Below are positions 1 to 64,000 of a stretch of DNA of 64,000 bases, piece by piece. The stretch spans positions 74,073 through 138,072 of the forward strand of contig JBBSVM010000003.1 of NCBI GenBank assembly GCA_038046785.1, in the 5' to 3' direction. The stretch is from Thermoplasmatota archaeon. GTDB lineage: Archaea > Thermoplasmatota > E2 > JACPAO01 > JAHFTW01. The position numbers and the translations under genes were made by a program. The notes under the pieces are model-generated. The model was given only the letters and a program-made list of their open reading frames with translations. It ran no database searches and had not been told where the DNA came from. Position 1 is the stretch's first letter. The number at the start of each line of letters is the position of its first letter.

Positions 1-1345
1 GCCGCGACGACCGCGCCCTCCGCGTCCACGATGACGAGGGCAACCGGGCTGGCGGTGAACTGCGCGGTGGTGAATTCGATGTGGCGCGCCAGCATTTCCT
101 CGCTCTGGCTGCGCGCGAAAAACGGGGCCGCAACGACGGCGGCGCGCTCGGCCAATTGCAGCCACTGCGGATCGTCGGAGCGCGGAACGGTGCCGAAGAA
201 AGCGAGCCCGGCGACGAACCGCGTCCCATCGAGGACGGGGACCACGGCGACGCTGCTCAAGCCGGCCGCCCGTGCTGCTGCGCCGCGCACGACGCCGGGC
301 TCCTTCTGGATGTCGGGGATCCATTGGCTCTCCGGTTGCACCCAGAGCCGCCCCAGCACCGCTTCGCCGCGCTGGAAGGCGATTTTTTCCGTGAGTTTGC
401 GCAGCCGTTCGAAACCGGGCCGGGCTGCGAAGAACGCGGGCGAGGCGCTCAAGGTCCCCTTGCTGTCGGGCACCCAAGCTTCCGCGTAGGGCCAACCTGC
501 CACCGTGGCGATGCGCTCGAGGAGGATGCGCAACCCATCGTCCACTAATTTGCCCTGCAGGAGCGGCAAAGTCTGCTTCAGGAACTCCAGGCTCGACTCG
601 GCCTGGCGGCGCGCGGTCACATTGCGGCCGATGCCCTGGATGACCGGTTGGCCTGCCTCCGCCAGGATGCGCGTCGTCACCTCGAGCCAGACGGTTTCGC
701 CCGCCTTGGTGCGGGAGCGCAGTTCGTACGGCCCGGTGCGCTCCACCGTCCCGGCCGCCTTGGCCCGCAGCGCCGCAGTCGCCGTGGACAGGTCGTCGGG
801 GTGGACCAGGTCGCGGATGTTCATGGCGGCGAACTCGTCCGCGCTGTATCCATAGATGCGCAAAGCGGTCTCGTTCACCTCAAGGAAACGGCCCTGCAGG
901 TCGTGCGAGTAGATGACGTCCACCGCGTCCTGGATGAGGTTGCGGTAGCGCGCCTCGCTTGCCTTCACGGCCTCTTCGACCTTTTTGCGCGCGGTGATGT
1001 CGCGGATGATTCCTTGCAGGCCCGTGACCACCCCCTCTTTGCGCTGAGCGCGGGAGTGTACCTCCATCCAGAAGCCGCTGCCGTCCTTGCGGACCCCTCT
1101 TTTGCCTCGTACTGCGCAACCTCGCTCGCCCCCGTGGTGCGCGATGCAATCTGGTGTTTCACCTCGGTGTGGCTGTCGGGGTGGACGAAGAGGAACAGAC
1201 TCTTCCCCAACGTCTCCTCGGGCCGCCACCCGAACATCGTCTGCACGGCGGCGTTGACGTAGGTCACATTGCCCTTTGCGTCCACCGTGTAGAGAACGTC
1301 CGTTGCGGACTCCACGAGGGTTTGGAAATCGGGGACGTGGCTCAT
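1..1345 (-). CDS. multi-PAS/GAF signal-transduction sensor protein, N-terminal part; the gene runs off the window at position 1. The reading frame breaks near 1095–1110.
   Basis: The minus-strand ORF from the ATG at 1343–1345 (MSHVPDFQTLVESATDVLYTVDAKGNVTYVNAAVQTMFGWRPEE...FVHPD) is a canonical PAS domain. It terminates at 965, but a different frame continues open to position 1. That frame encodes RKDGSGFWMEVHSRAQRKEGVVTGLQGIIRDITARKK..., a second PAS (…FAAMNIRDLVHPDD…TVWLEVTTR…), then a GAF-like domain. The track did not list it because it lacks an in-window stop. Confidence 0.65.
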
Positions 1346-2760
1346 GGCGCGTCGGACTCGTTTGGCAGGGGCGGCGGTACGGTGATGCGGTAGAGGGCTC
1401 GTGCCACCAAGTAGAGCGCTGCGAAAGAGAGCGCGGCAAGCGCCAACTGCAAGTAGAGGAAGAGGCCCGTCACGCTGAGCGGGAGGGTCGTCATCTCGGC
1501 GGCGCCTCCGCCCAGGAGGGCGCCTCCGACGACGGCGAGGTAGTAGAGCGAGATGAGCGCCAGGGCGACGCGCAGGTTGCGCGCCGAAGCGCGGAAACCG
1601 CCGAACGCCTCGCGCTCGAAAATATGCGCCTGACGCGCCGCGACAATGGCGAAGGGAACCGGGACGACCAGCAGCAGGGCGGCAAACGGGATGAGCGCCG
1701 GCACGTTGGAGAGCGGCAGTTCGAGCGTCTCCACCAGCGTGTAGGTGCCGGCGCCATGCTCGCGGATGAGCTGGCCCGGGACGGTGATCTGGGTGAATTC
1801 GGCCGTGCGCTCGACGAGAATTTTGGAGCGGTCGAACCCGTTCGGTCCGTCGTTGCTGCGCGTGACCGCTTCGGTGAGAACGGCGCCGTCGGGGGCGCGC
1901 AACTCACTGAAGACGACCTGCGGGTCGAAGCGCATGCGCAGGTCGGTGCCAAGGCCCTCCGCCACCGTCGGGGCGGCGATGGAGACGGAGACGAGGATGT
2001 CGTTGAACACCTGCGAGCCGGCGCGCCGCTCCTGCGTCTCCACGGCGGCGTTGGCGACCGGGATGCTGGAGAACTCCACGACGGGCCGGGAGATGGCGCT
2101 GGCATAGGAGGCCCCGTTGGGGCGAATGCCCACGGCGGAGGGGTCCACGCTGGAGCTGATGTCCTGGAAGAACCAGGAAGCGGAGAGATTGAGGAGCCCG
2201 GCCGGGCGGTAGGCGGGTAGGTCAATGGGGCGAGCCGCGTAAGCGCCGTCGGTGAAGTTGAAGTAATCCCCTGCGAGCGCTGCTCCACCCGGACTCGTGA
2301 GAATGAGCCGCTGGGCAAAACGCGGGCAGAGAACGTTCGTGGACGCGCAAGCGATTTCGCGGCTGGCGTCGAAGCGCAGATGGACGTGATCGGTGCTGGG
2401 CGGAATGGGCATCGTGAAGCTGACGCTGGCGCAGCTGCGCACGAGGTAGCCAGCCGGCTGGCCCGGCGGCGTGAGGGAGGGAACGCTGGGAACGCCGGGG
2501 ATGCCGGAATCGGGGGAGTCATCTTCGCTCCAGTGGAACGATGTTCCCGCTCCATCCACACTCAGAACTCCGACTTCCGCGAGCGAAGCGCCTGGACTCG
2601 ATGCGCAGCCGTCGTCGTTCAACACCAACGTGTCGAGCGGGACCGGCACGAAGGCGTCGAGGAAGACACCGGTCACGAGCGCTTCGGGAGCGACATCGTC
2701 GGCCAAAACGGGGGCAGTCATCAGTGCGAAGAGGGCCAGAACGGCCAGTTGCAGTTTCAT
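1342..2760 (-). CDS. hypothetical exported protein with an N-terminal signal peptide and a C-terminal double-TM anchor
   Basis: 472-aa ORF starting MKLQLAVLALFALMTAPVLA (signal peptide). It has a hydrophilic central region and two C-terminal hydrophobic helices. Its stop overlaps the start of the PAS sensor gene (ATGA). Overlapping ORFs in other frames are R/S/P-rich junk. Confidence 0.6.
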   Translation of the reverse strand: MKLQLAVLALFALMTAPVLADDVAPEALVTGVFLDAFVPVPLDTLVLNDDGCASSPGASLAEVGVLSVDGAGTSFHWSEDDSPDSGIPGVPSVPSLTPPGQPAGYLVRSCASVSFTMPIPPSTDHVHLRFDASREIACASTNVLCPRFAQRLILTSPGGAALAGDYFNFTDGAYAARPIDLPAYRPAGLLNLSASWFFQDISSSVDPSAVGIRPNGASYASAISRPVVEFSSIPVANAAVETQERRAGSQVFNDILVSVSIAAPTVAEGLGTDLRMRFDPQVVFSELRAPDGAVLTEAVTRSNDGPNGFDRSKILVERTAEFTQITVPGQLIREHGAGTYTLVETLELPLSNVPALIPFAALLLVVPVPFAIVAARQAHIFEREAFGGFRASARNLRVALALISLYYLAVVGGALLGGGAAEMTTLPLSVTGLFLYLQLALAALSFAALYLVARALYRITVPPPLPNESDAP

Positions 2761-3329
2761 GGAGCACCTGTAAGGAGGAGGCGTTCGTCGGTGAAGGTGG
2801 CGACCATTTCTTGGAGGCTCTTGCCATCTTTGCCGTCACGGATGATGAAGTCGCCCGCGATGGAGCGTGTGCGCAGACGGTTGGCGAGGTAGTGGCTGAA
2901 TTCCTGGACGGCGCCAAGGCCATTGTAGAGTGCCAGCGTGTTGAGGGAGTCCACGACGACGACCGGGCTCGTCATGCGGCTTGCCATCTGCTCGAGCCGC
3001 ATTGCCATCATCTCCAGCATGGTCGGGGATGGGAGGAACGTGGTGCGGGCCGGTTTGACGGAGGGGACGCGGCCATCCATGCAGGTGACCACGTCGAGGA
3101 CCTCCACTTTTTCTGCATCCACTCCAGCCCCTTCGAAGGAGGCAACAAGCTGCCGTTGCGGCCGGTCGGCGGCAAGGTACAGGACGCTTTGCCCGGCAGC
3201 CTGCAGGCTGCGAATGTGGAGGGCCACCGCCGACGCTGCACCATCCAGCGCCGGAACCAAGACTCGAATGGGGCGTGACACTTGGGGGACAGTGCCGCGA
3301 CTTCGGCCAGAATATAAAAGGCGGACCAA
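2757..3329 (-). CDS. paralog A of a small KaiC/RecA-fold-like protein without a Walker A motif (DUF835-like, unknown function)
   Basis: 190-aa ORF with a TTG start. Motifs LEMMAMRLEQM and VVVDSLNTLALYNG are shared with two neighbouring paralogs. No GxxxxGKT/S. Confidence 0.5.
   Translation of the reverse strand: MVRLLYSGRSRGTVPQVSRPIRVLVPALDGAASAVALHIRSLQAAGQSVLYLAADRPQRQLVASFEGAGVDAEKVEVLDVVTCMDGRVPSVKPARTTFLPSPTMLEMMAMRLEQMASRMTSPVVVVDSLNTLALYNGLGAVQEFSHYLANRLRTRSIAGDFIIRDGKDGKSLQEMVATFTDERLLLTGAP
3311..3320 (+). promoter_or_regulatory. archaeal TATA box for a leaderless transcript of paralog B
   Basis: aatataaaag is centred ~30 nt upstream of the ATG at 3346. Only 16 bp separate it from the divergent gene. 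Confidence 0.5.
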
Positions 3330-3345
3330 TGGCCATAAATGGGGA

Positions 3346-3942
3346 ATGCGTTCGCGGTGTGTGTTGGTGGAGACGGGTCCGAAGGTTCACGCCGGGGCGG
3401 CCTGGCCGGACGGCTCCATCCACCTCGTCCAAGGCGACTCCAGCTTGGCGCTCAACAGCACCATCCGGGCGCTGGCACAGCGCGGCCCGGGCATCATCGT
3501 CGCGGCGTCGCAGACCTCGGCAGCGCTTCGCGCCGCCCTCGCGCTCGACCGCATCGAGAACGTCCACATCGTCGACTGCGTTACCGCCCTCACCGCCGCC
3601 CGCCCCCCGTCGGACAGCGCGACCACGTACCTCGAGTCCCCCAACCTCCTGGAAGCGATGGCGCTCCGGGCGCAGGCGCAGATGGCGCGCGGCGGCCGCT
3701 GGCTCGTCGTCGACTGCCTCTCCAGCCTGGCGGACCACAACGGCTTGGAGGCCGTCGCCGAGTGGACGCACACCATGGTCAACCAGTTGCGCTCACGCGA
3801 CATCACCGGGGCGATGGTGTTCAACAGCGCGACCGGGGAGGGCCTGGAGTCCGCCCTCGCGCACCACTTCGACGGCGTGGCGCGCCTGCCCGACCCTGGC
3901 CTCGCCGGGCCGGTCAGGCCAGCCGGGCCCGACCCTCGATGA
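3346..3942 (+). CDS. paralog B of the KaiC-fold-like (DUF835-like) family
   Basis: The real start is probably the ATG at 3346 (MRSRCVLVETGPKVHAG...). The listed ORF 2938–3942 begins antisense to paralog A. A TATA-like box aatataaaag lies ~30 nt upstream. Motifs LEAMALRAQAQM and LVVDCLSSLADHNG are shared. Confidence 0.55.
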   Translation: MRSRCVLVETGPKVHAGAAWPDGSIHLVQGDSSLALNSTIRALAQRGPGIIVAASQTSAALRAALALDRIENVHIVDCVTALTAARPPSDSATTYLESPNLLEAMALRAQAQMARGGRWLVVDCLSSLADHNGLEAVAEWTHTMVNQLRSRDITGAMVFNSATGEGLESALAHHFDGVARLPDPGLAGPVRPAGPDPR

Positions 3943-4432
3943 ACGACTCGAGGAAGCCCTTCAGGCCGGCGTCGATTGGCGCATCCTCCTCGACGACGAA
4001 GTCCATCCACGCCTTCGGGCGCACCAGGTTGTGCAGTGTGTAGCGCACCAACTCCTCGAGCGCTTCCGGAGCATTGTAGAGGGCGAAGGAGTTGCAGGTG
4101 CAGATGAGGACGTGCGGGATGCCCTCCGCTTTCTGGCGGATGGCCTTCTCGGCGCGCATCGCGATGAGCTCGAGCTGGTTGGGCGTCGAGAGGTACATCA
4201 GATGTTCTGGGTCGTTTGTCCACTCCGCTCCCGCCCGTGTGCCGACGGCGTCGATGATGAAGAGACGATCGAGGTTGACGCCCGCTTCCTTGAAGCGTCG
4301 CAGCATGAGCGACGCTGGGTCGCGGGTCGTGATGAGGAGGACCGAGCGGTTCTCCGCGTGCAGGGTCTTGACATGGCCCGCCAACTGCTCGATGAGTTTG
4401 CGCGACGATGCGTAGACCAAGCGCGACGGCAT
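3914..4432 (-). CDS. paralog C of the KaiC-fold-like (DUF835-like) family
   Basis: 172-aa ORF MPSRLVYASSRKLIEQ... with LELIAMRAEKAI and HVLICTCNSFALYNAPEALEELVRY. It lies 27 nt downstream of orc1 on the same strand. Confidence 0.55.
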   Translation of the reverse strand: MPSRLVYASSRKLIEQLAGHVKTLHAENRSVLLITTRDPASLMLRRFKEAGVNLDRLFIIDAVGTRAGAEWTNDPEHLMYLSTPNQLELIAMRAEKAIRQKAEGIPHVLICTCNSFALYNAPEALEELVRYTLHNLVRPKAWMDFVVEEDAPIDAGLKGFLESFIEGRARLA

Positions 4433-4459
4433 GCTCAGCCCCCCTGAGTCAGGAATTGA

Positions 4460-5656
4460 TTAAGAGTTGGCGCTTGGCGCATTAAGGAGTTGCACGACGC
4501 GCGCCTCGACTTGCGCCGCGGGGGCGTCGGGAATGGAGAGAAACTGCGTCGTGCCTGCTGTCCCCTTTCCCGACAGGCGGCCGACGATGAAGCCACCTTC
4601 CTTGAGCTGGTTGACGTACTTCCAGTACTGCGTGTGGGCCCGCGGCGCCTCACCGAACTCCTCGCAGGCAAGCCTGTACGCCTCCTCCGCCGCCCCGGTC
4701 GTCGTGTAGGCGTCGCCCCGTTTCAGCCGGCGCGCCAGCCCGAGAAGCGCAAGAAGGACGTGGCGCGGCAGGCTCTGCAGCTTCGCCGTCGTGATGTAGG
4801 CGTGCGTATCGCCCTGCGCAGAGCGCACATGCTCGCCATCCACGCGTTCGGCGCCGGCGCCGTCGGCGAGGTGCCCCGCCTTCCCCAGAACTTCGATGGC
4901 GAAGCGTGCGTTGCCATTCTGCGCCGCAGCCGCATCGGCGATGAGATAGACGGTGTCGCCGTCAACGGCACCGGGCCGGAAGGCGAGCGCGACGCGCTGC
5001 TGGACAATCGGCACAAGCTGCGGCGCACCGTAGCCTCCCACGGCCACGACATTGGTCTGCTTGAACGTGGAGAGCGCCGCCGCATCCAGGAGCGGCAGAA
5101 CGTTCTCCTGACTCACCATCAGAAGACTGACGCCGCACCAGGTGGGGCCCGCCTCGTCGTTGAGGCGGGTCAGGTCGTACACCAGGTTGCTGCCGTCGCT
5201 GCGCAGCAGGGCGTCCACCTCATCGAGGATGACAACGAGGTGGGCCTGGCGCCGCTCCAGGTGGCGCCGCAGGTCGCGCAGCATTTCGCCCACCGCGAAG
5301 CCGCGCTCCGGGTAGTTGGCGTCGAACTTGTTCAGGATGGCGAGCATGGCGAGCCCAGCGGACTTGAGCTTGCGGCAGTTGACCCGCACGTGCTCGAGGC
5401 GCTTGCCTTGCCGCTGCAGGGCGGCCGAGAGGTCGCGCGCGAAGCGCTCCGCCAACGCCGTTTTGCCGACGCCGACGGGGCCCCACACCAGGGCGTGTTC
5501 GCGGTTGGCGCCCAGCATGAGCCCTTTGTAGATGGCGGCGAGCGCCTTCAGTTCCGTCTCGCGGCCGGGCAGCTCGTCCGGGATGTAGTCGAAATCAATC
5601 TTGCCGAGGTCCTTGAAGACCGTTGGGCCGCCCCACTCCTCTTCGACGAGGCTCAT
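4460..5656 (-). CDS. orc1: Orc1/Cdc6 replication initiator (AAA+ ATPase with a C-terminal winged helix)
   Basis: The probable real start is MSLVEEEWGGPTVFKDLGKIDFDYIPDELPGRETELKALA (ATG at 5654–5656), within the longer track ORF 4460–6043. It has Walker A (VWGPVGVGKTALAE) and Walker B (LVVILDEVD). Confidence 0.85.
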   Translation of the reverse strand: MSLVEEEWGGPTVFKDLGKIDFDYIPDELPGRETELKALAAIYKGLMLGANREHALVWGPVGVGKTALAERFARDLSAALQRQGKRLEHVRVNCRKLKSAGLAMLAILNKFDANYPERGFAVGEMLRDLRRHLERRQAHLVVILDEVDALLRSDGSNLVYDLTRLNDEAGPTWCGVSLLMVSQENVLPLLDAAALSTFKQTNVVAVGGYGAPQLVPIVQQRVALAFRPGAVDGDTVYLIADAAAAQNGNARFAIEVLGKAGHLADGAGAERVDGEHVRSAQGDTHAYITTAKLQSLPRHVLLALLGLARRLKRGDAYTTTGAAEEAYRLACEEFGEAPRAHTQYWKYVNQLKEGGFIVGRLSGKGTAGTTQFLSIPDAPAAQVEARVVQLLNAPSANS

Positions 5657-5780
5657 CGGATGCAGCAGCAGGACACGGGATTTGAGCGGACTGGTCCACT
5701 CGTTGGCGCGCACCGATTGGCGGGACCACCCGGGGCCCCGCGGGCGAAAGGTCCAAACGGGGCTACCCGGCTGACGAGGC

Positions 5781-6671
5781 ATGCGCTGGGTGGCCGGGGC
5801 CGTCGTGCCCCTCCTTCTGCTTGCGGGCTGTGCCGCGACCGAATCGGAAGCAAGCGATGCTTCCACGTCCCTTGAGGGCGTCGAGGTCAAAGCGACCGCC
5901 TCCACCGGCGTCATCCGCGGCGTCGTCGTCGATCCCGGCGTCGTCCCCATCGCCAACGCCATCGTGAGCCTGAGCGGGCAGACCGAGACGGTCACAACGC
6001 TCGAGAACGGCGCCTTCGGCTTCTCCGGACTGGAACCGGGCACCTACTTCGTCAACGTCGAGCGCAACGGCTTCGCCCCCGGCCAGACCTCAACGGAGGT
6101 GGTGGCGGGCGTGGACGAACCGCCCATTTTGCGCGTCCTGCTGGAGCCCAACCCCGCCACCGCCGCGTTCGTCGAGGCGTTCTCCTACATCGGCTACCTG
6201 GAATGCGGCGTCGCCGTCTTCGCGACGAGCGTCGGCTGCACCATCCTTGGGCCGCTCGCCGATGCCACCTCCAGCGAGGGCATCTGGCCCATCACGTTCA
6301 CCGTCCTTCCGCAATGGAGCCAGGGCGAACTCATCTGGGAGCAGACGCAGCCCGCCGGCGGGGAACTCATCTGGGAAGCGGTGCACACCGGCACCAACGA
6401 CTTCTACGGCTACCGCGAGACCATCTCCAGCCCGGCGCTCGCCTACCTCAACGCCACCGTCCTCGCGGCCAACGAGGAGGACATCCTCGCCGATGGCGTG
6501 AGCTACCGCTTCTTCGGCGGCCCCCACCCGCTCTGCAAGGTGCCTGGCACCTTCGGCTGCGGCTTGACGTTGTCGCAGAAGACGCAGGCCATCGTGCACA
6601 ACTTCTACAACTTCGAGCCCAGCCCGGGCTGGCGTTTCACCGTGGATGGCGACCACCCGCTCCCGAAATAG
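5781..6671 (+). CDS. exported lipoprotein with a carboxypeptidase-regulatory-like (CarbopepD_reg) beta-sandwich domain; member of a 4-gene paralogous family in this window
   Basis: Lipobox LLLLAGCAAT. Motif GVVVDPGVVPIANAIVSLSGQTETVTTLENGAFGFSGLEPGTYFVNVERNGF. C-terminal motif PSPGWRF. Confidence 0.7.
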   Translation: MRWVAGAVVPLLLLAGCAATESEASDASTSLEGVEVKATASTGVIRGVVVDPGVVPIANAIVSLSGQTETVTTLENGAFGFSGLEPGTYFVNVERNGFAPGQTSTEVVAGVDEPPILRVLLEPNPATAAFVEAFSYIGYLECGVAVFATSVGCTILGPLADATSSEGIWPITFTVLPQWSQGELIWEQTQPAGGELIWEAVHTGTNDFYGYRETISSPALAYLNATVLAANEEDILADGVSYRFFGGPHPLCKVPGTFGCGLTLSQKTQAIVHNFYNFEPSPGWRFTVDGDHPLPK

Positions 6672-6712
6672 CGCACCACAATCTTGAAGCAGGCTCCGCA
6701 GGCTTGCGGCGC

Positions 6713-7432
6713 GTGGGTGTTCCGTTGCGCAACGCTATCCTTTTCGTCATCGCGCTTGCGGCCGTGCCTGCCACGTCGGCCTGCAGCGGCACTCTCGTGC
6801 CTGAACTCTTCCTTGACATCGCAGAGGAGCCAGAGGGACGATGTTTCGTGGACAATGAGAATGGAACTGCGGAGCTGCAGGGCTGCCTTGCGCTTCCTGC
6901 GAACCAACGGATTCTGTACGGAACGGTCACCTGGGGCTGGAGCGACCTGCCCTGCACCGCAGAAGCCATGCCGCCCATCGAGGACGTCATCATCACCTTC
7001 AGCACGAAAGCGCCGGCCTGGATGTCCCTCTCGCAGCCATCCCCCGTTCGCATCACTCCGGATGACCAACTGAATCCCGCAACCTACAGTGTGGAGCCCT
7101 CCGGGGAGCCGCGCAACGCTATCGCCCACCGCATCGTCAAACCGTTCAGCCTCACCGCGAGCATGGCGCGAGAGCCGACTGAATCGGAGCGTGCCGACCT
7201 GGCGGAAGCTGGCGGCCTGGTCTTCGTCCTCGTCCGGGCCACATCGAGCGAGTCCTACGGTTGGCTCCAAGCCTACGACGCCAACCCGCTCCGCTTCGAC
7301 GGGCGGGGCCTCCTCGAACCGTTGGGCGCGGAGTCCACGAAAGGCAGCGAAGTTGTGCCTCTGCCTCCGCTTGCCTTGGCGGCGCTTGCGCTGGCGGTGT
7401 TGCTTGTCCGCCGTCGGGCGGATTCGTCTTAG
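6713..7432 (+). CDS. hypothetical exported protein with a C-terminal TM helix and basic tail (PGF-CTERM-like sorting signal candidate)
   Basis: A GTG start inside the listed ORF 6203–7432; upstream of it the ORF is antisense to the preceding gene. Signal/lipobox ...FVIALAAVPATSACSG. C-terminus ...VPLPPLALAALALAVLLVRRRADSS. Confidence 0.5.
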   Translation: MGVPLRNAILFVIALAAVPATSACSGTLVPELFLDIAEEPEGRCFVDNENGTAELQGCLALPANQRILYGTVTWGWSDLPCTAEAMPPIEDVIITFSTKAPAWMSLSQPSPVRITPDDQLNPATYSVEPSGEPRNAIAHRIVKPFSLTASMAREPTESERADLAEAGGLVFVLVRATSSESYGWLQAYDANPLRFDGRGLLEPLGAESTKGSEVVPLPPLALAALALAVLLVRRRADSS

Positions 7433-8244
7433 TTGCCTTCGATGCTGGTGCGGTAGACTTTCCGGTTCAGCAGCCCGAGGAGGAGGGCGGCGAGGAAAGA
7501 TGCACCAAGCACGATGCCAATCTTGTCGACGGGCCAGGAGGCTTCCATGACACCGTTGTTGTTGACGCCGACCATCAGTTCGCGCACCGCTTGGATCAGG
7601 AAATCCACCGGGTTGAATTTGATGATGGTGCGGATGATGTCGTTCTTGATCTGATCCGTCGGGACGTAGGCACTCGACAAGAAAATCAAGATGAAGAAGA
7701 GCGGGAAGGCAGACTGCGTCGCCTGGTCCGACTTCGTCTTCATGCTGAGCGCCGTGACGAGCAGGCCGACCGTGCAGGCGCTGAAGAGCACGCAGAGCAC
7801 GACCATCGCGACACCCCCGAGGAATCCGGAGGCGACCTCACCGCCGGCGAGCAGCGCGAGGCCCAGGATGATGAGCGCCTGCCCCGTGACGCGGGTCATC
7901 TCGGCAAGAAGGCGGGCAACGATGATGGCGCCCGGTTTCGCTGGCGTCGTGCGCAGTTTGTCGAAGTAGCCGGTGCGCAGGTCCGACAGCAGGGCGGCGC
8001 TGGCATTGGCCATGCCAAGGAACGTGGTCAGCATGATGATGCTGGGGGCCAGGTAGGTGAGGTACTCGACCTTGGGGAACGCCAATTGGAAGCCCGGGTT
8101 GTCGCCAATCGCCGAGAAGATGTTCCCGAAGAGCAGGAGCTGGATGACCGGCATGACGATGCCGAAGACGAGGACCACGGGGATGCGCGGAATCTGCCGG
8201 ATGTTGCGCATGTAAAGGATGCCGAAGGTGCGGAGGGCGCTCAT
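7429..8244 (-). CDS. ABC-2 family transporter permease
   Basis: 271 aa with six predicted TM helices and typical ABC-2 permease features. Its start overlaps the ATPase stop by 4 nt. Confidence 0.85.
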   Translation of the reverse strand: MSALRTFGILYMRNIRQIPRIPVVLVFGIVMPVIQLLLFGNIFSAIGDNPGFQLAFPKVEYLTYLAPSIIMLTTFLGMANASAALLSDLRTGYFDKLRTTPAKPGAIIVARLLAEMTRVTGQALIILGLALLAGGEVASGFLGGVAMVVLCVLFSACTVGLLVTALSMKTKSDQATQSAFPLFFILIFLSSAYVPTDQIKNDIIRTIIKFNPVDFLIQAVRELMVGVNNNGVMEASWPVDKIGIVLGASFLAALLLGLLNRKVYRTSIEGN

Positions 8245-9308
8245 GCGGCCACCGCCCCGGTCGGCTCTGCGTCGGCATTGTCGGCGTTCTTGCCGCGCTT
8301 CTTGCGTCCCTTTTTGGGTCCGGCCGCGGCGTCGGCCGGCTTGGCCTCCGCTTCATCGAATCGGGCGCCGGTGTGGAGCAGGAACACGTCCTCCAGGGTC
8401 GGCGTGAGCACTTTCGTCTCGCTCACTTGGATGCCGAGGTCATCCATGATGCGCAAGGCGGGAACCAGCGCGCCAGCACCGTTCTTGACGCGGATGTCGA
8501 TGTGGCCGTTCGCCTGCTTGACGTTGCCCGGGCGGAACGCCTTCTTCAGCCCCTCTTCCTGCTTGGGTGTGAGCGTGTCGCTCAGGGTAACGCGCACCGT
8601 ATCCGAGCCGACGGCGCGCTTCAGGGTTGCGGGAGTGTCGATCGCGGCGATGACGCCTTTGTTCATGATGGCGATGCGGTCGCAGAGAGCATCGGCTTCG
8701 TCCATGTAATGGGTGGACATGAGAATGGTGAGCCCCTCCTCGTCGCGCAGGCGGCGCAGGACACGCCAGAGGTCGCTGCGCGATTTGGGGTCGAGGCCGG
8801 TGGAGGGCTCGTCGAGGAAGAGAACCTCCGGCGTGTGGATGAGGGAGACCGCCAAATCGAGGCGACGCTGCATCCCGCCCGAGAACTTGGTGACGCGGCG
8901 GTTGCCCTCGTTGGCAAGGTCGAAGGTGGCAAGCATCTCGGTCGCTTTCGCCTTGGCCTCCTTGGCGCCCAGACCGTACAGTTTGGCGTGCAGGGTGAGC
9001 ATCTCGTGCGCGGTGGCGAGGCCATCCATGCCGACTTCTTGCATGGCGAAGCCGATGCGTTGGCGAATCGCTTTGCCTTCCGAGTTGACGTCGAGGCCGA
9101 GGATGCGGGCGGAGCCGGCGGTGCCGTGGTGCAGGGTGCCGAGGATGCGCATCGCCGTGGTTTTGCCCGCCCCGTTGGGGCCGAGAAAACCGAAGATTTC
9201 GCCGCGCCGGACGGTGAAACTGATGCCCTTCACGGCGGAGGTGCCGTCCGGGTAGGTTTTCTCCAAATTTTCGACCTCGATGACCGCCTCGCTCATGGGC
9301 CGAGCCAC
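8241..9308 (-). CDS. ABC transporter ATP-binding protein (DrrA-like)
   Basis: Walker A GPNGAGKTT, signature FSGGMQRRL, Walker B LFLDEPSTGLD. Confidence 0.9.
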   Translation of the reverse strand: MARPMSEAVIEVENLEKTYPDGTSAVKGISFTVRRGEIFGFLGPNGAGKTTAMRILGTLHHGTAGSARILGLDVNSEGKAIRQRIGFAMQEVGMDGLATAHEMLTLHAKLYGLGAKEAKAKATEMLATFDLANEGNRRVTKFSGGMQRRLDLAVSLIHTPEVLFLDEPSTGLDPKSRSDLWRVLRRLRDEEGLTILMSTHYMDEADALCDRIAIMNKGVIAAIDTPATLKRAVGSDTVRVTLSDTLTPKQEEGLKKAFRPGNVKQANGHIDIRVKNGAGALVPALRIMDDLGIQVSETKVLTPTLEDVFLLHTGARFDEAEAKPADAAAGPKKGRKKRGKNADNADAEPTGAVAA

Positions 9309-9404
9309 CGGGGGCCGCTATTTGGCGGTGCTCCCAAGAGTTGTCCGCGCCAACCCGTCCATAGACGGGCAAGCCACTATCCCCCAGAGGAGTATCGGGC
9401 TGGC

Positions 9405-10712
9405 GTGGCAAGCGATTGGCGCCGCGTCCGCTCCGATTTCCCCATCACGCGCCGACGCATCCGCACCGCCGACGGCAAACTGCGCCCGCTCATTTTCCTG
9501 GACCACGGCGCGAGCACGCACGCCCCGCAGCCGGTGCTTGACGAGGTCGCCACGTTCTGCTCGACCCGCTACGCCAACGTCCACCGCGCCCACCACACGT
9601 TGAGCCAGGAAGCGAGCGCCGACTTCGAAGCGGCGTGCGAAACGATGGGACGCTTTGTCGGGGCGGATCCCGAGACGCAGCCGGTCGTCCTCGGCCACAA
9701 CACGACGCAGGTGCTCGACCTTGCCGCCCACCTCCTGGCTGGCCGGCGCGGCACCACGCTCACGACGCTCGCGGAGCACCACTCCAACGACCTGCCGCAC
9801 CGCCGCCGCGGCAAAACCCTGCACGCCGAAGTGGACGGAGAAGGACGCCTGCTTCTCGACAGCCTGGAGCAACAGCTGCAGAAAAACCGCGTCAAGCTGT
9901 TGACGGTGACCGGTGCCAGCAACGTGACTGGCCTCATGCCGCCCATCCACAAACTGGCCCGCCTCGCGCACGACAACGGCGCGCTCATTCTGGTGGATGC
10001 TGCGCAACTTCTGGCGCACGCCCCCATCGACGCGAAGCCGATGGACCATCCCGAGCATCTCGATTTGATTGCGGGTGCTGGCCACAAGGCATACGCCCCC
10101 TTCGGCTCCGCCTTCCTCGCCGCTCCAAGCAACCTGCTCGACGAGGCCCCACCCTACATGCCCGGCGGCGGCACGGTGCGCTGGGTGACGCGCCACGACG
10201 TCGCGTTCAAGGGCGGACCGGAGCGGCACATGGCAGGGACTCCCAACATCGTCGGCGCCATCGCCTTCGCCGCCGCCCTTCGCTACCTCGACCGCATCGG
10301 CATGGACGCGGTGCGCGACCACGAGGAAGAGCTGGTCCGCCTCGCCCTGCGCCGGTTCGCGGAACTGGAAGAGGCTGGCGTCCGGCTGCTTGGGCCCACG
10401 GGCGAGCAGGCGGCGCCGCACAAGGTGGGCGTGTTCGCCTTCACGATGCGGGGCGCGACGCACGGCGACGTCTCGGTCCGGCTCGACCGGGAACACGCCA
10501 TCGCCACCCGCAACGGCTGCTTCTGCGCGCAGCCGCTCCTCAACCATCTCCTCGAGCTTGGCGAGACCCCGGCATGGACGAAGGCTGCCGACCGCGGCCA
10601 GAACGTCGAGATTCCTGGCGCCACGCGGGCGACGCTCGGCCTCTACAACACGGCGGCCGAAGTCGAGGCGTTTGCGGATGCGCTGCGGGCCATGGCAAGC
10701 AGCCGAACCTGA
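9405..10712 (+). CDS. class-V aminotransferase / cysteine desulfurase-like PLP enzyme
   Basis: Start GTG at residue 345 of the listed 8373–10712 ORF; the upstream part is antisense to the ABC ATPase. N-terminus DWRRVRSDFPITRRRIRTADGKLRPLIFLDHGAST matches the RKDFP...YLDNAAT pattern. Candidate PLP lysine in IAGAGHKAY. Confidence 0.8.
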   Translation: MASDWRRVRSDFPITRRRIRTADGKLRPLIFLDHGASTHAPQPVLDEVATFCSTRYANVHRAHHTLSQEASADFEAACETMGRFVGADPETQPVVLGHNTTQVLDLAAHLLAGRRGTTLTTLAEHHSNDLPHRRRGKTLHAEVDGEGRLLLDSLEQQLQKNRVKLLTVTGASNVTGLMPPIHKLARLAHDNGALILVDAAQLLAHAPIDAKPMDHPEHLDLIAGAGHKAYAPFGSAFLAAPSNLLDEAPPYMPGGGTVRWVTRHDVAFKGGPERHMAGTPNIVGAIAFAAALRYLDRIGMDAVRDHEEELVRLALRRFAELEEAGVRLLGPTGEQAAPHKVGVFAFTMRGATHGDVSVRLDREHAIATRNGCFCAQPLLNHLLELGETPAWTKAADRGQNVEIPGATRATLGLYNTAAEVEAFADALRAMASSRT

Positions 10713-10754
10713 CCCCGCCGTTTTCTGCGGGTTCAGCGCCAGCGCTGCTGCGCT

Positions 10755-10904
10755 CTATGGAATCATGAAAAACTGCGGGTCGAGCCAGAGCTCGAAGCCG
10801 ACCTTGCAGGACGGGCAGGTGACCGGGTAGTCGGTGCGTCCCGCTTCGCGCGCCGGAACGTCGTGGGTCGCCATGTCGCCGCACTTCGGGCACTCCACGT
10901 CCAT
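10755..10904 (-). CDS. small zinc-ribbon protein (~49 aa), below the ORF-track size cutoff
   Basis: Hand translation gives MDVECPKCGDMATHDVPAREAGRTDYPVTCPSCKVGFELWLDPQFFMIP, with a CPxCG…CPxC pattern and strong GC3 codon bias typical of real genes here. Coordinates ±3 nt. Confidence 0.4.
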   Translation of the reverse strand: MDVECPKCGDMATHDVPAREAGRTDYPVTCPSCKVGFELWLDPQFFMIP

Positions 10905-11336
10905 GTACACGGCCGCTTCGACGGGGGGCCCTCATTTGGGGCTTGGGGTGGCAAACGTCAAGAGACGCTACGCGATTGGAGGGCCGTGTCTTGGCTTGTC
11001 GCGCCCGTTGTGGCGTTGGGAGCATCCTGTGCGGTGCTCGGCGTGCTGGCCTTGCGCGACATTGGTCGATTCCAGCACGAAGCGTTCGGCCACTACCGGC
11101 GCGCGGCGCTCTACATGCGCCTCGCCATTGCGTTCATGCTGCTCGTCCTGGTCTGGCTGCATGCGGACTGGTCGCGCTCGGGCGCGTGGGCGGCGGCCAC
11201 CGCATGGCCCGTCGAGGCGGCGGGCGTGACGGTCTGGCGCGGCTTGGCGCAAGCGAACATCGCGTTCATCTTCCTGGCGCTCATGGCACGCGAGCTGCGC
11301 CGCATCGTCACCGGCCCGCGCCCCGTCAAGCCTTGA
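10863..11336 (+). CDS. hypothetical small 3-TM membrane protein; start uncertain, probably an internal GTG near 10989
   Basis: Hydrophobic helices VSWLVAPVVALGASCAVLGVLAL, LAIAFMLLVLVWL and IAFIFLALMAREL. High GC3. The N-terminal portion of the listed ORF is antisense to the zinc-ribbon ORF. Confidence 0.35.
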   Translation: MGRHVAALRALHVHVHGRFDGGPSFGAWGGKRQETLRDWRAVSWLVAPVVALGASCAVLGVLALRDIGRFQHEAFGHYRRAALYMRLAIAFMLLVLVWLHADWSRSGAWAAATAWPVEAAGVTVWRGLAQANIAFIFLALMARELRRIVTGPRPVKP

Positions 11337-12219
11337 CGGCACGGCTCTGCACCCAGAGATACGCCGTGACGCTGGCGAGGACAACGCCCAGCCCGATGAG
11401 TTGCTGCGGAGAGAATTGGTCGCCAAACAACAGCCAAGCAAAGAGCGCGGTGAATCCCAGTTCCGCCCCCACCAGGAGGTTGACCTGGCCGGCCGGGGCG
11501 CGCTGCAGGGCGGCGTTGAACAGGATGAAAGCGGCGAGGCTCGGGAAGGCGACGTAGAGCGCCATCCACCCCCAAGTGGCCACGTCCTGCTGCAAAAGGG
11601 CGGGCGGCCCTTCGACAACCAGGGCGAGGCCGTAGAAGTAGAGGGTTCCGAGCAGGAACGATGCCCCCATGAGCGGCTTGAGCGGGATGTCCGGTGCGGC
11701 GCGGCGCAGGGCGACCGTGTAGTAGGCCCAGACAATGGCGGAGCCAACCGCAAGCGCCATGCCGACCGCGCTGAAGCCGCTGGCCGGTGCCGCAAGGCCA
11801 AACAGCGCAACGTAACCTCCGACGAGGAGGCCGACCGCGGCAGGAGCGAACGACCATCCGACCCGTTCCGCAAGCAGCATCCGCGCCAGAACGGCAGTCC
11901 AGAGCGGCGCCGTGTAGAAGCCGAGTGTCGCAAAGGTTGCGGGCAGCGTGGTGAGGCTGTAGAGGAAGAGCGTTAGGCTGACGTTGGCGAGCAGATTGAC
12001 CCAGAGCACCTTCGGATTGCGCAGAAGCCGGAAGGAGTCACGGATTCCATGGCGGCCAAGAAACGGCATGAGGACCAGCGTCGCGATGGCAAACCGGACC
12101 GCGTTGAGCCCCAGAGGATGGAAGTCGGCAAGAAGGTGCTTGCCCACGGGCGAGAGCAAACCCCACGACGCATAGGCACCAAACGCCAGCAGGATGCCGA
12201 ACCGGGCGCGGCTCGTCAT
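11326..12219 (-). CDS. EamA/DMT-family transporter (10 TM)
   Basis: Real start MTSRARFGILLAFGAYASWGLLSPVGKHLL, internal to the listed ORF 11326–12690. Its ATG overlaps the upstream gene's stop (ATGA). Confidence 0.8.
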   Translation of the reverse strand: MTSRARFGILLAFGAYASWGLLSPVGKHLLADFHPLGLNAVRFAIATLVLMPFLGRHGIRDSFRLLRNPKVLWVNLLANVSLTLFLYSLTTLPATFATLGFYTAPLWTAVLARMLLAERVGWSFAPAAVGLLVGGYVALFGLAAPASGFSAVGMALAVGSAIVWAYYTVALRRAAPDIPLKPLMGASFLLGTLYFYGLALVVEGPPALLQQDVATWGWMALYVAFPSLAAFILFNAALQRAPAGQVNLLVGAELGFTALFAWLLFGDQFSPQQLIGLGVVLASVTAYLWVQSRAVKA

Positions 12220-14681
12220 TGCAGCTTGTGCATCTCGGTCAATTCGGGCCGCATGCCCTCGAGCGCCGCGGGGAGGGCGATGCCCGCGATGGGGCTGTTC
12301 ATGCTGAGCGTCTGTTCCTGCTTGCGCTTCCAGACGTCGGAGTTGAAGGCGACGACCGCCTCCGTCAGCGCCGGCGCGGCGGCAAGGCCGAGCGGCGCGG
12401 GGAAGCGCTCGTGGTGGACCTCGGCGCCGTAGACCGCCTTCGTGTAGCAGTGGCTGGAGAACGGCGCGATGGGGGCCAACAGGCGCAGCACAGTTCGCAC
12501 GACGTGATGCAGCGTCCAGCAAGCGGCCGGGTCGCCGAGGTAGGCGCGCCCCTTCACCATCTCCAAGTAGTGCGGAGCAAAGGTGTTCCAGACGAACGAG
12601 CGCACGCCATTGGCGGGCGTGAAGAAATCCAGCTCCTTGTACGCGGCGGTGGCGGAGGCGACGACGGCGTCGAGTTCGCCCAGAATCCACTCGTCGGCAG
12701 GCGCGAGCTTGGCGGGCCGCGACGACGGTTGCGCAAAGCGGCCGACGAAACCGCAGACGTTGGCGAGCTTCTGCAGGAACTTGCCCATGCCCGCGATTTT
12801 CTCCTCGTTGATGCGGAAGTCGTCGCCGACGGTGGACTCGCCGGCGATCCAGAGCCGGAAGGCGTCGCTGCCGACCTTCTTGATGACCTCGTCGGGGTCA
12901 ATGACGTTGCCCAGGGACTTGCTCATCTTGCGGCCCTGCTTGTCCATGCCGAGGCCGGTGATCCAGGCGTGCTGGAAGGCGCGTTCCGGGACCTTGCCGG
13001 TGGCGTGGTGGAGCAGGTACGACTTGAGCGTCGTGTAGTAGAGCCAGGTGCGCACGATGTCGCGGCCCTGCGGGCGGACCGAGCAGACGAAGTCCTTCGC
13101 CCACGGCTTGTTGCGGTGGTCCTTGAGGATGTAGAGATTCGACACGGAGGAGTCCATCCAGGTGTCGAACACCTTCTGCTCGCCGACGATTGTGTGACCG
13201 TTGTTCTTGGCGAGGTAGCCGGCAACGTCGCCGAGGTCAGCGCGCGTGATGCGATGCAGGACGCGGCTTCCGGCCGGCGGCTGCTCCGTCCAGGGGCGGA
13301 AGTAGGTTGCAGCCTGCTGGCTCGACGGTGGCACAACGACGGCGTTGGTCTCTTTGCCTGCGGCGTCCACGACGTGCCAGAGCGGGATTTCCGTGTGGTA
13401 CCAGCGCCGGCGGGAAATCGGCCAGTCGATGGTGACGGTGTCAATCCAATCGAGCAGGAGCTGCCGGTGCTTGGGTGGGTGGAACTCCATCTCACCCGCA
13501 AGGCGGCGCAGGTCGGAGGTCGCATGCGTCTGCTTGACGTACCATTCTTTGAGAAGAATCAGTTCGACGGCGGCGCCGGAGCGTTCCGACTTGGGGAACT
13601 TCTGGTCCACTTCTTTGTGGCCCGCCATGAGGCCGGCGGCCTCCAGGATTTCGATGGCTTTCTTGCGAGCCTCTTCGACCTTGAGGCCGGCGAGGGGCCC
13701 CGCGACAGGCTGCAGTTTGCCATCCATGCCGATGGCGGCGATGGGCTCGAGCTCGAGTTCGCGGAACAGGCCGACGTCCGCCTGGTCGCCGTACGAGCAG
13801 ACCATCATGATGCCGGAACCGAAGTCTACCTTGACGTGAGGGTGGGCGCGAATCGGCACCACATCGTCGCCGGCCGCTCGTCCGTGGACCCCGGCGGGGA
13901 GGATGGCGTGCTTGCCGACGAGATGCTTCGTGGCGGCGTTGTCTGGGTGGACGAGGACGGCGCGGCAGGCGGCGATGAGTTCGGGGCGCGTCGTGGAGAT
14001 GACGATGGATTCGCCCGTCTCCTTGACGGTCCACTGGACGTCGTTGAGCCGCGTCTTGCGCTCCTCGTAGAAGATGTCGGCGTCGGCGATCGCAGTGCCG
14101 AGCTTGGGGTCGTAGGCGTTCGGGCGCAGATCCTCGACGATGAGCCCTTTCGCGAAGAGGTCGAGAAAGCAGGCCTGGCTGAAGGCGCGGTACTCCGGAG
14201 CGTCGGTGGCGTAGCTGTGCGGGCCGCTGTACTCGGCGCTGAGGCCGACGCGCTGCGCGATGCGCACCATGTCGTCGCTGTACTGCTGAATCTCGACGGC
14301 GCAGGCGGCGTTGAATGCGGCGCGGCCGCCGGGGTAGTCCTGCATGCGCTTGCCGGACTTCTTCTCCAACGTGAGCTCGATGTTGATGCCGTTGCGGTCC
14401 ACACCCCACGGGAACAGAACGTCGAAACCCTCCATCCGCTTGGCGCGGGCAATCATGTCGATGAGCGAGTAGCCCGCGACGGCGCCGATGTGCCACTTCC
14501 CCGACGGGTAGGGCGGCGGCGTGTCGATGGTCCAGACCGGCTTCTTGCCGTCGCCGATGAACGGGATGGGGCGCGCCGCCAACTCCGCCGCGATCTGCGC
14601 CTCCATCTCCACGGACCATTTTGGAAGGACCGGCCCAGCGGCTGGAGCCGGGGGCGATGTCAGTGCGGCCGGGGTTGTCAT
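12216..14681 (-). CDS. valS: class-I aminoacyl-tRNA synthetase, most like valyl-tRNA synthetase
   Basis: KMSKSLGNVIDP, PPPYPSGKWHIGAVAGY (a HIGH-region variant), IARAKRMEGFDVLFPWGVDRNGI, DTWMDSS. Start taken at MTTPAALTSP...KWSVEME. The listed ORF 12216–15146 has a junk N-extension. Confidence 0.7.
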   Translation of the reverse strand: MTTPAALTSPPAPAAGPVLPKWSVEMEAQIAAELAARPIPFIGDGKKPVWTIDTPPPYPSGKWHIGAVAGYSLIDMIARAKRMEGFDVLFPWGVDRNGINIELTLEKKSGKRMQDYPGGRAAFNAACAVEIQQYSDDMVRIAQRVGLSAEYSGPHSYATDAPEYRAFSQACFLDLFAKGLIVEDLRPNAYDPKLGTAIADADIFYEERKTRLNDVQWTVKETGESIVISTTRPELIAACRAVLVHPDNAATKHLVGKHAILPAGVHGRAAGDDVVPIRAHPHVKVDFGSGIMMVCSYGDQADVGLFRELELEPIAAIGMDGKLQPVAGPLAGLKVEEARKKAIEILEAAGLMAGHKEVDQKFPKSERSGAAVELILLKEWYVKQTHATSDLRRLAGEMEFHPPKHRQLLLDWIDTVTIDWPISRRRWYHTEIPLWHVVDAAGKETNAVVVPPSSQQAATYFRPWTEQPPAGSRVLHRITRADLGDVAGYLAKNNGHTIVGEQKVFDTWMDSSVSNLYILKDHRNKPWAKDFVCSVRPQGRDIVRTWLYYTTLKSYLLHHATGKVPERAFQHAWITGLGMDKQGRKMSKSLGNVIDPDEVIKKVGSDAFRLWIAGESTVGDDFRINEEKIAGMGKFLQKLANVCGFVGRFAQPSSRPAKLAPADEWILGELDAVVASATAAYKELDFFTPANGVRSFVWNTFAPHYLEMVKGRAYLGDPAACWTLHHVVRTVLRLLAPIAPFSSHCYTKAVYGAEVHHERFPAPLGLAAAPALTEAVVAFNSDVWKRKQEQTLSMNSPIAGIALPAALEGMRPELTEMHKLQ

Positions 14682-14796
14682 CGTGCGGCCGACAGGAGTC
14701 CTGTTCTTGGGGGTTGCGAAGAGAAGGAGCACCTGAATCAAGCCAGCGCTCCAGATAATCTTTTTATGCTTGCCCGCTCCCCAGGGTTTGAAGACC

Positions 14797-15693
14797 ATGC
14801 GCGGCACCTTCGTACTCTCGCTGGTCCTGGTGGTTGCGATGTCGCTTGCGGGCTGCTCCGGCGGTTCCGACGACTCCAGCTCCACGGACCCCTCAAACAC
14901 CTCGACCGGCAGCAAGGCCGTCAACGGCACGAAGGGCCCGAAGCCCATCGTCAACGCCACCCCCAACCTGCCCCCGCTCCTCGTGCTCTCGGTCACGAAC
15001 GAGACCGGCGCCCCGACCACTTCCGCGCTCATCCTGGAGGAGACGCGCAACAAGGGCAACCTCACCTTCTCCGCCGTCGGCTCGAAGGACCAGGACGCCG
15101 ATGGCCTCTCCGCCGTCGCCATCACGGTCTCCGACGCCAACCGCACCTACCCGCCCGGCGTCCTCTTTGCCGGCGGCGTGTTCACCTCGGTCACCTACAG
15201 CTTCGACCGCGCCGGCCCCGTGAATGTCACCGTCTCCGGCATCGATGTCCGCGGCGACGTCACCACGCTGCGCACGAACGTCTTCATCAACCTGCAGGAC
15301 AGCCTGGCCGGAGTTCCGTTCAAGCTCTCGGGCACCACGGCAGGCGGCGACCCAACCGAGTGCAAGGGCCCCACCGACAACGAGCTCGTGAACGGCAACA
15401 TGGCGGACGACCGCAAGTTCACCACCGAGCGCGGAACCTCCTACATCACAGCGAAGGTTGTCTCCGGCGAGGCTGAGATTGCCATCTGCGCCCCTGACGG
15501 CACCGCCATCAGCGCGGCCGGAACCGAAGTGACCAGCAACGCAGGCACGGTGTTCGTGCCGACCGTGGGTGACCAGCAATACTTCATCATGGTCATCTCG
15601 GACGGTGTTGGAAGCCCGACCGCCCTGGCCGACGGCAACAACGTCGTCGTCGATGTGGTCGTCCACTTTGAGGCGCCGCCCGCCGCCGCCTAA
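14797..15693 (+). CDS. exported S/T-rich glycoprotein-like lipoprotein with PKD-like and PPC-like domains
   Basis: MRGTFVLSLVLVVAMSLAGCSG (lipobox). Many N-x-S/T sequons. A TATA-like tttttatg lies ~30 nt upstream. Confidence 0.65.
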   Translation: MRGTFVLSLVLVVAMSLAGCSGGSDDSSSTDPSNTSTGSKAVNGTKGPKPIVNATPNLPPLLVLSVTNETGAPTTSALILEETRNKGNLTFSAVGSKDQDADGLSAVAITVSDANRTYPPGVLFAGGVFTSVTYSFDRAGPVNVTVSGIDVRGDVTTLRTNVFINLQDSLAGVPFKLSGTTAGGDPTECKGPTDNELVNGNMADDRKFTTERGTSYITAKVVSGEAEIAICAPDGTAISAAGTEVTSNAGTVFVPTVGDQQYFIMVISDGVGSPTALADGNNVVVDVVVHFEAPPAAA

Positions 15694-15706
15694 ACCGGCG
15701 CACTCC

Positions 15707-15770
15707 GACCTTCCCTCTCCCCCTTTCCCCTCCCTTCCTTTTCTCGGTTTTCTCCTGTTGCCTTCTGGAT
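15707..15770 (+). repeat. ~60-nt polypyrimidine (CT) tract upstream of korA
   Basis: ccttccctctccccctttcccctcccttccttttctcggttttctcctgttgccttctgg in a 68% GC genome. Confidence 0.7.
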
Positions 15771-15804
15771 ACCTTTTCATAGCGCGCCCCCTGGCCCATC
15801 TGCC

Positions 15805-17664
15805 ATGGGACGCGTTTCCGCGATGATTGGTGGAGAGGCCGGCTTCGGCATCATGTCGAGCGGCGAATTGCTGGCCAAGTGCCTGGTGCATGGCGGCCTG
15901 CACGTCTACACGAACATCGAGTACCCCTCGCTGATTCGCGGTGGCCACAACGCCATCCACGTTACCGCCTCGGACGAATACATCACCAGCTACTACCCTG
16001 AACTGCAGTGCCTCATCGCTCTCAACAAGGAGACCATCGACCTCCACATCAAGGACGTCGTGAAGGGCGGCGTCGTGGTGTACGACGGCGACGATGCGGC
16101 CTTCGCTGGCCAAGACGTTGCCGCGACCTACGCGGAACCCACCAAGCGCGGCGTGCTTTTCCTCAACGTGCCTCTCAAGAAGCTCTCCGAGGCGGCGGGC
16201 GGCGCCATCACGAAAAACACGGTCGCCGTCGGCGCGATGATGAGCTTCATCGGCTACCCCTTCCACTTCATCCAGGAAGGGCTCGAGGAGACCTTCGGCA
16301 AGAAGGGCGGCGACATCATCACGATGAACGTCACCGCCGCCAAGTCCGGCTTCGACTACGTCGCCACGCACTACGCGGACAAGGTCGTCCACCCGGTCAA
16401 GGTGCACAAGGACGCCCCCAAGCGCATGATGATCTCGGGCAACCAGTCCACCGCGCTCGGCCTCATCCAGGGCGGCTGCAAATTCTACGCCGCCTACCCG
16501 ATGACGCCGGCGACCGCGATTCTCCAAACCATCATCCAGCACGGCGAGGCGTACGGCGTCGTCGCCAAGCAGACCGAAGACGAGCTGGCGGCCGGCCTCA
16601 TGGCGATTGGCGCCAACTACGCCGGTGTGCGCGCCGCCTGCGGCACCTCCGGCGGCGGCTTCTCGCTCATGGTGGAAGGCCTCGGCCTCGCCGCCATCGC
16701 GGAAGTCCCGATGGTCTACGTCGATGTGCAGCGCGCCGGCCCCGCGACGGGCCTGCCCACCTGGAGCGGCCAGGGCGACTTGCGCTTCCTCCTGCACGCC
16801 AGCCAGGACGAGTTCCCGCGCTTCGTCATCGCCCCCGGAGACACCAAGGAAGCGTTCTACTGTGCCTTCGAAGCGATGAACCTCGCCGAGATGTTCCAGG
16901 TCCCGGTCCTCTTGATGACCGACAAGAACCTCGCCGAGCACCACCAGACCTGGGAGCCCTACACCACCACGGGCCTGGTCATCAACCGCGGCAAGCTCCT
17001 GAAGGAAGGCGAGGCCAAAGTGGACCCGTCCTACCGCAAGTTCCCTCGCCTCGAGTTCACCGCCGACGGCGTCTCGCCCCGCACCATCCCAGGCCAGACC
17101 GGCGGCATGCACACCATGGCTTCCGATGAGCAGGACCGCTTCGGCGACATCACGGAGGACCCGACGAACCGCACGAACCGCCACCTCAAGCGCTTCGCGA
17201 AGATGGCCGGCATGGCCAAGGCGCTGCCGCCGCCCAAGTTCTTCACCTGGGCCAACGGCGTCGTCGTCGAGGACAAGCACCCCGAGCAGAGCCAGGTCAC
17301 CCTCGTCTGCTGGGGCGGCACCAAGGGACCCGCCATCGAGTCGCTCAAGCTACTGCACGCCGCCGGCATCAAGGCGAATGTCCTGCACGTCGTCTACATC
17401 TGGCCCTTCCCCAAGGAGTCGCTCGAAGCCATGCTGGAACAGTGCAAGCACACCATCATGGTGGAAGCGAACCACCTCGGCCAGCTCGAGGGGCTCATCC
17501 GTGAGATGCTGCTGCGCGGCTGCGACGCCCGTATCCACAAGATCGACGGCCGCCCCTTCAACCCCATCCAGCTCTACCGCGACGTGATGAAGATCGTGAA
17601 GTCCAACTTCACCGACGTCATGAGCATCGCGACCGAATCGTACGCCCAACTGGAGGCCAAGTGA
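15805..17664 (+). CDS. korA: 2-oxoacid:ferredoxin oxidoreductase alpha subunit (fused gamma-alpha type)
   Basis: 619 aa; the N-terminal gamma-like and the alpha pyrimidine-binding domains are typical of the archaeal two-subunit OFOR. Confidence 0.9.
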   Translation: MGRVSAMIGGEAGFGIMSSGELLAKCLVHGGLHVYTNIEYPSLIRGGHNAIHVTASDEYITSYYPELQCLIALNKETIDLHIKDVVKGGVVVYDGDDAAFAGQDVAATYAEPTKRGVLFLNVPLKKLSEAAGGAITKNTVAVGAMMSFIGYPFHFIQEGLEETFGKKGGDIITMNVTAAKSGFDYVATHYADKVVHPVKVHKDAPKRMMISGNQSTALGLIQGGCKFYAAYPMTPATAILQTIIQHGEAYGVVAKQTEDELAAGLMAIGANYAGVRAACGTSGGGFSLMVEGLGLAAIAEVPMVYVDVQRAGPATGLPTWSGQGDLRFLLHASQDEFPRFVIAPGDTKEAFYCAFEAMNLAEMFQVPVLLMTDKNLAEHHQTWEPYTTTGLVINRGKLLKEGEAKVDPSYRKFPRLEFTADGVSPRTIPGQTGGMHTMASDEQDRFGDITEDPTNRTNRHLKRFAKMAGMAKALPPPKFFTWANGVVVEDKHPEQSQVTLVCWGGTKGPAIESLKLLHAAGIKANVLHVVYIWPFPKESLEAMLEQCKHTIMVEANHLGQLEGLIREMLLRGCDARIHKIDGRPFNPIQLYRDVMKIVKSNFTDVMSIATESYAQLEAK

Positions 17665-18545
17665 TGTCTGCCCAACTGCCCGTGACCCCGGTCACGATGA
17701 AGGACTACAACACGGAGAACAAGCCCGACTGGTGCCCCGGCTGCGGCGACTTCGGCATTCTCAACTCGCTCAAGAAGGCCCTCGTCGATTTGCAGAAGCA
17801 GCCGCATGAGGTCACCGTCATCGCCGGCATCGGCTGCTCCTCGAAGCTGCCGCACTGGCTCAACGCGTACGGCTTCCACACCCTGCACGGCCGCGCCCTG
17901 CCCATCGCAACGGCGGTCCGCCTGGCCAACACGAAGAACGACGTCATCGTCATCTCCGGCGACGGCGACGGCTACGGCATCGGCGTTGGCCACCTCGTGC
18001 ACGCCGCCCGCCGCAACGTGAACATCACGATGCTGGCGCACAACAACCAGATTTACGGCCTCACCACCGGCCAGGCGAGCCCGACGACGGACCTCGGCCA
18101 CAAGACCAAGACGACGCCGAAGGGCAACTTCGAGGCGCCGCTCAACCCGATGACGCTCGCCATCGCGTGCGGCGCCGGCATGGTCGCCCGCAGCAGCGCT
18201 GGCGACCCGAAGCACCTCACCGAGACCATCAAGGAGGCCATGCAGTACCGCGGCTTCTCGCTCATCGACATTCTGCAGCCCTGTGTCACCTTCAACAAAA
18301 TCAACACCTACGCCTGGTACAAGGAGCAGGCCACCAAGCTGCCCGCCGACTGGGACCCGACCGACAAGGCAAAGGCGTTCGAGATGGCGCTCAAGTGGGG
18401 CCACAACGACATCGCCCTTGGCACCCTCTACAAGAACACGAAGCTCCCGACGCTCGAGGACGCCTACCCTTGGCTCGTCGAGAAGCCGCTCGTCCACCAC
18501 GACCTGCGCGTCGACGTGACGAAGAGCCTCAACAGTTACCTGTAG
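17661..18545 (+). CDS. korB: 2-oxoacid:ferredoxin oxidoreductase beta subunit (TPP-binding)
   Basis: CPGCGDFGIL and a GDGDGYGIG TPP motif. Its start overlaps the korA stop. Confidence 0.9.
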   Translation: MMSAQLPVTPVTMKDYNTENKPDWCPGCGDFGILNSLKKALVDLQKQPHEVTVIAGIGCSSKLPHWLNAYGFHTLHGRALPIATAVRLANTKNDVIVISGDGDGYGIGVGHLVHAARRNVNITMLAHNNQIYGLTTGQASPTTDLGHKTKTTPKGNFEAPLNPMTLAIACGAGMVARSSAGDPKHLTETIKEAMQYRGFSLIDILQPCVTFNKINTYAWYKEQATKLPADWDPTDKAKAFEMALKWGHNDIALGTLYKNTKLPTLEDAYPWLVEKPLVHHDLRVDVTKSLNSYL

Positions 18546-18546
18546 G

Positions 18547-19008
18547 ATGCCGGCGCCCACCGCCGAAGCCCCGCTGCGCTACCACTGGCTGCGCCTGCGT
18601 GCCGTGGCGCACCCCACCGAAGCGGTGGAGAAGGTGGCGGCTGCGGTCCGGTTCGTGGCGGGTGTCGACGCGGCGCCGCAGGAGACCATTCTTGAGACGC
18701 ACCACGGCCTGCCGCAGCACGTTCTCGAGGTGGCCCTGGAGCGCTCTCGCGACGTGCGCGACCTGCTTGGACGGCTCCTCGCCCTACCCGGAGCGCGCGA
18801 CAAACTGCGAGCCGAACTGGAGGCGCGCGTGGACGACGACGGGCTCTTTTTCGTGCGCTTCGACAAACAAGAGGCGTACGCGGGACGGCTCGTTGTGACG
18901 AGCAGCGAGGACTGCGTCCAGATTCGCCTCAAGACAGAATCTTACCCCTCCGGACGTGCTGCGGCCATCCGAGATTTGACACGGCTTCTCGAATCGGGGA
19001 AACCGTGA
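18547..19008 (+). CDS. DUF54/UPF0201-like putative RNA-binding protein (COG1325-like); family assignment tentative
   Basis: 153 aa. HPTEAVEKV motif and RVDDDGLFFVRFDKQEAYAGRLVV. Its last 29 aa are duplicated downstream. Confidence 0.55.
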   Translation: MPAPTAEAPLRYHWLRLRAVAHPTEAVEKVAAAVRFVAGVDAAPQETILETHHGLPQHVLEVALERSRDVRDLLGRLLALPGARDKLRAELEARVDDDGLFFVRFDKQEAYAGRLVVTSSEDCVQIRLKTESYPSGRAAAIRDLTRLLESGKP

Positions 19009-19009
19009 G

Positions 19010-19267
19010 TTGTCCTGCGGGAACCGCGTGAGGGGTGGCCGAAGGCCACCCGTCCCAGGCCTGACGGGCCGTCGCCGCGAGGCGACGGCCCTGTCCGTCC
19101 GCCGAGGGGTCTGGGGCCCGGAGGGCCCCAGTTTGTCGGCGAAACGCGCAGCGTTTCGCTGGGTTGGGGACTGCGTCCAGATTCGTCTCAAGACCGAATC
19201 CTACCCGTCCGGCCGTGCCGCGGCCATCCGTGATTTGGGCCGACTTCTCGAATCCGGGAAACCCTAA
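19010..19267 (+). CDS. small ORF whose C-terminal 29 aa duplicate the tail of the preceding gene; coding status uncertain
   Basis: The tail DCVQIRLKTESYPSGRAAAIRDLGRLLESGKP* differs from copy 1 by 10 synonymous changes and 1 non-synonymous change. The N-terminal part is R-rich and is encoded through four GC hairpins. Confidence 0.3.
   Translation: MSCGNRVRGGRRPPVPGLTGRRREATALSVRRGVWGPEGPSLSAKRAAFRWVGDCVQIRLKTESYPSGRAAAIRDLGRLLESGKP
19030..19160. other. cassette of four consecutive perfect GC-rich stem-loops between the duplicated gene tails (candidate structured RNA or attenuator)
   Basis: gggtggcc-gaa-ggccaccc; gggccgtcgcc-GCGA-ggcgacggccc (11 bp stem with a GNRA tetraloop); ctggggcc-cggag-ggccccag followed by ttt; gcgaaacgc-gca-gcgtttcgc. 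Confidence 0.45.
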
Positions 19268-22200
19268 CGCAGCGGATTCGACGGCTCGATTCCGAGGCCA
19301 AGAATCAAGCCCTCGCGTCCATTCGCTTATTTATCAAGGCCCCTCTGGTGGGTCGCCTTCAGGACGGGACGCTTTGGCTGAGTCTGCTGGGAACGCACGA
19401 CGGTTCTTCCTCCGCCGCCAGCGCACGCCCTCCGTCCCCCCGACGCCGACCCCCGTCCTCGACCTGGAAGGCATCGGCCCAGTCAATGCCGCCAAGCTGG
19501 AGAAAGCGGGCATCGCCGACAGCGAACAGCTGCTCGCCGCCGACGTCGAGGCGCTCGCGAAACGGTCCAAGATTCCTCTCGGCTCCCTGAACGCCTGGCA
19601 GGACATGGCGGAGCTGGTTCGCATCGACGGCATCGGCCCGCAGTTCGCCGAAGTGCTGGTGCGCGCCGAGATCAATTCCATTGCGGAGTTGGCGCAGCAG
19701 GAACCCAAACCGCTTGCCGAGCGCGTGCAGGGCTACCTCGACGGCCTCGATTCCAACGTCATCGGCGTGAAGGTGACTCCGAAACTCACGAAGGCGTGGA
19801 TTCGCGAGGCGCGCCGATTCGCCCCCGGCCCGTCCGGAAAAGGCAAGGCGGCACTCGCCCGCGTCAAAGACCAACCTGAACCCGACGAGGGCGACCACGT
19901 TGCACCTCCCGTCGCCGTGGATGGCGCCAAGCTTGCCGCCGACGCGAAGCAGGAGGTCGAGCGTGGCTTCCTGCACCGATTCCTTCGCCGCGAAAAAGAG
20001 CACAAGGCCGAACTCCACGAGCCGCCAAGCACGCAGCGGCCCGGCCTCTTCCGCCGCTCGGGCAAACGCGCTCCCTCCGATTCCGAGGAGCCGCCTGCGA
20101 CCGCCGCTGACTCAAAGAAGGAAGCAAAGAAGGCGCAGAAGGAAGCGGCGCGCAAAGAGGCAGAGGCCGCCAAGAAACAGGCCCGCCTGCAAAAAGAAGA
20201 GGCGCGCAAGGCGAAGGCGGCCGACATCGCCCCCGGACTCATCCCCGTCGTCTGCGCCAACTGCCAGTTCACGTTCGGCGCCAAGCCGGCCGCCCGCAAG
20301 GTCACTTGCCCAAGCTGCCGGTCGCTCCTCGCCCTGGAGCCATCCGAAGAAACACCAATCTCAAAGCCGAGCCGCGAAGAGCGCGAGCAAGCCAAGCGCG
20401 ATGCCAAAGAGGCAAAGGAGCGCGCCAAAGCCGAAGCGCGAGATGCAAAACTCCAGGTCGTCCAAGAAGCGACGCCGGAGCTGGATGCCGCCGAAGACCG
20501 CGCCGAAGCGAAGAAAGCAAAGGAGCGCACCCGTGCGGAGGCAAAATCACAAGCTGCCGCCCAGAAGCTTGCGGCCAAGGAGGCCAAGCGCGCCGCACAG
20601 GCGGAGCGCGACGAGGCCGAAACGCAGGCGAAGCGCGAAGCGGCCGAGCGCAAGCAGGCGAAGGCTGCGGCCAAGGCGGAGGAGACTCCCGCAGAACCTG
20701 AGCCTGTGGGTTTCACGTTCACACGCGCCCAGCGGCGGGCCGACCGCAAGGCGCGCATCGCGGAAGAGGATGCCGCGCGCGCCGCAGCCAAAGCGGAGGC
20801 AAAGCCCGCGAAGGGGGACGACGTCGAACCGGAGAAGCCTCTCAGCGACAAAGCGCAAGCCAAGCTCGAGAAGCGCCGCCTCAAAGAGGAGGCGAAGGCC
20901 GCCAAGCTTGCCGTCAAAGCGGAGGCAAAGAAAACCAAGGATGCCGAAGCAACGTCCGCTGAGCCGGTGAGTGAGAAGGCGCAAGCCAAGCTCGAGAAGC
21001 GCCGCCTCAAGGAGGAGGCGAAGGCCGCCAAACGCGCCGCCAAAGCGGAGGCGAAGGCGAGCAAAGTCGCCGCGCCATCCGACGAAGATGCGCCCGAGAG
21101 CCCAAAAGAGGCGAAGCGCCGCGCCGAGCGCGAGGCCAAGGAGCGCGAAGAAGAGGCAGCGCGCCGGGCCAAAGCCGAGAAGCTCGCGGCCAAAGAGCGG
21201 CTGCGCGCCGAGCGCGAGGCGGCAGAAGCAGCGACGCTGGCCGGCTCCGGTATCTGGGCGCAAGGTGTCGCCCAGCCGCTTGCGACGCCCGGCGAAGGCA
21301 TCTGGGCGCAATCCATCGAAGCCCGCAACCAAACGTTCCAAGGCGCCGACAAGGCGGAACGCAAGCAGTTGGGCAAGCAGAAGCCGCGCCTCGAGGATGG
21401 CCGCAGTCCGTTTGCCCGCCTCGATGAAGACCGGAACCTCGGCGGAAAGCCGCGCCTGCCCGACGGCCAGAGCCCCTTCGCACGTTTGCCCGAAGATGAC
21501 GCGCCGCCAGCCCCTGCGCCGCGCCTGGTCGACGGCCGCAGCCCCTTCGTCCGGCTGCCCGAGGATGCGACGCCGGACTTCGAACGGATGCGCCTGTTCG
21601 GCCACCGCCCCGGCAGCGCCTACACCACGAAGGGCGGCTTCACCATCACGGAAGAGATCGTCGCCATCGAGACGCCCCCCACGCTGGAGCTCGGCACCCG
21701 CTCCGACCGGCGCCGACTCGCCAAAGAGGAGAAGGAGCGCAAGGAGGAGGCAAAGAAGCAAGCCAAGGTGGAGCGCAAGGCGGCGCTCGCCCGAGCGAAA
21801 GAGGAGGCGCGTGAACGCAAGAAAGAACGCGCCGCCGCACCAGCCGAGACGCCAGCTCCCGCGTCCCGCCGCGGGAAGCAGACGCCGGACGCCGCCGAGG
21901 CGTCCGAACCCGCGCAGGAGGCAGCTCCCGAGCGGCAGCCGCTTCTTGCCCGGCTCAAGCGCAAGCGGGCCGAACCGACCGAACCGGCCATCGTGGCATC
22001 GGATGACGATGCTGTCGAGCGCGTCCTGGCCGCCGAAGAAAAGCGCACGGCGTCGTGGAAGGCCGACGCCCCGATCGAGCCGGAACCCGCCCCCGAATCG
22101 GAGCCTGCCGCCGAGAAATCCTCTCGCCTACCGTTCCTGAAGCGCGCCAACGCCGAGGAGAAAGCTGCCCGCCTGGAGGAGGCTGCAGCGAAGAAGGCGC

Positions 22201-23342
22201 AAGCACAAGCCGAACGCGACGCGGCCCGCGAGCAGAAAGCCGCCGAGAAGGCAACGCGCCAACAGGAATTGGCCGAGCGTAAGGCTGAACAGCAACGCGA
22301 GCGCGAAGCGGCACGGGTGGCCAAAGCGCAAGCCAAAGAGGCCCCCGTCTCCGAGCCAGACACCGCCGAAACGGCGCCTTCTGCCCCCGACATTTCACAG
22401 GACGCGATTGAGGCGGCCCTCCTTGCCGAAGAGAAGCGGCAAGAGAAACAGCAGAAAGCGGACGAGTCGGCAAGCGCGGTGACGGAGAGCGCGAAGCAGG
22501 AGGCCGCAGCGGCAAAACTCCAGGCGCGCGCTGCGGCGAACGAGCGCAAGGCCGCCGAAAAGGCTGAGCGCGACGCCTTGCGTGCCAAAGAGGCCGAAGC
22601 GAAGGCTGCCCGCAAATCCGAGGCCGACGCCCAACGCGAAGCGGCCAAACTCCGCGCCAAGGAAGAAGCCGCTGAAGCCCAGGCCCAAGTTGAGCGCGTG
22701 AAGCGCGAAGCGGAGGCTGAGCGGGAGGCCGCCCGCCAGCGCCAGGCCGAAGAGAAGGCGGCGCGCCAAGCCGCGGCTGAAGCGCAGCGCGCCGAGCGCG
22801 CGGCCGAGGCGGAACGCGCCAAGCAAGCGCAGATTCAGGCCCGCGCCGATGCCCGCCTCGCCGCACTGCAAGCCAAAGAGCAGGCACGCGAGGCGAAGCT
22901 GGCGTTCAAACGGGAAGCAGACGCCCTCCGCGAAGCCGAGGCCGCGTTGAAAGAGTCCGAATCATCTTCTGTCGAGGCCCAAGAGGCGAGCCCCGAGGCG
23001 CCCCCGGTCCCCGACGAGGCTCGTGCCGAGCGCGACGCCGCAAAGGCGGCCAAGCGCGAAGCCAAGCGGCTCAAGCGCGAGGCGCGGCAGCAGGCCGAAC
23101 AAGAACGCCGTCTTGCCAAGGCGCTCGCGAAGGCGACACCAATCGAAGTCGAGGAGACCATCGAAGCGGCCGCCCTCGACGTCGAGCCGGAACCTGTCGC
23201 ACAGAAGCCGTCCACCGCAACCAAGCCGGCCCCCAAGCCTCGCGTGGTTCGCCGCGTCGTCGAGCGCGTCGTGGTCGAGCGCTCTGAGTTTGACCCGGAT
23301 TCGATTGACGCGCTTCTCAAGCGCCGTCAAGCCAAGGAGTAA
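19164..23342 (+). CDS. giant (≤1392 aa) protein with an N-terminal tandem helix-hairpin-helix (DUF4332-like) region, a C4 zinc ribbon, and very long E/K/A/R-rich charged-helix regions; unknown function
   Basis: GIGPVNAAKLEKAGI...IDGIGPQFAEVLVRAEI (HhH ×2). CANCQFTFGAKPAARKVTCPSC. Repeats DG[RQ]SPF[AV]RL[PD]ED ×3 and GIWAQ ×2. An internal ~131-bp tandem duplication at 20843–21036. A TATA-like cttatttatcaagg at ~19320 suggests the start may lie downstream of 19164. Confidence 0.75.
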   Translation: MGTASRFVSRPNPTRPAVPRPSVIWADFSNPGNPNAADSTARFRGQESSPRVHSLIYQGPSGGSPSGRDALAESAGNARRFFLRRQRTPSVPPTPTPVLDLEGIGPVNAAKLEKAGIADSEQLLAADVEALAKRSKIPLGSLNAWQDMAELVRIDGIGPQFAEVLVRAEINSIAELAQQEPKPLAERVQGYLDGLDSNVIGVKVTPKLTKAWIREARRFAPGPSGKGKAALARVKDQPEPDEGDHVAPPVAVDGAKLAADAKQEVERGFLHRFLRREKEHKAELHEPPSTQRPGLFRRSGKRAPSDSEEPPATAADSKKEAKKAQKEAARKEAEAAKKQARLQKEEARKAKAADIAPGLIPVVCANCQFTFGAKPAARKVTCPSCRSLLALEPSEETPISKPSREEREQAKRDAKEAKERAKAEARDAKLQVVQEATPELDAAEDRAEAKKAKERTRAEAKSQAAAQKLAAKEAKRAAQAERDEAETQAKREAAERKQAKAAAKAEETPAEPEPVGFTFTRAQRRADRKARIAEEDAARAAAKAEAKPAKGDDVEPEKPLSDKAQAKLEKRRLKEEAKAAKLAVKAEAKKTKDAEATSAEPVSEKAQAKLEKRRLKEEAKAAKRAAKAEAKASKVAAPSDEDAPESPKEAKRRAEREAKEREEEAARRAKAEKLAAKERLRAEREAAEAATLAGSGIWAQGVAQPLATPGEGIWAQSIEARNQTFQGADKAERKQLGKQKPRLEDGRSPFARLDEDRNLGGKPRLPDGQSPFARLPEDDAPPAPAPRLVDGRSPFVRLPEDATPDFERMRLFGHRPGSAYTTKGGFTITEEIVAIETPPTLELGTRSDRRRLAKEEKERKEEAKKQAKVERKAALARAKEEARERKKERAAAPAETPAPASRRGKQTPDAAEASEPAQEAAPERQPLLARLKRKRAEPTEPAIVASDDDAVERVLAAEEKRTASWKADAPIEPEPAPESEPAAEKSSRLPFLKRANAEEKAARLEEAAAKKAQAQAERDAAREQKAAEKATRQQELAERKAEQQREREAARVAKAQAKEAPVSEPDTAETAPSAPDISQDAIEAALLAEEKRQEKQQKADESASAVTESAKQEAAAAKLQARAAANERKAAEKAERDALRAKEAEAKAARKSEADAQREAAKLRAKEEAAEAQAQVERVKREAEAEREAARQRQAEEKAARQAAAEAQRAERAAEAERAKQAQIQARADARLAALQAKEQAREAKLAFKREADALREAEAALKESESSSVEAQEASPEAPPVPDEARAERDAAKAAKREAKRLKREARQQAEQERRLAKALAKATPIEVEETIEAAALDVEPEPVAQKPSTATKPAPKPRVVRRVVERVVVERSEFDPDSIDALLKRRQAKE

Positions 23343-23392
23343 CCGCCGGTCGGGCTGGTCTCACGCCTTCTTCCAACCTGCAAACCGGTCGA

Positions 23393-23602
23393 TCACTTGG
23401 ACGGCGGGGCACTCGCTCCGCTCGGCCCCGCAGGCCGTTTTTCGGCATCGAGTTGGCGCAGTTGCCGCCGGTACTTGCCGTAGTTGTCCTCTGGGGAGAA
23501 CTTGGCGGGCGTGTTCTGCGTGGCCTTGCCGCCGCAGCGCGGGCAGGCCTCCGCCAGAGTGTAGTCCTGGCAGGTTTGGCAGAACTTCAGGCGGGCCTTC
23601 AT
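23393..23602 (-). CDS. nop10: H/ACA ribonucleoprotein subunit Nop10
   Basis: MKARLKFCQTCQDYTLAEACPRCGGKATQNTPAKFSPEDNYGKYRR.... It is the C-terminal part of the listed ORF 23393–24190. Confidence 0.85.
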   Translation of the reverse strand: MKARLKFCQTCQDYTLAEACPRCGGKATQNTPAKFSPEDNYGKYRRQLRQLDAEKRPAGPSGASAPPSK

Positions 23603-23667
23603 GCTACGCGGCCCCCGCCCGACGCTGCACGCCGACCGGTCCGTTGCGACGGACGTCCGGAGCCATT

Positions 23668-24474
23668 TCAGGCCGCCTTCTTCGTCTCCAGTTCGCGCTG
23701 GAAGGTGCCGGCGCCGCCCGCCTTCTGGATGTGCGCAATCGCGCGCTCGGCCGCCTTCTGCATCTCGGTCTCGGCGATCTTGAAGTCGGGCGCCTTCACG
23801 GTGACACGGTAGTGCGGGGCACCCATGTAGGCGACCTCGATGGTGACATCCTCGAACTCGCCCTTCTCGGCCGCCTTGAGCGCCTTGGTGACCTGCTTGA
23901 CGCCGTCGGCACCGTGGTGCTGCACGTCGAGGTATCCGGTGATGTCGACGAAGCTGGCCTGGATGTTCTCCTTGGCGAAGGCGATGAAGCCGGGAATCCA
24001 GGCGCCCGTGATGGACTCCTGCTTGAACGCCTCCTCGCCGTACTCGGCCGCCTCCTGGAACGCCGTGTAGAGGGTGCCGTAGGTCTCGATGAGTTTGCGG
24101 CCGTATGCCGCGAGGATGGCCTCCGGCGTGGTGCTCTCGCGCTCGGCGAGAATCTTGAGGAAGTTGTCCGCCTTCTGCTCGTTCTTCCACGCCTGGATGG
24201 TCTCGCGCTTCTGGTGCTCGTTGACCGCCTTGAGCGAGAGGTCGACGTGGCCCTTCTTGGCATCGACGCCTTGAACCTTGCAGACGACGCGCTGCTGCTC
24301 ACGAACGAAGTCGCGGATGCGCTTGACCCAGCCGGGGGCGACCTCGCGGATGTGGCAGAAGCCCTCCTTCCCGGCGTACTCCTCGAGCGTAATCATGGCG
24401 CCGAAGTTCTGCACCTCGCGCACCGTGCCGACGACGAGTTCGCCCTCCTCGGGGAAGGGGTTCAGTTTTGCCAT
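23668..24474 (-). CDS. eif2a: translation initiation factor aIF2 alpha subunit
   Basis: S1 domain GELVVGTVREVQNFGAMITLEEYAGKEGFCHIREVAPGWVKRIRDFV. Full length 268 aa. Confidence 0.95.
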   Translation of the reverse strand: MAKLNPFPEEGELVVGTVREVQNFGAMITLEEYAGKEGFCHIREVAPGWVKRIRDFVREQQRVVCKVQGVDAKKGHVDLSLKAVNEHQKRETIQAWKNEQKADNFLKILAERESTTPEAILAAYGRKLIETYGTLYTAFQEAAEYGEEAFKQESITGAWIPGFIAFAKENIQASFVDITGYLDVQHHGADGVKQVTKALKAAEKGEFEDVTIEVAYMGAPHYRVTVKAPDFKIAETEMQKAAERAIAHIQKAGGAGTFQRELETKKAA

Positions 24475-24494
24475 GCGCGGCCGAGCTCGACCCG

Positions 24495-24506
24495 CCTTTT
24501 AAGTCA
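24495..24506 (-). promoter_or_regulatory. TATA-like element (acttaaaagg on the minus strand) ~26 nt upstream of aIF2-alpha, at the edge of the low-GC insertion
   Basis: ccttttaagt on the plus strand. Its position is consistent with a leaderless eif2a-nop10 transcript. Confidence 0.4.
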
Positions 24507-24527
24507 AGGGCCGCGCACAACCCTGTT

Positions 24528-25223
24528 CTAACGGACAATGTCTCGCAACTGGTCGTCGATTTCCTGGTGGATTTGGCATAGAGGACATTTGTTCGTCCAC
24601 TTGCGAGTTTCGGCGGCAACTTTGTTCCGCGATGGCTGAAAACTGTGAATTGCCAGACATTCGAGCGCCGGTAATGGCCGACTTCCTCGCACCGGATAGA
24701 CGTCAACCGACTTGACAGCGGAGAACCAATGCTGGCTGAAATGTGATGCAGGGCGTCCGCCTCCTTTCGTCGTTTTGCCCACGTAGATTGCTCGCTCACC
24801 TGCACGGAAAACGTAGATGCAGGTGGATTTGCGAACCTCCTCCTTGTACCATTTTTTGAACGCCGCCTTCTTTTGGTCCGGGCCTCGACCTTTTCCTGCA
24901 TTGACAGTCCACCGAATTCTGGATTCTGTGCTTGCCTGAAATTCGCGACCGGCCAACCGGTCGGTCAGTGCGTCCGAAGCTATGTGTTGAAGATGCTCGA
25001 CAGCCCGGTTCACCTGGTTTCTGGAGAGACGTTCCGTTGGGGGCTCATTCGGATTTTCTAGAACGCGCAAGAGCCAACGGGTTCGCTTGGCCACAAGTCG
25101 GTTCACTTCACGTCGGAAATCGCCGGCTTTGCTCAAACTACACCACGCGAAAGCACCCTCCACGCCCAAAAAGAAGTTTCGTAACAGAAACTGACGGCCA
25201 GGCCAACGAGTGTCCGAATTCAC
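24528..25223 (-). CDS. GIY-YIG nuclease-domain protein encoded in a low-GC (~53%) segment
   Basis: CIYVFRAGERAIYVGKTTKGGGRPASHFSQH, then ...ALECLAIHSFQPSRNK (GIY/YIG/R/H/E/N pattern). C-terminal CPLC. GTG start. Confidence 0.6.
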   Translation of the reverse strand: MNSDTRWPGRQFLLRNFFLGVEGAFAWCSLSKAGDFRREVNRLVAKRTRWLLRVLENPNEPPTERLSRNQVNRAVEHLQHIASDALTDRLAGREFQASTESRIRWTVNAGKGRGPDQKKAAFKKWYKEEVRKSTCIYVFRAGERAIYVGKTTKGGGRPASHFSQHWFSAVKSVDVYPVRGSRPLPALECLAIHSFQPSRNKVAAETRKWTNKCPLCQIHQEIDDQLRDIVR

Positions 25224-25280
25224 TCACCCCGCCCGAAGCTCCAAACCGCTCGGATTCATGCCTTGCCGGCCAGAACTCTT

Positions 25281-25511
25281 ATGGCAAGCAAACGCAAATC
25301 CGTAGGCGTGCAGCTCAAGGTCGTCCTGGAGCCGAGCGACGAGGGCGGCTACACCGTCTTCGTCCCAGCGCTTCCCGGCTGCATCAGCGAGGGCGACACC
25401 CGGGAAGAGGCCCTGCGCAACATCAAGGAAGCCATCGAGCTCTACCTGGAAGAGACCCCCGCCGACGCCGCGCTCCTTGACGGAGCCGAGGTCGCGGAGA
25501 TTCGGGTGTGA
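25281..25511 (+). CDS. hicB: HicB-family antitoxin (UPF0150)
   Basis: MASKRKSVGVQLKVVLEPSDEGGYTVFVPALPGCISEGDTREEALRNIKEAIELYLEE. Confidence 0.8.
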   Translation: MASKRKSVGVQLKVVLEPSDEGGYTVFVPALPGCISEGDTREEALRNIKEAIELYLEETPADAALLDGAEVAEIRV

Positions 25512-25732
25512 AAGTCCCCTCGGTGGACTACGACCGGCTCGTTCGTGCCCTCGCTCGGGACGGCTGGGTCGTCGTCCGTTCTCGCGGCAGCCACCTCCGT
25601 TTGCAGAAACAGGTCGGCGACGATGTTTCCAAGCTCACAGTGCCAGCCCATAAACCGCTCAAGCGGAGTACACTGGCGCATCTGCTCAAGCAGATCGCGA
25701 TGACGCCGGAAAAGCTTCGCGAACTGTTGTGA
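25508..25732 (+). CDS. hicA: HicA-family mRNA interferase toxin
   Basis: KVPSVDYDRLVRALARDGWVVVRSRGSHLRLQK. GTG start overlapping the hicB stop. Confidence 0.85.
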   Translation: MKVPSVDYDRLVRALARDGWVVVRSRGSHLRLQKQVGDDVSKLTVPAHKPLKRSTLAHLLKQIAMTPEKLRELL

Positions 25733-25772
25733 AGACCAAAAAGAAAGGGGAGGGGAAGGGGAAAAAGAAGCG
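25733..25772 (+). repeat. ~40-nt polypurine (GA) tract between hicA and the S27e 3' end
   Basis: aagaccaaaaagaaaggggaggggaaggggaaaaagaagc. Confidence 0.7.
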
Positions 25773-25791
25773 CGGTGGACCCGCGCCGGCT

Positions 25792-25968
25792 CTACTCGAG
25801 CGTGGCGGTGATTTCGCCCTTGAAGGTGGCGGTGCCGCCGTTGGGCTGGGCGAGTGTGGCGCCGCAGACCAGGCAGTTGACCTTCGTGGCCGGGCGGTTG
25901 AACGAGATCTGCTCGTTGCCGCAGTCCGGGCACTTGACCTTCAGGAACTTGGCGCGAATGGCAACCAT
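25792..25968 (-). CDS. rps27e: 30S ribosomal protein S27e
   Basis: [45 protein letters not shown] (C4 zinc ribbon). The listed ORF has a 23-aa junk N-extension. Confidence 0.9.
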   Translation of the reverse strand: MVAIRAKFLKVKCPDCGNEQISFNRPATKVNCLVCGATLAQPNGGTATFKGEITATLE

Positions 25969-26258
25969 TAGGCCTTCACCTCGACGAGTTCGAACTTCTT
26001 GGCGCGGAAGGCGTTGGGCTGGTGGGCCTTGCCGCACTTCTTGCAGACGTAGCGCAGGAGGATGCGCTTGGTGGGCTTCTCACGGCCCTCAGGCTTGGGA
26101 CGGGGGAAACCGGTGTACCCCTTGGTGGCGCGGCGGAAACGGCGCTGACCCCAGGACAGTTCGCTCGCCTTGCGTTTCTTGACGCGCTCAACGTCGTGCG
26201 TCGTGTGGACCTTGCATTTGTGGGCGCAGTAGCGCTGCACGGTGCGGGGCAGTTTCAT
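25968..26258 (-). CDS. rpl44e: 50S ribosomal protein L44e
   Basis: [43 protein letters not shown]...[10 protein letters not shown]. Confidence 0.95.
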
Positions 26259-26447
26259 GACTTTGTCTCCGATGGACGGCCCCCTTCCTGGCGCGTCCGG
26301 TGTCCCGATGTCCGGTCGCGTGCGAGCCGGTGGCGGGATGACAAGGGGAAGGGCAACCGGTCGTGACTTGACCGACTATTTAGCCATAACGCGCCAGCGG
26401 GTTGGCCACCCCAAAGCGCCATATGTGGAACCGTTCGTCGTCGAGCC

Positions 26448-26684
26448 GTGGCCCTTGTGCTCTCGGAGCGCGACTACAAGCTGGTGACCCTCTTCACGAA
26501 GGTCGCCGGCATCTTCCTGTTCGCTGCGGGGACCATCACGTTGGTGGACCACGGCAACGTCGCCCTCGGACTCTCCCTCGTCGCCGCCGGCGGCGTGGTC
26601 GTTCTGGCCCCGGTGCCGCTCACGGTCCTTGCTCCTGAGGGTCTCGACGGCGACGACACGCTCTCGGTCGACGCCCGAATGTAG
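26448..26684 (+). CDS. hypothetical small 2-TM membrane protein
   Basis: GIFLFAAGTITLV and LGLSLVAAGGVVVLAPVPL. High GC3. Confidence 0.4.
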   Translation: MALVLSERDYKLVTLFTKVAGIFLFAAGTITLVDHGNVALGLSLVAAGGVVVLAPVPLTVLAPEGLDGDDTLSVDARM

Positions 26685-26838
26685 AGTCATGAGGTTCGGG
26701 AGGCCGCCTTGATGCGGCCGTTGGGCTCTTGACCTTTCGTGGAGCGCCCCGCCCGCCCTGCCCCCCGTCCGCGCCAGGATGCGGTCGTTCTTGTCTGTGA
26801 AAATGGACCTTTGACCGCCATCGCGGCGGCTTGAGGCG

Positions 26839-28095
26839 TCAGGCGGGCCCGAAACGGTAGTCTTGGAACGCCAGATTCGGGTTGGGCTCGCTGCGCACAT
26901 AGGTGAGCTGCTCCTCGTTGCCCTCGCCGACACGCAGCTTGCTGTAGGCGATGTGCAGGGCGCCGTCGGGGCCGATTTCAACCTGGAAGAAATCCAACAG
27001 GTCGCGCGCCAGGGCGCCGGTGAAGACCGGTTCCGGGTCGGCGACCACCGACTGCCACCGCGCGCCGCCGTCGCGGCTCAGGGCGACGCGCAGGAACCAC
27101 TGCTCGGGCTGACTGGCGTTGGTGCCGTACCAGGCGACCGCGGCGACCCCGTCGCGGCCCGCCGCCATCCAGGGCAGGCGCGAGGTGCCTTCGGACGTAA
27201 TGTTGACCGAGGGCAACCAGCCGCCGTCCGGCGCGCGGCGGGCGACCTGGATGATGCCGTTCGCGTCGGAGGCGAGGTAGAGGTTGCCCCCTTCGTCGAA
27301 GCTGCCCGCGGCAAGACCGGGACCGGACGGGACGGTGCTTGCAGCGTTGCTCCAGAGCAGGCCACCGTTGGTCGTGCAGTCGACGCGGGTGTTGCCGTTC
27401 ACCGAGCCGCCCGCAAGGCATTGCGTTCCGTCGACGACGCCGCCGATGGCGTTGCCGAGCGCGTAGGGGGCATCGTAGAGTGAGACCGGCGTGAACGTCT
27501 GCGCTGCGTCCATCGACTTGTACACCTTCGTCGCCGAGCCGGTGTTGTAGTAGTAATAGACGATGCCGTCCCCTTCGGCGCGCACCCAGTCGCGGTCCAC
27601 CAGGGGCGGAGCGGGCCATTTGGTGTGACGGACGAACGTGCCATCCGCCTCCCAGACCGTCATCTGGAACGTGGCGGCGAACTCGATGTCGGCGAAGTAG
27701 ATGCGCCCCACCGCATCCACGGCGAAGTCCCCCTCGATGCCGAAGGCTTCGCGCACGCCGGTTGGCGTGTCGAGCGTCGTAAAGGTGACACCGCCGTCGC
27801 GGCTCACGTAGATGGGCGGGCTGTTGGTGAGGCAGCAGACACCGGTGACGTAGATGGTGCCAACGCCGTCCACCTCGATGCCGGGTTCGCCAAGGCCACA
27901 GTCGCGGTCCACGGCCGAGTCGGTGCAGCTCGTTCCGACCGCGACGACGCCCACCTTGGAGCCAAGGTCCACGGCAGGGCGGAACTCCAACACGGGGCGG
28001 GCCGGGCCATCGGTCGGCGAGGTGGACGACAGGCCCGATTGGGCGCAGCCGGCGGCCAGGATGGCAAGCAGCACGAGCGCAGCAAGCAGCTTCAT
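26839..28095 (-). CDS. exported lipoprotein with BNR/sialidase-like beta-propeller repeats
   Basis: Lipobox ILAAGCAQS. S-x-D-x-G-x-T-[WF] repeats (SRDGGVTF, SMDAAQTF, TTNGGLLW, SRDGGARW). Confidence 0.7.
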   Translation of the reverse strand: MKLLAALVLLAILAAGCAQSGLSSTSPTDGPARPVLEFRPAVDLGSKVGVVAVGTSCTDSAVDRDCGLGEPGIEVDGVGTIYVTGVCCLTNSPPIYVSRDGGVTFTTLDTPTGVREAFGIEGDFAVDAVGRIYFADIEFAATFQMTVWEADGTFVRHTKWPAPPLVDRDWVRAEGDGIVYYYYNTGSATKVYKSMDAAQTFTPVSLYDAPYALGNAIGGVVDGTQCLAGGSVNGNTRVDCTTNGGLLWSNAASTVPSGPGLAAGSFDEGGNLYLASDANGIIQVARRAPDGGWLPSVNITSEGTSRLPWMAAGRDGVAAVAWYGTNASQPEQWFLRVALSRDGGARWQSVVADPEPVFTGALARDLLDFFQVEIGPDGALHIAYSKLRVGEGNEEQLTYVRSEPNPNLAFQDYRFGPA

Positions 28096-28140
28096 GCACT
28101 CGTGACCCGGATGCCGCGGTTAAGCCGTTGTGGCGGGTTG

Positions 28141-28182
28141 GGTCACCAGACCTTCACGGTCTGCGCGCCCAGCATCCGGGCC
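28141..28182 (-). pseudogene. displaced relic copy of the icd 3' coding end (…ARMLGAQTVKVW*) ~90 nt downstream of the intact icd stop
   Basis: The reverse complement encodes GAQTVKVW-stop, against icd's GAKTVKVW-stop. There are 4 synonymous differences and 1 non-synonymous difference. Confidence 0.45.
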
Positions 28183-28231
28183 TTCGGCCCGGAGCAAAGG
28201 CGCGAAACCTGCTCAGTTTGGCTCGCTGCGC

Positions 28232-29488
<1,257 letters not shown>

Positions 29489-29505
29489 GGAGGCGCGCCG
29501 AGTTG

Positions 29506-29517
29506 AGGGAGTTTATC
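29506..29517. promoter_or_regulatory. TATA-like element between divergent icd and the histidine kinase gene
   Basis: gtttatcag / ctgataaac is ~25 nt upstream of the icd start at 29488. Confidence 0.4.
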
Positions 29518-29573
29518 AGGGTTGGGGAGGCACGCGCACTGGACCCATCGTCGCTGGGCCACGGACGAGGTTT

Positions 29574-31647
<2,074 letters not shown>

Positions 31648-31670
<23 letters not shown>

Positions 31671-32538
31671 GGTTCAGGACCCCCTGCCGGCCTGCCACGC
31701 CGTGGAACTGCGCTTCGCGCTCGCCGCCTGGTCCAATGCGCACTTCGACAACGCGCTCTACCCCCTGGGCACGAAACATGCCGAGCATCTGCCGCGCTAT
31801 GCCTCCCTGTTCGGCTGCGCTGAGGCGGACACGCTGCACCACAAGATGCCCGATGCGGAGGCGCTGGCGGAGTGGGTCGCGGCGACGCCGAAGGGGTTCC
31901 TCTTCCTGCCCAAAATGTGGAAACGGGTGACGCACGAGAACGGCGGCACGGCCGCCGCCGAAGCGTGGCTCGACGCCCTTGCTCCGCTTGCCGATGCGGG
32001 CAAGCTGGGGCCCATCCTCCTGCAATACCCGCCGCAGTTCACGCGCGAGGCGGGATGGGACCGCATGATGGAACTCCTCGCTCTGCGGCCGCCCGGAACG
32101 TTCGCCGTCGAAGTGCGCCACAGCTCCTGGTTCGTCCCGGCGTTTCGCGAACGATTGGAGGACCTGGAGACGCCTCTCGTCTGGTCCACGCATCCAAAGG
32201 CGTTCACCCCACCCTGGGCGACCGCCGCCACAGGGTTTGTGCGCTTCACCGGCACGCAGATGGAAACGCGCGGACGCTACATCAAGGTCCTCGACCGCAC
32301 CGCCGACCTGCTCGAGATTCGAAAACGGCTCGCCCAGGCGAGTTGGAAAGATACGTTCGTGGTGGTGACCAACCCTTTCGAGGGCAATGCTGTGGACTCG
32401 ATGGCGACCATCGCCGCGGCGCTCGGCGACGAGACCTTCGCCAAACGCGTCCGGCGCGGACCGGGCGAGGTGCTCTTCCCGGATGCGCCGAAACCGGGCA
32501 CGAAGCTGGTCAAGCAGTCGCGACTTGCCCAGGAATGA
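31648..32538 (+). CDS. DUF72 (UPF0759) family protein
   Basis: [19 protein letters not shown]...[12 protein letters not shown]...[19 protein letters not shown]. The true start is likely a downstream GTG (~31672 or ~31702). Confidence 0.75.
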
Positions 32539-33314
32539 ACGCTTATGGTCCCCCTGCGGGTGGTTGCGGTGTGAAACGCTTCCAAGCGAGTCTCCTCGTC
32601 GGCCTCCTTCTGCTCATTGCCGGCTGCGCCGCCCCGGCTCCCGCCGGCAGTTCCGGCCCACCGGTCGCCGCGACGCAGAAACCGCTCGGAGCGTTCCCCG
32701 AGATGGAGAAGCTCTTCTTCTCGGCTGCTCCCGCTCCCCTGGTTGCCGCCCTCGACATGGAGCCGCAGGCGACCCTCACCATCCCCGCCGCCTCCCGCCT
32801 GCTGCTCGCTTTCGACGGCGACGGCTCCGGCAGCCTCGACCTCACGGTCCGCGACCCTTCCGGAATGACCGTCCACACTGCTCGCCTCAGCCAATCGGGC
32901 AAGTCGGTCGCGGAGCTGCGCACCCCCGCCGAGGGCACCTACACCATCCGGGCCCAAAGCGCCGCCAATTGGCAGATTGGCCTTGTCGCCACCACCTTCC
33001 CCGTCGGCTACGTGGAAGGCACACGCCTGCAGGTCTCCACGCCGGAGCAGACACAGGTTGAGCATGCTTTCGTGCCCACCAAGATTGCCGCCAAATCAGG
33101 AGTGGCCTCCCGCATCACCCTGTACGATTTCGACCCCCACGCCGGCATCGAAAACCTGCAGCACGACCTTGATTTCCCGGGCCTCAAACTGCGGACCGAA
33201 GGCAAGACCACGTGGGGCGAAGTCCGCGTCCTCGACTTGCCGCCCCTCGCACCGGGCGACTACCCATTCCAGTGCTCGCGCCATGGCTTCTCGGGCACCC
33301 TCGCTGTGGCCTAA
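32535..33314 (+). CDS. cupredoxin-like (blue-copper fold) exported lipoprotein
   Basis: Signal (M)KRFQASLLVGLLLLIAGC. C-terminal YPFQCSRHGFSGTLAV resembles the plastocyanin/halocyanin C-x2-H site but has no Met at the axial position. The alternative GTG start at 32571 gives a textbook signal peptide. Confidence 0.6.
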   Translation: MNAYGPPAGGCGVKRFQASLLVGLLLLIAGCAAPAPAGSSGPPVAATQKPLGAFPEMEKLFFSAAPAPLVAALDMEPQATLTIPAASRLLLAFDGDGSGSLDLTVRDPSGMTVHTARLSQSGKSVAELRTPAEGTYTIRAQSAANWQIGLVATTFPVGYVEGTRLQVSTPEQTQVEHAFVPTKIAAKSGVASRITLYDFDPHAGIENLQHDLDFPGLKLRTEGKTTWGEVRVLDLPPLAPGDYPFQCSRHGFSGTLAVA

Positions 33315-33372
33315 CTGAGGGCGCCTGGAATCGCGCTGAAACCCTTATCGGAGCGCCATCGGTGGAGGTGCT

Positions 33373-33894
33373 ATGCCTCCGGCCAAGTCGCGACCCGCTG
33401 CGCTGCCCTCGAACGCGGTCCCGATGAGCCAATCGACGACCACGATGAGCAAGCTCATGACGCCCGACGAGGCGAACGTGTACGGCAACGTGCATGGCGG
33501 AGCGATTCTGAAGTACATCGACGAGGCCGCCGCTGTTGCCGCGTGGCGCCACGCCCGCGTGCCGAAAGTCGTCACGGTGAGCTTGGAGCGCATGGATTTC
33601 CGCGAGCCCGTGTACATCGGCGACATCCTCGTCATCAAGGCGACCGTGCGCCACGTTGGCCGCACCTCCATGCTGGTGGGCGTCCGCGTCGAGGCGGAGA
33701 ACCCGACGACCGGAGAAATTCGGCACACCGCGAGCTGCTACATGACCTTCGTCGCCCTCGACCGCAACAACAAGCCGACCGAGGTCCCCGGTGTCATCGC
33801 GCAGACAGCCGACGACAAGCAGAAGATGGAGAAGGCGAAGCGGATTGCGGACATCATCAAGGCCTCCAGGGCGGACCCGGTCGACAAACTGTAG
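33373..33894 (+). CDS. acyl-CoA thioesterase (hotdog fold, YciA-like)
   Basis: PDEANVYGNVHGGAILKYIDEAAAVAAWRHARVPKVVTVSLERMDFREPVYIGDIL. Confidence 0.8.
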   Translation: MPPAKSRPAALPSNAVPMSQSTTTMSKLMTPDEANVYGNVHGGAILKYIDEAAAVAAWRHARVPKVVTVSLERMDFREPVYIGDILVIKATVRHVGRTSMLVGVRVEAENPTTGEIRHTASCYMTFVALDRNNKPTEVPGVIAQTADDKQKMEKAKRIADIIKASRADPVDKL

Positions 33895-33982
33895 AGCATT
33901 CGCCCCGAAAGGCTAAGGGGACCATGGGGTGTTCGACGAACACCCCGGGCGCCTCTTATGCTCGCGCCGGGCGTGTGGAACC

Positions 33983-36253
33983 ATGGACCGCTCTGTCCTT
34001 GCGCCCCTCACCCGCCCCCGCCGCATCGCCGCGAGCCTTGTGGTCTTCCTGGCCCTGGGTGGGTTCGCCGGCGTCGTCGTAGGGGCGGCCGGCGCGAACG
34101 ACCAGACGCCGCTCGACGGCGTCCCGCTCGCCTCGTTCCATCTTGCCGATCCGATGGCGGGCGACAAAGGCGTGTACGAGGTCCGCCCCGCCCCCGGCAA
34201 GAGCCTGGAACAGGCTTTGGACCGTACCTTCGACCGCCGCCTCGCCTTCCACTGGCTGGAGGACCAAGTGTTGCGCAACGAGACCGGAACGGCGCAGTGG
34301 GCCAACCTCGTACGCATGAACGAGACCTCGGTGGCGACGGGCGAACTGGACTACCGCGACAACGTGGTGGCGCTGCTGCCCGGATCCTTGGGCTCCTTCG
34401 CGGTCCTCCACGCGGACGCCCGGCCACCGGAGCAGGAAGACGGGACCACTACCTACGTCGTCCAGTCGCAACTCAGCTTCGTGGCGTGGGAGCGGGCGCT
34501 GCCTTGCGCGTTCCGCAACGCGTTCCAGGGCCAGGTGATCCAAGTCCCGAGCGCCGACTTGCCGACGCAGCCAACCTGCGCCCAAGGTCCTGGCCTTCGC
34601 AACGATGTCGAACGCGTGCTGGTCGCCTCAGAGGCGGCCGCGAGCAACGGGACCGCCTTCCTGCGCGCCCGGGTGATGGACCGTGGGGTCGGGCTCTTCG
34701 GGTCGCTGCCCGTCCTCGACCTGCTCTTCCGGGACGACATCCCATACCCCTTGCAGATCCATGAGGACGGCGAGCCGTTCCTCTACGTCCTCACCTCGTT
34801 CGAGCGAGGCTCCACACCGGTGCGCCACCAGCCCGAACATGTGGCGGGGCCGCCCCCGCCGCTCGCGTTCGCTCCCGCCCAGCCGTGGGGCCCCGACGAC
34901 ACCGGGGTCGAACACCCATTCCCGGCCAACGTGGCGTACGTCCAGGCGCGCGACGACACAACGTTCGACGACATGCGCTTGTTCCTCGCCAGCCATCCCG
35001 ACGCCTACGTCGCGCGGATGCACTACGGCAACCTCTACTCGGACGGACGGGACGGCGAATGGCAATACTGGTCGTTCTACCTCACCGATGGTGTGGAGAC
35101 CGTTGATGTCCATGTTCGTCGCATCGAGAAGGCTCCCGACGACCGTGCCTCCGCCTTGGCGCCGGTCTTCGACCTGCTCGGCTCGACCGCCCCCTCCACC
35201 TTCGAGTACGACTACTCGGCGAGCGAAGTCGAGGATGCCCGGGACAAGTACCCGCTTCCCAACGCCCTCCCCGAACTGCCAACCGTCGCGTCGATGCTGC
35301 GCCAGTGGCAAGGGTACGCCTCGATGAGCTTCGCAGACAAGCCGGCCAATGACTGGTCCATCTACATCGAATGCGCCCGGCACACCGATTCCGACGAACC
35401 GGACTGCACGCAAGCCGACATCCACGTCTCGGCCGGACACGCCTGGTACACACGCCACTATCCAGACTCGGTCCAGGGCACGGCCGGCGAGCCCATCGAC
35501 GGCTACGTCTCCAGCACCCTGACCTGGGTCTCCGTCGTGGGACGGGACGACCTGACCTTTGCGCACCCCTACTACTACAGCGACCAGCGCGTGGACTGGC
35601 GTGAGCCGGGACAGCCGCCCCCGGTGGAGTCCTCGCCCAGTTTCGCAGGCCCGGGACGGTCCAGCCTGGTCCCCCTTTCCGTCGGCTCGCTCTGGGTCTT
35701 CCCCTCCGCCGCCGAGTCCGCCGCCATCAGCGTCGGTGCCCTTCTTGCCGCCGTCGCCTACTGGCTTTGGCCCACCATCAAGATGGGGGCCATCGGCCTC
35801 TTCAGTCGCGTCCAGAAGGACCGCCTGCTGGACCATCCCTTCCGCCAGCAGCTCGCGCAGCGCATCGAAGCCGAACCCGGCATCCACCACAACGCCCTCG
35901 TGCGTGAGCTTGGCCGCGGCAACGGCGCCACAGAGCACCACCTTGACAAACTGGTGGAAGGCCGCCTCATCCTGCGCCACCGCGGCACCGGCTTCACCTG
36001 CTATTTTCCGCTCGGCACCGACCGCCGCGCCATGGCTGCGGCACCCGCGGCCAAGGCGGATGGAGCGCGCCGCATCCTGCAGGCGCTCCAGACCGGTCCG
36101 TCGGGCGTGCGCGCCATCGCTCAGGCAACCGGCCTTGCCCCGAGCACGGTCAGCCACCACCTCGAGCGGCTGCGGCAGGTCGGGCTTGTCACGGGGGACG
36201 GGCGCTCCGGCTACTCTGCTGCCTCGCCGACGGGCGCCAGAGCGGCGGCCTAA
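33983..36253 (+). CDS. membrane-anchored regulator paralog 1: N-terminal signal/TM, large extracellular domain, TM helix, and two C-terminal winged-HTH (ArsR/MarR-like) domains
   Basis: ...ISVGALLAAVAYWLWP (TM), LFSRVQKDRLLDHPFRQQLAQRIEAEPGIHHNALVRELGRGNGATEHHLDKLVEG, then ILQALQTGPSGVRAIAQATGLAPSTVSHHLERLRQVGLV. A TATA-like ctcttatgc sits ~25 nt upstream. Confidence 0.6.
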   Translation: MDRSVLAPLTRPRRIAASLVVFLALGGFAGVVVGAAGANDQTPLDGVPLASFHLADPMAGDKGVYEVRPAPGKSLEQALDRTFDRRLAFHWLEDQVLRNETGTAQWANLVRMNETSVATGELDYRDNVVALLPGSLGSFAVLHADARPPEQEDGTTTYVVQSQLSFVAWERALPCAFRNAFQGQVIQVPSADLPTQPTCAQGPGLRNDVERVLVASEAAASNGTAFLRARVMDRGVGLFGSLPVLDLLFRDDIPYPLQIHEDGEPFLYVLTSFERGSTPVRHQPEHVAGPPPPLAFAPAQPWGPDDTGVEHPFPANVAYVQARDDTTFDDMRLFLASHPDAYVARMHYGNLYSDGRDGEWQYWSFYLTDGVETVDVHVRRIEKAPDDRASALAPVFDLLGSTAPSTFEYDYSASEVEDARDKYPLPNALPELPTVASMLRQWQGYASMSFADKPANDWSIYIECARHTDSDEPDCTQADIHVSAGHAWYTRHYPDSVQGTAGEPIDGYVSSTLTWVSVVGRDDLTFAHPYYYSDQRVDWREPGQPPPVESSPSFAGPGRSSLVPLSVGSLWVFPSAAESAAISVGALLAAVAYWLWPTIKMGAIGLFSRVQKDRLLDHPFRQQLAQRIEAEPGIHHNALVRELGRGNGATEHHLDKLVEGRLILRHRGTGFTCYFPLGTDRRAMAAAPAAKADGARRILQALQTGPSGVRAIAQATGLAPSTVSHHLERLRQVGLVTGDGRSGYSAASPTGARAAA

Positions 36254-36331
36254 ACGGAAGGCAGGGACGCGGCGAACATTTGACCTGGGCCAAGTTGTTC
36301 TTCGGGGGCCAACGCAGAGACCAACGGCAAG

Positions 36332-37372
36332 TTGACTCCAAGCTTTCAAGAAGCACGCCCACCTTGTTCGGATGTGCTCTCGGCGCGCCGTTTTCGGTTG
36401 GCTTTGCTCGCCTCACTGGCGCTGGTTGGCCTCCTGCTGACGTGGATTGCCACGAACTTCGGCGGCCTTCAGGCGACCTTGTGGGCCGTGGACGGCGCCA
36501 ACCTCCTGGCCCCCCTGCTTGCTGCAATCTTCTGCCTGACGCGGAGCATGCGCGAACAGGGCCGGAGCGCCGTGGGCTGGCAGGCACTCGGCTTCGGCTG
36601 CCTTGCCTGGGCGCTGGGAGAGTCCTACATCGCGTACCACGAGCTCTGGGTGGAGCGCGGCCTGCCGATTCCCGAGCGCACGATTCCCTTCCCCTCCATC
36701 GCAGACGCTGGTTTCCTGGCCTTCATCCCGCTCGCCATTCTGGGCGTCCTCCTCATCCCAAGGGGCATTTTCCGAAGCTCACTGCGCATCGACGCGGCCC
36801 TCGACGCCGCCGTGATTGGCTTGGCGGTCCTTTCCATCGTGTGGTGGCTCGGCCTCGATGCCATCACGCTCGCATCCGACCTCTCCCTCTTCGAATCCGT
36901 CCTTCTCCTGGCCTATCCTTGGGGCGATGTCCTCTTGGTCTCGGCGGCCCTTGCGATCTGGACCTACATCGGAGCCGGAGAACGGACCTCCGTCGCTTTC
37001 GTCGTGGTCGGCGTCCTGCTGTTCGCCGTCGCTGACATCGGCTATGCCGTGCTCATCCCCGCCCACTATCCCGGAATCCACTGGGTGACTGCGCTCTGGC
37101 CCGCCGGTTTCCTCGCCATCGCGCTCGGCGCCGCACGGCCACCGCTTGACCCCGTGCGCTTCGAGAGCGATTCCATCCCGGGTCGCTTCGTGCTTCCCCT
37201 GTTCTGCGCGACGGCGGGAGTCCTTCTGCTTACGCGGGCCGTCCAAGGCAAACTGGATTTTGTGCACGCCGCGATGGGTCTCCTCCTTGCCGCCGGCCTC
37301 GTGCTGCGGGTGGCGCGACGTTCGGCCGAGCGCCGCCGTGTGCGTCGGCTGCGCGATGCCAACGAAACGTGA
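36332..37372 (+). CDS. hypothetical polytopic (~8 TM) membrane protein
   Basis: The alternative GTG start at ~36374 gives MLSARRFRLALLASLALVGLLL. Confidence 0.55.
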   Translation: MTPSFQEARPPCSDVLSARRFRLALLASLALVGLLLTWIATNFGGLQATLWAVDGANLLAPLLAAIFCLTRSMREQGRSAVGWQALGFGCLAWALGESYIAYHELWVERGLPIPERTIPFPSIADAGFLAFIPLAILGVLLIPRGIFRSSLRIDAALDAAVIGLAVLSIVWWLGLDAITLASDLSLFESVLLLAYPWGDVLLVSAALAIWTYIGAGERTSVAFVVVGVLLFAVADIGYAVLIPAHYPGIHWVTALWPAGFLAIALGAARPPLDPVRFESDSIPGRFVLPLFCATAGVLLLTRAVQGKLDFVHAAMGLLLAAGLVLRVARRSAERRRVRRLRDANET

Positions 37373-37373
37373 C

Positions 37374-38210
37374 TCAGGCGTCCGGCTGCGGCCGCTTGAG
37401 GGCGTAGATGAGCGCCACGGTGACCGCGATGAGAACCTGCACGACGCCACCATAGATGGCGACGGGTCCGAACGGGAAGACGTCGCCCGGGTAGTCGGCG
37501 AGCGCCTGTTGCACGAGGAACGCTCCACCCATGAGGATGGCGAGGCCGACCGGGGCCATCACGACGACGAAACCGGGGCGGCGGGCGCCCAGGATGCGCG
37601 TCAGGAGAAGCAACGCCATGCCCGCAAGCAGAATCGCCTCACCCAAGCGCGCCCCGTCCATCTCCACGCCGGGGCTGATTTGGGTGAAGTAGGGTGCGAA
37701 ACTGAATGCGCCGGCGCCGTCGCGCTGGAGAACAAAATGGCCGTTGGCGAGATCCAAGGTTGCGGCTTGAGCCTGCTGCGCGTTGGTGGGTGCATCGAAG
37801 GTGCCGGCAAACGGCAGGAGCGTCGCAGTAAGGAAGGTCGTGATGGCGCCAATCATCAGACGCTTGCCGAGCTTGCCGTACCGCTTCTTGGCGAAGAAGC
37901 GGCGCGAGGCCCGGCTGCCCTCCTCGCCTGGCTCGTCCTTGGAACTCGGCTGCGTCGCGGCCTTGGCCTCAGCTTTGCGCCGCTTGCGCGCCTCAGCCGC
38001 CTCGAAGCGGGCCACCCGCTTCGCCTCGCGCTTCGTTCCCGCCTCCGTCAATCCCTCGTCGCGCACGGGGGATTCTGGAGTCGGGCTCGCATCCACGGGC
38101 GCACGCGCCGCGGCGGATGGACTTGGCGCGTAGGCGCAAGAGGGGCAGGTGGGCGTCCCTTCCGGCTTGGCAAAGACGTGGTCGCAGCGGGGGCAGCGCA
38201 GGCGCGGCAT
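37374..38210 (-). CDS. zinc-ribbon / charged-linker / multi-TM membrane protein (hypothetical)
   Basis: MPRLRCPRCDHVFAKPEGTPTCPSCAY, then a K/E/A-rich linker, then four TM helices. Confidence 0.55.
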   Translation of the reverse strand: MPRLRCPRCDHVFAKPEGTPTCPSCAYAPSPSAAARAPVDASPTPESPVRDEGLTEAGTKREAKRVARFEAAEARKRRKAEAKAATQPSSKDEPGEEGSRASRRFFAKKRYGKLGKRLMIGAITTFLTATLLPFAGTFDAPTNAQQAQAATLDLANGHFVLQRDGAGAFSFAPYFTQISPGVEMDGARLGEAILLAGMALLLLTRILGARRPGFVVVMAPVGLAILMGGAFLVQQALADYPGDVFPFGPVAIYGGVVQVLIAVTVALIYALKRPQPDA

Positions 38211-38287
38211 CGAAGGGGCAAACGGGTGGTGGTTTAAGGGCTGGCGGGCGGGCGGTCCTTTTTTCCGCCCGGCGCCCTGCGCGCTCC

Positions 38288-39745
38288 ATGGCAAAGGCGC
38301 GGCAGGGTGGGGCTGAACAGGGATCCGACTTCGAGAAAGGGCAGGGCCCTGCCACGCGCACCGAGCGCGACTCGATGGGACCCATGGAGGTCCCCATCGA
38401 CGCCAAATGGGGCGCTTCGACGCAGCGCGCCGTCCTCAACTTCCCCGTCTCGGGCGCGGCGCTGCCGCCGGAGTTCCTGCGCAGCCTCGGCCTGGTCAAG
38501 TGGGCCTGTGCCCTCGCCAACAAGCAGCTCGGCGTGCTCAAGCCTGACGTTGCCGACGCCGTCGCCGACGCGGCACTTTCCATCTACCAGGGCGAGCACC
38601 TGGACGAGTTCCCGGTCGATGTGTTCCAGACCGGCTCCGGAACCTCGAGCAACATCAACGCGAACGAGGTCATCGCGCACCTCGCGACGCAGAGCCTCGG
38701 CCTCGACGTCCACCCCAACGACCACGTCAACTTCGGCCAGTCGAGCAACGACGTCATCCCGACCACGATGCATGTCGCCGCCGTTCTCCAGATTGAATTG
38801 GAATTGGTGCCCGCCCTTGAGCACCTGCACGCCTGCCTCGCCGCGAAGGCGACCGAGTTCGACGGCGTCGTCAAAGTTGGCCGCACCCACTTGCAAGACG
38901 CCGTCCCCATCCGGCTCGGCCAAGAGTTCGGCGGCTACGCGCGCCAAATCGAGCTCGGCATCGCCCGCGTCCAGGCGACCATCCCCGGCCTGCTGGAGCT
39001 GGCGCAGGGTGGCACGGCGCTTGGCACTGGCCTCAACGCCCACCCCAAGTTCGGCGCCGCCGTCGCTGCGAAACTCGAAGAGGCGACCGGCTTCAAGTTC
39101 CGCGAGGCGGTCAACCATTTCGAGGCGCAGGCCAGCCGGGACGCTTACGTCTTCGCTGCCGGCGCCCTCGACACCGTCGCGGCGAGCCTGATGAAAATCG
39201 CCAACGACGTCCGCCTCATGGCATCCGGCCCGGACTGCGGCCTGGGCGAACTTCTGCTGCCCGCCATCCAGCCCGGCTCCAGCATCATGCCGGGCAAAGT
39301 CAACCCGGTCATCTGCGAGGCGGTCACCATGGTGGGCGCCCACGTGCAGGGCAACAACCTCGCTGTGCGCACGGGCGGCCAGTGGGGTCAGCTCGACCTC
39401 AACGTCATGCTCCCGATGATGGCGCACAACCTCCTCGAATCCATCCGCCTGCTCGCTTCGGTGAGCCGCGTCTTCGTGGACCACTGCCTCGCCGACACGA
39501 AGGCGAACGTGGAGCGCGCCACCGGCAACGTCGAGCGCTCGGTGTCGATGGCGACCGCGCTCAACCCGCTCATTGGCTACGACAAAGCGGCCAAAATTGC
39601 CAAGGCGAGCCAGGCGGAGCGCAAGACGGTGCGCGAGATTGCCTATCGCGACTCAGGATTGACGAAAGCGCAGGTGGACCAGGCGCTCGACCCCAAGGCG
39701 CAAACCATCCCCGATGAGAAGCGCGTTGCGAGCGGTGGCGGATAA
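38288..39745 (+). CDS. fumC: class II fumarate hydratase (fumarase/aspartase family)
   Basis: GSSIMPGKVNP signature, SSNDVIPTTMHVAA, N-terminus RTERDSMGPMEVPIDAKWGASTQRAV. Confidence 0.85.
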   Translation: MAKARQGGAEQGSDFEKGQGPATRTERDSMGPMEVPIDAKWGASTQRAVLNFPVSGAALPPEFLRSLGLVKWACALANKQLGVLKPDVADAVADAALSIYQGEHLDEFPVDVFQTGSGTSSNINANEVIAHLATQSLGLDVHPNDHVNFGQSSNDVIPTTMHVAAVLQIELELVPALEHLHACLAAKATEFDGVVKVGRTHLQDAVPIRLGQEFGGYARQIELGIARVQATIPGLLELAQGGTALGTGLNAHPKFGAAVAAKLEEATGFKFREAVNHFEAQASRDAYVFAAGALDTVAASLMKIANDVRLMASGPDCGLGELLLPAIQPGSSIMPGKVNPVICEAVTMVGAHVQGNNLAVRTGGQWGQLDLNVMLPMMAHNLLESIRLLASVSRVFVDHCLADTKANVERATGNVERSVSMATALNPLIGYDKAAKIAKASQAERKTVREIAYRDSGLTKAQVDQALDPKAQTIPDEKRVASGGG

Positions 39746-39746
39746 C

Positions 39747-39812
39747 CTGGGACGAATGCCCCAATACGGGAAAACCTTGGGAGGAATGCCCCTCTCTTCC
39801 TATATGCCCTGA
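39747..39812 (+). promoter_or_regulatory. direct 19–20 nt repeats (aacc(t)tggga[cg]gaatgcccc ×2) plus the TATA box cctatatgcc upstream of regulator paralog 2; candidate operator
   Basis: The two copies are ~30 nt apart. A related ggggcgaatgc sits in inverted orientation upstream of paralog 1 (~33897). Confidence 0.35.
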
Positions 39813-39828
39813 ATGTTGCCTGGGCAGC

Positions 39829-41946
39829 ATGCGCGTCTCCTGGCCGCCTCGGCGGCGACTCGTTGCTTCCCTCTTTCTTGCCTTTGGATTGACAGTTGTC
39901 TCGTTGGCTGCCGCATCGGGGGGACAAGACGATGCCGAGCCGTTGCCAAGCCGCATCCAACTTCCGCTGCCCAATGGCGGCGACAGCGCCCGCTACGAGG
40001 AGCGTCTCGACGGTGAATCAACCGGCTTCTTTACCCAGAACTGGGGCGAAGAGGTGCCCCTCGCCGACGGCCAGGGCGTTTGGCACCGCACCCACCATGT
40101 TTCCTCGCGCTCCGAGACCGAAGCAGAGACGGACGGCTCGCTGGCGTCGAAGCTCTCCCTTGCCGTTGCCCGACTCGTCAGTGATGCTCACTGGCTGGAT
40201 GGGGAGACGTTGGAGATTCTGGCGGAGTCCACCGGAGGCGGCGGGCAGGCGTCGTCCAGCTCCAGCGCGCTTCCACTTGTTGGATCGAGTGAAAGCCAGA
40301 GCAGCGTGACCATCCGGTACGATTTTGACGCACAGCATTCCTGCTTCCTGCTTCCGAAGCTCTGGGCCGGCATCGACCTGGAGGAAGCCGTTCAAATCAT
40401 TGATTGCGGGAACGAGGAGCAGCTGCTTCGCGCCGTTGCCTGGGAGGATGTGCGCGGGGTGCGGGCGCTTCGCTTGGACCTTGAAACACCCGGCGGGGAC
40501 CGAGCGCCGCGCTCCTTCTGGGTCCATCCCGACTTGCCCTTCTATGTCAAAACGGCAAGGACGAGCGACGGGGAACTCAAAGAGACCGTGCTCGTCGGCG
40601 TGGAGCGGGGCGAGAAACCTTGGTTGGAGAACGCTCCTCTGCCGACGCTGCCTGTCCCGCCCGCCCACCTGGCGAAGCGCGAAGTGTGGGGTCCCTCCGA
40701 GGCGGGCATCGAACACCCTTTCCCGCTTTCCTCCGCCTGGGTTGTGGCACGCGATCACGCGACCTACGACGGTTTGCGCACCTTCCTTGGGGAGCACCCG
40801 GAGGCGCGTGTCTGCCGCGCCAACTACGACCAACGAACCGAAGGGGAACGGGTGAGCCGTTCCTGGATGTTCCTTGTCGTCGCAGAGAACGGGGATTCCA
40901 TCCACCTGATTGCCCAACGCACCGTTGCGCCCGTTGGCTACGATGCCTTCGCATTGCTTGGCCTGGACGCACCCACTCCCGAGCAGGCAATGGATGACGT
41001 CGTCGAGCTGGATGCGTTCGCCGCAGAGAGCTGCCCGCGACCCTCAGAGATGGCATCGCAGCTGCCCAGCGTGGCAAGCGGCTGGGCGTCCTGGAAAGCG
41101 TTCACGCGCAACACAGAGGACCCCAACAGCTGGTCCTTCAACATCGACCGCGACAGCGGATTCTATCTGACCGTCGGGCAGACCGGATTCTCCCGGCCGG
41201 CCGAGAGCCCGCTGCGACCCTCCAACACGCAAGGCACTTTCCAGTCCCAGCACCTGACGTTCGATGCGTCGGGGCAAATCTCCAGCTTCGGCATCGAAGA
41301 GGGGGTTTTCGCCTCATCCACCGGGGGGTTCCAGGCCGCCGTCGTCAGCGAACAGGAGACCCCGCCCGTCCTCGCCCTCGCCGGTTTGAGCCTGCCCTCG
41401 GCCCCCGCGGCGGCTGGATTTGGCCTGCTCTCGCTTCTGGTCGCCTTGGGCTACTACCTGCTTCCGGTCCTGAAAGGGGGCGCCGTTGGCCTCTTCAGCC
41501 GCGTGCAGGAAAGCGCCCTGTTGGAGCACCCGGCGCGGCGGCGAATCGTCGATGCCGTCCACGCGCAGCCCGGCATTCACTTCCAGGAATTGGTGCGAGC
41601 CCTCGGCTCCGGCCAAGGCGCAACAGAACACCATGTCCGGAAACTCGTGGCGGCGGGCCTGCTCGTGCGCAAAGCCGGACCTGGATTCACTTGCTACTTC
41701 GCACCCGGCCAGCGCGACCTTCACGCGGCGGCTCCAGCGCTCAAAGCTCCAGCAGCGCGCCGCCTTCTCGAAGCCGTGCGGGAAACCCCTGGCCTGTACG
41801 GAACTCAGGCTGCACTGCATCTCGGACTGGATGCTTCCACGGTCAGCTACCACGCCAAGCGCCTGGAAGATGCGGGGCTCATCTCGATGGAGAAGCAAGG
41901 TCGATTGGTTCTCTTGCGACCGACGCAGGTCAACGTTCAAGTTTGA
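39829..41946 (+). CDS. membrane-anchored tandem-wHTH regulator paralog 2
   Basis: Collinear similarity to 33983–36253: GIEHPFPLSSAWVVARDHATYDGLRTFLGEHPEA, LFSRVQESALLEHPARRRIVDAVHAQPGIHFQELVRALGSGQGATEHHVRKLVAAG, ...STVSYHAKRLEDAGLI. TATA-like cctatatgcc ~25 nt upstream. Confidence 0.6.
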   Translation: MRVSWPPRRRLVASLFLAFGLTVVSLAAASGGQDDAEPLPSRIQLPLPNGGDSARYEERLDGESTGFFTQNWGEEVPLADGQGVWHRTHHVSSRSETEAETDGSLASKLSLAVARLVSDAHWLDGETLEILAESTGGGGQASSSSSALPLVGSSESQSSVTIRYDFDAQHSCFLLPKLWAGIDLEEAVQIIDCGNEEQLLRAVAWEDVRGVRALRLDLETPGGDRAPRSFWVHPDLPFYVKTARTSDGELKETVLVGVERGEKPWLENAPLPTLPVPPAHLAKREVWGPSEAGIEHPFPLSSAWVVARDHATYDGLRTFLGEHPEARVCRANYDQRTEGERVSRSWMFLVVAENGDSIHLIAQRTVAPVGYDAFALLGLDAPTPEQAMDDVVELDAFAAESCPRPSEMASQLPSVASGWASWKAFTRNTEDPNSWSFNIDRDSGFYLTVGQTGFSRPAESPLRPSNTQGTFQSQHLTFDASGQISSFGIEEGVFASSTGGFQAAVVSEQETPPVLALAGLSLPSAPAAAGFGLLSLLVALGYYLLPVLKGGAVGLFSRVQESALLEHPARRRIVDAVHAQPGIHFQELVRALGSGQGATEHHVRKLVAAGLLVRKAGPGFTCYFAPGQRDLHAAAPALKAPAARRLLEAVRETPGLYGTQAALHLGLDASTVSYHAKRLEDAGLISMEKQGRLVLLRPTQVNVQV

Positions 41947-42112
41947 CCGCGTTGCGCAGCTTGCTGAGCACCTGATCCCCCGCCGCCAGTTTACAGCGCA
42001 CATCGCGTCCCGTAACAGCCGACCAATGAATCGTGTGGCGAGCGGCGGCGGGTAGTCTTCTTAGGCCTCGGAGGGAACTCCTCGAAAGAGGGCCCTTCCT
42101 ACGGGGGTTCAC
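41930..42112 (-). pseudogene. relic of the C-terminal end of an FAH-family gene
   Basis: Encodes ...SAVTGRDVRCKLAAGDQVLSKLRNAVKLER*, against the intact FAH C-terminus ...LVAGRDVRCEIAGVATLRNPVVSE*. An identical 18–24 nt core, cgggacgcgatgtgcgctgt, is shared. Confidence 0.4.
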
Positions 42113-42171
42113 TGAAGATAATTCGAAGGGTCAACCAATCGCTTCATGAACTGAACAGTTTTGTCCATTCT

Positions 42172-42981
42172 GTGGCGGTTCGTGCGGCGCTTGGCATCAC
42201 CGTGGTGCTCCTCCTTTCCGGTTGTTCGTCCTCCCCTGAACCGGTCGCCCTCGCCACCGCCCCGGAGACCGGCTGCATCCGCTTCATCGTGGTGGACGCG
42301 GGCATTCGACCGTTGCCGGGCGTCACTCTGACATTCGTGAACCCGGAGCGCGACGTGACGACCGACGCCGAGGGCCGCGTTGACCTTTGCGATCTGGCGC
42401 CCGGTGCCTATTTCGTCGTCGCCAACCGGACCGGCTATGACATCGCGCAGCGCCTGATTCAGGTCGAGGCCAACGTCCAGCAGACCGTCACCTTCACCCT
42501 CGACGCCAACCCCGGCCTCCTGGCGTACCACCAGACCCTGCCGTTCCGTGGGTATGCGGAGGTCGCTGCTGGGCTTGCGACGCCCGTGGTGGATCCGCTG
42601 CTTGCCCAGGCGGGGTTGGCGGCCTGCACCTGCCGCTTCATGGTCACCCCCGACCGCGCCGTCGTCGCCATCACCCTGGAGGCGACCTGGACGGACAGCG
42701 TCGCCGACCCCACCGGGCCGACGGAGTACCTCTACCGCGTCGTCGCCCAGGGCGTCAACGGGACCGCCTCCGGCCAGATGGCCAATCCGCTTGTGAAGCC
42801 CCTCAACCGGCTCGATTTCGCCGACCCGGCGTTCTCGTTTTCCGATGCGCAGGGGTTCGAGGTCTCCCTGTTTCCCGACGCGGTCTGGCCCGCGGCGGGC
42901 CAATCGTTCGACCTCTTCGTCACGCTCTGGTACGGCACCCCGCCGCCGCCAGGCTGGAGTTTCTTGGGGGGATCTCGATGA
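42172..42981 (+). CDS. exported lipoprotein, CarbopepD_reg family paralog
   Basis: Lipobox LLLSGCSS. GCIRFIVVDAGIRPLPGVTLTFVNPERDVTTDAEGRVDLCDLAPGAYFVVANRTGY. C-terminal PPPGWSF. Confidence 0.7.
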   Translation: MAVRAALGITVVLLLSGCSSSPEPVALATAPETGCIRFIVVDAGIRPLPGVTLTFVNPERDVTTDAEGRVDLCDLAPGAYFVVANRTGYDIAQRLIQVEANVQQTVTFTLDANPGLLAYHQTLPFRGYAEVAAGLATPVVDPLLAQAGLAACTCRFMVTPDRAVVAITLEATWTDSVADPTGPTEYLYRVVAQGVNGTASGQMANPLVKPLNRLDFADPAFSFSDAQGFEVSLFPDAVWPAAGQSFDLFVTLWYGTPPPPGWSFLGGSR

Positions 42982-44261
42982 ACCGCGCTCTGATTCTGGT
43001 CGCCTGCCTTCTCGCCGCCTCCGTTCTTGGAGGGTGTGCCGCAAAGTCCGAGGAGTCCACCTCCTCTGCACCGCCCGCCTCGAACGTGCAGGAGCTCGTC
43101 CTGCAGGCACCGCCCGTCCCCACGAACGGGAGCCTCGAAGTCGGACTCTCCACCGTCTTCCGGCTGGATGCTGCTTCGGCGCCGGGGGGCGCATTGACGT
43201 CGTTCCTCCTCACCATCCCTGCCGGGGCCGTCTTCGAGGAGGAGATCTTCCCCGGGTTCACCTTGGAGCGTCTGGCATTGGGTTTCCTTCCTCTGAACAG
43301 CACACCCGCTCCGGAAACGCTCGAATCGTTCTCCATCTTTGTGTTCCGCGTCGATGAGACCAACGCCGATTTGGTCTCCGCCTACATCCGGCCGCACTTC
43401 ACCGGCTCGAGCGGAATCGGACCTTTGCAGACTCCCATCGACGAGGCCCCATCGCTCGCGGGCGATTACGTCCATCTGCCAAACAACCTCGACGAAGGCA
43501 CGCGCATCGCCGTCGTCGTCGCCATCGATGGCGCCGCAGCCCCCGTCTCCCTTCTGCTCCGCTTCATGGACCGGGAAATCGGGTTTGGAGAGGACCCCCC
43601 GACGACCGTTTCCGATCTGGTGGGCCCCAATGATGGACTGGTCAGTCTCCCTCCGTTTGCCACCGGCACCGGCGTCCAATATGCCGCCTATTCCCAAATC
43701 ACGGCGCTGTTTGCAATCACCGGCGAGGTGCAGAGCGGACCGGTCAACATTCAGGACGCTCTGCCGCGCCAGGACATCGGCGCCACGGTGCGCGACGCCA
43801 TCATCTCGGCACCTGGACCGGACCGGGGCTACTCCTACGCGACAGGGTTGTATTTTGGCTACGAAGCGCACGGCCTGTGGTCCGTCGAAGGCAATCTGCA
43901 TGGGACGCCCGTGGAGGCGCGCTCCATCATCGCCCAGGACTTTGCCCCGCCCACGGTCGGCATCATTGGAATCCTGCTGTTCGGACTCCCCGCCTACGTC
44001 TACATCGGGGAAGGATCGGGGGCCAGCGACGCCGCATTCCACGTCCAGGTCGCGAACGTGAACGAGTTCCAGCTTTTTTCCTACGCCAAGCTTGACCTCG
44101 GGGCGACCCTCCTCGAACTAACGGGGAAACCTGGGCTCACCGGTGGGTCTGCGTTCACGGGATTGGCGGGCAACGTGCCGCCCTCGTTCCTCCATCGTGC
44201 CGGCGACCAGCTCATCCAGTTCACCGAGGGCCGATTCCTCTCGACGCCGCTGCCGGTGTGA
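42978..44261 (+). CDS. hypothetical exported lipoprotein
   Basis: MNRALILVACLLAASVLGGCAAK. Start overlaps the upstream stop (ATGA). Confidence 0.6.
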   Translation: MNRALILVACLLAASVLGGCAAKSEESTSSAPPASNVQELVLQAPPVPTNGSLEVGLSTVFRLDAASAPGGALTSFLLTIPAGAVFEEEIFPGFTLERLALGFLPLNSTPAPETLESFSIFVFRVDETNADLVSAYIRPHFTGSSGIGPLQTPIDEAPSLAGDYVHLPNNLDEGTRIAVVVAIDGAAAPVSLLLRFMDREIGFGEDPPTTVSDLVGPNDGLVSLPPFATGTGVQYAAYSQITALFAITGEVQSGPVNIQDALPRQDIGATVRDAIISAPGPDRGYSYATGLYFGYEAHGLWSVEGNLHGTPVEARSIIAQDFAPPTVGIIGILLFGLPAYVYIGEGSGASDAAFHVQVANVNEFQLFSYAKLDLGATLLELTGKPGLTGGSAFTGLAGNVPPSFLHRAGDQLIQFTEGRFLSTPLPV

Positions 44262-44281
44262 TGTCGCAGTCGGCGAACAGC

Positions 44282-44896
44282 CTATTCGCTAACGACGGGA
44301 TTCCGCAACGTCGCAACACCCGCAATCTCACAGCGCACATCGCGTCCCGCAACCAGCGGCCCGATGCCGGCGGGCGTCCCGGTGAGCAGGATGTCGCCTG
44401 GCTCCAAAGTTGTCCAGGCGGAGGCGTGAGCGAGCAGGTCGGCGACGCCCCAACTCATGTCGCGCGTCGTTGCGTCCTGACGCAGTTCATCGCCCACCCA
44501 GAGGCGCAACCGGAGGTCCTGCAGGTCGCGGCCGTCGTAGGGAACCCACGCTCCAAGGGGAAGGAAACCGTCGTAGCCCTTTGCTTGCGCCCAGGGGGTG
44601 CCGTTCTTTTTGGCGGCGTCCTGCAGTTCGCGCGCGGTGAGGTCGTTGGCGACGGTGATATCGGCAACGGCAGCGAGTGTTTCACGGCCCGTTGCGCGGC
44701 GCAAACGGTGGCCCAGCCGAACCGCGAGCTCGACTTCATGGTGGACCGCTCCGATGCCAGCGGGGAGGGTAATGGGTTCGCCGTCGCCCAACAGGCAACT
44801 CTCCGGCTTCCAGAACCAGAGCGGGGCAGGAGGCATCGGATTGCCCAGTTCGCGGGCGTGGCTCGCGTAGTTGCGCGCCACACAGAGGATTTTCAT
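44282..44896 (-). CDS. fumarylacetoacetate hydrolase (FAH) family protein
   Basis: MKILCVARNYASHARELGNPMP...WFWKPES...GDILLTGTPAGIG. Confidence 0.85.
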   Translation of the reverse strand: MKILCVARNYASHARELGNPMPPAPLWFWKPESCLLGDGEPITLPAGIGAVHHEVELAVRLGHRLRRATGRETLAAVADITVANDLTARELQDAAKKNGTPWAQAKGYDGFLPLGAWVPYDGRDLQDLRLRLWVGDELRQDATTRDMSWGVADLLAHASAWTTLEPGDILLTGTPAGIGPLVAGRDVRCEIAGVATLRNPVVSE

Positions 44897-45684
44897 GCGC
44901 TGCCCGCCACGAACGACCAGCCGTCGGGGGCTGGCTCGCGGTAGAAGATGGTGAGGAACTGCGTGAAGCGCACCTCCGATTCCACGCCGAAGTCTGGGCC
45001 GTCCTGGCGGTAATACACCTCGCTGCCCTGGCTGTAGTCGGAGGCGGCACGGTGGACGAGGATTGGGCTGGTGGCGTAGCCCGTCTCATACATCCCATCG
45101 CCATCCGTCTGTCCGAGAATCCAGTACCAAGGGTCGTTGGTTGGGTTGCCAGCGCCCTCGGTCCAGAGCGCCTCGACGACGAAGGTGCGGGCGTCGGGGT
45201 CTGGGGTGGCAAGCAGGATGCAGTTGCACAGTCCGCTCGGGGCGAACTCCTCGACGACGAACTGGCCGATGCCGCCCCACGCCTGCATGAACGCTTCATG
45301 CTTGATGGTGCGGTGGTAAGGTTGCGGGCTCAAGTCCGCGGGAAGGGCGAGGCGGATGTCGTGCGCGCCGTCGGCGACGACGTCCACGCTGGTTTGCGCT
45401 TCCAGGTAGAGCGGGGCGGAGGCGGAGACGAAGTAGGTGCCAGGCTCCAGGTCGCAGAAGGTGAAGAGGCCGTCCGCGTCGCCCGTCATGTTGCGGGTTC
45501 CTGGAGTGAGCCGCACTTGGACGCCTGCGATGGGGCGGATGCCCTCGTCCACCACGACGCCGCGGATGCACCCAAGGCCGGGCCGGCTCACCGGCGAGTC
45601 CTCGTCGAACCCAGGCGAAGTGGTGGAGTCGCCAGCGCAGCCGGCCAGCACGAGGGCCAGGAGGGCAAAGAGCTGGACGCGCAT
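44893..45684 (-). CDS. exported lipoprotein, CarbopepD_reg family paralog
   Basis: MRVQLFALLALVLAGCAG. GCIRGVVVDEGIRPIAGVQVRLTPGTRNMTGDADGLFTFCDLEPGTYFVSASAPLY. C-terminal PAPDGWSFVAGSA. Confidence 0.65.
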   Translation of the reverse strand: MRVQLFALLALVLAGCAGDSTTSPGFDEDSPVSRPGLGCIRGVVVDEGIRPIAGVQVRLTPGTRNMTGDADGLFTFCDLEPGTYFVSASAPLYLEAQTSVDVVADGAHDIRLALPADLSPQPYHRTIKHEAFMQAWGGIGQFVVEEFAPSGLCNCILLATPDPDARTFVVEALWTEGAGNPTNDPWYWILGQTDGDGMYETGYATSPILVHRAASDYSQGSEVYYRQDGPDFGVESEVRFTQFLTIFYREPAPDGWSFVAGSA

Positions 45685-45710
45685 GGCGGCCGATGTCGGC
45701 AGGAGGCTCA

Positions 45711-46505
45711 TCAAGGTTGGGGCGACGGGCGCGGGCCAATCCAGGAGACCAGCAGCGCCCGGATGTCGTCGGGGAAGTCCGCCTTGTCGCGCATCCAGGA
45801 GAGGTAGTCCTTGGTCTCCTTGGAGGCGAAGATGGCTTGGCCGCGGAACTTGCCGAAATTGTAGAAGATGGTTCCCGCGGCGTCGGCATAGAACTTGCGG
45901 CCGTGGTCGAGCCAGGTCCGGTCGGCGCGTTCCGGATTGCGGCGGCGTTCCAGGTTGGCAACAATGAGCTCTTCCAGGTCGGCGGGCAGCTTCGCGGCGT
46001 GGGTGGCGCGCTGGGCGCGCAGCACGGCAACGCACGCCTCGGTGTCGGCCTGGCTGCGGTGCGCGCCGTCGAACGGCTTGCCGTGGTAGCGCTCGTACGT
46101 TGCGGCCAGACCGTGCGAGTTGACGGTGGATTCGACGCGCTGCGTGTCGATGCAGGGATGATTGGGGCGCAGGCCGGGCTGGCCAGCGCGCACCAGCTCC
46201 CGGCTCAGGATTTCCAGGTCGTACTTGTGGTTGTGCGCCACCAGGACCGCTTCCTGGACGATGGCCTGGATGCGCGGCGCGAGGGCAGCGAAGGCGGGCT
46301 TGCCGCGCACCATCTCGTCGGTGATGCCATGCACGCGGGTGGTCTCGGGCGGAATCGCCATTTGCGGGTCCACCAGCTCGCTCCAGCGCGACAGTTCGCG
46401 CAGCCCGGGGTCGGCGGCGTCCAGCTCGATGAAGCAGAACTCGACGATGCGCGCCGTGTTGCCGTCGAGACCGGTGGTCTCGAGGTCGAAGGCGAAGAGC
46501 TGCAC
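45711..46505 (-). CDS. DEDDh 3'-5' exonuclease (DnaQ-like) with a C-terminal extension
   Basis: Exo I FAFDLETTGL, Exo II HNHKYDLEIL, Exo III HRSQADTEA. The start is taken at the internal GTG (MQLFAFDLE...), because the listed N-terminal 66 aa are S/P/T/R-rich low complexity overlapping the upstream gene. Confidence 0.65.
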   Translation of the reverse strand: MQLFAFDLETTGLDGNTARIVEFCFIELDAADPGLRELSRWSELVDPQMAIPPETTRVHGITDEMVRGKPAFAALAPRIQAIVQEAVLVAHNHKYDLEILSRELVRAGQPGLRPNHPCIDTQRVESTVNSHGLAATYERYHGKPFDGAHRSQADTEACVAVLRAQRATHAAKLPADLEELIVANLERRRNPERADRTWLDHGRKFYADAAGTIFYNFGKFRGQAIFASKETKDYLSWMRDKADFPDDIRALLVSWIGPRPSPQP

Positions 46506-46545
46506 GCGCTGGCGAGTCCCCCAGGGGCCAAAACGGCGCCGGTCC

Positions 46546-47376
46546 TCAGGGCTCGGCTGCTTCGGCGAGGGCGCTGTAGCCGTCAGGGGCCGGGGAGTGG
46601 TAGAACGCGGTGGCGTAGACGGTGAACGGGATGCCGAACTCCGGGAGAAGCGCGCTCTCGGGTTGGACGTGCAGTCCGCCCCAAGTCGGGGCACCCAACT
46701 CATCCGCCGAGAGCTGGACCATCATCGGGTTCGGCTCGGCACCAGAGAAACCGGTGGTGGCGTTGTCGCCCGCATCGGTCCAAAGATCCCAGTAGAAGCC
46801 GTGGCTCCCCCCGAGGGTGTTGTTCTCGTCAAGGACCGCCTCCAGGACCAGGCTGTCGAGCCCTTCGGCGAACTCGAGTTCGAAATCGCAGGCGCAGAAC
46901 GGCCCGAACACGATTGGATTGGTCATCTCACTGTAGCCGTCGAACCGGTAGAGCTGCGTGTAGGGCGTAGGGCCCGCGGGCTCCAGCACCATGGCGGGTC
47001 GAACGATGAGGCCGCGCACCACTTCGACGATTTGGGAGGTCGAGAGGAACTCCTCGGCCGCGGCTTCCAGGGTGTAGGTGCCGGGGGCGACATCGAGGAG
47101 GATGAAGCTGCCGTCGCCGCTGCTCAGGGCGGTCCGATTGAGGCTGGCGAGCCGCAAGGTGGCGGCACCGACCGGGTTGCCGTCGGCGTCCCGCACGGTT
47201 CCAGAGATGTGGCCAAACCGGGCGTTCTCTTCCTCAAAGCGCTCGACCGCATCGGCCGCCTGCCGCACATTCTCTTCGGTGATGCCGGAGGCTTCGGCAG
47301 CCGCCCCTTCGAGGGGCTTCAGGCAGCCGGAGAACAGGACGAAAGCAAGACTTGCCACCACAAGCGCGAAGCGCAT
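46546..47376 (-). CDS. exported lipoprotein, CarbopepD_reg family paralog
   Basis: MRFALVVASLAFVLFSGC. GTVRDADGNPVGAATLRLASLNRTALSSGDGSFILLDVAPGTYTLEAAAEEF. C-terminal PAPDGYSALA. Confidence 0.7.
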   Translation of the reverse strand: MRFALVVASLAFVLFSGCLKPLEGAAAEASGITEENVRQAADAVERFEEENARFGHISGTVRDADGNPVGAATLRLASLNRTALSSGDGSFILLDVAPGTYTLEAAAEEFLSTSQIVEVVRGLIVRPAMVLEPAGPTPYTQLYRFDGYSEMTNPIVFGPFCACDFELEFAEGLDSLVLEAVLDENNTLGGSHGFYWDLWTDAGDNATTGFSGAEPNPMMVQLSADELGAPTWGGLHVQPESALLPEFGIPFTVYATAFYHSPAPDGYSALAEAAEP

Positions 47377-47432
47377 GCGTCAAGCATCGACCGGGCATTC
47401 ATAAGCAACTTAGATGGTTCGTTGAATCGTCC

Positions 47433-49721
47433 CTATTTGCCGCTGCGCAGAAGATTGAGTGCGCTTCCAGCCCGGAACCATGCGATCTGGTCGGCGCTGA
47501 AGCTGTGCTTGGCCGCAAACGATTCGGTCTTGCCATCCTTGTGGTGCAAGGTGACGGTGAGCGGCTTGCCGGGGGCGAGCGTGGCGAGGCCTGTGATGTC
47601 GATGCGGTCCTCTTCCTGCACCTTGTCGTAGTCGGCCGGGTTGGCGAACGTCAAGGGCAGCAGTCCCTGTTTCTTCAGGTTGGTCTCGTGGATGCGGGCG
47701 AAGCTGCGAACCAGGACAGCGATGCCGCCGAGGTGGCGCGGCTCCATGGCGGCATGCTCACGCGACGAGCCTTCGCCGTAGTTCTGGTCGCCGACGACGA
47801 CCCATTGGATGCCCTTCGCCTTGTAGTTGCGCGCCACTTCGTGGTAGAGCTTGGTCTTGCCGTCGAGCAAGTCCTTGCCGCCGCCGGCGGACCCGGTGAA
47901 GGCGTTAATGGCGCCGAGGAACATGTTGTCCGAGAGGTTCTCCAGGTGGCCGCGGAACTTGAGCCAGGGTCCGGCGGGGCTGATGTGGTCCGTCGTGCAC
48001 TTGCCCTTCGCCTTGAGCAGCAGCGGCGCGCCAAGAATCTCCTTGCCGTTCCACGCTGCGAACGGAGTGAGGAGCTGGAGGCGCTTTGAGGTCGGACTGA
48101 CGCTGACGGTCACGCCCCCGCGCGGGGCGACGTAGCCGTCGGGGTCCGGGACGAAGCCCTTGGCGGGGACCTCGGGCGCCTGCGCTGGCGCCTTGAGCTT
48201 GAAGCGCTTGCCGTCGGCGCCGACCAGGTCGTCCTTCGTGGGGTCAAAGTCGAGCTTGCCCGAGAGCGCGTAGCCGATGACAATCTCCGGGCTGCCGATG
48301 AAGCAGAGCGTGTGGGCGGAGCCGTCGTTGCGCTTCGGGAAGTTGCGGTTGTACGACGTCACGATGGTGTTCTGCTTGGCCACCGCGTTGGCGGGGCGAT
48401 TCCACTGGCCGATGCAGGGGCCGCAGGCGTTGGCGAGAACGGTGGCGCCCGCCTCCATCATGGCTTTCATCTGGCCGTCGCGCTGGATGGTGAGGTGCAC
48501 CTGCTCCGAGCCGGGGGTGACGAGGAAGGGCACCTGGACTTTGAGGCCGTGCGCAGCCGCCTGGCGGGCGACGTCGGCGACGCGCTCCATGTCCTCGTAA
48601 CTGGAGTTGGTGCAGGAGCCCACGAGGGCGGAGGAGATGTCGTTGGGGTAGTTCTCCTTCGCGACGGCGGCCTTCACGGCGCTCACCGGGCGGGCGAGGT
48701 CCGGCGTGTGCGGACCAACGAGGTGCGGCTCGAGCGTCGAGAGGTCAATCTCGACGACCTGGTCGAAGAATTTCTTGGGGTCGCGCGCGACCTCGGGGTC
48801 AGCGACCAGCAGCTCGGCGTGCGCTTTGGCGGCGAGGGGAACGAGCGCCGCGCGCGCCGTCGACTCGAGGTAGCGGTCCATGCGGGCGTCGTGCGGGAAA
48901 ACGCTGGTCGTGGCGCCCAGTTCCGCGCCCATGTTGCAGATGGTCGCCTTGCCGGTGGCGCTGATGCTGGCGCAGCCGTCGCCGAAGTATTCGATGACGG
49001 CGTTCGTGCCGCCCGCGACGGTGAGGATGCCGCACAGCTTCAGGATGACGTCCTTGGGCGCGGTCCAACCGCTCAGCTTGCCCTTGAGGTGGACGCCGAT
49101 GAGTTTGGGGTGCAGGACCTCCCAAGGGTAGCCAGCCATGACGTCCACGGCGTCAGCCCCTCCGACGCCGGAGGCGAACATGCCGAGGCCGCCGCCGTTC
49201 GGGGTGTGCGAGTCGGTGCCGATGACCATCTGGCCGGGGAAAGCGTACTGCTCGAGGACGACCTGGTGAATGATGCCGGCGCCGGGCTTCCAGAAGCCAA
49301 GGCCGCACGCCGCGGAGGCGCTGCGCAGGAAGTCGTACACTTCTTTGTTGTCCTGGTTCGCCTTGAGCAGGTCGGCGGAGGCGCCCACTTCGGCGGCGAT
49401 GAGGTGGTCGCAGTGCACCGTCGTCGGCACCGCCGTCGCGGGCTTGCCCGTCGTGAGGAATTGCAGAATCGCCATCTGCGCGGTGGCGTCCTGCATCGTG
49501 ATGCGGTCGGGGCGCAAGTCGAGGTAGCTGGTGCCGCGGTTGAGCTCGGCGCCGGACGGGTTGTCGAGGTGGCTGTAGAGCAGCTTCTCGGCGAGGGTGA
49601 GCGGGCGGTTGAGGCGGCGGCGCACGACGGCGAGGCGCTTGGCCATCGCGTCGTAGGTGGACTGGACGAAGGCGGGCGTGGAGGCGAGCGGGTCGGCCGC
49701 GACGGTCACAGATTGCGCCAT
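47433..49721 (-). CDS. acn: aconitate hydratase (mitochondrial-type aconitase A family)
   Basis: 762 aa. CDHLIAAE. Cysteine ligands in GSCTNSSYEDM and ANACGPCIGQWNR. Confidence 0.95.
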   Translation of the reverse strand: MAQSVTVAADPLASTPAFVQSTYDAMAKRLAVVRRRLNRPLTLAEKLLYSHLDNPSGAELNRGTSYLDLRPDRITMQDATAQMAILQFLTTGKPATAVPTTVHCDHLIAAEVGASADLLKANQDNKEVYDFLRSASAACGLGFWKPGAGIIHQVVLEQYAFPGQMVIGTDSHTPNGGGLGMFASGVGGADAVDVMAGYPWEVLHPKLIGVHLKGKLSGWTAPKDVILKLCGILTVAGGTNAVIEYFGDGCASISATGKATICNMGAELGATTSVFPHDARMDRYLESTARAALVPLAAKAHAELLVADPEVARDPKKFFDQVVEIDLSTLEPHLVGPHTPDLARPVSAVKAAVAKENYPNDISSALVGSCTNSSYEDMERVADVARQAAAHGLKVQVPFLVTPGSEQVHLTIQRDGQMKAMMEAGATVLANACGPCIGQWNRPANAVAKQNTIVTSYNRNFPKRNDGSAHTLCFIGSPEIVIGYALSGKLDFDPTKDDLVGADGKRFKLKAPAQAPEVPAKGFVPDPDGYVAPRGGVTVSVSPTSKRLQLLTPFAAWNGKEILGAPLLLKAKGKCTTDHISPAGPWLKFRGHLENLSDNMFLGAINAFTGSAGGGKDLLDGKTKLYHEVARNYKAKGIQWVVVGDQNYGEGSSREHAAMEPRHLGGIAVLVRSFARIHETNLKKQGLLPLTFANPADYDKVQEEDRIDITGLATLAPGKPLTVTLHHKDGKTESFAAKHSFSADQIAWFRAGSALNLLRSGK

Positions 49722-49744
49722 GGTTTCTGCCTGCGTTCAGGTGG

Positions 49745-49758
49745 ACCGATATTTGAAG
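49745..49758. promoter_or_regulatory. shared AT-rich TATA element of a bidirectional leaderless promoter (aconitase on the minus strand, S15 peptidase on the plus strand)
   Basis: gatatttgaag lies ~25 nt from both the start at 49721 (-) and the start at 49776 (+). Confidence 0.5.
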
Positions 49759-49775
49759 CGGGCGGTGGGCCCCGA

Positions 49776-51644
49776 ATGACCCTGCCCACAACCCTTATCG
49801 CGGCGTCCTTGGACTGCCTGTCGATGCGCTCCCTTTCTGGGCTTCTCGCTGTTGCACTCCTCCTCGCCGGCTGTGCCAACACCAACGACGGAACCTCCGG
49901 CGACCGCCAAGGAGCCGCGGACAAGATTCTCACCTCGGCCTCCGTCACCTCATACCTGCACGACCTCTCCCCGGTCATCCCCGGCCTCTCGGTCGCGGCC
50001 GCCACGGTGGAGCAGTACCGCATCCAGGTCGCTGAAGGAATCACGCTGGACGCTTGGGTGGCCCGCCCCGCCGTCGCCGGTCCGGTTCCGCTCGTTCTCA
50101 CCGTGACCCCTTACTACGCAGGCGGCTCACCCGTGGCCGCGGATGGCACGCACAGCCTGGGCCGACTCGGCGACGAGTTGGTGGCGCGCGGCTACGCCGT
50201 CGGCGTCAGCAGCGTGCGCGGCACCGGCCTGTCGGATGGCTGTTTCACGCAGGGCGGAGCGCAGGAAGCGCTCGACACCACCACGGTCATCGAGTTTCTC
50301 GCATCGCAACCTTGGTCGAACGGCAACGTCGGCCTCATCGGCGTCTCCTACGACGGCACCACGCCGCAGGATGCCTGGGTCGCTGGCTCCCCGAGTCTCA
50401 AGACCGTGGTGCCCATCTCGGGAATCTCGGACCTCTACAAGTACAACTTCGTCAACGGTGTGCCCATCAATGTCCAAGGGTTCGGGTTCAACACCTACTA
50501 CTGGGTTCTCACCGGAGCAGTTCCCTTCCCGCTCGGCGGCGTCCCGACGGACCCGGCAAGCGTTCCCGGTGCCGTCGTCGGCGAAGCGTGCACGGAGCAG
50601 GCAGAGGTGCAGGAGGGCGGCGTCAGCAGCACGATGGATGGGAACAAGGACGCCTACTGGATGGAGCGCGACTTCCTCGCCGAACTTGCGTCCGAGCCGG
50701 ATGCTGAACGCGCTTCGGTCTTCTACGTGCACGGCCTGCAGGACTGGAACGTCAAGGACCACAACATGGAGGACTGGCTCACGGCGATCCAGGCCACCGG
50801 CGTTCCCTTCAAGGCGTGGCTTGGACAGTGGGGCCACGCCTGGCCGCAATCCACGGGGACGACAGCAACCTGTGAGGTCGGCAGCGACGGCGTGGGCGGC
50901 TCCTGCCGCAACGACTGGTGGGAGCTGACCCTCATCGCCTGGTTCGACCAGTTCCTCAAGGGCATCAACACCGGCGTCCTCGATGCGCCCGCGGTCCAGG
51001 TCCAGGACGACGATGGCGTCTGGCGCCACGAGGCCGTCTGGCCCCCGACCGACGTGACCTGGCGCACCTTCCATCTCGACCAGCCTGGAGCGCTCGGCGA
51101 CGCGCCCGGCTCCGGAACCGCGAGCTACTTCGACGCCTACGGCGCCCTGCTGGAAACGAACGCGGGCCTTGCCTTCCCCACCGACACGCCCACGCAGGTC
51201 GCCTTCGTCTCGCAGCCCCTCGAAGCGGACACGCAGGTGAGCGGCCTGCCGCGCTTCGTCGGCAACGTCACCGCGAGCGGCGACCGCAGCAGCCTCGTCC
51301 TTACCCTCGCCGAACGGTTCGCTGACGGCACGGAACGCAGCTTCAACTTCGCAGCCTTGAGCCTCAACCACGTCGAAGGACTGAACGCGGCGCGCACGGA
51401 CATTGCCGGTGTCCGCCAGGAGATTACGCTGGATTTCTTCCCCGCCGACGATGTGCTCCACTCCGGCTCCCGCATCGTCCTCTACGCGGCCGGCAACACG
51501 ATTGGCAGCGACTACGGCGGGGGCCCAAGCCTCCAGCCCATCACCGACGGCTCGACGCTGACCCTCGACCTGGAAGGTGCGCGCTTGCTTCTGCCTGTGG
51601 ACTTGGACCTCATCTTCGAGACACCGCAGCCGTACGACGCGTGA
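49776..51644 (+). CDS. exported alpha/beta-hydrolase of the X-Pro dipeptidyl-peptidase S15 / CocE-NonD family (lipoprotein)
   Basis: Start MTLPTT...LLAVALLLAGCANT, within the listed 48312–51644 ORF whose 5' part is antisense to aconitase. Nucleophile elbow GVSYDG. TATA-like gatatttgaag ~25 nt upstream. Confidence 0.75.
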   Translation: MTLPTTLIAASLDCLSMRSLSGLLAVALLLAGCANTNDGTSGDRQGAADKILTSASVTSYLHDLSPVIPGLSVAAATVEQYRIQVAEGITLDAWVARPAVAGPVPLVLTVTPYYAGGSPVAADGTHSLGRLGDELVARGYAVGVSSVRGTGLSDGCFTQGGAQEALDTTTVIEFLASQPWSNGNVGLIGVSYDGTTPQDAWVAGSPSLKTVVPISGISDLYKYNFVNGVPINVQGFGFNTYYWVLTGAVPFPLGGVPTDPASVPGAVVGEACTEQAEVQEGGVSSTMDGNKDAYWMERDFLAELASEPDAERASVFYVHGLQDWNVKDHNMEDWLTAIQATGVPFKAWLGQWGHAWPQSTGTTATCEVGSDGVGGSCRNDWWELTLIAWFDQFLKGINTGVLDAPAVQVQDDDGVWRHEAVWPPTDVTWRTFHLDQPGALGDAPGSGTASYFDAYGALLETNAGLAFPTDTPTQVAFVSQPLEADTQVSGLPRFVGNVTASGDRSSLVLTLAERFADGTERSFNFAALSLNHVEGLNAARTDIAGVRQEITLDFFPADDVLHSGSRIVLYAAGNTIGSDYGGGPSLQPITDGSTLTLDLEGARLLLPVDLDLIFETPQPYDA

Positions 51645-51647
51645 ACC

Positions 51648-52673
51648 ATGCGCTGGACCTTGCTCACCGCCCTGTTGCTGACTGGCTGCGTGGCCGCTCC
51701 ATTTGAGCCCACCTTTGCGGGCAACGACAGCGCGCCTGAGCCGGGCAGTTTTCTGCTCGACCCCATCGAGGAAGGTGTCTTCTCCGTCGATACGGAAGGC
51801 CGGCTTGAACGCCTAACCAGCGGCTCGGGCGTCACGGTCGAGGCGGGCCGCGTCACCATTGACCTGCTCTCCAACATGGGAGAGAATAGCATCCCGCTCA
51901 TCCTCGTGCAGTCGCTCACGGCCGGACGGTACACATACAAAGCGGCCAAGCAACTCGAATTCGCAGGAGGCTCCGGGGAAGGCAACCCGAACAGAGGCGA
52001 CTGTGTGACGAACGCCCATCTGACTGCGCAAGGCGCCCATTTCTACGTCGACCGCTTGCGCGGCCTCGACCCCGCGCCGCCGCGCTGGATGTCGGGCGGC
52101 GGCGGAATGTCCGCGGGCACAAGTTTCCCGGCTCTGCCCGTTGACGGCGACGGCGGCGGTGCAGGGGGGAGTGGCAGCGGCAGCGGGACCTTGGATGCCG
52201 GGGATTGGTTCGTCTCGATGCGGGGCAGCTCCCAGGTGACCGTCGCGGAATTGCTGGCGCCCGGCAACGTCTGGACCCTTACCTATGAACTTCCCGGCGC
52301 ATCGCGCATCCTCCTTCTTCCTCCCGCGCAGCTCTACTGCTATTGGGGGTTCACCGAGCTCGACGGCGTGCAAGTGGACGCCGCCGACACCGCGACGGGC
52401 GGTTCGATGCGCCTCGATGGCACCTACGGATCCACAGTGACTCTGCATGAAGCTCCCTCCACGAGTCTCGGCTGTTTGACACCGCTGGTGACGGGCGGCT
52501 ACGATGGGCGACTCACCGTGGGGGAACGCAACTGGGACCTCGACGGATTGACGCGTGTCAGCAATGCAACCATCGAACGGCTTGCGGTGGAGTTGACCAT
52601 CACGTCATGGCCCTGTCAGTCGGTGCAAGTTTTCTGGGGCGCTGGCGTCTACTCGCCCTTCTCCTTCGCCTGA
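51648..52673 (+). CDS. hypothetical exported lipoprotein with a Gly-rich linker
   Basis: MRWTLLTALLLTGCVAAP...DGDGGGAGGSGSGSGT. Confidence 0.55.
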   Translation: MRWTLLTALLLTGCVAAPFEPTFAGNDSAPEPGSFLLDPIEEGVFSVDTEGRLERLTSGSGVTVEAGRVTIDLLSNMGENSIPLILVQSLTAGRYTYKAAKQLEFAGGSGEGNPNRGDCVTNAHLTAQGAHFYVDRLRGLDPAPPRWMSGGGGMSAGTSFPALPVDGDGGGAGGSGSGSGTLDAGDWFVSMRGSSQVTVAELLAPGNVWTLTYELPGASRILLLPPAQLYCYWGFTELDGVQVDAADTATGGSMRLDGTYGSTVTLHEAPSTSLGCLTPLVTGGYDGRLTVGERNWDLDGLTRVSNATIERLAVELTITSWPCQSVQVFWGAGVYSPFSFA

Positions 52674-52780
52674 CCTCGTGCTGGCGGTTGCCGCGACCGG
52701 CATGCTCTTGCACCCTACCCCAAGCGACACCGCCCCCGGCCGCGTCGTTAAGTAGGATGGCGCCCAGAGTTTAGTCAACC

Positions 52781-53830
52781 ATGATTTCTTCTCGCTTCGC
52801 GGTGGCTCTTCTGGTGGGCGTTCTGGTGGCCGGCGCAGTGGCCATCAACCGCCTTCAGGATCGCCCCGAACGAGGCCCCGGCCTTGGGGGCGAGCTCCCC
52901 CGCAGCCCCGACAGTCGTCCAAACAGCAGCGCCGAGCCCGCGATTCTGCCGTTCGGTCTCGACGCATCGGGAGCCCTCGCCTTGCCAGAGGACGCGCGAC
53001 CGGACTATGGCACATTCTGGATTGGACCGTGGACGCTGCAATGGGGTTGGAAAGACCCAGACGAGCAGTTGGCCCGCTTGCGCGCCGCCAACGTGACGCC
53101 CGCCGTCCACCTCTACTATTGGGGCGATGGCATCCGGCCCGCCTGCTTCGACGTTGGGTGCGACGGCAAGGACACGGCCATGTGGCGTCAGCTTGCCCAG
53201 CAGACCGCCGAGCATCTTGCGGGCGGCCCTGCCGTCGTCTTCTTGGAGACCGAGTTCAACAAGGCGGACGTCGCAATGCATGAGCCGCTCGATGGCCACC
53301 TCGCCGACATCGCCACCATCCTCCAAGCCAACCCGGACCTCACCGTCGTCCTGTCGTTTGGCAACTGGTACCCAACCGCGTGGCCGACTTGGGACCGCGC
53401 GGCCGCGGCAAGCGACGCGGTCGGTCTGCAGGCCATCTCCGGTCTCACGCGCAACGACGCAAACCATGCCGCTTCCCTGGCGACCTCCGCCGTGGAAGGC
53501 GCCCGGACGCTGAACGGGCTGTTTGGCAAGCCGGTCTGGCTCGACGATGTTGCCGTTTCGTCTTGGCCGGAGCCGGAGGGGCTGGATGTGCAGAAGACCG
53601 CCCTCGATGGGTTCGCCCAGAGCCTTGAGGACCTGCGCGCGGCTGGCGTCCAGGCCATCATCTACCGCACGCTGTACGACACGCCGGCAATGGATGGTTA
53701 CTATGGCGAGGCGGAGCGTCACTTTGGTCTCGCCTGGGCCGACGGCGGCCTCAAGCCGGGCGGTGCGGCGCTGCTTTCTGCGCTGCATCCCGAGGCAACG
53801 CAAGCTACGCAAGGAGCTGCTTCGCAATGA
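52781..53830 (+). CDS. membrane-anchored putative TIM-barrel glycoside-hydrolase-like protein (tentative)
   Basis: N-terminal TM anchor. [11 protein letters not shown] and W/Y-rich motifs suggest a GH-like barrel. No confident family assignment. Confidence 0.4.
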
Positions 53831-54956
53831 CAAGCCGCTGGATTTCGCTCGTCCCCTCGTAAATCTCGGTGACCTTCGCATCGCGCATGAGCCGCTCGAC
53901 GACGTAGTCGGTGGTGTAGCCGTTGCCGCCATGCACCTGGACCGCCTGGTTCGTCACCCAAGTCGCCGTCTCGCTGGCATAGAGTTTGGCGCGCGAGCCC
54001 ATCTCGGGGGTAAGCGTGCCTGCATCGGCCGCCGCGGCCGCCTTGAGGACCAGAAGACGGGCCGCCTCGATGCGCACATCCATGTCGGCGAGCTTCCACT
54101 GGATGGCCTGGTTGGCGGCGATGGGTTTGCCGAACTGCTTGCGCTCGGCGGCATATTTTCGCGCCTCGTCGAAGCCGCGTGTTGCGATGCCGACCGCTTG
54201 CGCCCCGATGCTGATGCGGCTCGCGTTGAGGGTCGCCATGAGCGCCTTGAACCCCTCACCGGGCTTGCCCAACATGTTCTCCTTTGGGACCATCAAGTCG
54301 GTGAAGCTGAGGCGGGCAGTGTCGGATGCGCAGAGGCCAAGCTTGTGCTCCGCGCCATCCTTGTTGAATCCCTTCCAGGCGGCCTCGACGGCGAACAGGC
54401 TGATGCCGCGGTGGCCCGCGGTGGCGCCATGGTTGGGCTCGGTGCGGGCGGCGACAATGGCGGAACCGGCGTGGTTGCCGTTCGTGATGAACACTTTCGA
54501 GCCGTTGAGCCGATAGTGGTCCCCTTCCTTCGTGCCGGTCGTGGCCAGGGCTGCGACGTCGGAGCCGGCGCTCGGCTCGGTGAGGGCAAAGCAGCCCAGC
54601 CATTCCCCGGAAGCAAGTTTGGGAAGGAAACGCTCCTTCACGGCGTCGGTGCCGAACTCGACGATGGGGCTGGCGGCGACGCTGGTGTGCACTGCAACGG
54701 TGACCGATGTACTCGCGCAGGCCCACGCCAGCTCCTCGAGCATGAGGTTGTAGGCCACCTTGGAGAGCGGCGCACCGCCGTACGCTTCCGGAATGGTGGG
54801 GCCCAGCATGCCAAGCGCCGCCAGGTCGCGCAGGTTCTCGGCGGGGAAAGCGCCCGACTTGTCGAGCTTGCCGGCACGCTCTGCGATGGGGCCGCGCGCC
54901 AGCTCACGCACCGTCTTCTGGATCAGGCTCTCTTCCGGGCTGAGGCCGAACTCCAC
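53805..54956 (-). CDS. acyl-CoA dehydrogenase
   Basis: 383 aa; [12 protein letters not shown] and [13 protein letters not shown] motifs. Confidence 0.9.
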
Positions 54957-55696
54957 GCCGGTGCGACCCGGCGGCGCCTCTTGGCCGTTTGCCCCATCCC
55001 CTCCGTCTTGCGGTGCGCCTCCAACAAGGGAGCAAGCCCGCCCAGGATGCGGTTCTCGGCGCCGCGCAGGCGTTCCTCAAACGCGCTGCGGCCAATCCCC
55101 ATCGTCGCCGCCACATCCGCCGTCGTCGCCTGCCGTGGGGCGTTGTAGTAACCAGCACTTGCTGCGGCCTGGAGCGCTTCCGCCTGCTTGTCCGTGGGAG
55201 CATCGAGGGTGTGCGCCATCGACAGGAACAGCGATGCGAGGACGGTTTGCGGCTCCACGGTGCGGCGCCGCGTCACTTGGGTGGGCCAGCGCCGCGCCAA
55301 CTCGTCGAGCGCTGCCTGCTCCGGATGCGGTCCGCGGCCAGCTGGCCCAAACGCGACCGCGTCGTACGACTCCCACCCCGCCTTCACGCGCACCGGCTGC
55401 ATCCAGATGAAACGGTGCGCCTCAAGAGTGCGGCTCAGACTTCGCTCCGCCTCGACGTGCGGCTCCCAGACGATGACGCCGCCGCCGCGCAGACGCAGCA
55501 GACGAAGCGGCTTGAGGAGCCGGATGGCGGCCGCCTCGAATCCCGCCCACGCTGTGTCGGGAACCCGCACCTCGACCACCTCCAGCGTGTGGCCGCTCCA
55601 GCATTGCAATTCTGCCTGGGGCACGGCGCGGCTCAGACGAGCCAGAGGGCAGTCATGCTCGATGCGCACCGTGACCTGTCGAAGGGGGCCGTCCAT
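54923..55696 (-). CDS. transcriptional regulator with a C-terminal HTH_10 (bacterio-opsin-activator-type) DNA-binding domain
   Basis: [51 protein letters not shown]. Its stop overlaps the acyl-CoA dehydrogenase start. Confidence 0.6.
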
Positions 55697-55749
55697 GGAC
55701 GGGCAATTGCGGGTGGGATTTTGCGCTTTCCTTGCGCGGGACGGGACGC

Positions 55750-56550
55750 TTACCTGCCAGCGAACGCCGGCTTGCGCTTCGCCAGAAACGCCGCCATGCC
55801 CTCTTTCTGGTCGGCAGTGCGGAACCCCGCGCCAAACGCCTCCGCCTCCAACTCCAGAGCAGATGCAAGGTCCAGGTCGAGACCCTCATCCACGAGCCGC
55901 TTCACGGACGCGACGGCCAGTGGGCCGTTGACAAGAGCAGCCTCCGCAATCTTGCGCGCCTCAGCAAGCAACGTGTCGTGCGGCACCACTTTGTCCACGA
56001 TGCCAAGCCGCAGCGCTTCGTCCGCCTTCACGGAATCACCCGTCATGAGAAGCCATTTCGCCACACCGGGGCCGGTGCGGCGCGGCAGCCGCTGCGAGCC
56101 GCCGAAGCCTGGCACGACGCCAAGCTTCACCTCGGGTTGGCCGACGACCGCTTTCTCGGAGGCAACGAGGATGTCGCACGCCATGGCGAGTTCGAGGCCG
56201 CCGCCCAGCGCGTAGCCGTTGATGGCGGCGATGACCGGGCCGGGAAAGTCGGCAAAAACTTGCAGAGCATCTTGGCCGGCGAGGCTGAACTCGCGTGCTT
56301 CGTCGGCGCCGAGGTCTTTCATGGCAGAAATGTCGGCGCCGGCGACGAACGCTTTGCCAGCGCCGGTGACGATGATGGCCTTTGCCTTGCCGTGGAGTCC
56401 TGTCACAGTTTCGTGCAAGACGTCCAGGACGTCGGCATTGAGGGCGTTGAGCGCCTCAGGTCGGTTGATGGTAAGGGTGGCAATTCCGTTGTCGATTTGG
56501 GAAAGAAGGCTTGTCATCGATTGCCGAAGTCTTTGCTGGGCTTGAACCAT
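55750..56550 (-). CDS. enoyl-CoA hydratase (crotonase family)
   Basis: IVTGAGKAFVAGADI...GYALGGGLELAMACD. Confidence 0.9.
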   Translation of the reverse strand: MVQAQQRLRQSMTSLLSQIDNGIATLTINRPEALNALNADVLDVLHETVTGLHGKAKAIIVTGAGKAFVAGADISAMKDLGADEAREFSLAGQDALQVFADFPGPVIAAINGYALGGGLELAMACDILVASEKAVVGQPEVKLGVVPGFGGSQRLPRRTGPGVAKWLLMTGDSVKADEALRLGIVDKVVPHDTLLAEARKIAEAALVNGPLAVASVKRLVDEGLDLDLASALELEAEAFGAGFRTADQKEGMAAFLAKRKPAFAGR

Positions 56551-56608
56551 CCGTCGAAGCCAACCGCTGGCCCAGTCCCGTCTTCAAAGTCCGGCCCATA
56601 CACGCCCC

Positions 56609-57034
56609 ATGGCCTATCCGCCGATTACGCCGATTTCGCCGAACGAACCGGACCGTCAAACGTACGCCATCATCGGTGCGGCGCTGGAAGTCCATCGGAC
56701 GCTTGGAAGCGGATTCTTAGAACGAGTGTACCAGCAAGCCTTGGCTCGGGAGTTCGCCCTGCGCGGCATTCCGTTTGAGCGCGAAGTGGAGTTGCCCATC
56801 CCATACAAGGGCGAGCCGCTTGATTGCCTCTACAAAATTGACTTCTTGTGCTATGGTGAGGTCCTGGTTGAACTGAAGGCACTCTCTTCGACGGGTGGCG
56901 TAGAAGAAGCCCAGGTTCTCAACTACCTGAAGGCCAGCCGATTGGACGTGGCTCTTTTGTTGAATTTTGGGGCTGAATCGCTGCGAACCCGCCGGTTTGC
57001 AATGTCTCGGAACGCTTCGGCGCAATCGGCGTAA
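56609..57034 (+). CDS. GxxExxY-family protein (PD-(D/E)XK-like) in a lower-GC (~57%) segment
   Basis: AIIGAALEVHRTLGSGFLERVYQQALAREFALRGIPFEREVELPIPYKG...LVELKAL...VLNYLKASRLDVALLLNFG. Confidence 0.7.
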   Translation: MAYPPITPISPNEPDRQTYAIIGAALEVHRTLGSGFLERVYQQALAREFALRGIPFEREVELPIPYKGEPLDCLYKIDFLCYGEVLVELKALSSTGGVEEAQVLNYLKASRLDVALLLNFGAESLRTRRFAMSRNASAQSA

Positions 57035-57045
57035 TCGGCGGATCG

Positions 57046-57540
57046 TTAGGCAGCGGCAGGCTCGATTTCCACCATCACCGTGGTCGCCTCGACGTTCATG
57101 CCATCAGAGACATGGACCTTGACGACCTTCCCCGCCATCGGCGCCTTGAGGTCGTTTTGCATTTTCATCGCCTCAAGGACGAGGAGGATGTCGCCCGCCG
57201 CGACGATCTGACCTTCTTTCACCTTGACTTCGACAACTTTGCCTGGCATCGGGGGTTTGATGCGGCCATCCTGCTTGCGGCCGCCGGCGCGGCTGCGCGC
57301 CAATTCGGGACGGGCGCGGCGCACCTCGAGGTCGAGCGCGCGCGGGCCTTCGGAGACGACGCCGTTGCGGATGGTGAACTCGAACGTCTTGCCGCCGATG
57401 GTCACCTTGGTATGGCCCTTGCCAAGCGTCTGGACTTTGGGTTCGTAGCAGGTGTCGCCGATGCAGAACTTGGGCCCATCGGCGTGCTCCTCCATCGTGA
57501 CGAAGTGCTCGCGGCTGCCCAACTGGAAGCTGTAGCGCAT
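57046..57540 (-). CDS. accB: biotin carboxyl carrier protein (biotinyl domain)
   Basis: EAMKMQNDL biotinyl-lysine motif. Confidence 0.85.
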   Translation of the reverse strand: MRYSFQLGSREHFVTMEEHADGPKFCIGDTCYEPKVQTLGKGHTKVTIGGKTFEFTIRNGVVSEGPRALDLEVRRARPELARSRAGGRKQDGRIKPPMPGKVVEVKVKEGQIVAAGDILLVLEAMKMQNDLKAPMAGKVVKVHVSDGMNVEATTVMVEIEPAAA

Positions 57541-59138
57541 TAGTTCATTCCCCCAGCGGCTTCGCGGCGACCTTTCTGGCCCCAGGCACTCAGGCGGCGG
57601 CGGCCGAACTGGTCCACACCGACATTCTTGGCGGCGGACTGCTGGAACTGGTAGGACTTCTGCACCATGGAGTCGATGCCGCCTGGTTCGTGGGCGAGCG
57701 CTGCGGCAAGAGCGGCGAGTTTGACTTTCGTCTCTTCGCTGGCGGCCTCTTCGACACCCATGAGCTTGTCGAGAATTTTGCGCTCGTCAAGGAAGCGCGT
57801 TGTCATCTCGCCTTTGCAGAACGCCTCGTCCTGGAAGATGACCTGGTGCAGTTCGCGGTTGGTGACGAGGTTGCCGAGATCGTATTCGGCAAGCGCGCGG
57901 CGCATCTTGCGAATCGCCTCGGGCCGGTCGGCGCCATAGCAAATGAGCTTGGCGACCATGGAATCGTAGCTGCTCGGGATGGTGAACCCAGAGTAGAGGT
58001 AGGTGTCCACGCGCACGCCGTTGCCGTTAGGCGGGATGTGGCGGCTGATGGTGCCGGGCGTTGGCATGAACTTGTTCTTCGGGTCCTCGGCGTTGATGCG
58101 GCACTCGATGGCCCAGCCGCGGCGGCGCGCATCGACCCATTTCTGGTCGTAGCCAAGCGGTTCGCCGGCCGCGATGCGGATCTGTTCGCGCACGAGGTCC
58201 ACGCCGTACACTTGCTCGGTGACCGGGTGCTCGACCTGGAGGCGTGTGTTGACTTCGTTGAAGTAGAGCTGGCCGCCGCCCGGGGCGTCGGTGTCGAAGA
58301 GGAACTCGGCGGTGCCCGCATTCCAGTAGCCGACTTCTTTGGCGAGCTTGCAGACGGCGGCTCCGACGCGGTCGCGTTCCGAGGCGGGCAGCGCCGGGCT
58401 GGGCGCCTCCTCGATGAGTTTCTGGTGGCGACGCTGCACGGAGCATTCGCGCTCGCCGTAGTGGACGACGTTGCCGTGTTGGTCGGCGAGGAACTGGAAC
58501 TCGATGTGGCGCGGGCGCTGGATGAATTTCTCGATGAACACCTCGCCGCGCCCGAAGGCCGACTTGGCTTGGCGCTGCGTCGCCGCGAGAGCAGTGGCGA
58601 GCTCGGCTTCCGAGTGGACCACCTGCATCCCCATGCCGCCGCCGCCGAAGGCCGCCTTGATGATGACTGGGTAGCCGGTGAGCTTGACGACTTCTTGCGC
58701 CTCGGCGAGTGTTGCGACGAACTCGTCCTTGCCGGGCACGACCGGGACGCCCGCCTTGCGCGCGGCCACCTTGCTGGCAACCTTGTCGCCGAGGATGTCG
58801 ATGGGCTTGGGGGGCGGGCCGATGAACTTGATGCCGGCCTTCGCGAGTGCCGTGGCGAACTCGCTGCGCTCAGAGAGGAAGCCGTAGCCCGGGTGGACGG
58901 CGTCGGCGCCCACTTTCTGTGCCAACTCGACGATGGCGGGGATGTTGAGGTAGTTGGATTGGCTCGACTCATTGCCAAGCAGGTACGCTTCGTCGGCGTA
59001 GCGAACGTGCGGCGCCTTGGCGTCTTGCGGGGAATAGATGGCGACGGTCTGGATGCCGAGTTCGCGGGCAGTGCGCATGACACGCAGAGCGATCTCGCCA
59101 CGATTGGCGACGAGGATTTTCTTGAAGAGCGGTTTCAT
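57540..59138 (-). CDS. accC: biotin carboxylase subunit of acetyl/propionyl-CoA carboxylase
   Basis: MKPLFKKILVANRGEIALRVMRTARELGI...; ATP-grasp domain. Confidence 0.95.
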   Translation of the reverse strand: MKPLFKKILVANRGEIALRVMRTARELGIQTVAIYSPQDAKAPHVRYADEAYLLGNESSQSNYLNIPAIVELAQKVGADAVHPGYGFLSERSEFATALAKAGIKFIGPPPKPIDILGDKVASKVAARKAGVPVVPGKDEFVATLAEAQEVVKLTGYPVIIKAAFGGGGMGMQVVHSEAELATALAATQRQAKSAFGRGEVFIEKFIQRPRHIEFQFLADQHGNVVHYGERECSVQRRHQKLIEEAPSPALPASERDRVGAAVCKLAKEVGYWNAGTAEFLFDTDAPGGGQLYFNEVNTRLQVEHPVTEQVYGVDLVREQIRIAAGEPLGYDQKWVDARRRGWAIECRINAEDPKNKFMPTPGTISRHIPPNGNGVRVDTYLYSGFTIPSSYDSMVAKLICYGADRPEAIRKMRRALAEYDLGNLVTNRELHQVIFQDEAFCKGEMTTRFLDERKILDKLMGVEEAASEETKVKLAALAAALAHEPGGIDSMVQKSYQFQQSAAKNVGVDQFGRRRLSAWGQKGRREAAGGMN

Positions 59139-60025
59139 GGCTTCACCAGATTGGACGGATTGGATTCAGATTGACCAGATGGGGGAAGGAACGCCGGCAC
59201 CGCGAGGACGACGAGGGCCGCCTTCAAGGCGTCGAAGGGCAGGAACACCGTCGAGCCGAGGGCCACGGCGCGCGTCCAGGAGATTCCAAGTGTCGGCGCA
59301 AGGACCAGGACGCCGAGCGCGTGGACCATGGCAGTGGCGCCGAGCAGGACAATGAAGAGGTCCAAGGCGGGACGGCCGCCAGCGCGACGCAGCAACGCCC
59401 AAGCCAGCAGCGGAGCGAGCACCAGGAACGCGCCGGCAAACAGCCACGCGGCGTCGGCGCCGGACTGGTAGGCGCCGCCCGAGTCGCCGTCGGCGAACGT
59501 TCCGCCCGAGGCGAGGAAGAAGGCGCCGCCGGCAACGGCGACGAGGATGATAGTGAGAAGCCAAGAGGCGCGGGTGGCGAAGCGCGCGCCCCTTCCTTCG
59601 TTGCGAGCGCGAATGTAGGAGCCGACGAAGAGTGCTGCGAGCGGGAAGCCGAAAAGGTAGCCGGCGGTGAAACCGGTCCCCGCTGCGGCGTCCGGAACAA
59701 GGACGCGCCAGCGCTCGGCGGCGAAGAGGGAGTCGGGGTTGAAGCTGTCCGCGCTGGGGGCGAAAACATGGAGGCCGAGCGCCCCGGCGCCGAGATAGAT
59801 GAGCATCGATAGGATGCCGTAACGCGGGCCGAGCATGATGCCTGTGAGGAGGAACCCGACAGGTTGGAAGGTGAGCGGCACCGGCGTCCAAGGCAGGGGG
59901 ATGCTCAGTTGGGCCAGGAGGGCAGTGAGGCCGGCGAACCCGAAGGCGGCGCCAACTTTGGCAAGCCACGACGACTCCAGCGCCTGCGCGTAGAGGCGGG
60001 CCCGTGCGGTGCGGTACGCGCTCAA
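59135..60025 (-). CDS. bioY: BioY-family biotin transporter (ECF S-component)
   Basis: AQLSIPLPWTPVPLTFQPVGFLLTGIMLGPRYGILSMLIYLGAGALGLHVFA...TAGYLFGFPLAA. ATGA overlaps on both sides. Confidence 0.8.
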   Translation of the reverse strand: MSAYRTARARLYAQALESSWLAKVGAAFGFAGLTALLAQLSIPLPWTPVPLTFQPVGFLLTGIMLGPRYGILSMLIYLGAGALGLHVFAPSADSFNPDSLFAAERWRVLVPDAAAGTGFTAGYLFGFPLAALFVGSYIRARNEGRGARFATRASWLLTIILVAVAGGAFFLASGGTFADGDSGGAYQSGADAAWLFAGAFLVLAPLLAWALLRRAGGRPALDLFIVLLGATAMVHALGVLVLAPTLGISWTRAVALGSTVFLPFDALKAALVVLAVPAFLPPSGQSESNPSNLVKP

Positions 60026-63000
60026 CCCGCCACCATCGCCTTGCGGTCAAGCTCGGCGGCGCTCACCGCGAGAACCTTGCCATCGAGCATGAAGAACCGC
60101 ACGCCAACGCGGCCGGTCGGCCCCTCGACGGTGGCGCCGCCCGACCCATCCGGGATGACCTGGTGGGCGCGCAGGTCCGCCTTCAGGCCGACGCCGGCGC
60201 GCTTGAGAGCGGCTTCTTTGGCGGCCCACATGCAGGCCACCTCCGCCTTGGCGTCGGCGGCGGAGAGCAGGTGGCGCAGCTCGTTGACCGAGAAAGCCTC
60301 CTCCAGGAAGGCTTGCGGCCGCTCTTCGACGGTCTCCAAGTCGATGCCAATGGGAGCGTCGGAGAGGGCGGCCAGGGCGAGTCCGTCCCGGTGCGTGATG
60401 CTGAGCTGCAGCCCGGTGTCGGAGCCTTCGAGGAACAGCCGAGGCTTGCCCTTGTCGTCGCCGCGCACCTCGAAGTCGCGCAGGCTCGTACCGGGATGGG
60501 TGTCTACGGCCACTTGTTTGGCGGCGAGGCGGCCGGCGCGCCATTCGTCGGCCCGCTTGGCGACCGGGAACGCGCCGTGGATGCGAGACTCTTCCAGGCT
60601 GAAGTTGGCAGGCTCGCACGCCTTCGACTCGACGCGCACCGCGACGATGTGGGCGCGCTCCAGATGGGGCAGCGGGACGTCGGCGACATGGATGCGCAGA
60701 GCGTTCGGGGCGTGTGCAGCGCCGCCATTGGCTGCGGCACCGGGCGCGCTGGCGCTCCCCGTCGCAACCGGCGCCGAGGCGGGGCCGGTCTCCACCATGC
60801 TGAAGCCGGTGAGGCGGACCAGGACTGTGCCGTCGGAGGCGACCGCTTCCGCGTCGAAGGTGCGGTTGCCGGCCGGGTCGCGACCTGTAGGTTTGGCGCG
60901 CAAGCGCACATCGGGCGGCAGGATGGCGCTGTGCCATGCGACGCGGGCGATGCCGGCTGGGAGGCTCATGCGGTGCTCCGCCGCAAGGGTGCGCAGGCCG
61001 CAGGTCTGGAACAGCGCCTCGACCAGCATCGGCTCGGCCGCAAACGTAGCAGGCCCGGCACCGAAGTGGGGCTCGGTTGGGTTGCGGAACTGCGCCACCG
61101 CCTCGCCATCGAGGGGCCCGGCGAACTCCAGGACCTGGAAGCTCGGGCCGTGGAAGAAGGGCGGATAGATGCCGCCACGCTTGAGGCGTCGGTCGCAGAG
61201 CGGAACCGCCGCGCGGGGTGCAGTGGCGGGGACGGCCAAAGTGAGGGTCGCCTCGAAGTGCAGCTTCGGCTCGCCGACCGGCTTGCCGTCGGGGCCGTGG
61301 AATTGGCTGGTGAGCCGGCACGCCACCTTGACCTCCTTGCCCTCGAGCCGGGTCGCGGTGAGGATGCCGCGCTGCGGTGTCGCCTTGAGCTGCTTGAGCG
61401 GCAGGGCGAATCGGACATTCTCCGCCGCGACGACGCGGTGGTCGGCGGGGGCAAGAAGGAGCGCCGCCTCAGCGAACGCCTCGAGTCCGAAGACACCGGG
61501 AAGGTAGGGCACGCCGTCCACTTTGTGGTCGGCAAGGCCGGAGTCGCGCGCCTGATCCACGATGACGGTGGCGGTGAGGCTCTTGTCGGGGACGATGGAA
61601 TCGATGGATGAGAGCAGGCGGAAGCGTTCCCCTTTCTCGGTGAGGACCTGGTTGGCCACCTCGACGGCGAGGTCGAATCCCTTCTCGACCACTTGGCCGT
61701 CCGCGTCGATGGCGCCAAGCGTTCCCGCAACCACCGATTCGCGGATGCCGGGCTGGGCCAGCTCCGCGAGGAAGTGGCGCACGCCCTCGGCGGTCGGGAT
61801 GGGCGTCACGCCAGAGGCGTGCATGATCTGCAGGATGCTTCCCTTCGTCGCCATGCCCACTTCGCCCCACGGCCCCCACGCAATGGTGGTGCCGACGAGG
61901 CATTTGCGGCGCGCAGCCTCCTGTTTCACGGCCTTGGCGAGGTACTCGTTGGCGGCGGAATAGTCGGTCTGGCCGATGTTGCCAAAGCGGCCAGCCACCG
62001 AGCCGAAGGCGACGAGGAAGCTGAGTTTGTCGTCGCGGGTTGCCGCCATGAGGGCATCCCAGCCTTTCGCCTTGACATTGAAGACGGAATCGAACTGGGC
62101 GCGCTCCTTGGAGGCGAGGTCCTTGCTAATCTCCAGGCCGGCCGCGTGGATGACGCCGTCGATGCGGCCGAACTGGGCGCGCGCGAACGTGACCGCCTCG
62201 GCGACCGCTTTCGCATCGGCGACATCGACGGGGGCGTAGATGACCGTGGCACCGAGGGCCTGGAGCCGCTCCAGGTTGCGGTGGACTTCCGCCGCTTTCT
62301 GCTTGGGCGCGAGGGCCTTCTGGATGGTGACCGGAGTGACCTTCTCGCCGCGCGTTTTGAGGTCGGCAACAAGAGTGGTCTCCAACGCTTTCCAACCGGC
62401 TGCATCGAGCGCTGCGAGGGCTGCTGCGTCAGAGGTCAGCTCGGTGCGGCCAAGCAACAGGAGGTTGGGATTCTGCGCTGCGAGGGCGGCCAGCAACTCC
62501 ACGGTGATGCCCTGCGCTCCGCCCGAGACGACCAGGCTCTTGCGCTCGACATCGAGCTCTGCGGCAGGCAATTCCTGCGGCGCGACCTCGACGATGAAGC
62601 GGGCGCCGTCGCGGCCGTATGCGACCTCTGTGCGCTTGCCGCCGCGCGTCAGTTCGGCGAGGAGTTTCTTGGAGGCGTCGCCCGCCTCGGGGTGGATGTC
62701 CACCACTTTGACGACCGCTTGCGGCAGCTCCTTCTTGATGGCCTTGCCAAGCCCCGCGAGGGCGGCCATTCCAGCGTCGCGGACATGGTGCAGGCCGTGC
62801 GAGCCGTCCTGCCGCGTCACGACGAGGACGAACGTCCCCTCGGTAAGGCTTGCGCGGTGGAGTTTGGCAGCGTCGAAGAGCGGGCCGCAGCGCTCGAGCG
62901 CGGTCAAGCCGTTGCGGGAAGCGACCGCGACGAGGCCGACCGGAACCTGGCCGGAGGCGAGTTGATGGAGCGGGTTGAACCCTGCCGCCGTGAGGGCGTC

Positions 63001-64000
63001 GGCGATGTGGTTGTCGGGGTCGCCCAGCAGAAGGACCGGGCCGGGGCGCAGCGTGTTCGGTTCGCTGGGAAGGTCCTGGGGACGAACCTGCGGGATGCGG
63101 CGGAGAATGACGCCGGAACTGTCCACCGATTTTGCCGATGGTAGCGATGTCGGCATCTGCGAAATCGGTGCAATCGGTGGCTGGGCAGGGGCGGCAACGG
63201 GCGCACTGTTCTGCAGGACAAAGCCGGCGACCTTGCGCAGCGTGGGGTAGTCCTTGATTTGCAGCCCCTCGGCAAGCGGGATGTTGTAGGCGGTGCGCAC
63301 CTCGCCAAAGAGTTCCGCTTGCTTCACCGTGTCAATGCCCAAATCCGCCTCCATGTCGAGGTCGGGCTCCAGCATCTCGGCGGGGTAGCCGGTCTTGGCG
63401 GCAACGAGGTCGATGACTTTGCGCAGGACGGCAGCTTCGTCGCGGCCGCCGCCGGACGGAGTCGCAGATTTCACAGATTCGCTCTGCTTGTGAACTGCTG
63501 GGCTCTGCGCAATCTGCGGAATCTGAGACAGAGCCGGGGCAGGAGGCGTCGGTGCGACCCCGCCGATGCGGCTCTGCATGTACCCGGCCACTTTTGCAAG
63601 AGTCGGGTAGTCCTTGATCTGCACCGACTGGTCGGCAGCGATGCCGTAATGCTCGCGCAGCAGACCGAAGATTTCCGCCTGCTTCACCGTGTCAATGCCC
63701 AGGTCCGCCTCCATGTCGAGGTTGGGGTCGAGCAGGTCTTTCGGGTAGCCGGTCTTCTCAGCGACCACTTGGATGAGTTTGTCGAGGACATCGCCCGACG
63801 CCGCGACGGGAGCCGCCGGAGTCGCAGATTTCACAGATGGCGCAGAAACGGGAGTCTGCGGATTCTGCGGCATCTGCGGTTGGGTGAGCGTCGGAGTGGA
63901 GCCGCCTGCGGTCCGGGCCTGCATGTAGGCCGCGACCTTGGCGAGCGTGTTGTAGTCCTTGATCTGCACCGACTGGTCGGCCGCGATGCCGTAATGCTCC
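60022..64000 (-). CDS. C-terminal ≥1315 aa of a type-I PKS / PUFA-synthase-like megaenzyme: tandem ACP-like domains (≥3 in window), then KR, then PKS-type DH, then a C-terminal 4'-phosphopantetheinyl transferase domain; the N-terminus (KS/AT expected) is beyond the window
   Basis: ACP-like: DLDMEADLGIDTVKQAE[IL]FG repeated at ~100-aa period with Pro/Ala linkers. KR: SLVVSGGAQGITVEL...GRIDGVIHAAGL...YSAANEYL. DH: HKVDGVPYLPGVFGLEAFAEAA (HxxxGxxxxP). PPTase: GKPRLF...LSITHRDGLALAA...IGIDLETV...WAAKEAALKRAGVGL. Confidence 0.8.
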   Translation of the reverse strand, partial: EHYGIAADQSVQIKDYNTLAKVAAYMQARTAGGSTPTLTQPQMPQNPQTPVSAPSVKSATPAAPVAASGDVLDKLIQVVAEKTGYPKDLLDPNLDMEADLGIDTVKQAEIFGLLREHYGIAADQSVQIKDYPTLAKVAGYMQSRIGGVAPTPPAPALSQIPQIAQSPAVHKQSESVKSATPSGGGRDEAAVLRKVIDLVAAKTGYPAEMLEPDLDMEADLGIDTVKQAELFGEVRTAYNIPLAEGLQIKDYPTLRKVAGFVLQNSAPVAAPAQPPIAPISQMPTSLPSAKSVDSSGVILRRIPQVRPQDLPSEPNTLRPGPVLLLGDPDNHIADALTAAGFNPLHQLASGQVPVGLVAVASRNGLTALERCGPLFDAAKLHRASLTEGTFVLVVTRQDGSHGLHHVRDAGMAALAGLGKAIKKELPQAVVKVVDIHPEAGDASKKLLAELTRGGKRTEVAYGRDGARFIVEVAPQELPAAELDVERKSLVVSGGAQGITVELLAALAAQNPNLLLLGRTELTSDAAALAALDAAGWKALETTLVADLKTRGEKVTPVTIQKALAPKQKAAEVHRNLERLQALGATVIYAPVDVADAKAVAEAVTFARAQFGRIDGVIHAAGLEISKDLASKERAQFDSVFNVKAKGWDALMAATRDDKLSFLVAFGSVAGRFGNIGQTDYSAANEYLAKAVKQEAARRKCLVGTTIAWGPWGEVGMATKGSILQIMHASGVTPIPTAEGVRHFLAELAQPGIRESVVAGTLGAIDADGQVVEKGFDLAVEVANQVLTEKGERFRLLSSIDSIVPDKSLTATVIVDQARDSGLADHKVDGVPYLPGVFGLEAFAEAALLLAPADHRVVAAENVRFALPLKQLKATPQRGILTATRLEGKEVKVACRLTSQFHGPDGKPVGEPKLHFEATLTLAVPATAPRAAVPLCDRRLKRGGIYPPFFHGPSFQVLEFAGPLDGEAVAQFRNPTEPHFGAGPATFAAEPMLVEALFQTCGLRTLAAEHRMSLPAGIARVAWHSAILPPDVRLRAKPTGRDPAGNRTFDAEAVASDGTVLVRLTGFSMVETGPASAPVATGSASAPGAAANGGAAHAPNALRIHVADVPLPHLERAHIVAVRVESKACEPANFSLEESRIHGAFPVAKRADEWRAGRLAAKQVAVDTHPGTSLRDFEVRGDDKGKPRLFLEGSDTGLQLSITHRDGLALAALSDAPIGIDLETVEERPQAFLEEAFSVNELRHLLSAADAKAEVACMWAAKEAALKRAGVGLKADLRAHQVIPDGSGGATVEGPTGRVGVRFFMLDGKVLAVSAAELDRKAMVAG
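63300..64000. repeat. near-identical ~300-bp tandem DNA repeats encoding the ACP-like domains
   Basis: 63618–63657 is essentially identical to 63961–64000 (gatctgcaccgactggtcggc[a/c]gcgatgccgtaatgctc). agtcgcagatttcacagat recurs at ~63468 and ~63826. Confidence 0.8.

Follow-up and report, generated by a model that had tools for sequence, protein, structure and literature searches.

A probable Type R-like iterative megasynthase with threonine at its carrier sites in a high-GC clade of Thermoplasmata

ACP, ACP synthase and the machinery of FAS or PKS are said to be absent from archaea (bioRxiv 10.1101/2024.07.05.601840), and the 'lipid divide' rests partly on this. What, then, is the large minus-strand gene with carrier domains that runs off the right edge of a 64,000-nucleotide stretch of Thermoplasmatota DNA (in the following called the window), does it belong to its host and what could it make? 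An earlier note, made from the sequence letters, had described it as a combination of a PfaA-type PUFA synthase with an enediyne PKS (PKSE). Our analysis indicates that the gene quite probably encodes an iterative megasynthase of the Type R kind, related to PfaA and made as one polypeptide, of which the window holds the C-terminal 44%, and that this enzyme is native to its host and presumably self-priming and fed with malonyl-CoA.

The frame of the synthase ends at position 60022 and is open for 1,325 codons when read down from 63999, with no start inside the window; therefore, the gene extends past the right edge (Table 1). The order of ketoreductase (KR), PKS-type dehydratase (DH) and fused 4'-phosphopantetheinyl transferase (PPTase) that the earlier note had proposed is confirmed by Pfam: the matches to KR, PS-DH, ACPS and PP-binding are real, all above their cut-offs, and are accompanied by catalytic motifs. 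The KR has GGAQGIT (62503-62523) and DYSAAN (61948-61965), the DH has HKVDGVPYLP (61498-61527), which fits HxxxGxxxxP, and FHGPSF (61138-61155). Two further Pfam matches are below their cut-offs: PKS_DH_N in the DH region (20.5 bits) and 4PPT_N in the PPTase (residues 1146-1212, 21.3 bits, cut-off 27). The PPTase motifs are KGKP (residue 1183), LSITH (around residue 1200), GIDLE (1218) and WAAKEA (1258), and with G-I-D-x-E and W-x-x-K-E-A for Mg binding and catalysis, in a two-lobed 4PPT_N + ACPS layout, it belongs by sequence to the Sfp-type enzymes. Residues ~290-489, ahead of the catalytic KR, have no profile match of their own and presumably form the structural KR subdomain. Tandem carriers are present too, but as two complete copies (PP-binding 57.8 bits, cut-off 20.8) and a truncated one, rather than the three or more expected by the earlier note.

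Table 1. Position of the synthase, its domains and its neighbour genes in the window
Feature	Position	Strand	Evidence and remarks
PfaA-like (Type R-like) iterative synthase, 3' 1,325 codons (~44%)	60022..63999	-	open frame; Pfam and NCBIfam matches; full-length relatives
ACP, C-terminal half, cut by window edge	63901..63999	-	residues 1-33; EHYGIAADQSVQIKDYNTLAKVAAYMQ repeats C-terminal half of next ACP
Carrier domain A	63562..63798	-	PP-binding match, residues 68-146; motif DLGIDTVKQAE; Thr104 = codon ACG 63688-63690
Carrier domain B	63211..63447	-	PP-binding match, residues 185-263; motif DLGIDTVKQAE; Thr224 = codon ACG 63328-63330
Ketoreductase	61720..63132	-	Pfam KR 106.7 bits (cut-off 22.6); catalytic KR = residues 490-712
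PKS-type double-hotdog dehydratase	60685..61602	-	PS-DH 45.8 bits (cut-off 23.7); residues 812-1071
Fused Sfp-type 4'-phosphopantetheinyl transferase	60025..60582	-	ACPS 45.1 bits (cut-off 25); match residues 1146-1292
BioY biotin transporter component	59135..60025	-	Pfam BioY 79.6 bits; downstream of synthase in most loci
Biotin carboxylase AccC of acyl-CoA carboxylase	57540..59138	-	Pfam and NCBIfam; downstream of synthase wherever DNA suffices
Biotin carboxyl carrier protein (BCCP)	57046..57540	-	Biotin_lipoyl 66.9 bits; synteny
Short-chain enoyl-CoA hydratase (crotonase)	55750..56550	-	conserved neighbour; pathway role putative
HTH_10 (archaeal-type) transcription regulator	54923..55696	-	conserved neighbour
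Acyl-CoA dehydrogenase	53805..54956	-	conserved neighbour; pathway role putative

The same gene is present in 20 Thermoplasmatota species genomes, with 48-75% identity and in the same gene order; the next match has 29% identity. Full-length relatives have about 3,050 aa (3,017-3,183 aa by gene calls) and consist of KS-MAT-second KS-ACP(3-4)-KR-DH-PPTase: L003, for example, has 3,046 aa with the order KS-AT-KS2-ACP-KR-DH-PPT, and L001, the closest relative, has three ACPs in total. Judged from these relatives, which are at most 75% identical, the whole synthase should have about 3,030-3,050 aa, with KS-MAT-KS2 and the first half of ACP1 beyond the window edge. The second KS of the relatives, between AT and ACPs, appears to be FabF-like: in an alignment with FabF (2gqd), Cys, His and His all have their counterparts. 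The AT of a relative carries GHSLGE and AAFHS, which we take to mean malonyl-type specificity. All catalytic motifs are retained in every full-length relative and all domains are under purifying selection: dN/dS against L001 is 0.21 overall, with 0.15 for the KR, 0.155 for the DH, 0.20 for the PPTase and 0.25 for the ACP region. Some relatives of the same architecture have an ER, either of PfaD/NMO-type at the N-terminus of the same polypeptide (P0122, 3,576 aa) or as a split gene pair (L080, whose cluster-mate P0130 has 3,540 aa). Related ER-including forms with a full FAS-like domain set were observed on contigs with Asgard-labelled relatives.

This architecture is close to that of the Type R secondary lipid synthases, described as pfaA homologues with KS-MAT-CLF-ACP(3-6)-KR and a downstream PPTase with the motifs x(G/D)xP (P1a) and hShxH (P1b'), found in Koribacter, Solibacter, Elusimicrobium and Roseiflexus and of unknown product (Shulse & Allen 2011, PMC3098273). 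Our assignment compares the gene with this published description (architecture, PPTase motifs, phyla) rather than with its reference proteins. The window contains two and a half ACPs followed by the KR, and the full-length relatives L001-L013 and L020 contain KS-AT-KS2-ACP(3-4)-KR; the PPTase is fused C-terminally, with KGKP corresponding to x(G/D)xP and LSITH to hShxH. The closest non-archaeal matches (Koribacter, Terriglobales, Sulfotelmatobacter, Elusimicrobia, Caldilinea, Anaerolineales) have the same architecture at ~30-35% identity, and the closest complete stand-alone relatives of the PPTase are Elusimicrobia PPTases with 36-38% identity. The gene is thus no hybrid of PfaA and PKSE, as its family, with a second KS-like domain between AT and ACPs, is already catalogued in bacteria. 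The C-terminal PPTase fusion is recurrent rather than unique: a C-terminal motif screen flagged it in 27 of 150 family representatives. Within the searchable literature, the occurrence in archaea can be called undescribed, and no paper on threonine carriers or the archaeal genes was found there; the enzyme family itself was catalogued in 2011.

The synthase is tightly packed with its neighbours: its stop codon and the first candidate start of BioY share TTGA, AccC is joined to BioY by an ATGA overlap and BCCP to AccC by TAATG, in agreement with the translational coupling noticed earlier. The conserved gene order of the relatives is CT (carboxyltransferase) - synthase - BioY - AccC - BCCP - ECH - HTH_10 - ACAD. 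Eleven loci have upstream DNA; in nine of these CT is directly upstream of the synthase and in a tenth it was partly detected, and AccC and BCCP follow downstream wherever a locus extends far enough. For the window gene, AccC and BCCP are inside the window and CT would fall past its edge. The CT of the relatives is PccB/MmdA-type (TIGR01117, 783 bits, under the cut-off of 999) and, with this CT taken from the relatives, biotin carboxylase, BCCP and 12S carboxyltransferase would be encoded together, as in archaeal-type acyl-CoA carboxylases. The carboxylase link recurs in the distant L081/L083 lineage, and the Koribacter Type R cluster contains an acetyl-CoA carboxylase gene (PMC3098273). The neighbour families that we identified are carboxylase, BioY, hydratase, dehydrogenase, regulator, MBL hydrolase and cupredoxin. 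PfaB/PfaC/PfaD-like partners, for which the earlier note had suggested to look, were not found within 10 kb on either side of the gene in the 20 loci, and the conserved partner is an acyl-CoA carboxylase instead. Over the same distance, tblastn with the ER of relatives detected no PfaD-like ER in any of the 20 loci, nor in the 64-kb window; the rest of the genome could still encode one. Neither a thioesterase nor any other enzyme for chain release was identified. Alternatively, the carboxylase, hydratase and acyl-CoA dehydrogenase next to the gene could be a housekeeping set for the catabolism of propionate or amino acids.

The carrier domains score well as PP-binding domains but have threonine where serine is expected. 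The threonine of DLGIDTVKQAE aligns with the attachment serine of the solved ACPs 2ehs, 5y08, 2ava and 2liu, and a (weak) AF2 model places it as first residue of helix II. No other serine was found to be conserved between the carrier repeats of the window. All repeats of the 18 archaeal loci (of 20) that still contain a carrier domain have threonine at this position, and 77 of the 150 family representatives, which were picked without reference to ACP, have threonine-only motifs. A few family members have serine in an otherwise identical motif (DLGVDSVKQAE), which argues that threonine and serine play the same role. Threonine is kept at this position with all four of its codons in use, any of which a single step would turn into a serine codon. 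The site of priming would then be the threonine of DLGIDTVKQAE, which is invariant in the archaeal carriers. We know of no precedent for threonine at a carrier attachment site, and in E. coli ACP a change from serine to threonine reportedly blocks modification by AcpS.

Could the gene be dead, or not archaeal at all? It is quite unlikely that it is a decaying, carrier-dead relic with ACPs that cannot be primed. The canonical serine is indeed missing from every carrier domain of the archaeal loci and no product is known for any family member, but the low dN/dS, in ACP region and PPTase too, the intact motifs of all full-length relatives, the threonine held through four codons, the many threonine-only representatives, the few members with serine in the same motif and a PPTase that is always fused or adjacent all argue against decay. 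That an assembly or binning error attached a bacterial PKS region to an archaeal contig is extremely improbable, even though the enzyme family is overwhelmingly bacterial and the labels of some relatives are inconsistent ('Halobacteriales' for L003 and L006, 'bacterium' for L010). The contig is archaeal, as stated in the earlier note: it encodes L44e (104.7 bits), aIF2-alpha (88.2 bits) and the HTH_10 regulator, and further has OFOR and a visible Nop10-like motif. GC content is 0.66-0.70 over the last 4 kb and 0.60-0.70 elsewhere, and the break in GC3 that would have indicated a chimera is absent, with 0.83 in the synthase and 0.82-0.85 in its neighbours, with which it is connected by gene overlaps of 1-4 nt. 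Gene and neighbourhood are found in 20 independently assembled Thermoplasmatota genomes, and the junctions from the synthase past ACAD to an S15 peptidase are seen again in independent assemblies of different studies. In a second Thermoplasmatota clade (clade 2) the synthase is 4 kb from the genes of L1, L10(P0) and P1 and thus adjoins archaeal ribosomal stalk genes. The archaeal synthases are monophyletic in a neighbour-joining tree (midpoint-rooted, without support values), their identities co-vary with those of AccC (Spearman 0.85, n=15) and the nearest bacterial match is only 29-35% identical. The synthase is a long-resident gene of a high-GC Thermoplasmata clade and not a contaminant; most probably, the family was gained from bacteria long ago.

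For this resident synthase we propose the following mechanism. The flanking acyl-CoA carboxylase (CT upstream; BioY, AccC and BCCP downstream) would provide malonyl-CoA, and the fused PPTase would prime the synthase's own carrier domains, presumably at their threonines, which would make the enzyme self-sufficient in a host without ACP or ACP synthase. After priming, KS, AT, KR and DH would iterate on the chain. As neither the protein nor its surroundings include an ER, we expect a chain that stays unsaturated, as a conjugated polyene or an enoyl/hydroxy chain rather than a saturated fatty acid; malonyl-CoA from the local supply is likely converted to an unsaturated or polyene acyl chain. A genuine fatty acid synthase, with a cycle that is completed by a trans-acting ER encoded elsewhere or by the neighbouring acyl-CoA dehydrogenase running in reverse, would instead yield a fatty acid with no or one double bond (saturated or mono-unsaturated), to be used in membrane or storage lipids. 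We consider this unlikely: relatives of the same architecture do carry an ER, and acyl-CoA dehydrogenase and enoyl-CoA hydratase are conserved as neighbours, but no ER homologue is present in the window and the 20 loci, acyl-CoA dehydrogenases use CoA esters rather than ACP esters and normally oxidise, and the bacterial Type R clusters are likewise described without an ER (PMC3098273).

It is possible, although we put this forward tentatively, that both parts of a wider claim hold: a whole Thermoplasmata clade, and probably other archaeal lineages with it, natively runs a carrier-dependent, malonyl-CoA-fed megasynthase, and the family, in archaea and bacteria, puts phosphopantetheine on threonine and not on serine. 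If true, the first part would contradict the view of archaea without ACP-based chain synthesis; the second would mean a post-translational linkage that has not been described so far, formed by a dedicated PPTase that is always co-encoded or fused, and ordinary PPTases would not act on such orthogonal carriers. At least 20 Thermoplasmatota species genomes stably carry this complete type I synthase, which is maintained by selection and presumably self-priming, in an operon that presumably makes malonyl-CoA; it is a concrete, clonable candidate for the synthesis of acyl chains or polyenes in uncultured archaea. The carrier threonine represents either a new form of phosphopantetheinylation or a new use of carrier-like domains, and this question extends to a large family, with members in many soil Acidobacteria, Chloroflexota and Elusimicrobia.

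How does the synthase compare to known systems? PfaA (TIGR02813) has the same backbone of KS, MAT, tandem ACPs, KR and PKS-type DH in the same order and is the best-scoring curated family, with 268.2 bits for the window fragment. Still, a canonical EPA- or DHA-type PfaA with PfaB, PfaC and PfaD encoded elsewhere is very improbable: even the full-length relative L003 reaches 930.5 bits, under the family cut-off of 1010.1, there is an extra KS between AT and ACPs and a fused PPTase, the surroundings (10 kb on either side in the 20 loci) offer carboxylase genes in place of pfaBCD and no PfaD-type ER, and the carrier motif is DTVKQAE, with threonine, rather than the DSIKRVE of classical PfaA (P0111), with serine. 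PKSEs (SgcE, CalE8, DynE8) are likewise iterative type I enzymes with KS, AT, ACP, KR and DH, a C-terminal self-priming PPTase and no ER, and the conjugated polyene that they produce is chemically the closest parallel to what we expect here. That the gene encodes an enediyne-type PKSE for the polyene precursor of an enediyne warhead is nevertheless highly unlikely. PKSEs have a single ACP, no second KS and ~1,900 aa and are part of an enediyne cassette in actinomycetes, whereas the synthase has three to four ACPs, an extra KS and ~3,050 aa, none of the enediyne cassette genes (E3, E4, E5, E10 thioesterase) was among the neighbour families identified, and the synthase is most closely related to the Type R synthases of Acidobacteria, Elusimicrobia and Chloroflexota.

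The Type R synthases remain the closest system. They share the domain order, the three to four tandem ACPs, a dedicated PPTase of the P1a / P1b' motif type and, in Koribacter, the acetyl-CoA carboxylase gene in the cluster, and it is from their phyla (Acidobacteria, Elusimicrobia, Chloroflexi) that the nearest non-archaeal homologues come. They differ in that the host here is archaeal, the PPTase forms the C-terminal part of the synthase and has no gene of its own, the gene sits between carboxyltransferase and bioY-accC-accB, the KR is followed by a PKS-type DH that is not listed in the 2011 description, the 'CLF' (in the relatives) keeps a full Cys-His-His triad and archaeal and bacterial members are only ~30-35% identical. 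Another route by which an archaeon could build acyl chains is the ketothiolase/DUF35 complex of Sulfolobus acidocaldarius, an ACP-independent fatty acid synthesis on CoA esters (bioRxiv 10.1101/2024.07.05.601840); it uses no carrier protein, whereas the synthase described here is carrier-dependent and has its own PPTase.

The reading frame of the synthase is open on the minus strand for 1,325 codons from position 63999 and ends with a stop codon at 60022-60024; as there is no start codon within the window, the gene runs on beyond the right edge. The N-terminal 56% of the synthase lies beyond the window and its domains were deduced from relatives. An earlier note had described an array of ACPs followed by KR, DH and a C-terminally fused PPTase, and this anatomy was confirmed by Pfam matches and by the catalytic motifs, all of which were found (GGAQGIT, DYSAAN, HKVDGVPYLP, FHGPSF, KGKP, SITH, GIDLE, WAAKEA). 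The count of at least three ACP domains (here called carriers) was too high: the window has two complete carriers and half of another. The top matches of a PDB sequence search are generic KS-AT and KR domains, which do not tell PfaA, PKSE and modular PKS apart, and in NCBI such proteins go under the bare name 'SDR family NAD(P)-dependent oxidoreductase'.

Domains of the synthase and threonine codons of its carriers in the window
Feature	Position	Strand	Remark
C-terminal half of third carrier domain	residues 1-33	minus	ahead of the two complete carriers
Two complete carrier domains (PP-binding)	residues 68-146, 185-263	minus	Pfam 57.8 bits, cut-off 20.8
KR	residues 490-712	minus	Pfam 106.7 bits, cut-off 22.6
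PKS-type dehydratase	residues 812-1071	minus	PS-DH 45.8 bits, cut-off 23.7
Sfp-type PPTase	residues 1146-1292	minus	ACPS 45.1 bits, cut-off 25
Threonine codons of the carriers	63688-63690, 63328-63330	minus	DLGIDTVKQAE motif

Full-length relatives have about 3,020-3,180 amino acids by our own gene calls. The relative at the archaeal locus L003 (3,046 amino acids) consists of a KS, an acyltransferase, a second KS-like domain, three carriers, KR, DH and PPTase, in this order; the branch of L011-L013 and L020 has four carriers. Motifs of the L003 protein are DAACASS, HGT and GH in the KS and GHSLGE and AAFHS in the acyltransferase. The second KS-like domain (residues ~1040-1620, L003:8198-9940) has its best alignment with FabF, with the Cys, His, His triad matched; on the N-terminal side, about 245 residues precede the core aligned to FabF. 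With a full triad this domain, known in the literature on Type R synthases as a chain-length factor, is not of the Cys-less kind, and each enzyme has potentially two active ketosynthases. Every full-length relative keeps all catalytic motifs, and dN/dS of the synthase against its closest relative is 0.21 overall (KR 0.15, DH 0.155, PPTase 0.20, carrier region 0.25). Judged by motif retention and dN/dS, the synthase is a working gene rather than a relic.

A gene of this type on an archaeal contig could stem from a bacterium or from a chimeric assembly, but several lines of evidence make this very unlikely. The contig carries archaeal markers (L44e, aIF2-alpha, an HTH_10 regulator) as well as a two-subunit 2-oxoacid:ferredoxin oxidoreductase, so that its archaeal assignment in the earlier note holds. 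There is no break in GC3 (0.83 for the synthase, 0.82-0.85 for its neighbours), and the genes are tightly packed: the first candidate start of BioY (biotin transporter component) overlaps the synthase stop codon, BioY and AccC (biotin carboxylase) overlap by ATGA, and AccC and BCCP (biotin carboxyl carrier protein) by TAATG. When one genome per GTDB species was scanned, a homologue of the synthase was found in 20 different assemblies, mostly labelled Thermoplasmata or Thermoplasmatota, with 48-75% identity and all 1,325 residues covered; the next best locus, from a Gemmataceae bacterium, has 29% identity. The same gene order is kept in these independent archaeal relatives: carboxyltransferase, synthase, BioY, AccC, BCCP, enoyl-CoA hydratase, HTH_10, acyl-CoA dehydrogenase. 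As expected if the locus is inherited vertically as a unit, the identity of the synthase to that of the window covaries with the identity of the AccC next to it (Spearman 0.85, n=15). In a second, more distant Thermoplasmatota clade, 4 kb separate the synthase from the archaeal L1, L10(P0) and P1 genes. Two of the 20 loci (L003, L006) are labelled 'Halobacteriales', but a haloarchaeal origin was rejected, as 27 predicted proteins of the window have a median pI of 6.8, indicating that the source is not a haloarchaeon.

Neither tRNA genes nor Rfam matches were found in the window. Just downstream of the aIF2-alpha gene is a Nop10-like CxxC...CPxCG...KFSPED sequence (~23393-23570, minus strand). 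A 1,392-amino acid ORF (19164-23342, plus strand) is rich in Lys, Glu and Ala and highly repetitive, and accounts for the extreme AT skew (0.52) seen at 20-22 kb; its product is probably coiled-coil, and by eye it has a helix-hairpin-helix-like N-terminal region and one CxxC...CxxC motif. The archaeal contig also encodes a HicB-like antitoxin (25263-25511, plus strand) and a hybrid histidine kinase/response regulator (29370-31670, plus strand). Between BCCP and enoyl-CoA hydratase, on the opposite strand, lies a PD-(D/E)XK nuclease-family gene (56609-57034, plus strand; PDDEXK_3, 130.7 bits), which is outside the families conserved across related loci and therefore looks like a local insertion.

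A PccB/MmdA-type carboxyltransferase is encoded directly upstream of the synthase in nine of the 11 loci with upstream DNA and was partly detected in a tenth, and the archaeal loci have BioY, AccC and BCCP downstream. The link between synthase and carboxylase recurs in a distant lineage (L081, L083) and in Koribacter, whose Type R cluster contains an acetyl-CoA carboxylase gene (PMC3098273). A methylcrotonyl-CoA carboxylase cluster for leucine catabolism is unsupported, since the carboxyltransferase is PccB/MmdA-type and the hydratase and the dehydrogenase belong to generic short-chain types. Upstream of the carboxyltransferase, several archaeal loci encode a small plastocyanin-like cupredoxin (family F5; L003 2021-2473 and equivalents), and downstream on the opposite strand an MBL-fold hydrolase (family F8; L003 19619-20554 and equivalents); neither was detected in the window. 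L081 and L083 likewise have an MBL gene close to the synthase, and the hydrolase is a conceivable candidate for the chain-release enzyme. Only L003 (4387-5079) and L010 (4334-5020) have a 230-amino acid ORF between carboxyltransferase and synthase, with no Pfam or NCBIfam match.

From this arrangement we propose that the carboxylase provides malonyl-CoA for the synthase, with BioY supplying the biotin, and that the fused PPTase primes the synthase's own carriers. Self-priming, if real, would make the enzyme independent of host ACP machinery, which is reported to be missing in archaea (bioRxiv 10.1101/2024.07.05.601840). KS, AT, KR and DH would then iterate without an enoyl reductase (ER), leaving the chain unsaturated, which is also the case for PKSE, a chemical analogue. 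A reductase from elsewhere in the genome may act in trans.

The family has both ER-containing and ER-less forms: P0122, a protein relative of the synthase (L083 5006-15736, assembly GCA_030614005.1), has an N-terminal PfaD/NMO-type reductase within a single polypeptide of 3,576 amino acids, and at a further distant locus, L080, with a split gene pair, such a reductase domain is in the upstream gene. The domain order of P0122 is ER-KS-AT-KS2-ACP-KR-PPTase (KS2, second KS), with no match to a DH profile, and amounts to a nearly complete FAS-like domain set with fused PPTase. Carboxylase genes (BCCP, AccC, carboxyltransferase) again adjoin the synthase of the ER-bearing distant relatives, L081 among them. 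For a close relative, P0085, the NCBI label is 'Asgard group archaeon'; archaeal-marker evidence at L083 is limited to a sub-threshold RPB9/TFS-like zinc ribbon.

The motif DLGIDTVKQAE is shared by every carrier of the window and by all those at the archaeal loci, of which 18 out of 20 retain carriers. Its threonine aligns with the phosphopantetheine-bearing serine of four solved ACPs, and no other serine is conserved between the carrier repeats; a single-sequence AlphaFold model of one ACP had low confidence (pLDDT 66). The first protein search gave 399 instances of the motif, 395 of them with threonine. As this search favours proteins that share exact words with the query, the census was repeated against 1.84 billion representatives with a carrier-free query (KR-DH only) and without word index, and the best 150 were examined: 77 have only threonine-type motifs, 22 only serine motifs (mostly modular PKSs of 6-7.5 kaa; a few are variants of the same family, e.g. 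DLGVDSVKQAE), eight are mixed, mostly through loose motif matches outside carriers, and 43 are fragments without carrier. In the Type R-like family as a whole, threonine carriers are the rule. Across the loci all four threonine codons are in use (ACC 44, ACG 11, ACT 4, ACA 2); since a single step would turn any of them into a serine codon, threonine is selected as such.

The simplest reading of the sequences is that this threonine is the phosphopantetheine attachment site: these are the sole carriers in the enzymes, the PPTase is always fused or adjacent, and serine occasionally occurs in the same motif. To our knowledge, threonine-linked phosphopantetheine has no precedent. A literature search found nothing relevant, but its coverage was incomplete, with subscription journals mostly outside, and threonine attachment is thus a lead rather than a priority claim.

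The earlier note likened the synthase to PUFA synthases and enediyne PKSs. Among curated families it matches PfaA (TIGR02813) best, albeit below the cut-off of 1010.1 (fragment 268 bits, full-length relative 930.5 bits), and it is neither a canonical PUFA synthase nor a PKSE. A PfaD-type reductase was not found in the window or at any of the 20 loci, and pfaBCD are not among the conserved neighbours. A PKSE is about 1,900 residues long, with a single ACP and no second KS, all unlike the synthase, and the gene families recognised nearby include none of the enediyne cassette.

Protein-search relatives with about 30-35% identity are from Koribacter, Terriglobales, Sulfotelmatobacter, Bryobacteraceae, Elusimicrobia, Caldilinea and Anaerolineales. 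A neighbour-joining tree built on the KR-DH region (midpoint-rooted, without support values) unites the relatives of the window in one archaeal clade, sister to the second Thermoplasmatota clade; deep branches lead to other lineages with a fused PPTase, and unfused Elusimicrobia and Acidobacteriota/Chloroflexota are separate groups. Among complete stand-alone PPTases, those of Elusimicrobia are closest to the PPTase domain (36-38% identity).

The enzyme family is already known, catalogued in bacteria since 2011, but the archaeal clade, the PPTase fusion, the embedding in a carboxylase operon and the threonine carriers appear undescribed in the searchable literature. Nothing relevant came up in literature searches for PUFA-synthase or PKS genes of archaea, which is weak evidence as most subscription journals were outside the coverage; the main text of the Angelarchaeales and Yaplasmales papers mentions neither polyketide, fatty acid, carboxylase nor acyl carrier protein. 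In its architecture, dedicated PPTase and bacterial relatives, the predicted enzyme matches the Type R secondary lipid synthase of Shulse and Allen, KS-MAT-CLF-ACP(3-6)-KR (CLF, chain-length factor) with a downstream PPTase and unknown product, described from Koribacter, Solibacter, Elusimicrobium and Roseiflexus with no mention of Archaea (PMC3098273). The Type R PPTase motifs, as assigned there, are present in the PPTase of the window. The archaeal form departs from Type R in three respects: it has its PPTase fused, its KR is followed by a recognisable PKS-type DH, and its gene sits inside a carboxylase operon.

Follow-up and report, generated by a model that had tools for sequence, protein, structure and literature searches.

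A large, Thr-invariant, uncharacterised family of synthases, nearly always accompanied by its own phosphopantetheinyl transferase (PPTase), appears from sequence comparison to point to an undescribed, Thr-linked form of phosphopantetheinylation. To our knowledge, all characterised acyl, peptidyl and aryl carrier proteins have been described with phosphopantetheine on a conserved serine, and a Ser acceptor is assumed by annotation rules, by predictions of PKS and NRPS domain activity, and by PPTase tools. The member of the family described here is encoded at one end of a 64,000-nt stretch of archaeal DNA (the window, by which we mean the whole stretch that was analysed). We regard its tandem repeats as probably being working carriers of an iterative, PfaA/PKSE-like type I synthase, phosphopantetheinylated on threonine. 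With slightly less assurance, we lean toward the view that O-(4'-phosphopantetheinyl)-threonine is a natural linkage, that a branch of Sfp-type PPTases specialised for it modifies the tandem carriers of PfaA-like synthases in hundreds of species of bacteria and archaea, and that the archaeal members of the family are self-contained and self-activating, in hosts otherwise believed to be devoid of ACP machinery.

The synthase gene and its carrier domains

The synthase gene lies on the minus strand, from 60022 to beyond 64000, and the window holds its 3' portion. Its reading frame encodes 1325 aa between 63999 and 60025 and closes with a stop codon at 60022..60024 (minus strand); the encoded order is a cut carrier domain, two full ACP-like domains, a ketoreductase (KR), a dehydratase (DH) and an Sfp-type PPTase. 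The carrier repeats were first remarked upon in a sequence-only reading of positions 63040-64000, which correspond to the 5' part of this minus-strand gene. Carrier domain 1 is represented by its C-terminal 29 aa only (63913..63999, minus strand; domain HMM match to aa 1-29), and 26 of these 29 residues are identical in the tail of domain 2. Carrier domain 2 (aa 71-144; 63568..63789, minus strand; Pfam PP-binding; motif EADLGIDTVKQAEI) and carrier domain 3 (aa 191-263; 63211..63429, minus strand; Pfam PP-binding and domain HMM; motif EADLGIDTVKQAEL) are complete. Both read EADLGIDTVKQAE, containing DLGIDTVKQAE, with the threonine encoded by ACG in each case (Thr104 at 63688-63690 and Thr224 at 63328-63330). 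The earlier observation of Thr in place of the phosphopantetheine-acceptor Ser, with codon ACG, is thus borne out in both complete domains; it had been extended to every repeat, and the motif of domain 1 lies beyond the window end. At the position matching the window's carrier array, the full-length ortholog L005 has three Thr-type domains.

Downstream of the carriers are the KR domain (61864..62532, minus strand; Pfam KR, E=1.7e-30; SGGAQGIT and YSAAN motifs), a PKS-type DH domain (60787..61566, minus strand; Pfam PS-DH, E=6.3e-12, and PKS_DH_N; HKVDGVPYLP, corresponding to HxxxGxxxxP) and, at the C-terminus, a cis-fused Sfp-type 4'-phosphopantetheinyl transferase domain (60046..60564, minus strand; Pfam ACPS; SITH, PIGIDLE and WAAKEAALK).

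By profile and by their four-helix ACP fold, the in-window domains are members of the carrier (PP-binding) family that lack its acceptor serine. Pfam PP-binding (PF00550) matches the synthase in two stretches (E=1.3e-15; 57.8 bits vs a cut-off of 20.8), and where the profile has the acceptor Ser of (D)S(L/I), both complete domains have Thr (ACG). In phmmer alignments to solved ACPs and PCPs, the Thr is placed exactly opposite the acceptor Ser (DLGIDTV vs DLGADSL and DLGVDSI). The AlphaFold (AF2) model of the carrier domain (pLDDT 92.3) has the Thr at the start of helix II, which comprises residues 34-48, and the best PDB matches of this model in Foldseek are ACPs (TM 0.80-0.87; rmsd 1.4-1.8 Å).

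Distribution and conservation of the acceptor threonine

The same residue is found in 777 of the 996 carrier domains of 259 relatives, with Ser in 208, although the relatives were picked by similarity to the query and the count is hence no unbiased census. The Thr motif occurs in at least 576 confirmed genomic stretches, from Thermoplasmatota, Heimdallarchaeota, Elusimicrobia, Acidobacteriota, Actinomycetota, Chloroflexota and Myxococcales. Judged from these comparisons, the acceptor Thr is ancient and family-wide. Ser in the orthologs had been named beforehand as evidence that would refute the observation; the orthologs carry Thr, and the observation stands.

A different origin had been suggested earlier, in which concerted evolution of near-identical DNA repeats spreads one Ser-to-Thr change across all copies. 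The direct repeats in the window show, however, identities of only 72% (206 nt) and 82% (91 nt), the latter figure being that of the tails of carrier domains 1 and 2; the two complete carrier domains share 46 of 74 aa (62% protein identity), and no long tandem array was found in the window by TRF. The linkers between the carrier domains contain one shared 22-nt exact repeat, which together with the 82% identical tails indicates that some repeat homogenisation does occur. Among orthologous and paralogous copies in 84 loci, the acceptor-site Thr is encoded by all four codons (ACG 126, ACC 125, ACA 12, ACT 8), and this excludes an assembly-consensus artefact of TCG or AGC. Because the repeats have diverged, four codons are used, and the Thr is a deep, family-wide trait (in 777 domains from more than 200 proteins across many phyla), we consider it extremely improbable that a recent local change was spread among near-identical repeats, or arose as an artefact, while the true Ser carrier sits upstream.

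The upstream carrier can be addressed separately, through the full-length ortholog L005 (2975 aa; 65% identity), which has the architecture KS-AT-KS-like-ACPx3-KR-DH-PPTase (KS 61-486, AT 653-964, KS-like around 1313-1510, followed by the three ACPs, KR 2191-2413, DH 2496-2779 and the PPTase). It has exactly three carriers, all with Thr, and no sign of damage is seen in their catalytic partners (KS Cys/His/His, AT GHSLG, KR and DH). The motif LGxDS is absent from the six frames of the 64-kb window and from 83 related loci with flanks of up to 10 kb. There is likewise no AcpP-like ORF in the window or in the 83 loci, where an HMM built on AcpP, run at E up to 10, matched Thr-type domains alone. 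These results contradict the earlier suggestion of a real Ser carrier upstream, and we reject a Ser-type carrier upstream or nearby, every motif or HMM match in the window and the 83 loci being a Thr-type domain.

The pattern of conservation bears on whether the Thr domains function as carriers at all. Across 744 Thr-type domains, the columns of E-A-D-L-G-[IV]-D-T-V-K-Q-A-E are 0.89-1.00 conserved, as compared with 0.2-0.7 for the remainder of the domain, and the acceptor site and recognition helix II are, by this measure, evidently under strong purifying selection. Intact domains have essentially T (777) or S (208) at the site; the single A belongs to a motif that has partly decayed. Within or beside the Thr family, Ser versions are found in domain 1 of P0226 (DSIKQAE), in P0140 (DSVKVAE, five times), which also has a fused PPTase, and in P0243 (DSVKQGE, four times). 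Since S and T interchange at the site, the hydroxyl would be the functional group. The residue after the acceptor covaries with it by one methyl group, with S-I in 197 of 208 domains and T-V in 766 of 777. The same arrays also contain a small number of carrier-like inserts that lack the helix II motif and show D, Q, G, I, P, R or a gap at the acceptor position (e.g., LQNDLGLDQTSLASIWD). These decayed inserts lose the whole motif, and non-functional copies therefore look different from the Thr domains. The proposal that the tandem domains are non-functional structural repeats is accordingly disfavoured, given a motif that is 89-100% conserved.

A related possibility is that the Thr domains are never phosphopantetheinylated and serve as pseudo-carriers in a scaffold, docking or regulatory role, the synthase using a free Ser ACP or CoA intermediates and the PPTase serving elsewhere. 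A canonical ACP in which Ser is changed to Thr is indeed not modified: E. coli ACP(S36T) is reported to be non-functional and not modifiable by 4'-PP (PMC3340395). This is the one test in a canonical carrier known to us, and it speaks against our preferred reading. Residue change and structural position are those of the present domains, engineered in that protein as opposed to a conserved natural state here. In addition, ACP-independent fatty acid synthesis has been proposed for archaea (PMC3533463), the decayed inserts imply that the arrays can tolerate non-carrier modules, and in bacterial members a housekeeping AcpP might conceivably serve the synthase in trans. The literature that we found, with thin coverage of subscription journals, also contains no report of Thr phosphopantetheinylation or of Ser-to-Thr ACP domains, and nothing on the motif, on archaeal PUFA-like synthases or on follow-ups of the Type R synthases described below. 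We nevertheless judge pseudo-carriers unlikely. Conservation within the domain peaks at the acceptor and in helix II, unlike what a scaffold would show; intact copies have S or T only; the relatives have between 2 and 7 tandem domains, a variability shared with the arrays of PUFA synthases; and no other carrier is seen in the window or the 83 loci, where the linked PPTase (see below) has no other visible substrate.

The associated PPTase and the proposed modification

The window PPTase is of the Sfp type (type II) by its profile, its two-lobed fold and its catalytic His/Asp/Glu/Glu/Lys. Pfam ACPS (PF01648) matches the fused domain with 45.1 bits (cut-off 25), and the N-lobe profile 4PPT_N falls below its cut-off (21.3 vs 27). 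In alignment to Sfp, the equivalents of H90, D107, E109, E151 and K155 are kept, and the corresponding residues are invariant in 14 family PPTases (H90, D107, E109, E149 and K153 in alignment numbering, where E149 and K153 are the equivalents of Sfp E151 and K155). The AF2 model (pLDDT 93.9) has the Sfp-CoA-PCP complex 4mrt as its best PDB match (TM 0.78, E=8e-14).

Linkage of this enzyme to the carrier arrays is nearly universal. Of the 57 loci that have at least 3 kb of downstream sequence, and so could be assessed, 53 have a PPTase, either as part of the synthase or encoded nearby. It is cis-fused in 13 loci, nearly all from Thermoplasmatota or Heimdallarchaeota, and in most bacterial members its gene lies next door, unfused. 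When the PPTases of Thr arrays were set beside Sfp and the fused enzyme of the Ser-bearing P0140, no specificity-determining change was found, and the catalytic motifs (SISH, G[IV]D[LV]E and WxxKEAxLK) are identical across the compared PPTases. That the host is an archaeon is evident from Orc1/Cdc6 and HTH_10, both encoded in the window, and from the archaeal ribosomal proteins beside the homolog in L001; a tRNA scan found no tRNA genes in the window. Archaea have been proposed to lack an ACP system in general (PMC3533463), and the Thr domains are therefore the sole evident substrate of the fused PPTase.

Thr-type domains also have invariant K and Q residues following the Thr and an invariant TGY motif in loop 1, and these residues might be taken to mean that the domains carry a different prosthetic group, or carry it differently (on another motif residue, or as another CoA-derived group). 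We consider this very improbable: nothing in the sequence, the catalytic residues or the fold sets the linked enzyme apart from a standard Sfp-type PPTase, Ser-type PUFA carriers likewise have Lys at +2 (DSIKRVE), and the interchange of S and T points to the hydroxyl.

Of the three options raised by the sequence-only reading, a PPTase that serves Thr is the best supported, with the transfer to Thr being the inferred step. More broadly, the analysis establishes what the domains are, their ACP and PPTase folds, where the Thr sits, the invariance of its motif across the family, the link to a PPTase and the lack of a Ser carrier in the sequences covered; the Thr modification, the fused PPTase as its agent, and the product are the parts of our preferred reading that we infer, and the scheme would run as follows. 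The Thr hydroxyl at the N-terminus of helix II, in place of Ser, would take the 4'-phosphopantetheine arm, moved there from CoA by the Sfp-type PPTase (fused in archaea, neighbouring in most bacteria). The AT would load malonyl units, and on the tandem carriers KS, KR and DH would then assemble an acyl chain, either reduced or unsaturated.

The malonyl units are probably supplied through the adjacent genes. Downstream of the synthase and co-directional with it (minus strand) are Pfam-assigned genes for a BioY biotin transporter (59138-60025), a biotin carboxylase (57543-59138) and a biotin carboxyl carrier protein (BCCP; 57049-57540), which probably supply malonyl-CoA. The order BioY-biotin carboxylase-BCCP is also found behind the synthase in the ortholog locus L002, and 29 of the 83 related loci encode a homolog of AccC. 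No pfaB, pfaC or pfaD is found downstream in the window, where BioY, AccC, BCCP and ECH are located, or in L001 and L002; the upstream side of the synthase lies outside the window. In the distant member L003, an ER-KS gene is located upstream.

If threonine is indeed modified, it would be a second natural acceptor for a textbook modification, Thr carrier domains should no longer be scored as inactive, and the PPTases linked to them could be considered as tools for orthogonal labelling and activation. It may be speculated that a Thr phosphodiester is chemically sturdier than the Ser one. In Thermoplasmatota and Asgard-type archaea, the analysis also identifies a self-contained, carrier-dependent synthase that lies next to genes for malonyl-CoA supply, and this bears on the debate over archaeal fatty-acyl metabolism.

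Comparison with known synthases

Enediyne PKSEs such as SgcE and CalE8 have the arrangement KS-AT-ACP-KR-DH-PPTase and are self-phosphopantetheinylating, with a single Ser ACP. Set against this general description, the present archaeal synthases have the same domain order, likewise without ER, would also be iterative, and have a C-terminal Sfp-type PPTase in cis; they differ in that L005 has three Thr carriers and an extra KS-like domain in place of one Ser ACP. There is no enediyne-type family among the NCBIfam matches, and no enediyne cassette genes are found downstream in the window. Given the number and acceptor residue of the carriers, the KS-like domain, and the missing NCBIfam match and cassette, we do not identify the synthase as an enediyne PKSE.

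The alpha subunit of fungal type I FAS likewise has a C-terminal PPT domain fused in cis to its megasynthase, and the best sequence match of the window PPTase among solved structures is fungal FAS (7bc4, E=2.6e-5). The fungal domain is AcpS-like and one-lobed, and its ACP has Ser, whereas the window PPTase is two-lobed and Sfp-like; in Foldseek, its model matches 4mrt with a TM of 0.78, vs ~0.4 for AcpS and FAS PPT.

PfaA (TIGR02813) is the best NCBIfam match, although the scores of both the window fragment (268.2 bits) and L005 (945.5 bits) are below the cut-off of 1010.1. In PfaA and in the present synthase, tandem carriers are followed by KR and DH, and the PfaA order KS-MAT-tandem ACP-KR-DH is found in L005. 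The arrays of PUFA synthases are also variable in tandem number, as in the Thr family. The carrier motif of PfaA, EADLGIDSIKRVE, is slightly different from EADLGIDTVKQAE of the window. PfaA has a Ser acceptor, while the archaeal synthases have Thr and, in addition, a further KS-like domain, as seen in L005, and a PPTase in cis.

There is also a likeness to the "Type R" secondary lipid synthases (Shulse & Allen 2011), in which a pfaA homolog with KS-MAT-CLF-ACP(3-6)-KR is followed by a downstream PPTase gene (PMC3098273). These were found in Koribacter, Solibacter, Elusimicrobium minutum and Roseiflexus, their product is unknown, and the Koribacter cluster contains an ACC gene; the words "threonine" and "serine" occur nowhere in the text of that paper (PMC3098273). 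The downstream PPTase gene of Type R differs from the cis-fused PPTase of the archaeal branch described here. The two agree in several respects: the architecture of L005 matches, the same phyla are recovered, and ACC genes are likewise associated. In a MAG of E. minutum, the locus L043 has four DLGIDTVKQ domains with a PPTase gene 14 bp downstream, and loci from Korobacteraceae, Solibacteraceae and Bryobacteraceae share Thr-type arrays. By this architecture, and by homology as covered with the E. minutum MAG and the loci of these three families, the Thr-type family matches the product-unknown Type R synthases.

Carrier domains of the synthase fragment

The synthase gene occupies the minus strand from 63999 to 60025 (1325 residues by translation of the window; stop at 60022-60024), and its 5' part runs past the window end. 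Pfam recognises two PP-binding stretches (E=1.3e-15) in the fragment, followed by KR, PS-DH/PKS_DH_N and, at the C-terminus, an ACPS (PPTase) domain; of the NCBIfam models it matches PfaA (TIGR02813) best, though only in part. Two carrier domains are complete (63568-63789 and 63211-63429, minus strand) and both read EADLGIDTVKQAE, with the Thr codon ACG at 63688-63690 and 63328-63330, respectively; the most N-terminal one is truncated by the window end, with its final 29 residues visible. The sequence-only reading that Thr replaces the acceptor Ser is confirmed, because this Thr aligns with the acceptor Ser of solved ACPs and PCPs, and because helix II starts at the Thr in an AlphaFold model (pLDDT 92.3) that superposes on ACPs at TM 0.80-0.87. 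The Thr is a real, non-artefactual feature.

The origin first proposed for it, spread of one Ser-to-Thr change through near-identical repeats by concerted evolution, is wrong, since the repeats are only 72% (206 nt) and 82% (91 nt) identical as DNA and the two complete domains share 46 of 74 residues; the Thr is not a local event. Across 84 loci its codons are ACG (126), ACC (125), ACA (12) and ACT (8), which excludes an assembly consensus artefact at ACG and demonstrates selection at the amino-acid level.

The inter-domain linkers have in common an exact 22-nt repeat encoding SVKSATP (63457-63478 and 63817-63838), and their Pro/Gln-rich sequence also holds short 9-nt tandem repeats (63504-63525; 63851-63879). 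Shared linker repeats despite diverged carrier domains suggest homogenisation or slippage at the linker level. In two loci on long-read MAG contigs (L064, L079) the arrays are split into several short overlapping ORFs, probably through frameshift errors in repeat regions of such assemblies, and short-read contigs often end within the array (e.g., L014, L021, L030), as does the window.

Distribution and conservation of the acceptor Thr

In the fragment's 120 best homologs, the motif has Thr in 366 instances and Ser in four, all belonging to one canonical PfaA. HMM extraction from all 259 fetched proteins, a sample skewed toward relatives of the query, gave 777 domains with Thr and 208 with Ser at the acceptor position; 204 proteins have only Thr domains, 39 only Ser domains, and three have both. 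Searched against 1.84 billion cluster representatives, a single 79-aa carrier domain had 5999 matches at E<=1e-3, 727 of them at E<=1e-30. Scanning a single genome for each GTDB species confirmed at least 576 DLGIDTVK stretches, the matches listed including Thermoplasmatota, Heimdallarchaeota, Elusimicrobia (with Elusimicrobium minutum), Acidobacteriota, Actinomycetota, Chloroflexota, Myxococcales, Spirochaetota and Gemmatimonadota. Thr at the acceptor position is a family-wide trait of these carrier domains, which come with a probably dedicated PPTase. Thr-type carriers and a fused PPTase occur in PfaA-like synthases of a Heimdallarchaeota MAG (L052), an Asgard group archaeon (P0085) and a Methanobacteriota-labelled MAG (L007); a Proteobacteria-labelled locus with the archaeal-type fused form (L008) may be mis-binned.

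Several lines of evidence argue that the Thr domains are functional carriers. In 744 domains, the TGY of loop 1 and the E-A-D-L-G-[IV]-D-T-V-K-Q-A-E columns are 89-100% conserved, and other columns 20-70%; conservation peaks where carrier function requires it. In some arrays, carrier-like inserts lack the helix II motif and have D, Q, G, I, P, R or a gap in place of the acceptor. They show the pattern of decay and serve as an internal negative control, from which the Thr domains differ in appearance. The site in intact domains is Thr or Ser and no other residue. With the motif masked, Ser-bearing versions (e.g., P0226 domain 1, P0243 and P0140, the last with a PPTase fused to it as well) fall in or beside the Thr family, and no Thr domain sits nearer the Ser group. 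The residue after the acceptor position covaries with it, by a single methyl group (S-I in 197 of 208, T-V in 766 of 777, counts that are phylogenetically non-independent). The motif conservation, the contrast with decayed inserts and the restriction to Thr or Ser all counter the suggestion of non-functional structural repeats. Decayed inserts lie between or beside intact Thr carriers in P0025 (aa ~578), P0137 (aa ~1842), P0173 (aa ~1811), P0132 (aa ~1666 and 2193) and P0242 (aa ~1368), with D, Q, G or I at the acceptor position and the helix II motif gone; they may act as spacers, in docking or in another way.

Upstream part, host and associated PPTase

A 108-kb contig of a Thermoplasmata MAG (L005) encodes a full-length ortholog that shares 65% identity with the entire fragment in the window. 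The ortholog has a KS with Cys in DAACAS and His in HGTST and KSNMGH, an AT (GHSLG), a second KS-like domain, three carriers, KR, DH and PPTase. From this order, the window most likely lacks only the KS-AT-KS part and one further Thr-type carrier. All three carriers of the ortholog read DLGIDTVKQ. Translated in all six frames, the window and 83 related loci (<=10 kb flank each) lack LGxDS, and an AcpP-based HMM likewise found Thr-type domains only; these results contradict a real Ser carrier upstream or Ser in orthologous repeats. The second KS-like domain (aa ~1300-1520 of the ORF at L005 5018-14092) is a chain-length factor (CLF) in the terms of Shulse & Allen (PMC3098273), but it retains its active-site Cys, in NAACAST, together with KGFTGH, a GH motif, and may instead be a second ketosynthase with activity.

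The host is an archaeon, because the window encodes an Orc1/Cdc6 replication initiator (4460-6043, minus), an HTH_10 regulator (54926-55696, minus) and two plus-strand ORFs of ~750 aa (33917-36253 and 39718-41946), recognisable only C-terminally by an HVO_0163-type HTH and an ArsR/MarR wHTH, and because one synthase homolog adjoins archaeal ribosomal protein genes; the nearest homologs come without exception from Thermoplasmatota MAGs. Other genes in the window are those for aconitase (47436-49721, minus), isocitrate/isopropylmalate dehydrogenase (28232-29512, minus), class II fumarase (37844-39745, plus), 2-oxoacid:ferredoxin oxidoreductase (15694-17664, plus), a class I aminoacyl-tRNA synthetase (12216-15146, minus) and a hybrid histidine kinase/response regulator (29325-31670, plus); its 64 kb contain no tRNA genes by a tRNA scan. 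Since archaea in general have been proposed to lack an ACP system (PMC3533463), the fused PPTase has no other evident client in this host.

The PPTase is part of the Thr-carrier system. It is fused to the synthase in 13 loci, nearly all archaeal, and encoded by a separate gene in most bacterial loci, often 4-300 bp downstream; where the downstream sequence extends for 3 kb or more, 53 of 57 loci have a PPTase. The window's PPTase retains the Sfp catalytic His, Asp, Glu, Glu and Lys, and its model (pLDDT 93.9) fits the Sfp-CoA-PCP complex at TM 0.78. Among the options of the sequence-only reading, a Thr-directed PPTase is the best supported. The data show the fold, the place of the Thr, its conservation, the PPTase linkage and the lack of an alternative carrier, and from these we infer the modification, the enzyme that makes it and the product. 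The main evidence against it is that E. coli ACP(S36T) was reported to be unmodifiable (PMC3340395), and no adaptive change is visible in the catalytic shell of the family's PPTases. The main rival reading, which the S36T result would suit, takes the Thr domains for conserved pseudo-carriers that stay unmodified while an ACP in trans or chemistry on CoA does their work; we consider it unlikely given that the window and 83 loci hold no Ser-type carrier.

We therefore lean toward phosphopantetheinylation of the Thr by the fused PPTase, with an acyl chain probably made on the tandem carriers. The Sfp-type enzyme would move 4'-phosphopantetheine from CoA onto the Thr hydroxyl of each carrier, AT would load malonyl units, and KS, KR and DH would then build a partly reduced chain. 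Malonyl supply would probably come from the co-directional genes for BioY, biotin carboxylase and BCCP that directly follow the synthase (57049-60025, minus), whose synteny is kept in a related locus (L002); AccC occurs in 29 of 83 related loci, and the scanned part of the window has no carboxyltransferase subunit. Enoyl-CoA hydratase and acyl-CoA dehydrogenase follow BCCP (53808-56550, minus), with the HTH_10 gene in between.

Comparison with known systems

Full-text searches, with most subscription journals outside their coverage, found no paper with the motif or on Thr phosphopantetheinylation. The family matches the secondary lipid synthases that Shulse & Allen named Type R, which have the order KS-MAT-CLF-ACP(3-6)-KR with a PPTase and a product described as unknown, and occur in Koribacter (with an ACC gene), Solibacter, Elusimicrobium and Roseiflexus; that paper mentions neither Ser nor Thr (PMC3098273). 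An Elusimicrobium minutum locus bears the same Thr-type carrier array. The synthase is PfaA-like, yet the score of the full-length ortholog falls short of the cut-off for the PfaA family (945.5 vs 1010.1). Its C-terminal PPTase recalls fungal FAS and the enediyne PKSE, which also has a C-terminal PPTase, although the synthase is a member of neither.
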